Made by a program: the position numbers and the translations under genes | Assembly (NCBI GenBank): GCA_037447605.1 | Contig: CM074808.1 | Location: 2,542,001-2,606,000, forward strand | Reading direction: 5' to 3' | DNA length: 64,000 nucleotides | From: Zygnema circumcarinatum SAG 698-1b | Taxonomy: Eukaryota > Plantae > Zygnematophyceae | The notes under the pieces: model-generated | What the model was told of the DNA's origin: nothing | Databases searched by the model: none | What the model saw: the letters and a program-made list of their open reading frames with translations, nothing else | Part shown: piece by piece, positions 1 to 64,000 of the stretch | Numbering within the stretch: position 1 is the first letter of the stretch | How the letters are laid out: every line of letters starts with the position of its first letter

Positions 1-429
1 CTCGTGCCAGCTGTGCTTGGAGTCTCCGGCAGAGAGCGCGACTGCTGCTTCTTTGGTAAGGATAGGGAGCTGCGGCAGGCAAGGCTGTTGAAGGGTGGGG
101 TATGGTGGCTGGGAGGTTTTGACTCGGGGGTGTTCGGTCGTTTGCAGGGGAGTCGGTGCAGACGCGGGACTTGCCGTGCAGGAGAAAGCGCCAGCAGCAG
201 CCGACGCTCGTCCGGGCAGCAGTTGCAAGTGATCAGTTCACTTCAACGTAAGGGATATGACTAGCCTAGCGACAGTTGTTCGAGATAATGAGAAAAAAAT
301 CTGGCTTCTTTTGCAAGGATTATTTCAGCTTTTGAGTGTCTAATAGTAACGTCACTTGCTTTTCACTCGAGAGGACTCTTGAGTTGTACTTCGTTCTCAG
401 TTACAGCTGCTTTTGGATCGTTGCGCAGA

Positions 430-3400
430 ATGGCGGAGAAAGCACAAGAGCTCTCAAGGATTGGCCTTGTAGGCCTTGCTGTGATGGGACAGGTAAGCCG
501 CTGAGAGATTGTGAAGCAGCTGGATGCCCACTTTTGCTTTCTGAACGTTTTCTGGCTAGTTTACCCGTTATCGAGCAGAATGTGCTGAGCTCTGCTGTAC
601 TTTATGACAGAATCTCGCTCTCAACATTGCGGAAAAAGGGTTTCCGATTTCAGTATACAATCGATCTTCAAACAAAGTGGATGAGACTGTCGCTAGGGCG
701 AAAGTGGAGGGCGACTTACCTCTGAAGGGGTTTTATAGTCCGAAAGAATTTGTGGAGTCGATTCAAAAGCCACGGTGAGGGTAGCTTCAAGTTTTGACGC
801 CAAGAGCTGTGCAGTACTCATCTGGCAATCGCATGTGCCATTGCGTTTGGATGGCATTCCCAAATTTAATCGTCTATTGACTGTATTCTAATATGGCTGA
901 ATCTTTCTTTATTTCACAGGTCCATCATTATATTGGTGAAGGCCGGATCTCCTGTTGATCAGACTATTGAGACCCTTTCTCAATTTTTGGAGCCCGGTGA
1001 TTGCATTATCGACGGTGGAAATGAATGGTAAATCACATTTCTTCAACGCCTAGAACTTGAACAGGAAGAAACAACAGGCAATTGTCTATCTTGAAAAATG
1101 ACCCATACGGTGTTTATTTTTTAGGTGGAAATAGGTATTTAGGGAAAGCGCGTGCATTGTCTTTAACTTGTAATATTCGTGTGGCAGGTATGAGAACACG
1201 GAAAGGCGTGCGAAGGCAGTTGCAGAGAAGGGTCTTCAATATCTGGGGATGGGAGTTTCTGGAGGCGAGGAAGGTGCTCGTAATGGACCGTCTTTGATGC
1301 CTGGCGGGACACTTGAAGCCTACAAATACATTGAGGATGTTGTACAGAAGGTGGCAGCTCAGGTTAATGATGGACCCTGCGTTACATATGTTGGCAAGGG
1401 CGGGGCGGGAAACTTCGTGAAGATGGTACACAATGGTATAGAGTACGGCGACATGCAGCTTATTGCCGAATCGTAAGTCTTTATCTTTCCGACAAAGGTT
1501 GTATCACGTATCAGGGATGGCTTCCTTTTGGCAGTAGATGTTTTATGCACAGTTTTTTCCATAAGGCAGTGGTCTTAAAAATGTGATTATACAGACTCTA
1601 GCCCGGAAGAATCGTTGTTGCTTGTGTCCGTAAAATGAGAATCTTGTTATTGCCGTATCACTTAAGTGCATTTGCTGACAATCTGTACAAGTTCTTTTGT
1701 GCATTTCATGATCCAGTTACGACGTCTTGAAAAGTGTTGGCGGGTTAACAAACCAGGAATTAGCTGCAGCTTTCAATGAATGGAACCATGGGGAACTTGA
1801 GAGCTTCTTGGTAGAAATTACCGCCGACATTTTCAGTGTCAAGGATGATCTTGCTGAGGGAGAACTGGTGGACAAGATTTTGGACAAGACGGGCATGAAA
1901 GGAACCGGAAAGTGGACAGTGCAACAAGCTGCGGAGCTCTCCATCGCTGCCCCTACCATTGCAGCTTCATTAGACTCGCGGTTTCTCAGCGGACTGAAAG
2001 ATGAACGCGTTGCTGCAGCTGAAGTGTACAAGCAAGCCGGAATAGAAGACGTGCAGCAATCGCCAAATGTGGATAAGCAGACTCTTATAGATGATGTGCG
2101 GAAGGTGAGAGTAACACTCTGAACTGCATTATTCAGGTCTCCTTTCGGATACATGACTATATGGTGGGACGCACGCCTTCCTATTTCCTCATACTGTTTA
2201 TTTCCCGGCTTGAATCTTTGGCATTAGGTTCCATTTCGATGCCAGAATGCTGGGAACTACTTTCTTTGGGAGTTGCTGTTTGAGCACGTTAACTTTGCCT
2301 TCGTCTATTTTTTTTTTCCTTCTTGGCCAGATCAGGCTGTGTTCTTTTCTATGCCCAGGATGTGCTGGAAGGATATGTCCTCTGTCACTGTCTGGTGTTG
2401 CCGACAGGAGACCTCACTTCGTCGTTTTTTTTTTTTTGACACAGGCACTTTATGCAGCTAAAATCTGCAGCTACGCCCAGGGCATGAACATCATTCGGGC
2501 AAAGAGTTTGGAGCAAGGCTGGGACTTGAATCTGGGCGAGCTTGCACGGATTTGGAAGGGAGGCTGCATTATTCGAGCTATCTTTCTTGACCGCATCAAG
2601 AAGGTGACTATGTTCTTCAATTCTTTTTACTTTGCTACTGAGAGATCGACACCGTCTGTTCTATATGCCATATTATGCGTTTGGAGCACCGGGCAGCTCA
2701 AACGGTTTTCCGACACAGTCGCCTTCCAGAGTTTTTGCTATTGTAGCTGACTGTTGATTTTGTGGTGAACACGATACAGGCATACGATCGCAACCCTGCT
2801 CTGGCAAGCCTGCTGGTAGACCCTGAGTTTGCACAAGAGATGGTGGAGAGGCAGGGGGCCTGGCGTCGGGTCGTTTCCTTGGCAATTGCGGCCGGAGTGA
2901 GCACACCCGGTCTGAGCGCGAGGTGAGGCTGACATTCCACTTATTGTAGGGTGTAGATTTTGGCAGCCATGTTGGTTAGTAACATGCAACGCCACCCCTT
3001 GAACAGCCCAGAAAATGCCATTTAGTTCGTGAGCATTTTTGCTGTCTGCATTATCTTCATTCTCAGTTTGGCAACTTTAGCACAGAGCTCATCATCAGTG
3101 CGCATCGGAATCTCTTACTTTTGGCTTATACTTTCCAACTTCAAAATTTTGAGACTAATAACTGGTGGCATTGGAAATAAAGAGCATTTGGTGATGCCCC
3201 TGGCGACTGTTCGTCAATGTCCATTGTCACATTCAAGTGACTTGGTGTATGCTTGTACACTGGGATAGGTGTGAAAAGTAGGGTGCCAGTTGTCGGCCGC
3301 CTCTGACATGCAATGCAACTTTACTTCGCTGAGAAGGCTATTGTTCTTGACAAGAATTGCTGTAGTAACTCTGAACATGTTTCGATTCTTCTAGGATCAA

Positions 3401-3993
3401 GGTGCACTTATGTTGGTTAGTCCAAGCTCTTGTCACAATTAAAGCCTTTTTTACTGGAGTCTCGATAGCCGAGGTTGCAGAACATCTTAGCGTTGCTATG
3501 CTTATGCTGGGATTTCTGTGGAGGACAGTCGTTGCCCAGCGTCTTGTGGACAGTTAGCAGCTACCATTGTATCTTGCTTTTTTGACTTCTAGCTGACGGT
3601 CTTGTCCTGAGGATTTGCAGCCTTGCGTACTTTGATACCTATCGGAGGGCGCGCTTGCCGGCTAATCTGGTGCAGGTAAGAAACCTAGTTAGGATGTTTC
3701 GTTACGTTGAGGCTCTTTGGGTCTGGCTCTACCATACACACCTTTTCTGTTTAGTATATGTGCCTCTGGGAGTTCCATACATTTGGTACTTGATTGCTAA
3801 GTTTAGAGCTATTGTGAAAAGAAACTGTGGTCGGAGACTTGGCTCCTTGAAGCTGCTAAACTAAACTCCCTGTAATTGGTATCGTCAGGCACAACGTGAT
3901 TACTTTGGTGCGCACACATATGAGCGTGTGGATCGGGATGGAGCTTACCACACTGAGTGGTTCAAAATAGCGAAGGAGGTCAATCAGAACTGA
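430..3993 (+). CDS. PGD: 6-phosphogluconate dehydrogenase, decarboxylating (multi-exon)
   Basis: GT-AG-spliced exons give [40 protein letters not shown]..., [76 protein letters not shown]...KEVNQN*. An in-frame upstream extension is possible (see findings). Confidence 0.97.
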
Positions 3994-4666
3994 GCAACGG
4001 GACGGGCAGGCTGCACGCGCATCATGGGGGAGAGGTTCCGGAGTTGAACAGGAGTGGAGGCAGACATTGGTTATGTTATTAGGGTTGTTTAGCAAACCCA
4101 ATGGATAACTGCACTGTATTTGAAGCCTGTGGTACTGGCAAAGCCGCTTTGAAATATTCTTCAAGCAAGTTCCTGAATGGAACAGGAATGTTTTGTAGCT
4201 GCTTGCTCAGCATGTATTGTTTTTTTGATGTTTACTATCATGAGGTTAGAGGATCCCATACATTGATGAAAACCAGTCTGCGGTGCGTGCTGAATGTGCA
4301 TCCAGTTTTTCGCCCTCATGTGCTTTGCCGCCAAGTTGCCTCTGTCCTAACGGTAATGTCATACGGCAAGAAATGATACTGTAGATCAATGCCACTTCCT
4401 TCCCTGAAAGTTAGGACTCTTTTCTTGACACACTGTACTATGATGCTTTAAGTACCGTACATCGCGGTTCCCTGCCTTTCTGCTGTCCCTTGCCAGTGGT
4501 TTCGATGCCCGCTCTTGGTCGTAGCCCCCGCTGGCATTTGTTAATCGTCTCGTACAGTACAATCCTGAGGAATTTGATCCGTTGAATATGCGGAATCTGG
4601 GATTCCATGTCGTTAGAGAGGTCCTCGATAGACGAATCTTCACTTTTCGTTATCAATCCGTCGGTA

Positions 4667-5044
4667 CAGTAGGGGGTCCTCATATTTTCCACCCTGGTTC
4701 TGGCCAATACGAGGCGAAAATATTGATTTTGCATATATAAGGTTCGTGTTACAAATAGACGGGTGGTATTATGTTAGAGTTCATGTTGGATCGTACGTCT
4801 CGTACCGTATGATATCGTACCGTATCGTACTGTTTCGTTTAGTATCGTATCGTATCGTGCCATATCGTGACGCATAGACGTAGTTTTCCGCTTTTTGTTC
4901 GTCTCAGCTCGTACGGCTCGTACGGACAATACCATATCGGGGCGTTTCGTATCGTATCGTATCGAGCCAGGAAGAAGGGGAGAAGAGCGAGCGCCTCTTA
5001 CGGCGGCACGAGCGGGGAGATTAGGTGAGTTTTGCGTAAGCCCG
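4667..5044 (-). mobile_element. MITE family M, copy M1, left piece (interrupted by gypsy X)
   Basis: TA|CAGTAGGGGGTCCTCATATTTTCCACCC terminus at 4667; reverse-complement similarity to 19660-20129 and 20330-20690; internal CGTAT/GATAC 5-mer repeats. CAGT ends with TA flanks are Tc1/mariner-pogo-like; no ORF. Confidence 0.85.
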
Positions 5045-6050
5045 TGTAGCACAAGATAAGTGGGGTTGAAAGGAGACTGCTGAGCTAGTTGCAGGTGCTG
5101 TACGGCCACTCGCGCGTCCGTGCTGAAATTGATGAAGGGTTGGGTTGGTTCTGTGGGTCTGCCTGCAGCATAGAGCCAGGATCCGGGAGATTCAGAGGTA
5201 CGCGCAGCGGAAGACGTAGGGATCCTGAAGATGTTCCCACGGCGGCTGAACCCGATGCGCAAAAGAGCCCTTCGCCCAGGGCTCTCCTCCCTGTCTCTCT
5301 TCAGCTAGTCTTAGCTAGGCTTCTAGTTATCATTGGTCATTGGGAGGAATGTAAAGGCGAGGATAGAACAAGATGGTAGCTTGGCATAGTAGGCGTAAAG
5401 GGAAAACAGGATTTCAACCTAGATAAAGGTTGTATTTTGGAAAATCACTGGCCAGTGATTGGCGAGTTATGCGTTACAATGAAAGTATCTTCGCGCAGAA
5501 ATCTTTATGCATTTTGGGCTGAGATGGGGCGTCACGGATGCTGCTCGGCAAAGAAGACTCTTTCTCTCTCTCTCTCTCTCTATCTATGGCATGGAACTCT
5601 CTCTCTCTCTCACACTTAGCATCATTCTTGGTATTGAAGGAAGAAGAAGAACAAGACAACGAAACCACCGCAGCAAATACAAATACTAAGCCCGGCACTA
5701 AAAGACAAACAAAGCATCAGCGACATCCCATCTACTTAACGCGACGTAGATCTTGAGCCTTACGCCCATTGGCGGCCTCGATTGGCCAACTGCCTTCCAG
5801 GGAAGGCCTGGCCCGACTCACGTGGAGCCTTGGGGATGGGTCAGCAGTGTCAGTGACCTTGGTGTTCGAGTGCCTGCTATTTTGGATGGTGTCTTGTTAA
5901 GGTGGGCCGCCAACACATGGCGCCGCCTTACAGCATTCTCAAGTCGGCTGACTCCACGGATTCGCTGATCGTGACCACCCGGAAGAGGCATATGTCAAGT
6001 CTGATTGAGCCGGCGCCGTCCAGTCAAACCTTGACTCCGTTCACGCTACA
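5045..6050 (-). repeat. 3' LTR of gypsy X, with internal (CT)n microsatellites
   Basis: Near-identical in its distal part to 27358-28259 (reverse complement); ends ...CCCCACTTATCTTGTGCTACA on the element strand. Confidence 0.92.
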
Positions 6051-6299
6051 TGCAGCACATGCAGGAGGAAAAACGAAGACACGCCCTGCTTGGTATAATG
6101 AAAAAGAGAAGACAAAGAGGCATGGGGAGCGATGGTAAGCGGGGGCGGGGGCGCGTGAGGCGAAGTCGGCGGTGGAAGCTTCGCGTACGATGGCAATAGG
6201 GGTATTATCGGAGGCCGTGCTCGGAAGAGGCGGCGGTGGCGAAATGTGTTGAAAGGGGAGCCAAAAAGTGGCGGGAGTGCGGAAGTGGCAGCGGGAATT

Positions 6300-9200
6300 A
6301 GAAATGGACCAATGATGCGTCATGGCGAGGGTCACGGAGGCGGCGGCCATTCGCCCGAGCGGTCAGCCGCCAGCGGGGGAGGAACGGCGGCGTGGCGGCG
6401 CGAATGTCGATCGATGGGAACGCCCGGCGCGGAATTTCCCACTAGGAAATCGAGGAGCCCTCGAAATGATGGCCCAACCGGGATCCGGCGGACCCGGCCT
6501 ATGTGAAGGGGCCCAACCGCGGAAGCCCGTGGAGTAAGGTTTGGCAAGATTCTGAGCCAAATGAGGCGGCATTAGCCACGATTGGCGGGAGAAGCGGTAG
6601 CGTCGGCGCCTCCCAAAATCGGTGATTTAGCCAGCATGCTTGCCTTGATGAGTGGTGGGGAGCCTGGAATCTAGGGTTTGAAGCGGAGGCGGGGAGTTGA
6701 AGCTGCAAGCCGAGCCGATCCGAGAGGCGTCGCCGTGGAAAGAGGGAGCTCCAGCGAAGTCGGCGCGCGGGGCTTCACATTATAGAGGCTAAATTAGGCC
6801 GAGGAAGCGGTGGAGGGAGGTGCACCGAGGGTGTTGTAGGTGAAGACCAGGGAGGGATGACCTGCAGCGCCCGATCCGCCCCTCGGCTCAGCGCGGCGCG
6901 GTACCTGCGCATCCTTGGCCGGTCTGAATGAGTACGTTCCGCGAGCCCATTACGCGGGGAAGTAGGGAGCTAGAAGGTGGCGGTAAGGCAATCACGGAAG
7001 TCACCGCATAGGCTTTAGCGATGCCCCTTGTATTGATTGCCATTGTCGGGAAGTGGGCCAGTATTAGGGTAGAAGTGGCGGTGAATGATACCCGTCGAGG
7101 CGAGAGCAGAGTGGATGGAATAATTAGATGCATTTGCATGAACTTCCACCCACTTGATAACCATGTCCGCGGCTAGGAGACCCGAATGTAGCGGGAGGGT
7201 GCCGAGGCGGGGGATAGGTGTCAATGTTCAATCTTGGCGCCTGGTAGGGATCTCACCCATCTCCAGGGTTGGCGGTCGGGGAGCGAGGCGCAGCGTTGGC
7301 AGTGCGAGGGATTTGAATGTAGCGGCTAACGCCATGGAGGCGGGCCAATAATAAGCTCTGCGGCGAGGCGACCATCTTCTTCTTCTGGCGAGGTGGAATC
7401 CGCCCGGTAGAGATAAATTGGCGACATCCGGGGGTATCTCCATCGTTCATTGGGGAGAGCGGGGAAGGCGGAGGGAGTGCGAATTTGTCCTTCATCATCA
7501 GCGAGAGAAATTCAAGGCGGCGGGCGGCCGAGCCCTCTCCGATTATTAAAGTGATAAAGGGGGCAATGTCTTGGTCATGGCGTAGCGGGAAGGGAGGAGT
7601 ACACGGGGCCGTCTCTCATTTGGCCGGGGAAATGGGGAGGAAGTAAAAAGGGCGTAAGCCACGTAAGTCATCCATGAGGGATTTCCACGGATCCGCATGG
7701 GGGGTGGCGTGGGTGAAGTGGGGTCCTCCAATGGAGGTAGTGGCGGTGGCGAATATCACGTCGACCCATCTAGCGAATAGGACATCATCACCGAGGGCTT
7801 GGCGGCAATAAAAATCTCAATGGGAAGATGCTCAGGGTTCAAGAGGGTGGGTGGAGGGATGGGTTCAGGAACGGCCGGATCGTGACAGAGGAGGGGAGCC
7901 GAAGGATTGCGACTGAGGCCGTCAGCATTGCCGTGACTGCGGCCGGGACGGTGAGTGACCTTAAGTACATTATACCACTCCAACTACATCACCCGCTCTA
8001 GGTACAAGCTTGGGAAGCGTGGTAGCCATGATGATGTGCAGCAGTGAGGGCATGTGGTCGATCCGGATGATAATGGGCTGGTAGGCCGTGAAGAGCTTGA
8101 ACTTCTCGAGTGCCCAGAGGATAGCCGCGGCCTCACCCTCAGTAGGGTTGTACTTGGTCTCGGTTTCTGAACAAACCCTGCTAAGCACTGCCAACTGACC
8201 CGTTATTTCCCCCACATCCGAGAATGCTTGAGAAACGGCCACACTGCCCAGAAACTGTCACGACTCCGGTCACATCTCAATAATAATGGTGGGGCGGGGT
8301 AGGGGTCCAATTGATCACAGGAGCCTTGAGGAGCTGAAGGAGGCACTCTTGGCGCTTTGGAAGGCAGAATCTAAAACAAACTCCATTAAGTAGTGAACTC
8401 CGTGCTACTCCAGAGCATACTTAGGGCAGCGCCCGTGAGGCATAACCCTTAATGAACCGGCGATAGAAGGAGGTGAGTCCCAAGAAAGACTTGAGCTGAG
8501 TGAGATTACATTGGAATGGGCATGGAGTCAATTACTTCCAATTTTGTGAGTGATAGTTTGGAGCCATTGGTCACCGATTACTGCTGAGATCAGTGAATCT
8601 CTGGTGGCCCCATTTTGCACTTCTTGGGTGCAATCTTGAGGCCTTGCTTGATGATGAGAGTATTGCCGAGGACTTAGTCCAGTAATGTTGCGAGGTGGGA
8701 GGACCGGTCAACTAGCGTGGATGCAACATCATCCGCGTAGGTTCGCGAAGGCCTGACGGGGGCGAACACACAGATTTGGCCAGCATTTGGTGAGTCTGGC
8801 TGGAGTGAGCCCAAAGGGAGCACAGATCCACTGCCGCGGCTGGCGTGGCTGTCGCGAGCCAGTCTTCGCGGCGATCGGCTGTCGCGGGGATGCGCGGAGG
8901 ATTTACACGCTCAGGGTCACGAGAACCACGGTCATCAGGGAGAGCGCCGTGGAGAATCAGGTCCACATCCGGTAATGTATAGGGATCCCACTTCGTTATG
9001 GCATTCAGTTTCCGATAGTCTCCACAGAAGCGTAGTGTGCCATCCGGCTTTGGGGGCAGAACGGCCGGGCTGGCCCAAGGCCCTTCTCCAGGTTCCATCA
9101 AGCCGGCAGCCACGTTCTCATCGATCTGTCGTTCGACATCGGCCTGCTGAGCGGCGGAAAAGCGGTAGGGAGTCATGGTCATCACGGGAGGTGCATCCCC

Positions 9201-9555
9201 CGTATCGATGTGGTGCTCTATCAGGTGGGTCTTGCCAATGTCGAGTGAATGTCGTGCGAAAACTAGATGATTTCGGCGCAGCACTTGGCGTAATTGTGAA
9301 TGCTTGATCGGGTCTGAGAGGACTGCTGGCCCCAATCGCATCTGACCCTCTATTTCCAGCCACTCCTCATCACCAATGATCTCGTGGGGGGGAAAGCTGG
9401 GTGCAGCTATCACCGGCGGCAAAAGTTCTTCCGTCGGCGCCCAGAGAGCTGGACTCGGAGGAGCAGGAGGGGGAGTCTCGTCATCGGTATCAGAATTGGC
9501 CGATCCATAGGAAGAATGGGGGCTGCCGACCGAATGGTACATGGTGATCTCTGGG
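6300..9555 (-). pseudogene. gypsy X pol remnants (RT, RNase H, integrase)
   Basis: ORF 8712-9542 ...GPWASPAVLPPKPDGTLRFCGDYRKLN; 7970-8242 SRVCSETETKYNPTEGEAAAILWALEKFK; 7756-7983 HRPGRSHGNADGLSR; integrase-like DNGNQYKG near 7020. Many frameshifts. Confidence 0.9.
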
Positions 9556-9565
9556 NNNNNNNNNN
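9556..9565. other. assembly gap (10 N) in gypsy X, between gag-like and RT regions
   Basis: Run of N; true length unknown. Confidence 1.
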
Positions 9566-11310
9566 CCGGACAGGGGTGGCGACCGGTGGAGCCGTGCCAG
9601 AGGAGCTGGCGCCGTTGACGTCGGCAGGGAGGAATGGCAGGGGATGTGAATGAGGATCACTTTGGTTGACAGGGAGCCTGCGCAAGGCATTTGCAATCTC
9701 GGCTATCCGGGCTTGAGCACCCTCTTCAGAAGTGATGGGGGATTCGGACCAAGCCGGTTGCAATGCCGCGGCAATCTGGGCAGTGCGTGAGCGGGCAGCA
9801 GGATCGGGCTCAGCACCCAATGCGTTTGTCAGGGAAGGGGAGTCCATGGGGTGCAGGTGGATGGGCGGACGTTGCAGGATGGTGTAAGCGGGTGAAGGAG
9901 GTGGAGAGGCCCGAGGCGAGAAAGGGGCGAGGTTCTGGGTGGTGTGGGAGTAGCGGGAGCATGTGTCCATGAAGGTGATCTCTGCGGGTGGGCTCCCTGC
10001 CCGGCGCCTCTTTCCTTTTAGGGCCTTCTCGCGAGAGTCTCGCATGCGCTACGGGCATGCGTGTCCCGTGATCTGGCGGAAAGGTGCGGAGTCCATGGTC
10101 GCCATTTGCGGATTATGATTGAGCCCGCGAGGCAAGGCAGGCGCCCTCACGGAACCCCTGCCTCTGTCATCGGCGGCGCCGAGATGGCTGCAGCGGCTCT
10201 CTTGGTGTCTTGTCCCGGAATAAGGAGCCCGATATCTGGGCGAAACATCTGGTATGAGATTCCTGCGGCCAGCTCCAATAAGGATCGCGGATCGCGAAGT
10301 GCAGGGGAAAGGGGAAGAGGGCTTGAGTCGCTGGCTATAGCGAGAGGCACGCACCATAGGGGCTGCACGGGGCGTCACTGGCGGGGATCTCTTGGGAGAA
10401 GGTAACTTGTTCACAGAAGATGCTGGCGGGGTGTTACAACCTCACGATTACGTGTCTTGAGGAGCTGCTGGTAGGAAGTCGATCTTGTATGAGTGGATGC
10501 AATAGCGTTCATGTAATGTGGTGCGTACATGTCGGTTGCCTCTCTCTTGATCACATACAGATCCGCTCTGCCCTTTGGCTCAAGGCACAGGCATGGCTGG
10601 CGGTGAGTTGTCAGCTGGCGGCTCACGATCCAGTGGAGATCGCTTCGGTGATGGCCTTGCGGAACCCGGAAGAGCCGGAAGGGAAAGTGAGCCTTGAGGA
10701 TTCTCGTCGTATTTATGCGCCGCGAAACGCCTTTCGATGGTCGAGCGGCAGCTGCGTCCGCTGTAGCACTACATGTAGCGAAATGCGGTCTATACCGATG
10801 ATTGGATCACAAGAAATCCAGCGTTGTCACGAGAAAACTTGCCCAGATAGCCAATGCTCTTGTCGGGGTTCTTGCGGCGACATCCGCTTTGTGCGGTTCA
10901 GGGCTGACTTCCAGTTGAGCGCCTCTCTTGCGTCTAAGGGCGGCTTGATCGCGGTGCTTCGCCGGGTACGCGCGGCGCAGCTACTCACTCAAAGATAATA
11001 CCGGCCCGAGCTTGCTCTTCACGCTGGCGGTGAAGCCTCTTGTGATGCGTGGTATCCACTGCGCTCGCTCTTTTCGAGGAATCATTCTTTATCAATTTTG
11101 GTCATCATCTCTTCCATCTTCTTTGAGGCTTCGGTCATTTCGTGTCAGCTTACTGCGGGTTGGTGCGAAACTGGAGGTCGCTGCGATGCGTCTGCCCTTG
11201 CCCACTTGAAACGCTTGCTTGGGGCGCGGGGATGGGTAAGTTGTGAGCATGGAGGTGAGGGTGTCTTCGGGAATCCCTTGCTCTGCTGCGGGGTAGCGTC
11301 TGCGGCTGGC

Positions 11311-14300
11311 ATTGAGTGTTAGTGTATGATAGTTAGACATTGTATAGCACGCCTTAACTTGTTGTGGTATGATTTGTAGGAACATGAGATCTGTGGCGTG
11401 AGTACTCTTGGGTTAGGAATATGCGGTGCTACGACTTCCGGGTGAGTACTTGTGCGAAGTCGCCTTGAAATCTGAGCAGCGAAGCGCCGATTAGACCTTG
11501 TGGCAGCAGCATGTCTTGTGAGGAGAGCAGACCTTGTAACTTTGGTGGAATTCAGCCTTGTGTGCGCCAATTCGCAATCTGAACGTAGCGCAACTTTGAT
11601 TAGTCGCCCAGCCTTGAAGCGCGAAAGCAGCGAGAAGCGCAAGATTGCTGGCGGAAAGCGACATAAATATTTGGCGAAGCAGGAATGCGCGCGGCGTGAA
11701 CCCACTTCGCAATGCCAGTCGCGAAGTTCAAGTATACGGCAGTAGCCGTGAGCGAAAAGCTTTGAAGAAGCGTAACAGCCTTTATGCAGACGAGTATGCA
11801 GCAAACAAGAAACTTAAATTACAGCCGTAAATTTCTGGCAACTAGCAGTCAGCCTTCACGAAATCGCCCACCGAACTTCAGTATAAATTTTTGCAATGGC
11901 GGGGCCGAAGCGTGACATGTGTCACGTCACGGACACCGTATTATATAGTCATAGTTTTATTATGGGAAGTAACCGCCCTTTACTTTGTCATAGTCTCGGG
12001 TCTTATTACATTGCACGCTGCGTCTTTAGCTGGCTGCTACACTTGTGTAGGTGAGGTGAGTGAGTGAGAGAGGGACCTTGAAGTAGTGGGAGAACCATTG
12101 TGGGAAGGCAGTTTTATTATAAGAGTTTTAAGTGAGCTTTCTCTAGCTTACTCTCTCATTGTGATTTCATTTGTGCTTGTCTTGTAGCTTCATTACATTT
12201 GTTATAGGCTGATGAGTGAAGTAAGATAGAGCTTTGAGTGTTTGAATGTAACCCGTCAGGTAGAACCAAGTTCCAATAGGCGACACCAGGTGCGCGGTGG
12301 GAGCAAACCCACTGCTTCAACAAGTGGTATCGAGCCCAATTGGCGAGACCGCGTGAAGTTCAACGTCAGTTGATGGATTTAGGACTACAAGGGGAACCAG
12401 GAATGGCGGTTTGGTTCCCTTTGCTCGTGGGGCGGTACGGTAGGAATGCGTTGGCGGCACCATCAAGGCGCAGTGCGGCGGAGGGAACCTGGCGGGCGGT
12501 GGAGATTCGGCGGCGCTGCGAATGAAGACCAGAGACAACAAGGCCTCACCCGAGGTCGTCATGGCGTGAGAAGTCCCTCTTCCATGTTTGTACCGACCTT
12601 GAGCTACACATGCTTGTAGAGATACTTAGAGATGTGATGTAAGGATAGCATGCTAGTCAACCTTTACAGGGCTAAGGAAAATGAAGATGTCACCGGAGTG
12701 GAATATATGGTCGTTTGATACTCTAATGGAGAGAGATTTATAGCCCATTTGCAGCGGGTTAGAGGAGACCATAAAATCAGCCCGATTTCTGAGGACTGCA
12801 GCGATTTGATGTAGCAGTTGCGGCTCTTGAATTTGTTTCTAAGCAGCTACCGTGATGACCTTGAGCAAAGTGGCAGGAGGATCAGGAGGAGAACCTTGTC
12901 CCAAGACGTTGGAGGCACTTAGGAGAAGGTGTTGGCTGCTGCTGGCGACAAAGTTCAAGAGGAGGTCTTGTAGAGGCGGGCCGTGGGAGCGCCTGCTTGA
13001 GGGCGTGTTGTCGCGGCAAGGCGGAGGCACCTGGCCGGCTGACCTGAAGCAAGGAACACCCAAGATGGGGGGGGAGGAGCATGTCGTCATCGCGTCGAAG
13101 GGATTCAAGGGAATGCACTTTTAAATGCAAGCGAGGCGCAGAGCACAGTTGCGAGTGGCGGTGGGGCGAATCTCATGCTGGCTGAGCGTTCTGATTTTTG
13201 TTGGGAAGAAGATCCGGGTTAGCGGTCTGGCGGCCATAGGCGATCGACTACAGCGCTTCCGCGCATGTGGCGTGGCCGGAAATGTTCTCCTGGCTGGACA
13301 CCTTGGGAAGGGATAAGTCCTGTTCACTTTCGGCTGACGAGGAGAGGGTAGCCCGGTTACAAAAGGAGGTGTAGTAAAGATGATCCTCGGAGACGGCTCT
13401 ATCATCTACGAAGAAGAAAGAGAAGAGCGGTTGTGCATCGGTGACGTACTTCATACTCCTGACCTGAAACAGAACTTCATGTCTGTTAGTCAAGTATGTA
13501 AGAGGGGGTACGAAGTCACCTTTAAGGAGAAGTCTTGTGTAGCTACTCACCTAGAGTCGGGGAAGCGGCTGTTTGAGGGGTATGAGAAGGGAGGCCTGTA
13601 TTACCTTCATTATAGGAGAGAAGAAGATGAGGGTGTGATGGCTGTAACTGAGGGTGCAGTAAATCTTTGGCATCGTAGACTTGGTCATCTAAACCATAGG
13701 GGGACTGCAACAGCTTGCTACAAAGGGGCTGGTCCGCGGGTTAGACGTTGACGTAGTTGAGAAGGAGCTAGGCTTTCTTGAGAGTGTGTAGGGGAAGCGC
13801 CTGAGGAGACCTTTCGAGGTGGAGAGAGTCATTTCACAGCGCAAGAGAAGCTAGGGTGGTTCATACCGATTTGTGTGTGGACGTGACACCGACAGCAGCC
13901 CAGGAGGGCTTCGCTACTGTCACCTTCCTGGCGATTTTTCGAGGGAAAATTTGAGTGAAATTAAGTACAAATCGAAGCTTCCCAGGCGTTCCCGAGATTG
14001 GCAGAACTCAGATGGGCGGCGGTCGGCCGAAGGCTGGCAGCTGGGACAGGAGGAATTCAGAGTGAGAAGGAGTTGGCGGGTACTTGAAGGCTCATGAATA
14101 AGGCAGGCTACGCTCCTTACTCCCCTCAAAGTAATGGGCTGTGAGAGGGTAATAGGGTGGCCAGGGGCATAGCACACGGACCATGTTGATAAATTCCCCG
14201 CCAGGCATCCCTTTTGAGAGAAGCATTGATGACATAGCACCTTAGAAATAGATACTTATCTACGTGCCAAGATGAGTTCGAAGAGATTGTGGAGTGGGAG

Positions 14301-17300
14301 AAACCCGGTGTCCCACCCCAGACCTTTGGAAGCCTTGGCGCTGGTGGCAGTGCGAGAAGAAGCGGCGAAGAAAGTTCGACCCCGAGCCGTGGAAGGGTAC
14401 CTTCACCATTTCTGGCATGGGTGATCGCACCTACGGGTGTGGAACCTCAGCGGCGAAACAGTCGCGAGCTGAGAGCGTTACGGTGTAGACGGCGGTGGCT
14501 TCGGCTAGGTGAGACCCGCACCCAAAGCAGGTTTAGAGGTATTATGCGAGGATGTGGGGAACCCGGCGAAGGCATGGGCGCCCGCTCAGTCCCGGCTTTC
14601 CGGAGGAGATCGGCACGCGAGGCGAGGAGGCTGGCCGAGCTTCGCGCCCGGCGATGGAAGCGGCCGTGGGAGGATTGAGCAGAGGCGCATGGCGGAGGCG
14701 CAACCGGCGGAGAGCGGCACCACTACACACTCACTGTCGCGGCGAACTCGGCCGAAGCGTACCTTGCATGAAGATGCGAGGATTTGGAGGCGAGAGAGAG
14801 AGCTATGTGAGCATACTCCGAAGGTTTGTCGAGTTTTCTTCAACGAGCGGGCGCAGGACCTCGGAGCACCCGACAGGCGAGGCCTTGAACTAACTTTGAA
14901 ATACGAGGAAAGAGTGCCTCGGTTCAGCGGACCTGTGCCTTGTTTATGATCACCGAACACTTAAACCTTTGAGGAAGCGCTTACGGCGGGGTCAGTAAAG
15001 TGGCGGCGGCAATGCGGCTTGTGAAGTGGGGCAGTTCTTTGAGAATGGCACATGGCGACGAGGAGGCTGAGAGAGGAAGGAAGGCCATTGGATGCAGTGG
15101 GTGTTGAGTGGCAAGCGAAAGAGGGCCGAAGTCGGCCAGATTCTGGCGGCTGGTGGCGAAGGACTGACGGTGCGGAATCGACTACGAGGAGACCTTCGCC
15201 CGTGGTGGTTCAACTCCCTCCAGTGCCCCTATCGATTGCGGCGGTAGGGGATCTGCGTACGCGCTCGGCTTCGATATCAGGCCCGGCGTTTGCATGCGGA
15301 GATCTTCGAGATCTACATGAGTGCAGCGAGAAGGAGAAGTTGTCGGCGGGAGCATCGTTTGTCGTCTTGTGAAGAGTGCATGCTTATTGAGGCCCAGAAA
15401 GCAGCCCGGGGATTTAATGCGAAGAGAATTGATGACCTCACAGATGCGGATTTCTTGTGATTCGAGGCGGATCATTAAGGTGTGCAGAAGCGAAGAAGAT
15501 CTCATGTGCGTTGGGATCTCATTGGGCGACCTCATAATGGTGAGCCTCTCATTGGAAAGATGATAACGTTGCGGCATTTTGGAAGTAACTAAAATGTCGG
15601 ATCTAGGGGCCTTGATATCTTTCAGAAAGAATGCGGTTGAAGAGAGGCGGGGCGGTAGCTTATTTCTTTGCCTTCGAGAAGAATACGCCTTGAATATACT
15701 TGCGAGTTGAAAATGGAGGAGTGTAGTCTTGTTGGTCAGATGGAAGACAGAATCACGATTGTCGAGATATGATCGCGGCGGCAGTCGCGGAGATACGAAG
15801 GAAATATGCGAGATGCCCGTCACAGTCAGCGTGGGGAAGTTTAATGGCAATATCTAATGATAGGTACTTCGTCGACTTAGCCGTAGGCTTCGGCAAGTCG
15901 GTTCATGGAAAGAATCCGGTCACGAACATTGGGAGAGCGTGAAGCGGATTTTGAATTCGTGAAAAGGACTGCTGGTCGATTCAGTTGAAAGGGGCCAACA
16001 GTGATGGTACACGACTCGGTGGGGAGAGTGATGTGAGCCAGCGTCCACGATCGGCGGTCGGAGATTTGTGTTCACAGCGAGCGGAGGAAGCTGGCGATCT
16101 CATGGGCTTCAGTTACAATTACGATGGCCTTTGTCGGAAAAACGCGAAGGAAATTACATGGGGCGTGCCATGCGCAGCGAGAGGATATTAGTTCCAACAT
16201 TTCTTTTGATGAATGTAGCAACGCGAAACACCATTATTTCTTTTACGGACAACCCGGTCATCATAGCCCTCATGGAGGAGCCACATTGTTTCATAAGAGG
16301 CAAAGAAACACGTTAAGGGTGCGATATCATTGTAAAGTTGAGCGAAAGGAAGGATGATAGTGGTGAAGTTTGTAGGAATAAAAGAAGCATTTTAGCAGAA
16401 CATGTTGACCAAGGGGTAGTGGGGAGACAATACTAGTGAGCGGCAATTGGTGGGCTAGGGCCCATGAGGAGCTGAGTCAGGGGGATTGTTGGTGTTAGTG
16501 TATGATAGTTAGGCATTGTATAGCCTGCTTACTTAACTTGTTGTGGTACTTTTCGGTTGCTTAGGAGCAGCAGAATCTGCTAGAGGCGTGGTCTCTTAGA
16601 TTTAGGAGATAGCCAGTTACTCGGCCTTCAGGTGAGTGCTTGCCCTTGAGAGTGCCTTGGTCTGAGCGGCGGCCAGCAAATTGAACCTTGGCGAAACACA
16701 TGTGTGAGGAGAAGCGAGACAGCATAACTTTATTGGTCAGCGCTGGCCATGATTAGCGAAATGCAGACAGCAGCGCAGCACTGATTAATGCAGCAGCGAA
16801 GCGCGAAACGGGCATAAAGTGCAGCCTTGAAGCGACACCAAATATTTGGCGGCGAGCGAAATGCGCCCACGTGGACCGCTGCAATGTGGAGTCGCGAGTT
16901 TAATCATCTGGCTTGCGAAGTGTCGGCGAGCTGGCCCAGGAAGAGGCTGGCCAGCTTATTGTATGCCGGGCAATTATGCTGGCGGAAACAAGAACAAATT
17001 GGTGAGTAGGTTCTGAGCTGACTAGCCGATTATTGTCTGAAGTGCGCCCTTTCGGACTCGGTGCATGGGTTTCGCGATGGCGGGACGCGGCGTGACATGT
17101 GTGTCGATCACGGACACCATATTATAGTCGTAGTTTTTATTATGGGAGTAACCATACGCTACTTTGTCATGAGTCTCGGGTCTTGGTACCTTTCGTCTTT
17201 GAACACATATATTGGTAGTAGTGAGAGGACGCGAAGTAGTGGGAGAACTTCATTAATGGGAAAACGATTTTATTATAAGGAGTTTTAGAAGCGTGAGCTT

Positions 17301-17491
17301 TTCTCCCCAACACTCTCTCATTATGATTTCATTGTGCTTGTCTTGTAGCTTCATTACATTATTATGGGCGATAGGTAGTAAGATGAAACTTTGAGAATGT
17401 TTAGATGTCTTCATCCGTGGGAACTCAAGTTCCAATGGAGGGCGACACCCGAGGTGGCGCCGGAAGTGGGGAGCAAACCCCTGCTTCAACA
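11311..17491 (+). mobile_element. Ty1/copia LTR retrotransposon nested in gypsy X
   Basis: LTRs ~11311-12322 and 16487-17491 (TGTTG...CAACA in the 3' copy); PBS TGGTATCGAGCC at 12325-12336; purine-rich tract 16468-16486; imperfect 5-bp TSD GCTGGC/GCTGC. The flanks join to match uninterrupted Y at ~22200-22230. Confidence 0.92.
12500..16360 (+). pseudogene. copia gag-pol remnants
   Basis: 13380-13751 VLHTPDLKQNFMSVSQ...NLWHRRLGHLN (pre-integrase motif); RNase H-like IALMEEPH...RVRYH at 16250-16330; copia domain order; many frameshifts. Confidence 0.85.
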
Positions 17492-18017
17492 GCTGCTGTG
17501 CTTGAAGGGACTCCTGGTGCAGTAGTTATCCGACTGAGCTCCCGTGGCATCTGTCTCTGGTGGGCCGCGGAGGGGACCTCAGGTTCGAACGGCACTCCTC
17601 TCCTCCACGGCATGCGGCGTGGCGGCTTGGCTGGCTGCAAGCTTGATAAATCCGGCGTGCATATTGCAGCCCGAAGTTTATAGCCCATCCTTTGCTGGAA
17701 ATGGGTAGCTGCAACTCTTGTCGACTCGATACACTCCAAGGTAAGCGAGGCCCAGGATAAGGGTTCTCTTCGGTGATGCCCATCTTCAGTCTTTCTCTGA
17801 CTGCTTCTTCCTCTGAGTCTGAATCCGTCCTTGGATTTCGGATCGCCTGTTCTTCTTGAGGTCCCAATTCTCCATCTGAAAACTCATGAAGATCTGCCTG
17901 TCCTTCTTGTTGCAGCTCTTCATCCATGGCGGTACGTGACACGAGGTCACGCAAGGATCGGCAACCTCCGCGTATCAAAGATGCGTGGATCACGCCGCAA
18001 AACATACGCTCACGATG

Positions 18018-19015
18018 CAAGATAGGGTAGGGTTGAAGGAAGCTGAGCTAGTTCACCGGTCTTTGTCACGACCCTTTCAGCGGCGTCCAGATGCTGAAAT
18101 TGATGAAGGGTTGGGTTGGTTACGTGGAGTGCACTGCGGCCTTAGAGCCGGGATCCAGGAGGTCCGGAGATGCCTTGTGAAGGCGTAAGGGATCACGAAG
18201 ATGTTCCCCACCGGCGGTGAACCCGATCGCGCCAAGAGCCTTCTTGGGGGCTCTCCTCCTATCCTCTCTTGACTGGTCTCTTAGCTAGGCTTCTAGTTAT
18301 CATTGGTCATTGGGAGGAATGTAAGGCGAGGGATAGAACAAGATGGTAGCTTGGCATAGTGGCTTGACAAGGGGAAAGCGATTACTCAACCTAGATAAGG
18401 TTGTATTTTTGGAAATCACCGGCCAGCGGTTGGCGGGGATTAATCATTACAATGAAAGTATCTTCTCACTGAAAATCTTTATGCGGCTGGGCTGAATGGG
18501 GCCGTCACGAATGCTATAAACCAAGAAGACTCTTTCTCTCTCTCTCTCTCTCTATCTATGGCATGGAACTCTCTCTCTCTCTCACACTTAGCATCTGACT
18601 GGTATTGAAGAGGAAGAAGAAGAACAAGACAACAAACCACCGCGGCAAATACAAATACTAAGCCCGGCACTAAAAGACAAAAAGCATCACCGACATCCCA
18701 TCTACTTAACACGACAATAGATCTTGAGCCTTAGCGGTGGCGGCCTCGATTGTATTTGCTTGAAGGCCTGGCTGACTACGATGGAGCGCCGGGATAGGTC
18801 CAGCGAATGATGTCGGCGGCCTTAGGCGGTGTTCCCGGGGAATGCGCCTTGTGGATGGTGTCTTCAGTGGGCGCCAACACATGAAGCGCCGCCTTTACCG
18901 CATTCTCCGTCGGCTTCTGGATTCGGTACGATCCGTGACCGCGAAGAAGGCATATGTCAGTACAATTGAGCTGGCCTTGGTCAGATGAGAGCGCCCAGCT
19001 CTCGTTCACGCTACA
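18018..19015 (-). repeat. 5' LTR of gypsy X
   Basis: Same repeat as 5045-6050; followed on the minus strand by a degraded PBS-like TGCATCGTGAGC and an ORF starting MDEELQQEGQADLHEFSDG (ATG 17927). Confidence 0.88.
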
Positions 19016-19172
19016 CGTAGCGGCTTCAGATGCCGAATAGTACGAAAAGTACGGATGAAATAGGATAGTGCGGCCCCAACACAAGTTACCATTACCAGGT
19101 GGTTTCAGCAAAATCGGGCGAAATATTGAGGCCTTTTCGAGGAATTGGTAAGTCGAGGATGACCCCCCTTTG
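19016..19172 (-). mobile_element. MITE M1, right piece
   Basis: Noisy match to 28273-28432, including a degraded terminus TGGTAAGTCGAGGATGACCCCC..TG|TA. Confidence 0.65.
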
Positions 19173-19300
19173 TAGACAAAATTGTTTGTACTTATTTGTG
19201 GAACTTTGGATGTACAAAGCGAGAAAATAAACGGGTTTGCAGAAACCGTTTTTTTTTGCGGCGGTCGCCTGGCGTTGACTGTACGAAATTATTGTCCTTT

Positions 19301-19499
19301 CAGTAGGGATGGCCCGCGTTATAAATTCCGAATACATTATTTACTTTTCAACGGGTTTAAAAGTAGTAATATATTATAAAGTAAAAGACTTTATTATATA
19401 TATTATACCCATTCGTTTTGAACAATTAACGACCGTACGACCTAACTCGTACGGTCGTACGGTCGTACCATACCAAAATTAGGTCGTTTTGGCGTTGGC
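19301..19499 (-). mobile_element. MITE copy M0, degraded left piece (host of M2)
   Basis: CAGTAGGG start, CTCGTACGG repeats as at 4910, and ATTAGGTCGTTTTGGCGT resembling 5020-5040. Very noisy. Confidence 0.45.
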
Positions 19500-20129
19500 G
19501 TTGGGGGTCCTCGTATTTACCACCCCTAGGAGTGCGTCCTCAACATTTTCGCTCCGATTTTGCCGAAACCACCTTTTTGTACGGTAACTTGTGTTAGCCG
19601 TACTATTCGTACTGTTCGTACTAGCCGTACTATTCGTACTATCTACCAGCACTAGCGATTCACGAGGCTTCACGCCAAAACTCACCTAATCTCCCGGCTC
19701 GTGAGTGCGTGCGGCCGTAGCGCTTCGCTCTTCTCCCCTTCTTCACGGCTCGTCTGATCACGATCACACAGCCCGATATTATGGTATTGTCGCGTGCGGT
19801 ACATGCGAGCTGGACGAACAACAGCGAGGAAAACTACGTCACATCGTCCGCGATATGGCGATGCGATCACGATACAAAAAGAGGCGATGCGATGCGATGC
19901 GATATCATGCGATGCGATCACGTCTTGTCAACATGAACTCTAACATAATACCGCCCGTCTATTCGTAACACGAACCTTATATATGCAAATTTAATATTTT
20001 CGCCTCATTAGGGGGTGTCAGACTTAACAAAATGTTACGAATATCGAGTTTTTAGTATTACGAGAATTTTTTAAGTCTGACACCCCCTATTGTGCCCGGA
20101 ACCAGGGTGGAAAATATGAGGACCCCCTA
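19500..20129 (+). mobile_element. MITE copy M2 (last 3 nt CTG displaced to 28270-28272 by M3)
   Basis: GGGGGTCCTCGTATTTACCACCC left end; GGGTGGAAAATATGAGGACCCCCTA right end; GTACTA and GATGC repeats. Confidence 0.85.
20010..20088. mobile_element. 79-bp hairpin mini-element with 17-bp TIRs and 3-bp ATT TSD, inserted in M2
   Basis: AGGGGGTGTCAGACTTA...TAAGTCTGACACCCCCT flanked by ATT on both sides; the empty site CGCCTCATTTTGCCCGG is present in M3 at ~20645. Confidence 0.8.
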
Positions 20130-21676
20130 CAGTGGGGGGTCCTCGAATTTACCACCCCAAGGAGTGCGTCCTCAATATTTTCGCCCCAATTTTGCCGAAA
20201 CCACTTTTTTGTACGGTAACTTGTGTTGCCCGTCGCGTTAAATACTGATGCGTCGCGTGCGCCTTGTTAAATGCTTGTCCCGTCTGATTACGTCTTATCT
20301 GTACTAACCCGTTAGAACTACGCCAGCACCTAATCACCCTTCGTGCCGCCCGTAAGGCTAAGCTCTTTTCCCGTCTTCTTGATTTACGTCACGATGCGAT
20401 GCGATGCGATATCATGCGATGCGATCACGATCACGAAACTCCCGATGGTTGGATAGCCTTGTGACGGTATAATACGGCGGTATACGTAAAGTATGATATG
20501 TCATGTCACGATACGATGCAAAATGATACAACACAATACGGTACGATATGGTATGGTACGATACGTACGGTTAAACATAAACTCTAACAGAATACCGCCC
20601 GTCTATTCGTAACACGAACCTTATATATGCAAATTTAATATTTTCGCCTCATTTTGCCCGGAACCAGGGTGGAAAATATGAGGACCCCCTTGTAGCGTAA
20701 CGGAGCTGCGTTCGACAGATCTGCGTCAGTTCAATTGTACTTGACATATGCCTCTTCCGTGTCACGGATCCGGCCGGAATCGAGGGGAATTTTGCCGGCC
20801 GGAGGAATGCGAAGCTGGCCATGTTGGCTGACCCACGGAGCGACACACCATCCAGCAAAGCACTCGGGAACACACGCCTAAAGCCGCCCAGATTATCATT
20901 CGTTGACCTATCCGAAGGCTCCGCACGTAGTCGGTCAGGGCCTCTCGGTGGAGTTGGCCAATCAGTACATCCTTGCTAAGGCTCAAGATCAATGTCGTGT
21001 TAAGAGTAGATGGGATGTCGGTGATGCTTTTTGTCTTTTAGTGCTGGGCTTAGTATTTGTATTTGCTGTGTGGTTTGTTGTCTTGTTCTTCTCTTCTTCC
21101 TCTTCAATACCAGCAACAGATGCTAAGTGTGAGAGAGAGTTCCATGCCATAGATAGAGAGAGAAAAGGAGGAGTCTTCTTCAGCATTAGCATTTAGGCGT
21201 CCCATTACCATTGACTAGACAAAAGATTTCGGTGAGAAGATCCTTTCATTGTATTGTCGGGCCAACGGCTGGCTGGGGTGACTTTCAAAATACAACCTTT
21301 ATCTAGGTTGATCTTGTTTTCCCTTCTTTATCCACTATGCCAAGCTACCATCTTGTCCTATTACGCCTTGCTCATCGATGACCGATGATAACTAGAAGCC
21401 TAGCTAGAGAATAGCCGAGGAAGGGGCCCAGAGGGAAGAAGGCGAGGAAGGGCTCACTTTGCACGCACTCCAGTTAGTAGGTGGGAACATCTTAGGGGAT
21501 ACTAAATCTTCCGTGCTGGCATTTTTACTCACGAATCTCAGGATCCCGGCTCTATCTTTGCCGAGGCGGACCCACGGCCTGACCCAACCCTTCATTGGTT
21601 TGACCCCACTTGGGGCCGCGGCGAGTGGCCCGTCACGGCACATGCTTCGGCAGTCTTCTCTTAACCCCACTTATCT

Positions 21677-21688
21677 TGGTATCAGAGC
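21677..21688 (+). promoter_or_regulatory. primer-binding site complementary to the initiator tRNA-Met 3' end
   Basis: Exact TGGTATCAGAGC, the canonical plant LTR-element iMet PBS. Confidence 0.85.
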
Positions 21689-21758
21689 TGAAGGTTTTGC
21701 AGATCCACGTACCTTGATACGTGAGGCTGCCGATCCTGTGACCCGTGTCACAGCCGCC

Positions 21759-23948
21759 ATGGATGAAGAGCTGCAACAAGAAGGACAGGCAGATCTTCAT
21801 GAGTTTTCAGATGGAGACTTGGGACCTCAAGAAGAGCGAGGCGTCGAAATCCAAGGGCGGATTAGGACTTCGAGGAAAAGCGGTCAGGAGAAAAGGCGAA
21901 GATGGGCATCACGAAGAGAGAACCCCACTTGCTCCCGATGCGGCTTACCTTGAAACAGGTCGAGTGAATTGAAGAGGCTGCCCGGCTGGCGACTTCATCT
22001 AAATACATTGATGGCCATAAACTTCGGCAATATCTTGCGCCCGGATGATCAAGCTTACCTTTGCCAGTCGGCTGTCACGGCCGCGGTCGCAGGTGAAAGG
22101 AGGAGTGCCCGTTGAACACGAGGTCCCCACGCGCGGCCACGAGCCAGATACCGCAGGGCTTCGGTCGGATAACTACGGCACGGGGGAGTCCGCCGAAGCC
22201 ACAGCCAGCTGGCGCGGTCCTCTGGCGAGCAAGGGATTCCCGAAGACACACCCTCACCTCGGCGTTCACAGCACCCATCCGGCAGCCCCAAGCGAGCGGC
22301 TTCAAGGGCAAGGGCAGGACGATCGCAAGGACCCTCCAGCTTTCGCACCAACCTGCAGAGAAGCACACGAGTCAGATCTGAGTTTCCCAGCAAGATGGAA
22401 GAGATGATGACCAAATTGATACTTGATGATTCACGAAAAGAGTGAGGGTGGGGATACGCGGGCATCATCACAGAGGAGGCTTCACCGACAGCGGGGAGAT
22501 CGGGCTTTGGGTACGAGACATCTTGAGGAGAAGGCAAGCGCAAGCGGAACTTGAGAAGGAAGACGGTGGATCAAGAAAAGCTGGCCCAGCAGAGCCGGAA
22601 GGCGGTCAAGCGGGCTGTCCCGGCGGCACAAAGCGGATGTCGTGGAAACGGCGACGAGACGCATTCAAGCAAGCTTTGGACAACTGGATTTGAATCAATC
22701 AGCGTCTTTAGGCAGGCTTACCGCTACATAGAGTGCTACTGATGTGGCGGCTGTTGGCGAATTCGCGGCGTTTCGTCGCGCCCAGCAGCAAAATCACGAT
22801 GAGAACTTGCTGCGACTTTCGAGGATTCTCGGTAGGTTCCGCAAAGACCGCCAGCGAAGGATCTCCACGGATGTCGTGAGGCTGGCGACCTTGCGGCGAA
22901 TGCGGGCCTTGTTAGAAAGGCGAGGCGGATTGAGGATCCAGAGAGAGGCAACCGACATGTGCGACCCGCGTGCGCTGGCGCTTCTGAGATCCACGGCAGA
23001 TGCGACTCTACCAGCGGTTCGAGCCGAGAATGGGTGATTTGCATGCGATCCTACGCTACATCTTAGGAACAAGCCATCTTTCTCCGGCATCCACCTTTCG
23101 GGCGTCGGGCAGCCCATGGTGCAGCCTGCGGCTATAGCCAGCCGACCAAACCCCTTCCCCTTTCCTGTACCCTCATGATCGAGCATCCCCATTGAGCGGC
23201 CGGTGAATCCTCACATACCGGATGTTTCTGCGTCGAGGATGCTCCGGGCTCCTTATTCCCGATCGCACACCCGAAGAGGCGCGAGGAAACCCGATGCGGC
23301 GAAATCCGGATAACGAGCTGAGGGATTCCGAAGGGAGCGTCACGGCCTGCGGCTTTGAATCATAATCCGCCCAGCTGCGTTTGCGGACCATGGTTGCACG
23401 CTACGCGGTCAGGGACATGATGCCACGTGTGTGCATCTTGGGAGACTCTCAAGTAGAAGGCGAAAGGGAAAGAGGCGGTGCGGGGAGCTCACTGCGGGGG
23501 AATCACCTTCATGGACATGCTCCCGGCTACTCCCACACCACCGAGAACTCCGGCTCCCTTTCGCCCGCCTCCACCTCCTTCACCCGCTTACACCATCCTG
23601 CAACGACCGCCTATCCACCTGCACCCCATGGACTCCCCTTCCCTGACAAACGCATTGGGTGTTGAGCCCGATCCTGCTGCCCGCTCACGCACTGCCCAGA
23701 TTGCCGCAGCATTGCAACCGGCTTGGTCCGAATCCCCCATCACTTCTGAAGAGGGTGCTCAAGCCCGGATCGCCGAGATTGCAAATGCCTTGCGCAGGCT
23801 CCCTGTCAACCAAAGTGATCCTCATTCACATCCCCTGCCATTCCTCCCTGCCGATGTCAACGGCGCCAGCTCCTCTGGCACGGCTCCACCGGTCGCCACC
23901 CCTGTCCGGAGAACTTCAGTCCTCCCTCCTTCCACGGGTCATCCATTG
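21759..23948 (+). pseudogene. gypsy Y ORF1/gag-like region (frameshifted)
   Basis: Starts MDEELQQEGQADLHEFSDG, conserved with X; lies between PBS and pol; Pro-rich distal part. Domain identity is inferred from position only. Confidence 0.55.
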
Positions 23949-23958
23949 NNNNNNNNNN
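23949..23958. other. assembly gap (10 N) in gypsy Y, at nearly the same place as the gap in X
   Basis: Run of N. Confidence 1.
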
Positions 23959-26900
23959 CTGGGCGCCGACGGAAGAACTTTTGCCGCCGGTGATAGCTGC
24001 ACCCAGCTTTCCCCCCCATGAGACCATCAATGATGAGGAGTGGCTGGAAATAGAGGGTCAGATGCGATTGGGGCCAGCAGTCCTCTCAGACCCGATCAAG
24101 CATTCACAATTACGCCAAGTGCTGCGCCGAAATCATCTAGTTTTCGCACGACATTCACTCGACATTGGCAAGACCCACCTGATAGAGCACCACATCGATA
24201 CGGGGGATGCACCTCCCGTGATGACCATGACTCCCTACCGCTTTTCCGCCGCTCAGCAGGCCGATGTCGAACGACAGATCGATGAGAACGTGGCTGCCGG
24301 CTTGATGGAACCTGGAGAAGGGCCTTGGGCCAGCCCGGCCGTTCTGCCCCCAAAGCCGGATGGCACACTACGCTTCTGTGGAGACTATCGGAAACTGAAT
24401 GCCATAACGAAGTGGGATCCCTATACATTACCGGATGTGGACCTGATTCTCCACGGCGTCTCCCCTGATGACCGGTGGTTCTCGGCACTTGACATGCAGA
24501 AATCCTTCTGGCAGATCCCCCTGCGACAGGCCGATCGCTGCAAGACAGGGCTTCGCACAGCCACGCGCTTCGTGCAGTGGACGGTGCTTCCCTTTGGGCT
24601 CAAGAATTCCAGCCAGACTCACCAGCGCGCACGGCCAGCCAGGTGTTAGGCCCCGCAATGGGTACCCTTACTGCGAACCTTCGTGGATGATAGCCGATCC
24701 CGCGGCAAGGACTGTGGTCACTCCACGCAGCTTACATTGACCAGAGTCACCTGCTTGGCTCATCGGTCTTGGCGTCACGAGATTGCACACCCAAGAGTGC
24801 AAATGGGGCCACGGGGGAGATCCACTCATCGAGCACCGCCTGCGGCATCAATAGCTGAAACCATCACTCGACAAAATTGAAGCAATTGACCTTATGCCCA
24901 TTCCACAGAATCTCACTCAGCTCAAGTCTTTCTTGGGACTCACCTCCTTCTATCGCCGGTTCATTAAGGGTTATGCCCTCATCGCGCGTCCCCTACATGC
25001 CTTGGAGAAGCACGGAGTCCACTACGAATGGAGCCGAGCGCAGGATCTGGCCTTCCAGGCGCTCAAGAGTGCCCTCCTTCAGGCTCCTTGTCTGCATCAA
25101 TTCGACCCCACCCTGCCCACCATTATTGACGCTGACTGGAGTCAGACAGGCTTTGGGGCAGTGGCCAGTCAAGCATTCTCGGATGGGGAACACCCGGTCA
25201 GTTATGCTAGCAGGGTTTGTTCAGAAACCGAGACCAAGTACAGCCCTGCGAGGGGTGAGGCGCGGCCTACTCACGGGCACTCGAAGTTCAAAAGCTCTTC
25301 CGCGGCCTACCAGCCCCATTATCATCGGTTGACCACATGCCTGCGGCTGCACATCGCTGGCTACCTCGCCCTAAGTTTTGCCGCGATGGGTGATGAAGTT
25401 GGAGGAGTATAATGTACTTAAGGTCCTCACCCGTCCGCGACGCGATCCGCGCGGCATCGCGGCGGTACCGGTCATAATCCTTACGGCTCCCTCCTGCGTC
25501 ACGATCCGGCGTTCACGAACCCATCCCACTCCACCCACCCTCTTGAACCACGAGCATCTTCCCATTGCCAAAGTTTTTATTGCGCTCAAGCCACGCATGA
25601 TGTCCCTATTCGCGAGATGGGCTGTCGATATTCGGCCACCGCCACCACCCTCTCCATCGGTACGGGAGGACCTGAGCTTCACCCGGTACCTCCCCATGCG
25701 GATCAGTAGGGAACTCCTCATGGATGGCGATGGCGGCGGCTCCCTTACTTCCTCCCCATTTCCCCACGAGCGCCAATGGCGTCCATTCGGACTCACTCCA
25801 TACGCGCCTAAAAGTCATGACCGCGTGCCCCTTTTATCCGCGGACACTTAGGGGGCCTGGTACGCTCCATACATCTCGGAGATTTCTACGTTGATGATGA
25901 AGGGCCGGTCGTACCTCCCCTCAGCCTTCACGTTTTCCTTTCCCAATGAGCAGCATAGGAGTTACGGATGTATTACGATTTCCCAGCCAGTAGGATTCCA
26001 CCTGAAGCGAGAGAAAAGAAGATGGTAGCCACTAACTGCGAGGCGCTATTATTGGCCCGGCCTCCACGGCGCGGTGAGCCGCTACATCGAAACTTGCACC
26101 CGTTGCCAACGCGGCAAGCGCTCTGCTCCCTTCGACCGCCAACCCCTAGAGATGGGTGAGATCCCGATACAAGGCGTTGCAGAAGATTGGAACATTGACA
26201 CCTTTTCTATCCCCGGCTTCGGTACCCCTCGCTACATTGGTCTTCCTAGCGGTGGGCGGATACCACGCAGAGTGGGTGGGGATTCATGCAGCGAGAATCT
26301 AAGCTTCCATCCACTCTACTTTCGCCTCAGCGGGCATCATTCACCGCCACTCTCTACCCTACTCTGTCCACTCTGACAATGGCACCGAATACAAGGGGGC
26401 ATTTGCCAAGCTAATGCAGGACTTTCGCATCATCCACCGCACCTCTAGCCCCTACTCCCCCTGGCGGAATGGGCTGGCCCGGAGCGTACCATTGAGGCCG
26501 AGTCAAGGATCTGCGTGTGTTGGCGGTTGCTTGTGAGCTGGAGAAGGCGGGCTGGCCAGTCATCCCACCACGAAGTCTTCACCTACAACACCTGCGGTGC
26601 ACTCCCTCCCACTGGCTTCCACCAAGCCTCGAGGCTCCTCATGGCGTAAGCCCGCATTTCCCACGGACTCCTGGCGAGCCCTCTTCCGCGATGGCCAGCC
26701 TCCCGGATGGTCGCCCGGCCGACTCGGCCTGGCTTCCCAAACCCTAGATTCCATGGCCTCCCCACCACCTGCGACAGCGCCGCGGTGACAACTCACGACT
26801 TTGGGGGCGCCCGGCCGCTGCGCTCACCACGCCCCAGCCAAGGTGGCAGCCCAAACTCTGCATTTCGGCTGGGAACCAGCGCCGAGAGCCCCTTCGCGGG

Positions 26901-27150
26901 GCTTTTACGTGATTGGGCCTGTTTCATGTCGCCCGGATGAGTCGGAGATCGGGTTGGGCCATTTAGGGGCCACGACTCTAAGTGAAAGAGCGCCGGTGGC
27001 GTTCCAGCGGATCGACGATGCGTGCATACGTCCGGTTCTCCCGCGATGGGCCGTTAGGCGGCAGTAGCCTCCTCGTGCCCCCTTGCCATGACGACTCCTC
27101 ATTGGTCAGAACAATTCCAGCGACCCAGTGCACTTCAGCCACTTTTGCCT
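23959..27150 (+). pseudogene. gypsy Y pol: reverse transcriptase, RNase H, DDE integrase
   Basis: RT: LRFCGDYRKLN, FSALDMQKSFWQIPL, VLPFGLKNS. RNase H: LKSFLGLTSFYRRFI, DADWSQTGFGAV, YASRVCSETETKY. Integrase: RYYWPGL..VSRYIETCTRCQ (HHCC) and HSDNGTEYKG...SPYSPWRNGLA. Confidence 0.93.
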
Positions 27151-28272
27151 TAAGCCCACATTTCGCCAGCCCGGCCGTCTCTTCGATCACGGTCCTCCCG
27201 ATACTCCCGTTGCCGAGATATGCGGCGGGCTTCTCAACGAGCATGACTGTCTCCGCAGCGGCCCCGTCCCGTCATCGTGGCTCCGCTTCCGGCGCGCTGC
27301 ATGCTCTCTTCATTTAAGCCCTTGTGATGGCTTATTTTTTTCAAGGCATGTGCTTCACGGTGGCGTAGCGAGACTGCGTTCGACAGATCTCGTCGGTTCA
27401 ATTGTACTTGACATATTACTTTTCTTCGTGTCGCGGATCAGATCGAGGCGCGGCGAGGAAATGCCGAGAAGCGGCCGTAATCAACATAATCAGGTCCAGG
27501 CACTCGGTGGGCAGTTATCCCGAGAGAAACATCACTACTAGGCTCAAGATCTATTGTCGGTGTTAAGTAGATGGGATGTCCAATGATGCTTTTGTCTTTT
27601 AGTGCTGGGCTTAGTATTTGTATTTCTTTACATTGTGGTTTTGTCTTCTTGTTCTTCTCTTCTTCCTCTTCAGTTCCAGCAACAGATGCTAAGTGTGAGA
27701 GAGAGAGAGAGTTCCATGCCATAGATAGAGAGAGAGAGAGAAAGAGTCTTCTTGCTGATAGCATTTAGACGTCCCATTCAGCCCAGCTAGACAAAGATTT
27801 CAGTGAGAAGATCCTTTCATTGTAATGACTATCCCCAGCCAACCGCTGGCTGGGGTGACTTTCCAAAATACAACCTTTATCTAAGTTGAGTACTGTTTTC
27901 CCTTTGCTGTCACTATGCCAAGCTACCATCTTGTCCTATTCTGCCTTACGCTCATCCCAATGACCAATGATAACTAGAAGCCTAGCTAAGAGAATAGCCG
28001 AGGAGAGGACAGGGGAAGAGAGCCCCCAAGGAAGGGCTCTTTGCACATCGAGACCAGCCGCCGGTGGGAACATCTTCGGGATCCCTACGTCTTCCGCTGC
28101 GCGTACCTCTGAATCTCCCGGATCCTGGCTCTATGCTGCAGGCAGACCCACAGCACCAACCCAACCCTTCATTAGTTTCAGCACGGACGCGCGAGTGGCC
28201 GTACAGCACCTGCAACTAGCTCAGCAGTCTTCTCTTAACCCCACTTATCTTGTGCTACACCCTACTGTACTG

Positions 28273-28432
28273 TAACGGCTAGTACAGATAGTACGGCTAG
28301 TACGGTTAGTACGAACAGTACGGACAGTACGGCTAACACAAGGTACCGTACAAAAAGGTGGTTTCGGCAAAATCGGGGCGAAAATATTGAGGACGCACTC
28401 CTTAGGGTGGTAAATACGAGGACCCCCCACTG
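28273..28432 (-). mobile_element. MITE copy M0, right piece
   Basis: TAGTACG repeats, then GGGTGGTAAATACGAGGACCCCCCACTG|TA; reverse complement of the M2/M3 left ends. Confidence 0.85.
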
Positions 28433-28822
28433 TAGTACTACGCAGTCCTTACAATCCGTAAAAATGTACCTGCGTCATATCCACATAATGGAACCGCGTT
28501 CGATAGTACGGATCCCTACACTGCTCTCTTCCAAAAACCAACCTTCACTGGAATGCATAAAACCCTCTTATTGTTAGTCATCAGAGGTGCTCAACATGAA
28601 TAATTTTGCACACGCGTGTGTGGAAAGTTCTCACATTCACGAATCCCGACCCATGCATGCATGCATGTATGGCTCACTTGACCAAACCTTTGCACACTCT
28701 CGCACGCCCACTAGACCCCAGGTGAGGGAGCGTATGAAAACACAACAAAGGCCATGGGTGGACAACAGCTGCAACCAGCCAGCAACAAGTCCACATCCAT
28801 CACGTCGGGGCAAGAAGTCTTT

Positions 28823-31649
28823 TTAGCCAACTTTCCGTTTTTTTGATTTTATTGAGACCTTGCCATCAGCAGGACTTCCTTTTTGTACAGCGTCTTCCAG
28901 GACCGGAAGCTCCCTGCCTACAGTTTCTCCTCCATCAACATGGTCCCACTTTCTTTTCTTTTTGGACTTCTTTATGCTCTCGCGAGCCTCTAAGCCATAC
29001 TTGGTATCTCCAGGTGTCACATGCCCATTGCTGTCTCTGTGATCTCTGAACTTCAAGGGTTCGTCGACTTTTGAATTGTAACCTTGGTTCGAGATCCCCA
29101 CATTGGAAATTTCTTGAACCTTGCTTCCGGTCTGAGCTACAGATCTGCCTTCTTTCACAGAAACCCCCGCCATGTTCCGCAAATCCGCCACTTTCCCGTT
29201 AGCCTGAACACTGGTCTGCATTTTCTCTTCCCTAAATCCAGCCTCCTTTTCCCTTGTCTGCTCGCTTACGCTCTCCTTTCTTTTCTTTTTTCGTGATCCT
29301 ACTGAATGTGGCGGCTGGGGGTGGCTTGGCGAGGCTTCAATCACCTCCGTCGTATTTCTCTCTTTGGCTTCTTCCCTAACGTTGGCAGCCTTCAGGGACC
29401 TGTATGGCGAATCCTCTCATGGGATTGGAAAAAGTTAGTAATTTCAACAACTTCTGCAGCAAAGCACAGTTGCACTTGTTCAACTTCCTTCTCAAACACA
29501 ATCTATAATTTGCTTATTTGTAACTCATATTGCCTGCAATAAGGAAAAAGACACGCATACATAAATCAAAGTGGAAGTTGAAAAGTAAAGTGAGTAGCTA
29601 GATTTTTCCCCATGGTGCATGCAATCAAGTCCCGCAGGGACACTCACCTTTCTTTGGTGCTCTGCCTGGTCAACCATTCGATCAAGCCTGTTCCAGGTGT
29701 GTTCATTGCAGCCTCGATGGACAAGTAATCATCGATCTCGACTCGTAACCTGCATTGCACCAATCTCTGTCACTGAGGGCTTCTGAGATCACCAGTACAT
29801 TCTGCAATTAGAATTGCTATTGAAGTACAATTAGATTACGACAGACAATCCACTTTTTCGGAATGGACATGTTCATATCAATTGAAAATACTTTTTGTTC
29901 TATACTGCACATTTAGAAGTTCTTGTACCTAGCCCTATCCCGACCCTTTTTTCCGAACAATAAGTGATACAGAAGATTCAATTGAAGGAAGCCTACTGAG
30001 TGTAAATGCAAAGTAAAAGCTTTGCATTTCCTCCAAACAATGGCAGATTAGCCCCAGCGATTTGCATGTTGTGGCGTTAGTATACGTTGCTACAAGGAAA
30101 AATAGTGAGGCTTAAGCTATTTGAGGAAAGGGAGGAAGCTTACCCAACTACCAGAAAGCGAATTTTGCTCCCAACCCTGATGACATGCTCCTCATCCTGC
30201 TTGCTGTAAAATACTGGGTTCACCCACTGATGCAGGGACCAGTATGTCAATAAAAAAGAACCAAAGAAAACTAGTTCTTATTATTATCATTTAAAGTTCT
30301 GCTTCATACGCATAGAAGGTAGATGGTGGTACTGAACCTTCTCCAAATAGCACATTGATGCATGAAACAAAGTGTCTTACGTGAAGGATAAACACTGGGA
30401 TAAATTGCAATCAAGTTGCGAGTGGCACAACTAAACCTACACTGACAAAGGGCAATAATGGTCGATGCAAACGCAAAACATTTCTCGCAGATGTTATTGA
30501 GTCTCTTCTCATACTGATGGCAAGGGGACATGCTTGGAAAAAAAACACAACAAACACCACACTCCCCATACAAATATAGCGCACCTCTTCATCTGTATAA
30601 AAATGATCCGAAAGATCTTTCCCCCGAATTGCAGCATTGAACACTCCCAAAACGTGCACGCCTATGTAGTCAATCCCGGTCTTATACACCACGCCATCTG
30701 CCCCAGCCAACAGACCAAAAGAGCTGCAAAGAGGTCATGCCTCACGCTTCACTAACAAAAAATACGATTGCTTAACAATGCTGGAAACTGCATGACACGA
30801 CCGCACCAAAACCTGGATGGAAGAAAAGCATCGGCTTTGCTGTGCTTTACTTCCCTGTAAACCAAAGCTGATATTACTTTTTCAAGTGTCTCATTGTGAT
30901 ACGACATAAGTGTTTCCTTAAAAATTGTCTGCATTATAATAAGCTGTAAAACACTTTCCTCAAGCAAAATTACGATGGTATAACGTGATCTTTATTGAAA
31001 CGTATGCTAAAAAATAGAAAAAAGAAATGGGTTGGTAAAATTGCAAACCCTGGCATTGATAACTCTCTTTCGGACCAATATTGTGACAAGCGGCTAGACT
31101 CTCAGCACACAGCAGATCACGGTGGCATGGAGCAACCAGAGCACATGACAAGAAGAGCCCACTCTGCCTCCTACTGTATTCACTCTGAGTTGACCGGCGG
31201 GGCTTACCAAGAATCGAACCCAAGGCAGGAGCGAAAAGTAACAGCTTGGCAGATACATTCAACCGAAAGAAAGGAGCGAGTCCTTCCAGAATTTTCGCTT
31301 TCGTGCCATGAACTACCACATCGGAGTACCCGAGAACAACACCTTCAAAGTTTTCATTGAACCTACAGTAAGTACAACACAATGAGGTGCTGAGAAGAAA
31401 GTAGCAACCAAGATAGACCACATTGCTGTTTTGCAGCAGCACGGTTGTAATGCTATACAAAATCCAAGAACATTCCCCCCACACTCTTCTGAAAGCAACA
31501 CTTGCATCATGAGCATGAACGTACTTAAGAAGGAGGTCGTTGAGCTCCTCTTGCACGCCCAGCTTTATGACATTAGCCCGAGATGGATGAATGGCGAGCG
31601 AAAGCTCAGCCTTTGCTGTTTTCAAAAAAGTCCCCTTAGAAGCCATCAT
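28823..31649 (-). CDS. RPA43: RNA polymerase I subunit RPA43-like (multi-exon, Lys-rich C-terminus)
   Basis: MMASKGTFLKTAKAELSLAIHPSRAN..LGVQEELNDLLLK / FNENFEGVVLGYSDV...KILEGLAPFFRLNVSAKLLLFAP / IGIDYIGVHVLGVFNAAI; KKSKKKRK-rich tail. Confidence 0.78.
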
Positions 31650-32132
31650 CCTACCCTACATTCGGTGCCACTCATGAAAAAAACCGATGAATGAAAGCCA
31701 AGCCCGCCCCTGCTCCTCCAGTTTTAATGGTCCGTTCAGCAAGTACTCTGGAAAACCGCTCACAGACACTCTCTCTCCTTCGGTGGCGCGGCGCTCAGTG
31801 CGTTCGCTTGTTTCACCGTGACCAATGGGAGCAGCGTGCAGGAGCGAAATCCTCCTTTCGCCCCTCCCACTTCCCCTCCACAATTAGAGTTTCCCTTGCA
31901 AGCCTGTCTACCTCCACTGCGAACCCTAACCAAGCACCAGACCAATGGCGAATCGCCACGTGTACACTTTTGCACACGTGACGACTCTCCATTGGACAGT
32001 GCGTGGAGGAAGGGCCCTGATAGGGTTAAGGGCGCCGCCGGCGCAGCGTATAAAGCGAGTTCGTTCCTCAACGCGGTCCTCTTTCTCCTCCGTCTCTTGG
32101 CGCAGAGCCGTCCCGTTGAAGAGCCTGCAGCC
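31650..32132. promoter_or_regulatory. bidirectional promoter between RPA43 and RPS13
   Basis: 483 bp between divergent ATGs; CACGTG G-boxes (~31957, ~31975), CCAAT boxes (~31822, ~31942), TATAAA at ~32048. Confidence 0.6.
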
Positions 32133-33851
<1,719 letters not shown>

Positions 33852-35596
33852 GTTGGAATGGAAGGAAGATGGGAAGTGTTATCTAGGCGCTTTGTCTAGA
33901 CTCGCTGTTTCCGATGTACTTTTCATTTTTCAGAAATGAAGATGCTCCGCCTCCATATCTTGGTCATTCTCATCCCTTCTGCTATGCATGCCTTTTCACT
34001 TGTTCCCTGTCTTCAGCCTTTGGTAATTTTACAAGACTATGTTGATATGACCTCTGAAAATCATTGATCTCCACTCGTGGGCAATTACCTTAAACTTTGC
34101 CTGTCAAACTTGAATTTGCTCGCCAGGGGCGTGTCCACTCTGGATATTTGATAATTGGCTGAAGTGTACTGTTTGGACTCATGATTGAGTCAGGGAAGTG
34201 CCTGCCTCCTTTAAATTGAGTGGATTGCTTACAGTTGATTGTAATCAAATGTTGAAAGTTGCTGATGTTTAGTCGGCGCTTGATTATTTAAGATTGAAAA
34301 TGCTAGGCATTTTCACTTTCAGTCTGGTGAGAGCCTAATTGGTTTTTTTTTTTTTTTTTGCAAAACTGTACGCTTAACAGCATTTGGTTTGTCGTTTTAG
34401 GTTTTAAGTCGAAGAGTAAACATGCGCGCTGCATGTTTCCCAAGTCTGCATTCAGGACCAGAGCAGCGAGTACTGCCGCATTTGTGCTCTCAGTTTTGTC
34501 CTTGTGCACGGTGTAAACCATTCACAGAAACAGATTAATCTTCGCACTCGAAATTTGCAGATATTATGTTGTGGCAAGAATTGACCTGGATTGCATGGAT
34601 GTCAAGCACCGTTAGCTGGAAGCCTAGATGGCGCAGAAATTGCTCGAAAGAAAAAGTTTAAACGAATAAAGCAACATCAGCAAAGATTATTTCTGGTCAA
34701 CTTTTGCGTGAACGAACATAATTAGTCGAAGCACGGGGCATACACATCTTTCAAAATTCTTCCCAATCGGTTGCAGTAATACACACCATGCCGACAGATA
34801 CCACGTTAGCCTTGAGAATCATTCAATATTTCATTATTCATTTGATTATCTTTCATAAAATCAAGAATTAGAAGCCTAGATTGAGCAAATATAACTTCTG
34901 GAATGAGCCAGACCGTGACCAGGCAAATAAAGGATAGACAATAATACTCTGACTCTGGCACCTCCATAGGGAACCCACTGTTGGATACCCTAAGAGTTTG
35001 AGCTACACATTCATTACTGCCATCCCTTATGGTGTGTATGATCGAGAAGTGACCACACTACGGCAACACCACACTCGCATATCATCAAGATTAGAGCAGC
35101 TGCTGTCAAGGTATGAATGCAATAGTGCACGATGAACGCCAAGAGCCAACTCTGAAGGCAGCCCAGGCACTACTGTACACATCCGATGAACAGAGTCTGG
35201 AAGCCACCTACTTCTTGCCTTATGGACAAGCATAGCACCTGAAAATGGAACTTGAAAAACAAAACTTCACGCAGAAAGTCATACGCTTGTCTTCACTTCT
35301 CTTGTCTCACCGGCAGGAAGACATACACGTCATGCATCGGCTATGGTCCAGCCAAATTTATTTTGGTTATTATGTACCTCCTAGAAAATGAGACAAACAT
35401 TTCAGAAAGTTCGGGTCCTGTACAATCATCCATTGCCTCCAAGGAGCTAGTCTACATCTCAAAAAAGGGTAGTCTCAACAGGTAATTACAGGTGCGATGG
35501 ACGAGTTGTCCAGCTAGTCGTGATGTCTGCTGCACAGTGAAGCCCAGAAATCAAAAGCAACGCCCTCGGCGTTGAGTTCACATTGGTGCTTATCCC

Positions 35597-36364
35597 TCAC
35601 CTCCTGGCAGAAACCGAAGAATCACGGAAGCCCCATAGTGCTGCAAAGCCTTCAATGGGTCGCAAATGGTTGAAAACTCCACAAATTTGACATCGCCAAC
35701 TCACAGCCCCAGGGGGCAAAGGATATTCCTCCTGACAGCCCTTACAGGCGGAAGGAGGTGAAATTCCTCTATGGGTAGTCTGTGGATGTCCAAACCCTGG
35801 CGAACTTCCAGAAGGAGGCAAAGGCGGCGCAGAGGCCCATTTCCTCCTGCCATAGTTGCTCATGCACTCTGTGGTTTCAGCAGATTCTGATTGCCCCAGT
35901 CCCATGATGGACCCAAAACACACCTCTTCTATCAACTTCCCTTCCTCCTCCTCGAAAGAATCCGGCAGCTGCCAGAAGCGCCTCCTGAAAAGAAATTCAA
36001 GAAACAGGCCTCCGTTTCTTGGCAACAGCAAGTGGCCTTTTCTCAGAACTTCAAGCTTTCCTGGACAAACGCCTTCATGTACAAACAAAAAGCAGCAAAA
36101 ATGTACAAGAGAAATCCAAGCCGAACAATGGCGTTCTTCTTCCTCCCCCTCCTGAACTAACAGCGCACTAACTCCTATGCTGCTGCGTTCTTGTAAAACA
36201 CATAGCCCATCAGCGCCGTCGCAAGCAGAGTGAAGCAGCAGCAGACCACCGCCAGCGATGCGAGAGCGAGCAGCACATCGCAGAAGAAGAAGGCCGCTCG
36301 GACGCAGAGGCCGATCCAGAAGCTCACGACGGACATGGTGCAGTCTTCTTGCAGGCGCTCGCAT
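35597..36364 (-). CDS. putative protein with one LSD1-type C-x2-C-x14-C-x2-C zinc finger; exon structure uncertain
   Basis: 255-aa ORF containing Pro-rich SAPPLPPSG then CKGCQEEYPLPPGAVSWRCQICG; donor-like AG|GTGAGG near the 3' end, with a possible short last exon ending ~35514. Confidence 0.45.
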   Translation of the reverse strand: MRAPARRLHHVRRELLDRPLRPSGLLLLRCAARSRIAGGGLLLLHSACDGADGLCVLQERSSIGVSALLVQEGEEEERHCSAWISLVHFCCFLFVHEGVCPGKLEVLRKGHLLLPRNGGLFLEFLFRRRFWQLPDSFEEEEGKLIEEVCFGSIMGLGQSESAETTECMSNYGRRKWASAPPLPPSGSSPGFGHPQTTHRGISPPSACKGCQEEYPLPPGAVSWRCQICGVFNHLRPIEGFAALWGFRDSSVSARR

Positions 36365-36678
36365 ACGGCTCGCAGAAACCCTAAAAAGCGGCCGCTGCCG
36401 CTGCTTCTTCCTGCGCCTCCAACGCTCGTCGGCAGCCCTTCTGACTGAGGTTGGAAAGCAAGGCTTCGGTCTCGGGCATTACGGAGGAGGAGGAAGAGGG
36501 GTTTGACAGCTTAACAGAGGCTCAGCAGAGCGGCGAGCATTGAGGGGGAGTGGGACGGGCTTCTTGGGAGACAGGTTGCGTGGAGGACTGGTGTCGGAAG
36601 TGAGATTGGGGGCGAGGAGAAGGATTTTTTTGGATTCCCGGATCTCTTAATTAGCTGAGCTTTTCTGTTAGGAGCGCC

Positions 36679-38394
36679 ATGTCAGATGATTGGGGTGAGT
36701 GGCTGTTTTGCACTTGGCTCGACACATGTGATGTTCCTTGTTATTGCAGATTTGTGTTTAGGAGGAGCCAAGGTTAGGGTATTTTCTTGCAGCTGATGAA
36801 TTTTTGGGTGCAGAGGATGAGGACTTCGTGCCACCGCCGCCTGTAGTGGCCAAGGAGGCACCAAAGGGATTGTGGGATGATGAAGACCTGGAGGATAAGG
36901 AGGTGAAGGAGTCTTGGGAGCAGGACGACAAGCCGAAACCTGCAGTGAGTTCTGAATATTGTTCATCGGCAGCTAAAGCGCGCAGACATTGTATTGGCCA
37001 ATTCAATGAACTTTGTCGTGGCGTTGTTGATTATCAGGGCGATAGTTTAGGAAAGAATTGAGTGATATCTATTGGAAATCTGTTTTTGGGGACTGTTTTA
37101 ACTGTTGAATAACCAATTTTCTTGTCAATTGTCTGCCTCTTTGAAATTATTTTGTGTCTTTGGTCTGTTTCATGCAAAGTCCATGTAAAGAAAATCTGGA
37201 TATATTGTCCCTTTGTATGAAAACCGTATAATCACTTGATGCAGGCGAAGCTGAAGGCAGATAAGAAAAGAAAAGAAGACGTAAAGCCAACGACAGAAAC
37301 TGCTTCAAGCAGTGACGACGCACCATTGGCTGATCCAGTCGCAGAGAAGCTAAGGCAACAAAGGTACTTTACCATCTGACTGTTGGTCCAATCGCTCCGT
37401 TAGCTCGACCGTCAGAGTAACTGCATGTCTGGAAGATTTAGCTTATGCTAATGGACAGTCATCACGCAGCTGGAATTCTGTTTTCTTTACGGTTGGTGTG
37501 AAACCTATTATTCAGCTACCAGGTTGAAACTGTTTTATGGGGTTTCAGGCTCGTAGAGGAAGCTGATTTTAAGAACGCTAAAGAGCTTTTTGGCGATAAG
37601 AAGGAGGAGAAGTCTTTGGACGACATTATACCCAAGACAGAGGCAGACTTCATTGAGTTTGCAGAACTTGCAGCTGCAAAAATCACGGCATATAATGTAA
37701 GTTAAATCGATGCACTCATTTTTCTATATTTTGTTGAATTTGATAAAGAGGGCCTTCCTCTTGGGGTCACCCTGCACTGTGAGCGATGGGCAAGATTGTT
37801 AATGCTCATTTTGTACAACAGCCTTCAACCGACTAATTTGCTTAGGATCAAGTTCAATGTCTGTTCATGTTCAATAGGTGTGATGGGAGGGCTTATTCTG
37901 TGCTGACAGCAGGCTGGGATGTTGTGCGGGTTTCCAGAAAAGTTTCCATTACCTTACATTGTTGAAAGCCTTTTTGAGGAAGGCAACAGCGCCTCTGTCT
38001 GCTGCTGATTCTAAGGATCTAAATGCAGCGTTGACCGTTATCGTCAATGAAAAACTTAAAGCAGAAAAGGAGGCTACGGCAGGGAAGAAAAAAACAGGTA
38101 ATTTTCTGCACTGTATCTGTATGGTAGGAGGTCTTTTGACTGAAGTGATATCCACTTACTTTTTAGATGTGTTTTCTTTCTGATACAGCGTTCACCCATG
38201 AATCTCACAGTTCTCATCTGCACAGTGACACAAAATCTTCTACTGCCGTGCTCTCCAAAGTCTAATTCAATGACTGTCTGCATGCAACCATTTTTGCAGC
38301 AAAGAGCAAGAAGCAGCTCAATGTCGGCCAGGGGGAAGAAGATGATTATAGGGCTGGATTCACGGAGACCCAGGACGACTTCGATTTCATGTAG
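36679..38394 (+). CDS. eIF3j: eukaryotic translation initiation factor 3 subunit J
   Basis: MSDDW.../WDDEDLEDKEVKESWE/DPVAEKLRQQR/LVEEADFKNAKELFG...PKTEADFIEFAE/HYLTLLKAFLRKA...NEKLKAEK/...DDFDFM*; telo-box AAACCCTA at 36376. Confidence 0.93.
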
Positions 38395-39311
38395 GACCGT
38401 TACAAAGTCACGGAAACACATTGTTTGTAGCTTTCTCTCGTCCTGAAATTTGTGGTTTGGGGACACAGCTACCATCCCAATATGAAATTTACCATTGTCT
38501 TCAGAGGTGCCAACTTCGCCTTAGATTTGCAGTTGCATTTTCTGTCAGCTTGTTGTCCATCTTTGTGGCCCAAAGATCTTATCTGTCGCAGATAAGATGG
38601 AATGCAGCCCCGTTAGTTTCAATGCAATCAAGTTTGCAGCATTTCTTCAAATCAGCATAGGTGATTCGTTTAGTGGCATTCTGAGACAGCACGGCCTTGA
38701 GTTTTCCCGGCAGCAGGCCGACTCTTCTCCTGCAAAAGGATGCTAGAGTTGGATGGTAGGCAAAAAAACTCTCTGGTGCGAACATGTCTCCAATGGAAAG
38801 CCCTCGGCAGTGAGAGGTTCGCCCGCTCACATCCCTTGAGGGTTCAAGGCCGTCATTGTGGCTTAGGTGGGACGCCGATGTTGCTTCCACGGGGGGTTCT
38901 TCATTTGTCGGTATTGCTATATGAGCATGTTTATGATTCAATCTGATTTGGGCTTCATGTGACAATGCAATGGGTACATGCATCCGTTCTGTTATCGATG
39001 TCCGGCTCATTACGGACGACCTCTGCGCTTTTTGAATGCTGATTGTCCTCGCGAGGAGAGCCCCGCTCAAAAGGCTTTTAAAAAACTTCTACCGGATTAG
39101 TCTTAAGTTACGTGAAAGCATTAAATTGGGGACTGCGAATGGGTAGGTCACTGGTCCTCGGTGGTACCCTGCATGCCTTCTGAATGCGCAAAATGGACCT
39201 CATTGCCTTTTCTTCGTTTTCTTGCTAGTTAGACAGAGATTGATTGTAATAATTGAAGATTCAAGCCGTAAGGTTCCGTCGCGAAGTGGGAACACGGGAG
39301 TCGGGATTGGC

Positions 39312-39477
39312 TACGTGGCGGGCGGCGATAGGCTGCGCCGACACGGGAGCTAGTTTAGAATGAATAACTGTAGTTGTGTCACGTGGCGCGCAGCTATAGG
39401 CTGCGCGGTCAGCTTTCGTATTGCTTATCGGTTTAGCGGACGACCGTACAATATGTCCGGGACGTACGCGACGCGTG
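39312..39477 (+). promoter_or_regulatory. two ABRE-type YACGTGGC motifs in a ~27-bp direct repeat plus a CE3-like ACGCGTG
   Basis: TACGTGGC 39312-39319; CACGTGGC 39380-39387; ACGCGTG 39471-39477. No target gene identified. Confidence 0.3.
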
Positions 39478-41436
39478 GGCGTACGGTCGCCCAACAGGCG
39501 CTGAAGAAGCGCGCGCGATGGATGCGAAGCTTGGCGGAAGGATGGCGCGTCGAGGGAGGGCGTTTCCGGTACGGACACTCCCATTGACCATGGCGACCCG
39601 CACCCTCAGGGTGAGCTCCAGCGCGGTGCGGGGCGAGAGCTCCGGGAGACGTGGAGCATCGCCAGCGACATGGAGGCGCGCTGTGCGGTGGTGCGCGGCG
39701 GAACGTGGAGTAGTGCAGCGCTTAGTATTTAAGTAGGATTTGTTTAGGATTTAATTAACTTAATTCAGCTGCAGCTTAGCTCGTGTTGCTAAGTGCAGTT
39801 GCTTGGCTGTATGGGCAGCAGGAAATTGGGAGTTAGTTAGAGCAGAAAGTAGAAGCCTGAGGGCTTGAATTCACTGCTTGCCACTTCCATGTTTTTATTA
39901 AGGAGTTTTGAGGCCGGGGGTGCTTTCTCCTTTATTTCACTTCTCGGTGTTTTTACTGCCAGTGTTTTATTCTCTCTTTCGGTGTGTGCATTGGAGAGGT
40001 TTATTCGCTGTCTTGAAAGCATGTCAGGGAGTAAGACCGGGCCCAAACTGTCAACATAATCTGGAAGATGTCAAGTAACACGTTAGCTTAACCAGATATT
40101 GTGTTCCATTCAGGGTTCATTCAAGTTTCTTAGTGGCGGTTTGCAAAATAGTCATCCTCTCTGCTCCATCTCTTATATAATAGAAAACTGAAACAATCGA
40201 GATTAGTGAGAGTGATTATTCCTCTCTCCTCCCTCCCTGTATTCCCGACGTTGACCCGCTCAATGGACAGTCCGGCCTTAACCTTAATTGGGAAATGACG
40301 GGTTTTTTGCCGTTGGATATGTACGTGGACACGCGTGAGACTCAGTCCGTTGGATGTCCGCGTGCGAGATTCTGGGGAATGGGCAAGTGCTCTAAGGTCC
40401 CCCGCGGTACCCCCTGCAGCTCCATCCCTGCCGCAACCATGGCGCCGCGGGCGGCGGCTCTGTGCAGTCTCCGAAGCAGGCGGGAAGCGGGCGAGCCCTG
40501 CCCTGCCCCGGCCTGGCCTGCCTGCCGGGGTCTCAAGGAGGAGGAGATGGGCTCCGCTCCGCAACCCCTGTAGACTTGTCACAATTCGCGCGTACCTTCA
40601 TCAGAAGACCTCTGAACAGGTCGTAAGCCGCTGCTTCGCTCTGTCGGGGGAAGTTCATGTGCTGTTTCTGACAACGCTCTGCGACCTGAGCATTGTGAAG
40701 GACGTTCGTCTGCGCTATGCGAATATCTGCAGGCGAAGAGTTTGTAAACCACGAGGACAGTGCCTCTAGTAAATCACAGGAAGAGGCTGGTTGAACTTTA
40801 AAACATTTAACACACGCGAGAGCACTCGCTTGCGGTTTAAGACACGTCATCTCTTGAATCAACTGTCGCTCGCGAAAGTCACTGCCTTTAGCTACTGGTG
40901 TATTCGCTAAGATGAACGACTTTTCTGATCGATCTTCTTTTTTTGGAAAAAGGCAGCGAGACCGCCTTCCTTTTTTTCCTGTCCTGCAGGCTCTTAACTG
41001 CCCTCCATATTTCACAGGTCTGTCTCAATGACCTGTGCTCTAAGCATTCATATCCGCCCAACAACCCCTTTTTTTCATTCAAGACATTGAAAATTGAAAT
41101 GCCAGTGGTTGCCAGACACCAGCACAGAATGTTCGCTTCCAGACGGATACACATTAACATGATTCCTGTAAGACATCGGCGTTCACTCTCAGTCGAAGTA
41201 CAAAAATTCACAAAACTGATGCTTGCTCTCACACATTACAGCACAGATCGACAAAATTCAAAATCGCTGACAGGGACGCCCTCCTCCCCATCTTCATTCC
41301 GGTGCAGAAGACCACTGCAGGACTTAAAGCCTCTGGGCTATGTACCTATGAGCACTTTCTCTAAGCAGAGCTCCTCGGATTCGACTTCAAAAAGCTCAAT
41401 CATACATTGGAAACGATTTCCTTCAGCGATCACCCT

Positions 41437-44400
41437 TTAGGTTATGCTGTGCTTGAGTTCCAGGGGCAATAGCGCAGTTCGTATTCTTTGCACTGCTAAT
41501 CTAATTCGCTCTGCAAGGCCTTCATCTTTGCATTCCACGGCGCCGTTGATCGGATTCACCGTTGCGACAATGCTGTCCACCTTCACTGTCAACTCCTTCG
41601 CTCCGGCTTCAGCTTCCACCTCCCCGAACATGTTCTCTAACAGCCGCCAAACTGCTGTCCTGAGCTCGTCCCCTGCCTGCTCTTTTTCAGCGTCTGGTTT
41701 TATATCCGGCAGTGAAAGAACTTCACCTTCACTTGACCCCCCTAGCTGTAGAATAATAGCGACTACCGAATCAGCCACCATGTCGCTCACAGGGTCAGAC
41801 ACCCACTGTAGAATGAGCTTTTCCGTGCTCTCCTGCACAATGGTAACGGTGTCATGAATGCGGATACTGGGCACCTCCATCTGGCCATCCTTCACTCCCT
41901 CAAACATTTGCTGAAGCTTGTGCCGAAGAATCCCAAACGAGCCCACATAGTGCACAATCTGCCGCTGCGTGACACTTCCAGTTGAAAGCTGAGTGTAGAT
42001 TGGAAGGTCCTCAGGGAGCAAAAGCTGGTAGCTGAACCCCTTCTTTACCAAGAGGCCACTTACAGGGGCTCCAATAGACGGTGACTTCTCAGCTAGCCTC
42101 CCGACTGCCTTTGCTATCTTCTCCCCTTTAAAGTAAAGGTCTACAGTTTGACAGTTCTTTGGAGTAAAGATGGGTCGGTTCTGATCCGCAAACTCAGTGG
42201 TCAGCTTTCTTCTCAGTCGGCCCATTTCATTCGCCTCTCCGTGGACCAGGACGATGTTTGCCGGCTCAAGCTCTTTCAGAAAATCATGAGTTTGGGGATA
42301 GTCTGCATGAGCTGAGAAGGATATATAGTGCACTCTCATACGCAAGGGCACCACAAGACCGCTCACGAGAGTGACAGTAGGAGGTTCAGTAAGAATTGTC
42401 TTGGCCAAAGTCCCTTCTACCACATATCCCGGAATAACGCAAGAATTCTTCTTGTCCTGACACCATAAGTCAAATAGTTGACGTGACAAACCACTCTGTA
42501 GCCCTCCTGGACTTGCCATTACAACTGAGGGTCCGGAATCATCAAAATCTTTGATGCTACCAAGGAAGCGTATGTGCTTGAATGCAAACGGGTTTGAGCG
42601 CTCATACTGTCGCTTGATTCTATCATTCATTGAATTGATGTATGTCTGATAGACTGTCATGCAGCGATTGGCAAGCGGCGAAGCATAGTAAATGGGAACT
42701 GAGTGCAGCTCCCTGTGAGACTCCCAGTAATCATCCAGGATGAGCAAAAGCTCTTGGGCTCTTCCAAGAGCAAAAGCTGGAATAAGTACTCTTCCCCCCT
42801 GAAGAACTGTTTGAGAAATCACATCTGTAAATAGGCGCTCTCTAACTTCACGAGGCTGATGCTGCTGCACTCCATAGGTGGATTCGATGATGCAGATTTC
42901 AGGAGAAATTGGCGGCATTTCAGCAGCTTTCAGATGGCGATCTTCTTCACGGGAGTAATCCCCTGTGTACAGTATGTTCACTCCAGCAATGTCCACCATA
43001 AACATGGCTGCTCCTAGGACGTGCCCAGCCGTGTAACACCAAAACTTGATGCCATTGACTTCCTGAATCTGATGAAAATCAATTACCTGCCAAGACAGTG
43101 CTAGCAATTGAATGTCAGCTATCTGAGGACAACAGACATGCTTGCCAAATATGAGGAGTCAAGCCAACCTCCACTCGCCTTATGCTCAAGAGATTGTGGA
43201 AGGTTAAGCAAACTTAGTCACTTCGCCAAGATGCACTCAACCAAGGCAACTCTTTGGTCAAGCTGCGCTGACTTTTGGTCAGGAATGAGGGCCAAGTACA
43301 CACCTCGATTTGATCCATAGACTTCTCCACGTCCTTTTCGGTGTACAACATGTCGTCTTCTGCCACTTTGCTCACCTTCACATAATCTGTGACCAGCAGC
43401 TTGTACACAGCTTTGGTTGCATGGGTCATGAAAACACGCCCTTTGAAACGTGTCTGCACTCCACCCATGCCACGACAACTCGATTATCTTCATATTTTTT
43501 TAATGAAAACCAAGGCAAAGAAATAATAGTTTCAAAAATGTGGTTCAATATCTAGTTTATGAACTCTGTACACCTGGCCAACGACAGATAGACGTATCTT
43601 CAAAATATAACTCACCTTCTATTTTTCCAGCAGCAATCACTGGGCAAACTTGATTGCCAAGACTGGGTCAACTAATGAATTACTACCCAGTCTGCATGTA
43701 ACCACTCAACCACAAAAAACAGTATGTCAAGTGCCACCTTCAGCACTTCCCCTATTCGCCTCGCCATTTCTCTGTGTTGCATTCGCCATCCATAATCTCG
43801 TTTGTTTCAGTTTTCTATAATATACTGATAAGCAGTCATAATAAGAAATAGAGCAGAGAGGATGACTATTTTGCAAACCGCCACTAAGAAACTTCAAGAT
43901 GAACCCTGAATGGAACACAATATCTGACTCAGCTAACGTGTTACTTGACGTCTTGCAAATAAGGATGACCTGCCAGAATGATGCTGTGCTTGCATGATAC
44001 AAATACACAGAAACCTACGCATATGCAACCTCTCCATGTAATGACAGCACAGGCGTCAAACAGAGTTCCCCACCAGATTTTCTTTTCTCAAGTGATATTT
44101 GGCACCCAAAATTTGGCAGCCCATAATCAAAAAACCCTAATCCTCACAGGTAGCCACGAGCATTTTTACCTTATTCTCACCAAAAACGCTTTGTTTGCAA
44201 CGAGAATGATCACCAGTGCAAAGGACCTGAGGTGATGGTGAAACGGACTACTTGGTGCACCATATGTACATTCTACAGTTCATCAAAATACGGATCGTCC
44301 CTGGATTTATGTTACGCAGGCTGTTGAATCGAAATGTTCATATAGCCTATCGTATAAGCTGCAAAACTGGGCTCAAGTCTAGGACCTCTCCATTTGACTC

Positions 44401-45169
44401 GCTTCACTTGCAAAGGCCGTATGCACGAGCAAGCACCTTTTCTAAGAAGAATGGAAGAGATGCGGCATGATCCAGATGAAAGCTGCAAGTCATGAACACG
44501 CTGTGCCTTTGTCAGCTTATTATACATCGAGAGTGGCAATTGAACTTTCCAAGACCATACCGATAAGCTTTAACTGGTACTGGGACCTTGAGAAATAACG
44601 GACTGCACGCTTCTCTCCCGGGGCTTGAATTCAAGATTATCATTAAGACAAGCTGATGGACGAGAAGGTAGTGAGCAGATGTGCTTCAGAGGCAAGGACG
44701 TGAATGACTCATATTGGTAATGACATTGAATTGAAAAGTAGAACTTACTGCGTCACGAGGAGAACATCGATTGTTGACGGATCGATGGCATCAAAAAAAG
44801 GCAGCGCATTCATCCCCGAGTATGCCGGATGAATTCCACAGTCAAACTGCCATGAAAAATAACACTTAAGTGAGCGCAGCACTGTCGGCTAATTGTTGTT
44901 GCGCTTAGAAAGAGCTACAAAACCAAAAACTAATCGAATCCAGGTTCAATTGCAGCAATCAGAGTTATAAATCTTAACAGACCACACAGACACTGTTTCT
45001 TTGATCTCATGTAAGCTCAAGAAGTGAGGTAAGGAAAACATACCATGACATTCTTGCCCTTAAAGGACAAAAACACGCAAGAGCGGCCGACCTCATTGCC
45101 TGCACCCAGAGGTGTGATCTCCAGCTTGTCCTGCAAATCAGCCGGCCCTCCATCTTTCCGCTTTGCCAT
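41437..45169 (-). CDS. CPSF73: cleavage and polyadenylation specificity factor 73 (CPSF3), metallo-beta-lactamase/beta-CASP
   Basis: [16 protein letters not shown] / [12 protein letters not shown]...DVLLVTH / [10 protein letters not shown] / [10 protein letters not shown] / [51 protein letters not shown]. Confidence 0.97.
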
Positions 45170-45333
45170 GTCGGGAATCCTCTTTGCCTTCCTGAACTTC
45201 CAGGTCAAATCTCAAAGGCCCACCTTTACAAATTTTCGCGGAGTCTCTCAGCACATGAAGTTTAGGGTTTGGATCGCCGTCGCGTAGCGCTGGTCGTAAG
45301 AAACGGTGCGTCCTTCGTTGAAGCCAAAACATT

Positions 45334-46746
45334 ATGGCGGTTTCTTCTCTTTTATCCCCACTAAGGAGAGCGATGGCTGCTGCTGCTAAACATGCTGCTG
45401 CGGATGGCTGTCCACCTTTACTGGCTTGCCATGTGTATGTTTCGGAGGGAAGGAACCCTGAAGTTCTTCAGCAGATAGTGGCGGGGGTAAGTGCAGTCCC
45501 TTTAGCAGCGCTTGTGCGCGTTTTCCAAGATATTCCCTACAATCGGAGTGGCATTAGCCTTGCAGGACCGCCAGAGCCCCTGCGAGCGGCAGTGAGGAGC
45601 GTGGCCTTGGCTGCTGTGTCAGCCATCGACATTCAGCAGCACGCAGGCTCCCATCCTCGCATAGGTGCGGTTGACAATATCGCTGTGCATCCGCTTCATG
45701 ACACCAACGTGCAGGACGCTGCGGAAGCTGCAACAATGTTGGCACAACAGATAGGAACGGATGCTCAAGGTAAAGCATTGACCATCCGCATAAGTGAATT
45801 CAACATTTTGTATGCAAATCTTCCCAGGACATCATTGACTTCCAAATGGCACATATTCACTGGAGGCGACGCACTTTAGGGCTGTTTAGTTTCTGAACTG
45901 ACTGTTCATTCATGATATTTTTTGGCCAACTGTGAAAGGTGGCTCAGTGGTATCCACCGTGCTCTGCTGGTCTGGGCAAGACGGATGACTTGTGTGTAGT
46001 CCTCCTGGTTCGAAGGTCGTGCATATGAGAAATCTATTCCTTTTTCAACTTTCTTGATGTTCGTCATTCTTTAGGTTATCAGGTTGCTCCACATAACGAA
46101 AGCAGCTCAACGTACTCATGCTGACAATGCTGAGAAGCAGATAGCCAAATGCCGTCGTATTTTCGTCCTCTTCTACCTGTTATCATCGAATCTCAACTTA
46201 AATTTGCTGTTGTTTTTTGCAGTACCTGTCTACCTGTATGGTGCAGCACAAACCAACCGCCGGCCTTTGGATGAGATTAGGCGAGCACTTGGCTATTTTC
46301 GTGGAAGTAGAAGTGGGGAATGGTCTGGCCCTAAAGTAGATGGAGTGGCGTCCATACCTCCAGACTACGGACCAGTACAAGTGCCGCCTAGAAGTGGTTG
46401 TATAGCTATAGGTGCTGTCCCTTGGGTTGTAAATTTTAATGTGGTATTGGAGACTACAGATCTGCCTTTTGGCAAGCGGATAGCAAGAGCAGTCAGTGAG
46501 CGTGGAGGTGGTTTGCTTGGAACGCAGGCAATGGCTCTTACTCATGAGTCTGGCTCTATAGAAGTGGCGTGCAACATTTTGGACAAACAGAAGACTTCCC
46601 CTTCTGCTGTGCTGGCAAGAGTGGAGGAGTTGTGTCTCGCTGAAAAGATTCAAGTACGAAAGAGTTATTTTCCGGGGCTGCTGCCTGAAGACGCCCTTGA
46701 AATGTGGCGGCAATCACAATCCACAGCAGCTCAACAACACCGTTAA
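45334..46746 (+). CDS. glutamate formiminotransferase-domain (FTCD-like) protein, 2 exons
   Basis: ACHVYVSEGRN, FQDIPYNRSG, IDIQQHAGSHPRIGAVDNIAVHPL / VPVYLYGAA...LDEIRR, IGAVPWVVNFNV, IARAVSERGGGL..TQAMAL, IEVACN. Intron ~45770-46221. Confidence 0.88.
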
Positions 46747-47485
46747 AACGCGACCACAAACCTGTACTCTGACAAAGTACCATCTGCATTTCCGACAGGT
46801 TCAACTTATTTATCATTTATATTTCCTTGCTGTTAATTTTGACCTTCAAATAAGCTGTCACGCAGAAGTGAAGTCCTTTGGCAAAGGCAGCACACAAGGA
46901 GTGTACAGCGGACGTGTTTCCACTGATGGCGTTCATTGTTGAAACACAAAAAGTTGAATTCATGTTGGCATTCGTATTCCCAATTCATGTGTTGGAAACT
47001 TTGATGCCAACTCGATTGTCAAAACACAAGAAAAAAAAAAAAGGGTCTACTTAGTACTTTTTAGAAGCCTCAAAGCTGAAGCTCTTGAAGGATCCAGATG
47101 CTGTAAAAGGCCATCCTCTGAATGTAGGGTATTCCTTCAAGCTAAGGGCCTAAAGGATGACTGTTGTACAGCTACTTCGCTTGTGCCCAAGCAGGATGTG
47201 CACATGCACGAGCTACCGTGCCTCTTGGTTCTCCCTCTGCCTCTCCCTCTCTGCTTCCACTCTCCCACTCACATCCTTCGGACACCTTTCCCTTCCGCAA
47301 ATGTAACAAACCAAACTTCTCCAATTCAGCAGAATGGCAATCGACCCAACCACCCACCAATGGCCACTGCAGCACGAGAGGCCGCAGCGCAGCGCAGAGC
47401 TTTTCTTAGGCATCTTCAAGCATTCTACAGATAGGCCTATGCAGCCGCATAAGCGACTCATTCACTAAGCACGCCTTCCTTCCTC

Positions 47486-50400
47486 CTAAAACACGAAGTC
47501 TTCTTCGCGAGCGTCCACGGTGAACCCCCCCGACTTGACCATGTCCGCCACAGAGGCGGCGGTGCTCGCGTCAATGCCCAGCAGCTCCGCTAACCGTCCG
47601 CGGTCCTCCGCCTTCTGGTCGGGTTGCGCCAAGAAAAGGCCGTACAGGTCGAGCAGTTCTTCCTTCACAGGCCACGGGAGGGCACCCTCCTCTGGGACTG
47701 CTTTATCGCAGGCAAGGAGATTCTTGAGCTCCATCACCTACAAAACACAATAACCCATAAGACATTGTTAGCTTCTTGGCCTAGAACATCTGTTATAAGA
47801 AAAGAACTTTGAGCTAAAAGCTGTTGTCGCCAATCAAGACCGAAAAGCTGTCAGAGATTGTCTTACCACTTGGTCGGTCTTCTTCTGCCTGAGCAGAGCC
47901 ACTGACTGCACAAGCGAGTCCTTCCGGCGCTCCCTTGCAACCTCTATCGCCATTCCTCGCATGGCTTCAACGTCCAGTCCTAAATCTCCTGGAATTTTCT
48001 CAAATATATCTTCTGCATTAAACTCGCCCGTACCAGCAGAGAACTCCTTATTGACCAATTTCCGGAAGAGCTGAATTCGCACAGGCTTCCCCACCATTGT
48101 TTGAATGTCCACTCCGGATGACTTCAGCTCCCGAATATCCTCCACAGTGAGCCGACCCTGTTGGACCGCTTGGTCGATTGCCCCTGCCATCTTGGTGCTG
48201 GTGATGCTCTGAATGACCTTTTGGGCAACTGCATCTGGAAGGCCGAGCTGCTGCTGCACCACCTTCAGCTGCTGAGCTCGGGCTTTGGAGAGCTGCCCGT
48301 CTGCTAACAGCGTCTGGGAAACACACAAATCATCAACAGAGAAGGGTGTAAGCTGGCAAAACGGAACAAAGGGAGAGACAAGCTCTGCAATTCTACCACC
48401 AGCGAAACATGTACTTTTCAAAGGATGATGTGTCAAAGCAGGCAAATCTTCACCGTGGAAGCCCTGCACCCTGCTTTCGCAGGGGAGGGGGAGGACAACT
48501 GCCAAACAAATGCTGACGAGAAACACATGGGAATGCAATTAATTTCGTTGCAAAATAGTCAGAGAGTCAGCTAGTAAGGCAACATGTCCATCAACGACGG
48601 GCTTCTGCCAGTGCCCATGGCAGTGCTGATTCTGGCATGCAATTTCAAAAGCATCCCATTTCTTTCTTACCCTCTGGCTATACGGGCCATCACCATTAGC
48701 CTGGTGTGCTAATAGTCTAGGCTCAAAATTAGTCTAGGCAAGACTAATGCATGTAACCCGCGAATCATATTTCAGAGCCCAGAATCCTGTACGTGACCCC
48801 GAAATTTGTCGGGAGATATTAGTCTGGGCTGCCACGTCTGTGTTTCCCTGGTCAACCACTAGCGCCTCTTTGGTCAAAGTGTTTCAGGGTTGACTATGCG
48901 TTATGAAAAGCATGTAACTCTAATAGTGCGGACCTTCTGTTGTAGTGTGAAATGCATGGAACGTCGCGCATGCGATGCGAGGCAAAAGTGAGACGTTATG
49001 GGCGCCTCACTTATGCATCATAGTGCGACGCAATCGCCATAGTGCGACCTGCGACTTGCCTGCGTGTCGCACTATAGGGATGGCGTCGCACTATGACGGA
49101 AATATTATAACTTCTTAATCTCCAGACTAACTTTTCACTTATGAAATAGTCTGGTCTAGACTAACTCCCGATTTGGCGCCATGAGTCTGGGCTCAAAAAC
49201 AGTCTAGTCAAAACAAACCAAAGAGCTTCACAATTAGTCTGGCCCATACTAATGGTGTTGGCCGGTGTGCTATCCTAAACAGGCTACATGGAAAGCCTGT
49301 TCACAACAACCATTAAAAAGTCATGGACAGTGACACAAGCATGATAGTTGAAAGGCAACAATGTGAATAAAGACCATCATTCTACCAGTGACCACTGAAG
49401 CTCACAATAGCAAGCATGCCAAGTGATCGATGATGTGAGTGAGCAATCAGCCACCAACTGCTCAGCATGGAGTAGAATTGGTTGAGAAGCAGAATGGCAG
49501 CACACCTGTGCTTGGTTTCTGAAGGCCTTCTCTGACAGGCCCTGGTGCACCATAGCTGCCTCCACTGACGTCAGCCCCAAGATATCACCCAGTTGACTCA
49601 AGCGAACAAAGTCGCTTTCATCCCTTTGTACCACAATTGAACTTCCCATAGGCATGCCAGTAGTTTCACCCTGAATGGCGTAGAGCAAAAACTTCTCATA
49701 AAGGTCTGTACGATCCCGCAACTCCAAGTCATCCTTCAAATTAATCTCCTTCTGTGGCTTGCCTTCCTTAGGTGCACCTCTAGTCTTTCGCAGAGACTGC
49801 AACATCCCAAACTCCTCATTTTCGATTCCGTCCACCTTCGCTTCTTCCTCCTTCACTTCTTCCACTTCAGGTTTCTGTTTTTCTCCTAGCAATGCTGCCT
49901 CTCCCACTACCATAGCTTCAGTACCCTTCCTGATATCATCGAGAAGGCGCGAGACAGTCAAGTTGCTGAACAAAACCATTTTTTTGAGTTCTCTCCCAGC
50001 TTCAACTCGACTGCCCGCACTCTTTGCACGTCGCGTGAAGGTGATGAGCACAGCCTTGACCTGGATTCTCAACAGCGACAAACGCCATGACTTTAGGGGA
50101 CAGCCATACATAGGGGAATTTCACCATTGCCGGTTCGATCGACTCTATCCCATAAGGATAAAAGACGCACACCCACTTCTCTTAATTACACGGCAGGCAT
50201 GAAGTCTACCATACACTCATCCAACCTTACATAGTGTAAACGACGCTATTTTGGGTGCATGAACCTATACATAATACACAAACGCCTTCCGATTCTCAAC
50301 CACTAGAAAGTACCCAAAAATAGAGTCCCAGCAACGAGAAACAATCGAGATAAAGGAGCGATATCTACGTTAGCATCAATCCACATGCAGTAATTGTGCA

Positions 50401-53400
50401 ATAATAAAACCAACTGCAGATTAGAACCAACTGCAGCCTCCCAAATGAAAAATCCCATGGAGGCAAACGAGTGCCAGTGCAGATTCAGATGCCTGCAGTT
50501 AGTGAAAGAAGCAAGAACGAACCGCTTTCGCTGCGATATCCAGAGCAGCTTGCTTGGGCAGTCGGAGCCCTCGGGCAGCATCCTGCACAGCCTTCTGCAT
50601 GTCGGCATCGTAGCTGTCCACGCCGGCACCGATGGCATCATCCACCACCTGCAAGCCGTCCGATTCACCCATTTAGGACCATTCGTTTGAAAGCTCTCAT
50701 CACTTGTTTCCTTTCCTTTAGGAGTAATATTCAGAAAGAACACCCAAAAACGAGTCGGCCCGAGGCCTCACCTTTGTGAAAACACGACCACAGATATCCG
50801 CATGCGCAGCATCCACAACCGTCTGGGGGATGCAGAGCAGGACCCGAAGACGCAATAGGGCTTTCACATCTTCATCGCTGAGCACGTTATCCTGTAGACA
50901 CTGCTCTAATTTCTGACGATAAATTTCTGCATATCACACCAGATTACCCATCGTAATCAGAGAACGAATGGCAGCAGCATATTCAATTATAGTCTGTTCA
51001 GTTGGAAAAAAAGCAAACATCTATTATGATAATTAATTAATTAATTATTATTATTATTATGATTATCTTCATAGAAGTAACATCAGGAGAACCATTCCTC
51101 TTCCGCAGAAGCTACGTTCACCATTAACTAGAATAAGACATGCAGCCCGTCCAAAAGATTTTGTATTTCCAAAAGCGAATGCCTAAGCTAAAGTTTCATG
51201 GATGACTAAGTCATGTAGAAGTATTTCTAATGCCCACAGAGCTCAGAATCGCAATGAATCCACGGAACCCTCCCCACCCCCAATGACAAAGAAACAAAAT
51301 GATAGTAATGACGACACTGAATACAGGGTGACAAAGCTAGCGGGTATACACCCCGCTGAGTTCGCTGTAATACATGAAGTAGTAAATCATATTAAAATAC
51401 GTTGGTACATTGTTATGAAACTGGGCTTATTGCTAAACATACCTTCATGCATGGCAAATGCCTTTTCTGGGTCGAAGCGCAGGCGATCACACAGGTCCTC
51501 CAAGAAAGCCGCCTTGCTTGGTGCAGCATCGAGTTCTCCCGATGAAACTGCTTGCGCAAGATTGCGTTTATAGACCCGACCTATTACCTCTGTCTCAACT
51601 GCTTCTGCCTCCTTCCGACCCATCCCGAACACATTGCGTAGCTGTGCCAGCTTATCAACCTACACCCATCATGTACCGATGGGACACATTGGCACCCAAA
51701 GTTAGGAGTATAGCTAGGAGCATATGGAACAAGTGTGGGCATGCGGCAAGAAATTCTTGCCATACTGGAAGCACATTCCAAATAGGAGGACAGTCATGAA
51801 TCTCAGCACCGATTGATTGTTCTGTTGGTTGGTCTGGTGTAAAGAAGACACACAGCCCCGGTCAAAATGTAAACTGCAAAGAGAAAAGTGGTGACTGGGG
51901 AAACATCTCGATGGTCCACAAATAACGTCTTTAAAACGAAACTGGACAAAGAAACCGACCTGCATGACACTTTCCAAGGAAAAGAGAAAAAATAATGCCA
52001 GTGCCAGTTTGACATGCCACATTCTCACCTTACTCTCCTCCAACTGCCCCCCCACAATTGCCTCGTTCAGGTAAGCACCATATAGCTGCTTCAGTTCACT
52101 CATTGCTCGATCACCACCATATTCCCCACCTGCAACCATCCAGAGCTCCACTATCATGTTCCATGTGAATAGAACAGGCTTCAATCCTCCTTCCTAAACT
52201 ACCTCCTCTGTCATCCACTCTCGAATGGTCTTAACAACCGAGGATTGAAAGAGGCATTTGCGGACTTGCTTGATGCGAAAACCATGTTAACTAGGTTCCG
52301 ATTCCAATCAAGAAGAAACGAGCAATTGAAGCAAAGGTCCTATCGCTAACATCCCTCCCATGGCTCCTCCATTCACCAAGCCCCCAGATTCAGTTAAGAA
52401 CAGCTCAGTTCCACCGATTGCTCCCGACTTTGCCTCGCTTAGAGCTGCATTGGCAGTGTAATCCTCGCCCATTGCAGCCGTTGTGAATGCAGTCAAGAAC
52501 GCACCTGCCACAGTGAGGGCGCCCACCCCCGGGATGAGGTCGGCCTCGCCGCTGATCGCCCCCAGTGCAGCGTTGTACTCCAGCGCGGAGTCAAGCTCCT
52601 TCACCAAACGCCCTGTGTCCCTACCACCCATAAGCGGGTACCACAGGTTAGTCATACCATACAAGAGCAAAGCATAGACAAAGGGCATAACCTGTGAGAA
52701 CTCTTGAACCTAAACTCTATAAACACCTTGCAGCACCTCTGAAACGAGAAGTCTAAAATCAGATGAAAACGTGCAAAACTGCCTAAATGGAGAATTCGAG
52801 ACAACCTGCTCTGTACAGACGTTTTGCATCACAAATTCCATCGCTCTCCATGCAATCCAATAGAGAATTGCGAATAGTGCAGCCAGACAAAGTTGCTGCA
52901 AAGAGAACGGAATCTACAACATAAAATATTCACGTCATTACCACCCACCATTTCGTAAAAACTACCTATTCACTTGTCGTGTTTGCGGATATGAAACATA
53001 GCCTGCCTTGACAGTGACGTCACTGCATCTCTACTTTATTGGATCCTAGAATCCCTTTTGTGCAACTCCTAATATCCTCATCGCTCAAACGCGCACTGAA
53101 CTCAATCACAATCATTTAATAACAGACACAAGCACGCCATGATTCAAAGCCGTAACTCACAATCAACCCTTCCAGGCATCACGCCACAACCGCATTGAGG
53201 AAAGCGAGGGTCTGTCTGCTCACTTGACTCGAGTCCGTGCCTTAAAAACATCAAGAGCACTGGTGATATAGAAATCTATGCGTTTGCGAGCAAGAGTCTG
53301 AAACATCTCCTCCGCTTTCTGCACATCCTCTCCACAAGTACGCCGCCCTTATCAAATCTGTCCGTGAAAGCTGTACATCCGCTGGGTGCTTAAGCTTCAT

Positions 53401-56400
53401 GAAGAGCGATTTAGCACAGTCTGGGAGATTAGCCAATTGAAAACACGGCAGGTCGTCTTTGTGAATCGCAGTCTAACTACATTTCACAGAAGCCCTTTTA
53501 AAAATGCAAATTAGTTCAACAACATCCAAAATTCACTTAAGAAACTAAGCTATGTAAAGGATTGAAAGGTAAATACTCAGTAGTTTTTCGTCTAGTGGGG
53601 CTTCTATGGATCAACACTGACTCATATAGTTTTAGTCCCTAACCTTTGCACTACCAAGGGATAACACCGACTTACCTCGTCAGACACTTTGAACTTGAGC
53701 TGAAACTTCCTCAGTTCTTTCAGCTTCTCGACATCCGGCTCTGCATCAATACGCATCCAAAGAACATTTGTACATCACACCTCGTTCATTTCGTACGTTG
53801 GCTGCGACTTAAACATGAACTAATCTAATATGGACTGTGGATGGTACATGAGCGATTGCCTAATGTCCTGAACCCGAAAGTCAGAAAAACGAAGCTGGAA
53901 AGCTTCAGGTGAACTTTTACAAAATAAGGCTTGCTCCGCCACAAACTACTCATGCACTTTGGCACCCTCACCTATAGTATTGTTCAATCCTCTCCCAGCC
54001 ATTCTACAAACTGATTGCTACAGAAAGCTTATACACAAAGGTACGCCAATCTAAGAGCTTCAATCTAACTTTGTTATAGAATGTCCTTGGATACAAGGGA
54101 GCAATATAGATCAAATCCAACTCAGGAAGTAACTGAATGGAGATCATTATGACACTTCACTATAACCCGGGATGAAGTGAAAAAAAAAAGGCCAAGTACC
54201 GACCAAATATTCATTAATTGAGCTACTCAAAATGCATGATTCAACTATAAAGAAGCCATGCATCCTTTTGAAAAGCCTCTGGAAACCCTGGGGCTAAACA
54301 TTGTAAGCGATAAGGAATTTCCTGGAAAGGAGACGTCAAAGCATATGCGACTATGTCACCGGTTTCGCAGAGTGTCAGAAAAGAGACAGACAATCTATTT
54401 TCGTTGAGTGTTTTCCTGAACTTCCCAAAATCTCCGTCAAAAAAATGCGACAAATCGTCTGTATTACAAATAGTCCTCTTAAGCTATCGTGCGAGGGTTC
54501 TAAAATCCCTGTGGCTAAGTCACATCGTCACAACTATGACCTGTGCTTGAGAGCACGAATAGCATGTCGACTAAGCTTTAGAATGTTTTGACAACGACGC
54601 TCATTTTGATCGAATAAAAGCAACTGTCACTATCATTGAGCAATGAGATGAAACGGTGTATGAATGAGACTAGCAATGAAGTGTCGTGTTAATGGTCCAA
54701 TGAAGGTAGAGGCCAATGAACCTATGGGTTCCCCAAAAGGACGGCATTTTAATGATAAGGGTTTAGCTGTGACGACCAAAGACATGACACCTAACATAGT
54801 CGTTGTGTTTTACATGGCTCTCGCACGTCCGTACATCTCGTCTATACATCTGAAACACCATGTGCTTTTCAAAAGTTCTCCTGACCATTAGTTCCTCACC
54901 CAGAACTCTATTTCCTATCCCACCCCTTGCTCACCAGCATTGCTCTGTTCCAATTTGGTTTGCAAAAGCTTTCTTGAATTTTCCTCCAGGGCCACTTCCA
55001 CCTGGCAGCTCAATCGATCCACCAAGAAACATAGTCAGCATTTCTGTGCTTTCAAAGGTTCAAGGGGATTTCTTAAAGACGTCTGAATCACAGGTTGCGG
55101 TTCTGCTTAATAGGCCAATTGCGCTTGACAACTGTACCTGAGACTCAGTGACTTTGAACACTCGCCTCCATGGTAGCAAAAATTTCGATTTTTCACCAAA
55201 TACGAGCATTGAGACATAAACCAGCTTTTGAAAGGTCTGCCCCTCACCACGAGCACACATCCATTGGAAAATAATAAAATTAGAGTGGATGTCTAGCAAA
55301 TGGCTGGGCGGACCCATTCTAACGGCAGAAAGGGAAGAGGCTCAGCATTGTTTAACTTTGGGTGGAAGTTCGCAGAAAGCGCACAAACACCTCGCGTTTT
55401 AACAAGGCATTCGGCTTGTCTGCTAAACCTTCAGAGAGGTCGTTTGGATTGCTAGAACAGAAATATAGATTTGCATTGTGGTCATAAGTGAGACTAGTAT
55501 CACACCTTTCTCTCAGCTACACTGGTGTCTTTGTCGCCTGTCTCAAGGCGCTGCCGAAATATCCGCCTTCCGATCTGCACTCTTGAAAAATTACAAGGAC
55601 CCATCAATCATTGAGAAAACAATAACAATACAACAAGTCACTCCAGGAAAACAAAAAGTACGACAAGGAAGAGCGGTTAAATTATATACTGCCTACCTCA
55701 ATGTGAACTGATGCCGCATCATCATCATCCAGTCCAAGAGCCTGCTTAAATTGAATAATAGAATCAACTTCATGACCCTGAAGCGGGTCATTGCCCTGTG
55801 GAAGAATTCCTGTCACAAAACTGACAGTTCGAAAAAAGGGAAATTGAGCCATGACTTTTTCAACCGGGAAGGTTTGTCATGAAATGCTGACGAGCATTCT
55901 AAAATTAAGAACACGCTTTACAGAAGTTGAGACTGAGCAAGTGATGTCTAAGGTTGTCTTTGTACCGGCTATAAAGTTCTTTCAATTCTTCAAGGAAGCG
56001 CTCATCCTGTTCATCCACTCCAAACCTGCAAACATTACAGTTCACATGAGCAGCAAAAAAATTGTTAAACAAAAGGAAAATCATAACACAAAACAAAACC
56101 CCTGGCAGAATTCTGTTCCAAATTGACGAAGTATGGCTGCAGCTTTTGGCTAATTGGCACTTCAATGCCCGTCCATCCTTCTGAAGTAAAGGAGCAAAAG
56201 CGGCGAAGAGCTGAGCTTACCTCAAGGCAATAGCTTCGACCTCGTCATGCTGAAAAGAATCAAGGTTCGGATGGCGAACTAAGTTGTTATGAAGCTCCTT
56301 TGCCGCCACCCCTTTTCGGGAAGCATCCACTGTGTATGCGGCGCCTGCTCCGAGCAACCCGAGTCCAATAGCGCCAACGGCTTCGCCTGTACGACCCTTC

Positions 56401-56777
56401 GCTTTGCCACCTACCACATAGCCTACGGTGACAGCGCTTGCGACAATGGCTGCACAGGCGAGGTATCTCATTGGGCCCGGCAAGCTCCGCACAAGGCTCT
56501 CAGGCCCGGAAAACTCCTTCTCCGGACCGAATAAAGCGCTCGGCTGCTTCAGCTCCTGCTCTTGTGACGGCGCAGCGCCCTCCGCTATAGAACAGCGAGT
56601 GAGAGCTGGCAACCTCCTCTCGCCGCTGCCAGCCAGGAGGCGGAGAGCCTGCCTCTCACCCTTCCTTCCCTTAAGGAGGAAGGAGGTGGCCCCCAGGCCC
56701 CGGTAATGCGAGAAGAGCGCGTCCCTTCTGTGCGCATGGAGGGGCGCAGAAGCGGTGGCGGCGCCTAGCAGCGCCAT
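47486..56777 (-). CDS. TIC110: chloroplast inner-envelope translocon component TIC110 (many exons)
   Basis: Transit-like N-terminus and two hydrophobic segments, then RAFQKLVYVSMLVFGEKSKFLLPWRRVFKVT, DDLELRDRTDLYEKFLLY..G..TGMPMG, RLSQLGDILGL, SITSTKMAGAI..AV.QG, ELLDLY, ..EEDFVF*. The ATG at 56777 was chosen; the ORF extends to 56936. Confidence 0.95.
48681..49267. mobile_element. non-autonomous DNA transposon (MITE-like) in a TIC110 intron
   Basis: Imperfect 19-bp TIRs TACGGGCCATCACCATTAG / CTAATGGTGTTGGCCGGTG; flanks GGCTA/TGCTA; many subterminal TAGTCT/AGACTA motifs; central inverted repeat ~49018-49096. Confidence 0.6.
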
Positions 56778-57131
56778 GGCTTTGCCCTGCGCGGAGGGAG
56801 GCGGCGCGGAGGGAGGAAGGGAGAGGGAGGGAGAGGGAGGGAGAGGGAGGGGCTGAGCGCGGCGGAGGCCGAAAAGGACGACCGTTTGCTCCTGCGCGCC
56901 CAAAATACTCCCAATCCAAGACGGAACGAGCGCCAATGGCGGACAGCCACGTGGTGGACGAGTGCGGGGCGGCAGTGCGTCATGCTCCGAGAGTTCCGAG
57001 CCGCGATGGTGACTTGCATGACGTCATGATGGGATGATGTCCTCCGTCATGACCATGGCATGCCATGCGATGCCATGCCATGCCATGCATCATGATGAGG
57101 TCGTGGGCCTAATCGGCTCTAGTGGGTTCAA

Positions 57132-57141
57132 GGCGCGAAAA
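57132..57141. promoter_or_regulatory. E2F-type site in the TIC110/APLF-like bidirectional promoter
   Basis: GGCGCGAAAA (reverse complement TTTTCGCGCC), ~205 bp upstream of a DNA-repair-like gene. Confidence 0.4.
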
Positions 57142-57346
57142 ACTTCCGGTTTGCTGTCATCAGCGCGTGGCGAAAATAGGCGTTGATCATGGATGAGCAT
57201 CTTGAGCATGACGGGCCCTCTTTGTCGTTTACCGACTCAAAGAAACCGCTGACGTATGCCCCAGATTACGCAAAGTGGAACGAAGGTGGGCGCACTGGGC
57301 ACGCGAAGGACGCAGGGAGGGAGGGAAGGGCAGCGAGGGGGCGGCC

Positions 57347-59465
57347 ATGGAGCTGAGGGCGGAGGGAGAGGGCGGAGCTGTGGTGCAGGAGGTGCGGGTG
57401 GGCAAGGAGGTGGCGCTCGGACGAAGCAGTGGCCACTCGGCGCAAGACCGCAGCGTGTCGCGCGTGCAAGCCCTGGCCAGGCTCGAGCCCCGCTTGTCTT
57501 GTGGAGCAGCTAGTGCTGACAAAGCAGAGGGTGGGGCGCTGGCGGACTCTCCTATTTTCAAGTTGCATATTAGGGTTGTTGGAAGAAATCCTATATGCAT
57601 TTTGAGAGCGAGAGGGAGGCCGCAGATAGTAGGCGACGGTGGGCTTCAGGATGCACATAAGGTGGAGTTTCTATCCAAGAGTGAGGAAGCTTGGCTAGAC
57701 GAAGGTGATCGATTCTCTCTGTCCATTCGCAATCCATTTTTTCTCGTTCTTTCTTCAAAGACAGAGCCTGCAGATTACTCTGCTAGACCTTCACCAGTAG
57801 ACAACTTAGCACACTTGAAATCGAGCATTTCCAAGGAACTAGTGAAATCTGCCGGCTGCAGGGATGAGAAGAATGAGCAAAGCGGGAAAGAAATGGCAGA
57901 AGAGGCCGGCATTGCTGCCGCTGTTGCAAGGAGGATGCGCATAAAAGCGGAGAGAGAAAGAACGGATGCGTTGCAGCAGCAAGAGTCAGCAGACGAGCGC
58001 CATGGGAATGAGGCAAGAACTACGGTGTCAGTGAGTCAAGACCGAAGTAAAGCACTTACAGTTGATGTGAAGTCAGACCACGAGGCTAGAGACACTTCAT
58101 CAAAAATGGAGCAAAGCAATGACCTTGCAAACGGTGAGGAGGATTGTCTTACAGTTTTTTTTCCTGTCGTAGGCCCGTGAGTTGTTGGTGCTCATGTGAA
58201 GCTGCAGTTTCTGCTTTGCCGGACGATTTGCTAATTAGATGTTTAACGGGTACTTGGCAGAATGCCATGAAGAGTCAGGCTTTCTTTAATCAACTGTGAC
58301 AGTTGGTCCCTGATGGTTTTCAAAAGGTAAAGATTGTGTTTTTTCCTGATTCTGTTGCTGCCTCGGATTTCGTGTTGAACAAAGCAATGACGAGGCTCAT
58401 TTCACACATTGTCATAGCTCTGGTGGCGGTGTGGCGTAGACTTTGGCATTGTGATCGAGGGACGAGAGTTTGAGCAGTACAAAGCTTTGGAAGTGGATCC
58501 CACGGCGGAATGGGATTGGAGAATACGAAAAAGGCACAGTGGAGAAGTGGAAGATGATATTGACGAGAATAACGAGGTCAGAGGAGGAACAAAAAAAAAG
58601 GGGTGGATGAAATTCGGAGTGGGTAATGTGGACCGGCATTTGGGAAAGAGTCAGAAAAGCAGGCGCATTTGCCGGGGGAAATTGGAGGATGATGAGGAAT
58701 GGAATCCTGAGGTTGATGAGGACAGATCCGAGGGGGCAAAGAGACAGAAGGAGCAACAAGGAATGGTTAGGCCCGGGATGACGAATGGGAACGAAGTTTA
58801 CGATGAAGATGAAGATGAAGATGAGGATGATGAAGAGCTTCAAGGGTTCATTGTGGATGAGAGTGAAGAGACCGATGCAGAGGAAAGTGGCGAGAATGTT
58901 GATGAGAACGATACGTTGGGCGAGACCCAAAGGAAGAGGCGAACTAGGAGAGAGCGACCAGTGTGCCGATATGGGTCCAAGTGCTACAGGTGGGCTTCGT
59001 GAAAACTCTCTGCTGGACAACCTTATGCTTCTTCCTTTTCCAGCACCAATCGTGCCTTGGTCATCTACCTTAAAGAGCGTTGGCGGTTTTGTGATTGAAC
59101 TCTCCAATGACTCCTATGGGCTTCTGCCGTCGAACCTTTTCATGATTGGTAGAATGTAAGTTTCTGTTCTGTCCCCCTGAAAAGCAGGATTAAGGCTTTG
59201 ATTCCGCTGTTGTACTACTGCTTGCTCGGCTTATGTCAACTTCAAATCCTTATGTCAATACTTCGCATATCTACCCTCGCTTGTTAACTTTTGCCCCTAA
59301 CTTGTTTCGTCCACTTCATCAAATGTTCTGTTAGTCTGCGATTGTATGTTTGTCGAACTGATTGAAGTCAGCGTGCGTTGCATTAGTTGGTCTGCTTGTC
59401 TGTGCTGGGGAAAGTGCAGGAGAGATGTCAATCATCTTGCAGAGTACAAGCATCCGCCGCAGTGA
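57347..59465 (+). CDS. APLF-like protein: N-terminal FHA-like domain, acidic tract, C-terminal PBZ zinc finger
   Basis: VALGRSSG...DRSVSRVQ...VVGRNPI...LDEGDRFSL (FHA-like); DEDEDEDEDDEELQGFIVDE; spliced CRYGSKCYR/RDVNHLAEYKHPPQ* fits the PBZ C-C-H-H pattern (donor ~58990, acceptor 59419). The middle exon junction is unresolved. Confidence 0.72.
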
Positions 59466-60317
59466 CATCCGCAGGAGCCAACTGGTGCACACCAATTCAC
59501 TGACCTGGAGAGAGGCTGTTTCCCCATCTATCACGAAAAAAGGCAGCACGAATTGTCCTTCCATTCGCTCTGTAGTTGCGCTGCGAATAGGATTTGGTCA
59601 AAGGACGGCAATCATGTTTCGTCTCACCTGAAAACAGGTGGCTGCTGTGAAATAAGAAAAGCGAAATGCTTTTCAGGCTTGTGACTCTGAATGGATTGTG
59701 AATGGAACGAGGTCAGGAACGTCCTCGAATCCACTCACAGCTACTGACAGACTGGGTCTGTGAAGGAATATCAGAACTTGTGTATCCTCTGCAAGCTTCT
59801 AAAGACTTGCGTTGTGGTTTGTAATCATCACTCCTGCCAAGCTTCGTACTGTGCTTAGCCGTACCGCTTAAGGTTTCGGCATGGCCATTGATTACATGAA
59901 CAACTCATTCTCAAACGTAAAGGAATTGAATTGAAACAGTTTTCTATTTGAGACACCGGTTTTGAAAGATTTTTTTTTTGAGATGTCAAAATCTTTAATT
60001 CAATTTCTCAACCTGTTTAATCTTCCGGCATTCATTTTCCATCCCCGAAGCCTGCGCCCACTCGCCGCCCGCCCCCGACAATTACCCCCCACTGTACGGT
60101 AATTCGTACAGTGCCTTTTAGGGGGGAGAATGCTACTGTACAGTACTGGTACTGTACTGCACCAGGGGCAGTGTCGCCGTACAGAACTGATACGAGCCGT
60201 ACACCGAGGTCGTCAACGCAGCCAGAAAGCGACTTGTACTAACGGCCATGGCGGCGAAGGCCCGCAGAGGGACAGTGGAAGGGAGGGCGAGGGCCGAGGT
60301 GGGAGCAGGGGGCGGCC

Positions 60318-60623
60318 ATGGCGGAGGAGCGAGGGCGACGAGCAGGCGGCGGCGTCACCGGCTTGCGGCTGCGGCTGCTGCTATTGCTACTTCTGCTTCT
60401 CGTATCGGCTGGACCAGCGCTTGGGAGGGAGATCAAGGTGCTGCCAGAATGGCTGGGAAGCTCTGCAGTTGACGATTGTCTGTACAGCAACAAACAGGAG
60501 TGCATAAGCCATGCAAGCTGCACGTGGTGCACGTCGATGGCGGTTAGGTCCGCTTGTTTTCCAGAGGACTTGGCGAAACGACTTCCGCCAGCTATTTTCA
60601 GTTGTGAATCTTCAAAGTTTTGA
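60318..60623 (+). CDS. small putative secreted six-cysteine protein (PSI-like fold possible)
   Basis: Single ORF, poly-Leu signal-like segment ending SAGPALG, then DDCLYSNKQECISHASCTWCTSMAVRSACFPEDLAKRLPPAIFSC. Confidence 0.65.
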   Translation: MAEERGRRAGGGVTGLRLRLLLLLLLLLVSAGPALGREIKVLPEWLGSSAVDDCLYSNKQECISHASCTWCTSMAVRSACFPEDLAKRLPPAIFSCESSKF

Positions 60624-62497
60624 TGTGCTCGAAGTTTGTGAAGGAGATCTTTGGAGCTCGAAGATGAACCCTACGGGCGAGCTGCCAAAGACTGTTTGTT
60701 CAATAATGGCTTAGCTGTATCATATTTTAAATGAATTGGGCAATTGCTGTTGCTTCTGTATCCTACTGACTCTATCTTGTAGAATTTTGCCGCGGAGGGG
60801 GCCTTCATTCTGCCATGCTAGAATGAAGCTGGTTTTGCCCTTACACGCCGTGTTCCTTGAAGGGTCTCCGACATTGCTTCATTCCCAAGGGCGAGTTGGG
60901 CGTTCTTTACCTGATGAATTGTCTCATCGCCTTTCGCACTCTTTTCAGGGACACTTACCTTTCATAGCAATGACTCCAAAATCAAGCAGAACCAGTTGAA
61001 CACCAGTTTGCCAACGAGCCAAAAGGTTGCAGGTTTTTTTCTTGGTGTCTGCCCAAGTCAGGCTAAACCCAAAGACGTGAAGCTCTGATCCTTTGCATCC
61101 TATGCTACCATTACAGTTTTCACTCCTTAGCAAACCTTATCAGCCGTGCATAAAGCGTTAATTCACACTCAGCCAGTCACATTTGCGCAATGGTTTTCCA
61201 CATGCTTGAATTACATCTGCTCTCTAATTCATTCAATGAAATTTCTTTAAAGGAAACTTGTAAGCCATAATCCATGAGCAACTAGTCCTAGGTTAGTTCC
61301 AAAGCTATTGATGAGATTGCCATTTGACATGTGAACTCTCATCGGGCCGTCCGCAGAGCTCCCTGTACCCCTCTACAGCAGGGTTTGATTTATACCCATC
61401 CGCGATACCTTTTTTGGAAAACCTGCAATGCCAATAAACGTACAATATTTTCAAACTGTACGGGGAATACACTTTTCAACAGTTTCATCTAACAAATATC
61501 TGACATTCATTCAGTTTTTATAGGTCCAACCAACCACTATGATATGCCATGTTCTAAAGATTTGCATCCAGACAGTTCCTGAAAGGTTGATCCATTGTTT
61601 TGCAGTTCATTGATGCTCAACAAACCGATACAAGTTTCTTCAAAAAGGCTAGAACTAACGTAGCTTAGCAAGGTGGCTTCTCACACGCATTGTCAATCAG
61701 CTCAAGCAACCTTCCCCCCCTTCTACAGATGAGGGAGAGTAAGCGTTGCCACACCTTAAGTCATTCAATCATGTGGGAGTTGCCCCAAAGAACTGCTGAT
61801 TCCACAAAATGCTTCCTCAGCCCATGGTATTCGGTGTGAAGGATACCCGGCCAGCCTCACCCGCCAACACACAAATCAGAAGGTCGGCCCCTCTGCAACC
61901 CACCGGGCAGCAAGTGGCCACATTAGACAACGATAAGCTATGCAGTTCCCTTGAGGGCTACAGGAGATTGCAGCATCTACATGCAAACTCAACGTGGGTC
62001 TAATTTCGTTTTCTTTCTATAACGAGCTTAATTCATTAACCAGGCTAGAAACAGGTCACACAAAGAGGCGGAGATTTTCTCAAAAACAGCTATTCATTCA
62101 CATGGCCTGCGGCAAATCATGACAGGTTATAAACACGGAACTGCTTTCTTTCCCACTTTAGTCAGCATTAACAGAGATGCATTTCCCAGCTTGGTACTAG
62201 GAGCACCAGGAGAAGCCATGCGGACTTCAGCGTGCATCAATTCCAAATCAAATCTCATACACATGGCTGACATGACCTATGAGGTGGGGCTGGAAAAATA
62301 ATAAGAAGCTGAAGGATGGAACTGCTGAAGCTTCCCATATCCACAACAATATGACTAAAGAGCATGCACCACCTTGTGCCACTTTGATAAAAAGCCTTCC
62401 AGACGTTGATCAGAACTTATCCTATGCTTGTAATAGTGCTGCTGCTGTGAGAGAAAGCAATCAAACATGGCACATGTCGATTGACAAACAAGCGTAC

Positions 62498-64000
62498 CGT
62501 CATCGCCATCGTCCATCTCAGCATATTCTTCATCGTCATCGAAGCCATATGTCTGTCCATAAACGTCGGCCCAGCCATAGCAGGCCCGAAATATTTGTAA
62601 GACAAGAATGAAGGGGCGCACTGACCAGTGCAAAGCCACACGACCCTCATCAGCAAATGGCCATTTAGAAGCAGATGATGAATATGGTGTGTAGCATAGC
62701 CTGAGCATGTTCCACCTGTGCGTAGTCATCATCGTCAAATTCCTCTTCCTCCTCTATCACTTCCTCGTCCTCCTCCGCTTCACCCTCTCCTTTCTTCTTC
62801 TCTTCCCCCTCTTCTCCCTCCTGCACACACGACCGCCCTATCCTCCTCAGCAGTTGGACTCATGTCCTAATTTCCACCAGGTTCCATATTTCATATAAGC
62901 AACAAGCAACAACGAGCAATTGCCGATTGGCCTTGTCGGGGAAGGGTAACCAAAGTTGTTCGAGCCTTACCCCTGCTTGTTCCCTCTTCTTTTCCAGATT
63001 CGCCAACATGTCCAGTCTTTGGAGGTCTGCAAGACGCCAACCCAAAGTTCAGTTCAACGAGCAGACAGCACATACAAGTAACCTATAACTAGTTAGCCAT
63101 ACCTTAGACTTTACATCCAGCACAGTATGCACTTTCTGAGCTCATGTTTGCTTCAACATCCAGCCGCAAAGAATTCTCACCATTCCCTCCAGACTTTTGG
63201 ACCATCCATGGAGTGAGACCGCCAGGGTGCACAGCTTTGGGTTTTGCTGTAGAATCTGCAGAAAAGGAGGGAAAAAAATCCGTCAACTAATTCAGCTCAA
63301 GAATACAAACACACTATGGTGGCCTGCATTGTGAGGCTTTGACTAAATATACTTCACACGGCAGACTCATTGGCGACAAGACAAGCATTGAACGTCCGAA
63401 TGGCAGATTCTGACGTTGATTGTGAACAGAAAGGGGACAAGGCAGGAAGGGCGCACCAAGAAGTTCTCCTGGAAAATGGGCAAGACTAAGCTTGAGCACA
63501 GAACTCAAAGGAGCGCGTGCTATGGCTACAGCTTTCTTATAGCGGTCAGAATAACGCACTATGTCAGCCTCCAACCCCGCTGCAAAAGTGCCGGTCATAT
63601 CAGATCAGGCCAGAGTAAACCCTCGTAAGTTTTAATTACTGAGGCCTACGTATCTCAACTTGCTCACCAAGGTTCACGTTCAGCATTTCATATACTTGAT
63701 ACAACCACGCTTTGCAGTCTCCACTCCTAACTACATAGGTTTAAGAACTGAAAGAACCGCGGTCCTAATGTGCAAGCAAATGAAGATGACTGGTAATGAA
63801 GCTTCCTTTTTTTGAGTTTAGCTTTTATTTGAACGCCATCGTCAAATTGCATCAAGCGCACAGAAAGCATCGAAGGTGACAAAAACCAAAAAAACACCTG
63901 CTTTCTTCTTTGGCTTCTCGATGAAGTAGGGGGATCCCAGAAAAGCCTGTTCAAAGTGGCGGCGATATCCCAATAACTGAAGATCGCTGGGGGATACGTC
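62498..64000 (-). CDS. RPC7: RNA polymerase III subunit RPC7/C31-like, partial (start beyond the window; last exon not located)
   Basis: RRHFEQAFLGSPYFIEK / DIVRYSDRYKK...HFPGELL / LDMLANLEKK / acidic EEEEFDDDDYAQ/TYGFDDDEEYAEMDDGDD. Confidence 0.75.

Follow-up and report, generated by a model that had tools for sequence, protein, structure and literature searches.

Unequal long-repeat ends in two decayed copies of a Ty3/gypsy family of Zygnema circumcarinatum, and a possible end-joined precursor of its integration

The 64,000-nt stretch of DNA from the freshwater green alga Zygnema circumcarinatum analysed here (the window) contains two gypsy-type copies, Y on the plus strand and X on the minus strand. 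In both, the 3' LTR carries a terminus that the 5' LTR lacks, as a preliminary description had already noticed. The question raised by the locus 21671-22740 of Y is where this terminus comes from; an apparent GT-AG intron had been proposed as its source. The locus is the PBS, leader and gag-side part of a decayed Ty3/gypsy LTR retrotransposon. X and Y are both arranged as A1-PBS-body-B1-A2-B2, where A is a long repeat of about 990 bp (TGTAGCG...CTTATCT) and B is the 9-mer TGTGCTACA, whose end and the beginning of A together make an inverted terminal repeat. Their features are the following (positions are those of the window):

20687..20690, no strand: target-site duplication CCCT of Y, left copy, recurring at 28260-28263
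20691..21676, plus strand: A1 of Y, the 5' LTR without the terminal 9-mer, from TGTAGCG to CTTATCT, 87% identical to A2
21677-21688, plus strand: PBS of Y, the exact 12-mer TGGTATCAGAGC, complementary to the 3' end of initiator tRNA-Met
22722..22740, plus strand: internal junction-like motif of Y, CGCTACA-TAGAG-TGCTACT, homologue of X 10762-10780
23981..24649, plus strand: reverse transcriptase fragment of Y (Pfam RVT_1, E = 4e-11)
24855..25409, plus strand: RNase H fragment of Y (RT_RNaseH_2 match at 24894-25412, E = 2e-20)
26029-26373, plus strand: integrase zinc-binding domain of Y (Integrase_H2C2, E = 5e-8)
26303-26533, plus strand: integrase DDE core of Y (rve, E = 1e-5, under Pfam's own score cut-off)
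27349..27357, plus strand: B1 of Y, the terminal 9-mer repeated as TGTGCTtCA at the expected place of the polypurine tract
27358..28250, plus strand: A2 of Y, the body of the 3' LTR, its first letters decayed (from repeat comparison)
28251..28259, plus strand: B2 of Y, the terminal 9-mer and right-hand integrase end, adjoined by the CCCT duplication at 28260-28263
18020..19015, minus strand: A1 of X, with no B ahead of the PBS (from repeat comparison)
18008-18019, minus strand: PBS of X, decayed, TG-CATCGTGAGC, 8/12 letters kept
11284..17489, plus strand: insertion block in X containing a Ty1/copia element whose LTR ends are symmetric and which has an initiator-tRNA-like PBS of its own
10762..10780, minus strand: internal motif of X, CGCTACA-TGTAG-TGCTACA, in which two B-like 7-mers flank the first 5 letters of A
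6051..6059, minus strand: B1 of X, reading TGTGCTgCA, with the TGTAGCG of the A2 start right next to it
5054..6050, minus strand: A2 of X, 88% identical to A1 of X
5045..5053, minus strand: B2 of X, the terminal 9-mer, delimited by the empty-site boundary

According to Pfam, the pol domains of Y follow the order RT - RNase H - integrase; the integrase fragments (26029..26533) are interrupted by frameshifts, the copy being decayed. Both copies are old, with LTR pairs diverged by 12-13% (gaps ignored in the value for Y) and many indels; the repeats were located by local BLAST, since a gap-free repeat finder run on the whole window gave none from copies so full of indels. The identity between LTRs within an element (87-88%) exceeds that between elements (81-85%), which fits separate insertions. 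X and Y both sit in copies of one flanking repeat, with different immediate flanks. The family is very abundant, high-copy contigs being present in three DNA runs, each of a different study; the family is sampled here by X, Y and the contig tables, and the full layout is read in the two old copies.

Further relatives were sought in several ways. In a profile-free search of the RNase H piece against 1.84 billion representatives the best identity was 49%, and in a word-index search it was 51%; the contigs behind five RNase H matches belong to unrelated genomes or metagenomes. A metagenome scan with the PBS plus the leader returned five elements, likewise unrelated, with no BLAST similarity to Y, and a scan of viral contigs for family copies gave no match. 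ARAGORN and Rfam found no tRNA-like LTR head in the element, and there are no tRNA genes in the window.

The 3' LTRs end ...CTTATCT-TGTGCTACA (28244-28259 in Y; 5045-5060, minus strand, in X). In the 5' LTRs of both X and Y, ...CTTATCT passes directly into the PBS, and no CA abuts the PBS. The PBS of Y is the sole match in the window at no more than 2 mismatches, and we take its primer to be initiator tRNA-Met from known plant tRNA-iMet and from the PBS sequences of caulimoviruses and LTR elements. The first two letters of B, TG, are also the first two of the PBS, so that the LTR match appears to extend to 21678; the absence noticed in the preliminary description thus stands, but the missing piece is the whole 9-mer rather than the shorter end counted from that position. 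The outer ends of both elements are fixed by paralogous empty sites: an uninterrupted site at about 28403-28440 backs the boundary of Y, and an empty-site paralogue at about 19600-19720 aligns up to the B2 boundary of X. The flanks diverge at once beyond both 3' LTR ends, and X has no recognisable target duplication. The letters GCTACG just upstream of A1 in X were considered as a fourth B copy and rejected, the empty-site paralogue showing them to be target repeat sequence. An independent run yielded a contig of 77 nt that spans 21658-21731, including the A1-PBS junction, with 3 mismatches, no gap and high depth. As a control, both LTRs of the nested copia end ...CTTCAACA, followed by 2 nt and the PBS. 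The 5'/3' asymmetry of X and Y is real and not an assembly artefact.

Textbook LTR reverse transcription yields identical LTRs, with linear cDNA as the accepted starting point of integration. Ordinary reverse transcription cannot rebuild the layout A1-PBS-body-B1-A2-B2; as the preliminary description had argued, the asymmetry is incompatible with the canonical route, and the att end must come from elsewhere in the element.

A candidate source lies at the position where a polypurine tract would be expected. Neither copy has a purine run of more than 4 nt within 120 nt upstream of A2, and B1 stands there instead; in X, B1 and A2 meet in a 12-nt palindrome that is almost perfect. The simplest supplier of the missing terminus is this B1, which directly precedes the second repeat, rather than an intron. 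B1 differs from B2 at one shared position, letter 7 (G in X, T in Y, A in B2); should this difference belong to the family consensus, B2 could not be a plain copy of B1.

From the order of these repeats we infer, with a confidence just short of even, that the repeat unit of the cDNA would be B+A, that the cDNA ends would be joined in a hypothetical intermediate, and that the integrase would cut the B|A palindrome anew. In this scheme, the sequence at B1 would take part in plus-strand priming, and the cDNA repeat would be either B+A or A bearing a single-stranded tail that derives from the primer and is complementary to B. The two cDNA ends might then be ligated into a two-LTR circle, or they might anneal over a 9-nt tail and be filled in, for which the TG common to B and the PBS could give 2 nt of pairing. 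Cutting of the palindrome ...GCTACA|TGTAGC... by the integrase would produce a linear molecule, A...B-A-B, whose ends are proper CA-3' ends; this molecule would then integrate, and B2 would be copied from B1 in every cycle. Some points speak against such end joining: a circle would have two B|A palindromes, and the data do not explain the cutting of just one; X is without a recognisable target duplication; and B1 and B2 differ at one position. A stronger version is more doubtful, and we consider it unlikely, if still worth stating: the right-hand att would have moved from U5 to the polypurine-tract position, end joining (as a circle, or as annealing over the 9-nt redundancy) followed by re-cutting would be obligatory before every integration, the 9-mer would double as plus-strand primer site, and the gag copy described below would be a second origin.

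The idea of a circular or end-joined integration precursor was dropped for retroviruses in the 1980s, and to our knowledge the use of such a precursor survives today solely as a side activity described for the integrases of foamy virus and HIV-1. The alga element resembles canonical Ty3/gypsy elements (Metaviridae) in its RT-RNase H-integrase order, its long repeats starting with TG, its initiator-tRNA PBS adjoining the 5' repeat and the 4-bp target duplication of Y. It differs from them in a 5' LTR without the right-hand ...CA end and in the lack of a polypurine tract, whose position is held by a copy of the terminus. Split direct repeats of the type A1-B1-A2-B2 characterise the PAT-like, Ngaro and VIPER tyrosine-recombinase retrotransposons (PMC4157794), and the A1...B1-A2-B2 layout found here is formally the same; a circular or end-joined DNA stage is assumed for those elements. 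Unlike the DIRS, PAT and Ngaro types, however, the alga element has a DDE integrase, with no match to a tyrosine recombinase among the 19 reading-frame pieces scanned (a part of all pieces), a tRNA PBS, a target duplication (in Y, backed by the empty site) and a B of just 9 nt.

The integrases of HIV-1 and foamy virus cleave palindromic LTR-LTR junctions (PMC1905944, PMC1180852), and the B|A junction of the alga element, like the two-LTR circle junction of these viruses, is a palindrome of both ends. In retroviruses, junction cleavage is a side route starting from normal linear DNA, whereas the alga layout would make it obligatory; moreover, the genome itself carries the palindrome of the alga element, which lies 9 nt within the cDNA repeat. 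In Tf1, the cDNA ends retain the PBS and PPT primers as single-stranded copies (PMC11042837). Such 3' tails are a precedent for those that the proposed joining step needs, but in Tf1 they are trimmed by integrase or used in integrase-independent insertion, and no att site is rebuilt.

A third sequence resembling the terminus lies inside the body. As the preliminary description had reported, the Y copy reads AGTGCTACt at 22732-22740 (the proposed splice acceptor), and X has the exact AGTGCTACA at 10762-10770. The motif is part of a junction-like palindrome within a probable gag reading frame, and the frame does run on through it on both sides (A-T-C-S-A-T-A-D... in X), a weak point that the same description had conceded for its acceptor. 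Chance was estimated by first-order Markov simulation on the body of X: the probability of TGCTACA anywhere in the body was 0.19, that of AGTGCTACA 0.007 anywhere in the body and 0.002 within the first 1.5 kb, and that of a 12-mer junction-like palindrome with no more than 1 mismatch 0.005. X and Y being homologous, the motif in both counts as one event. AG-TGCTAC(A) is real and unlikely to be accidental (about 0.5%). In the end-joining reading it is no splice acceptor but a putative third copy of the ends, junction-like in form. It might serve as another origin of the plus strand, or be the 12-nt footprint, in frame, of some element that shares these ends.

This internal copy at 22722-22740 might also template B2 without splicing, by a short primer translocation or a template switch, a route that can be likened to hepadnavirus minus-strand priming by analogy. 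Besides the non-random character of the motif, its last 7 letters match B2 at 7/7 positions in X and 6/7 in Y (13/14 over both elements, vs 12/14 for B1), and it has retained the A at which X and Y each deviate in B1. However, no complementarity to the 3' end of the initiator tRNA lies nearby, the region is not among the family-conserved blocks and has zero contigs, and in X as in Y the motif begins with A instead of T; we consider this route improbable.

The intron proposed for Y would run from 21679 to 22733, with U5/att templated from the spliced RNA and the body from the unspliced RNA, and its spliced junction would read CTTATCTTG^TGCTACA with gag-side sequence after it. When the two sites are joined on paper, the 3' LTR end is indeed recreated, and the AG-TGCTAC(A) 9-mer is kept in X and Y against the low chance given above. 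The 1055-nt spacing in Y was recounted as such, but that of X, put at about 1063 nt, comes to about 1041 nt without the 11284-17489 block, and the similarity of the two spacings reflects X-Y homology only. The supposed donor GT (21679-21680) corresponds to bases 3-4 of any initiator-tRNA PBS and, being intrinsic to the PBS, is not independent evidence for a donor; it is lost in X, as had been admitted, and GTATCA is a poor splice donor by the general donor consensus. The 14 nt after the acceptor start with TGA in Y and GCG in X, with no TGG, and agree at about 8/14 positions between the two; this poor agreement and the lack of TGG, the latter in line with the second PBS that could not be read there, leave no tRNA-type primer site from which U5 synthesis could start. 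The position of the motif within a continuing reading frame also argues against an acceptor. Contigs from four runs were compared with 2601 letters at 80% likeness. None joins about 21678 to about 22734, an observation of little weight, since zero contigs cover 22688-22774 (the adjacent blocks being extremely deep) and the type of the single "RNA" run is a guess. A spliced template also predicts B in both LTRs and not the asymmetry, and a nearer copy, B1, is present. LTR elements can bear real introns, as in the subgenomic RNAs of Drosophila copia and gypsy and in plant Ogre, and those introns serve protein expression; we know of no LTR-element intron that templates an LTR end. The intron reading of the locus is not supported and should be dropped, and we judge it very unlikely that U5/att derives from a spliced RNA.

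It is equally hard to credit that the asymmetry is not replicative in origin, that is, the product of assembly noise, of independent deletions or of DNA-level duplication of one odd copy. The age of the copies, their many indels and their common flanking repeat would suit such an origin; against it, the absence of B after A1 and the presence of B1 and B2 all recur in two insertions with their own empty-site paralogues, the nested copia is canonical, and the deeply covered contig of the independent run agrees in its A1|PBS junction. That B2 is target DNA, the element ending at CTTATCT and inserting beside a TGTGCTACA site, is a formal possibility only, which can hardly be right, being contradicted by empty sites that lack the 9-mer, by the Y duplication CCCT lying outside B2, and by the inverted repeat that B2 makes with the start of A.

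A very abundant integrase-bearing family has an integrated layout beyond the textbook scheme. If the end-joining reading were true, end-joined or circular DNA would be an obligatory integration precursor, and DDE-integrase elements would be linked to the split-repeat layout, hitherto associated with retrotransposons that use a tyrosine recombinase. Programs that search for LTRs on the assumption of a polypurine tract and of TG...CA at either LTR will mis-delimit this alga family.

Self-comparison of the window revealed that X and Y lie head to head and belong to the same LTR retrotransposon family. The main features are as follows:

20691-28259, plus strand: element Y, from self-comparison
5045-19015, minus strand: element X, from self-comparison, split by a 6.2-kb block
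11284-17489: block inside X, holding a Ty1/copia element
About 11890-12322 and 17070-17491, plus strand: LTRs of this Ty1/copia element, both ending ...CTTCAACA
21677-21688: primer binding site (PBS) of Y, a 12-mer that is the exact complement of the initiator tRNA 3' end
27349-27357: B1 of Y, TGTGCTtCA, directly in front of the 3' repeat
6051-6059: B1 of X, TGTGCTgCA, directly in front of the 3' repeat

The reading-frame pieces of Y match reverse transcriptase first, then RNase H, then the zinc finger and finally the core of integrase; the element is thus of the Ty3/gypsy type, with a DDE integrase. Both X and Y are old, and every reading frame is broken in them. LTRs of the same element are 87-88% identical, and those of different elements 81-85%, values that fit two separate insertions.

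All four long repeats (A; A1 is the 5' and A2 the 3' LTR) start with TGTAGCG. The 3' repeats of X and Y both end ...CTTATCT-TGTGCTACA, with the flanks diverging immediately beyond, whereas in the 5' repeats ...CTTATCT directly abuts the PBS. The PBS 12-mer of Y is the sole match in the window, up to two mismatches being allowed, and that of X is decayed. For Y, the left and right flanks together align to an uninterrupted paralogue near 28403-28440, CCCT being duplicated, and both flanks of X match another near 19600-19720. The outer ends of the two elements are therefore fixed independently, and the terminal 9-mer (B) belongs to the element. Neither copy has this 9-mer in its 5' LTR, so that the difference between LTR ends reported in the preliminary description holds for X and Y alike. 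The GCTACG that borders the X 5' repeat on its outer side was considered as a B-like copy and rejected, since the uninterrupted paralogue shows it to be target DNA.

The start of A (GTAGCGT; 20691-20760) and the 9-mer (GTGCTAC plus A; 28251-28259) have the potential to pair in the manner of a tRNA acceptor stem and its discriminator base; neither ARAGORN nor Rfam gave a match in the element. Furthermore, a GTAC/GATAC-rich repeat that has an inverted-repeat structure, with copies in 4657-5044, 19016-20690 and 28260-28460, surrounds both X and Y, and the flanks of the two elements match each other as well as uninterrupted paralogues located between the two elements. Such a setting may reflect a target preference of the family for this repeat, or no more than a nest of transposons.

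The asymmetry is not produced by the assembly, because the copia element nested in X is canonical: its 5' LTR end is followed by 2 nt and then by an initiator-tRNA-like PBS (TGGTATCGAGCC). The block also includes ~600 bp (11284-11889) that separate X from the copia 5' LTR. Contigs from four public sequencing runs of the same organism, in which the family is very abundant, were aligned to the Y 5' region at 80% likeness. A 77-nt contig spans the repeat-PBS junction (21658-21731, three mismatches, no gap), with only 19 letters left of the junction. Contig depth is extreme over 21644-21817 and 22253-22426. At the same likeness no contigs cover 21470-21643, that is, the last ~200 nt of the long repeat minus its final 20 nt; these 20 nt, the PBS and the leader are extremely deep. 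The U5-side region seems to change rapidly among family members, the junction being conserved. The (GA)n microsatellite of the LTR (21130-21165, 27690-27745) varies in length among family copies, with GAGAGA insertions and many loose ends in the contigs. Moreover, in one contig of the run whose RNA nature is a guess, 21772 is joined directly to 22279, and the 506 nt left out have GC..AT borders; the contig probably stems from a deletion derivative or a variant subfamily rather than from a canonical splice.

B1, the 9-mer copy preceding each 3' repeat, gives the layout A1-PBS-body-B1-A2-B2, B2 being the copy at the outer 3' end. B1 occupies the exact position expected for the polypurine tract, and in X and Y alike the pyrimidine-rich 120 nt upstream have purine runs of at most 4 nt. 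Just upstream of B1 (27320-27348; 6060-6090, minus strand) there is a T-rich/pyrimidine tract of 8 nt in Y and 13 nt in X; that of Y ends ...TTTTTTTCAAG before a G and resembles a 3' splice site better than does the acceptor of the intron previously proposed, and X has no AG there. The B1-A2 junction is a near-perfect 12-nt palindrome built from both element ends. The layout formally equals the split direct repeats of PAT/Ngaro-type tyrosine-recombinase retrotransposons (PMC4157794); unlike these, the present element carries an integrase as well as a tRNA primer site, and it shows a target duplication.

Canonical reverse transcription sets the right cDNA end at the base that is joined first to the tRNA primer, and A1-PBS therefore cannot yield B2. 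The reading we favour, at a little under an even chance, is that the cDNA ends are joined and the resulting palindrome is re-cut before insertion. Plus-strand synthesis from B1 or upstream would give a cDNA with the repeat unit B+A, or A with a 3' tail complementary to B; the primer copies that Tf1 cDNA keeps as single-stranded tails (PMC11042837) offer a precedent for such a tail. Joining of the two ends would create a hypothetical ...CTTATCT-B-TGTAGCG..., and the TG common to B and the PBS could give 2 nt of pairing for ligation-free joining. A cut between GCTACA and TGTAGC would then yield exactly A-PBS-body-B-A-B, with CA-3' ends. The proposed cut would resemble the cleavage of palindromic LTR-LTR junctions by foamy virus and HIV-1 integrases (PMC1180852, PMC1905944). 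Against this reading, no joined form came to light, contigs having been aligned to the 5' region of Y; B1 differs from B2 at the same letter in both copies; and a circle would hold two cuttable palindromes.

It is improbable that B2 is templated by the internal AG-TGCTAC(A) motif, which is indeed present in both elements (within 22722-22740 in Y and 10762-10780 in X). The X version is CGCTACA-TGTAG-TGCTACA, in which a B-like 7-mer stands on either side of the first five letters of A; it is thus another junction-like palindrome. In a post hoc simulation counting X and Y once, chance was ~0.5% for such a palindrome and ~0.7% for the 9-mer anywhere in the body, and we take the internal copy as a real family feature. 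Central polypurine tracts are duplicates of the 3' polypurine tract; by analogy, the internal copy may be a second plus-strand origin. Alternatively, an element that shares these ends may have left it as an in-frame footprint of 12 nt.

Very hard to credit is the suggestion that a GT-AG intron (21679 to 22733 in Y) lets spliced RNA template the U5 end: the donor GT coincides with PBS bases 3-4, hence is found in any element with the same PBS, and a U5 from spliced RNA would reach both LTRs, so that the model fails to explain the very asymmetry that prompted it. The weak points already conceded for it are borne out, as X lacks the donor GT, the motif lies within a reading frame open on both sides in X, and no tRNA-primer-like site follows the acceptor, the bases there reading TGA... 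in Y and GCG... in X and being poorly conserved. The four runs hold no joint from ~21678 to ~22734, which is weak evidence: no contigs in these runs cover 22688-22774, with nearby blocks extremely deep, holes in coverage prove nothing, and the nature of the lone "RNA" run is a guess. The probability beyond these three readings is reserved for other, unforeseen routes.

Lastly, a 10.2-kb metagenome scaffold (L002, 1-10218) represents a gypsy-like element that is only distantly related, its RNase H being 49% identical. The scaffold ends are identical over 55 bp, so that it assembles as a circle, with one ~1.4 kb non-coding block; either a one-LTR circle or an LTR element collapsed in assembly could give this form.
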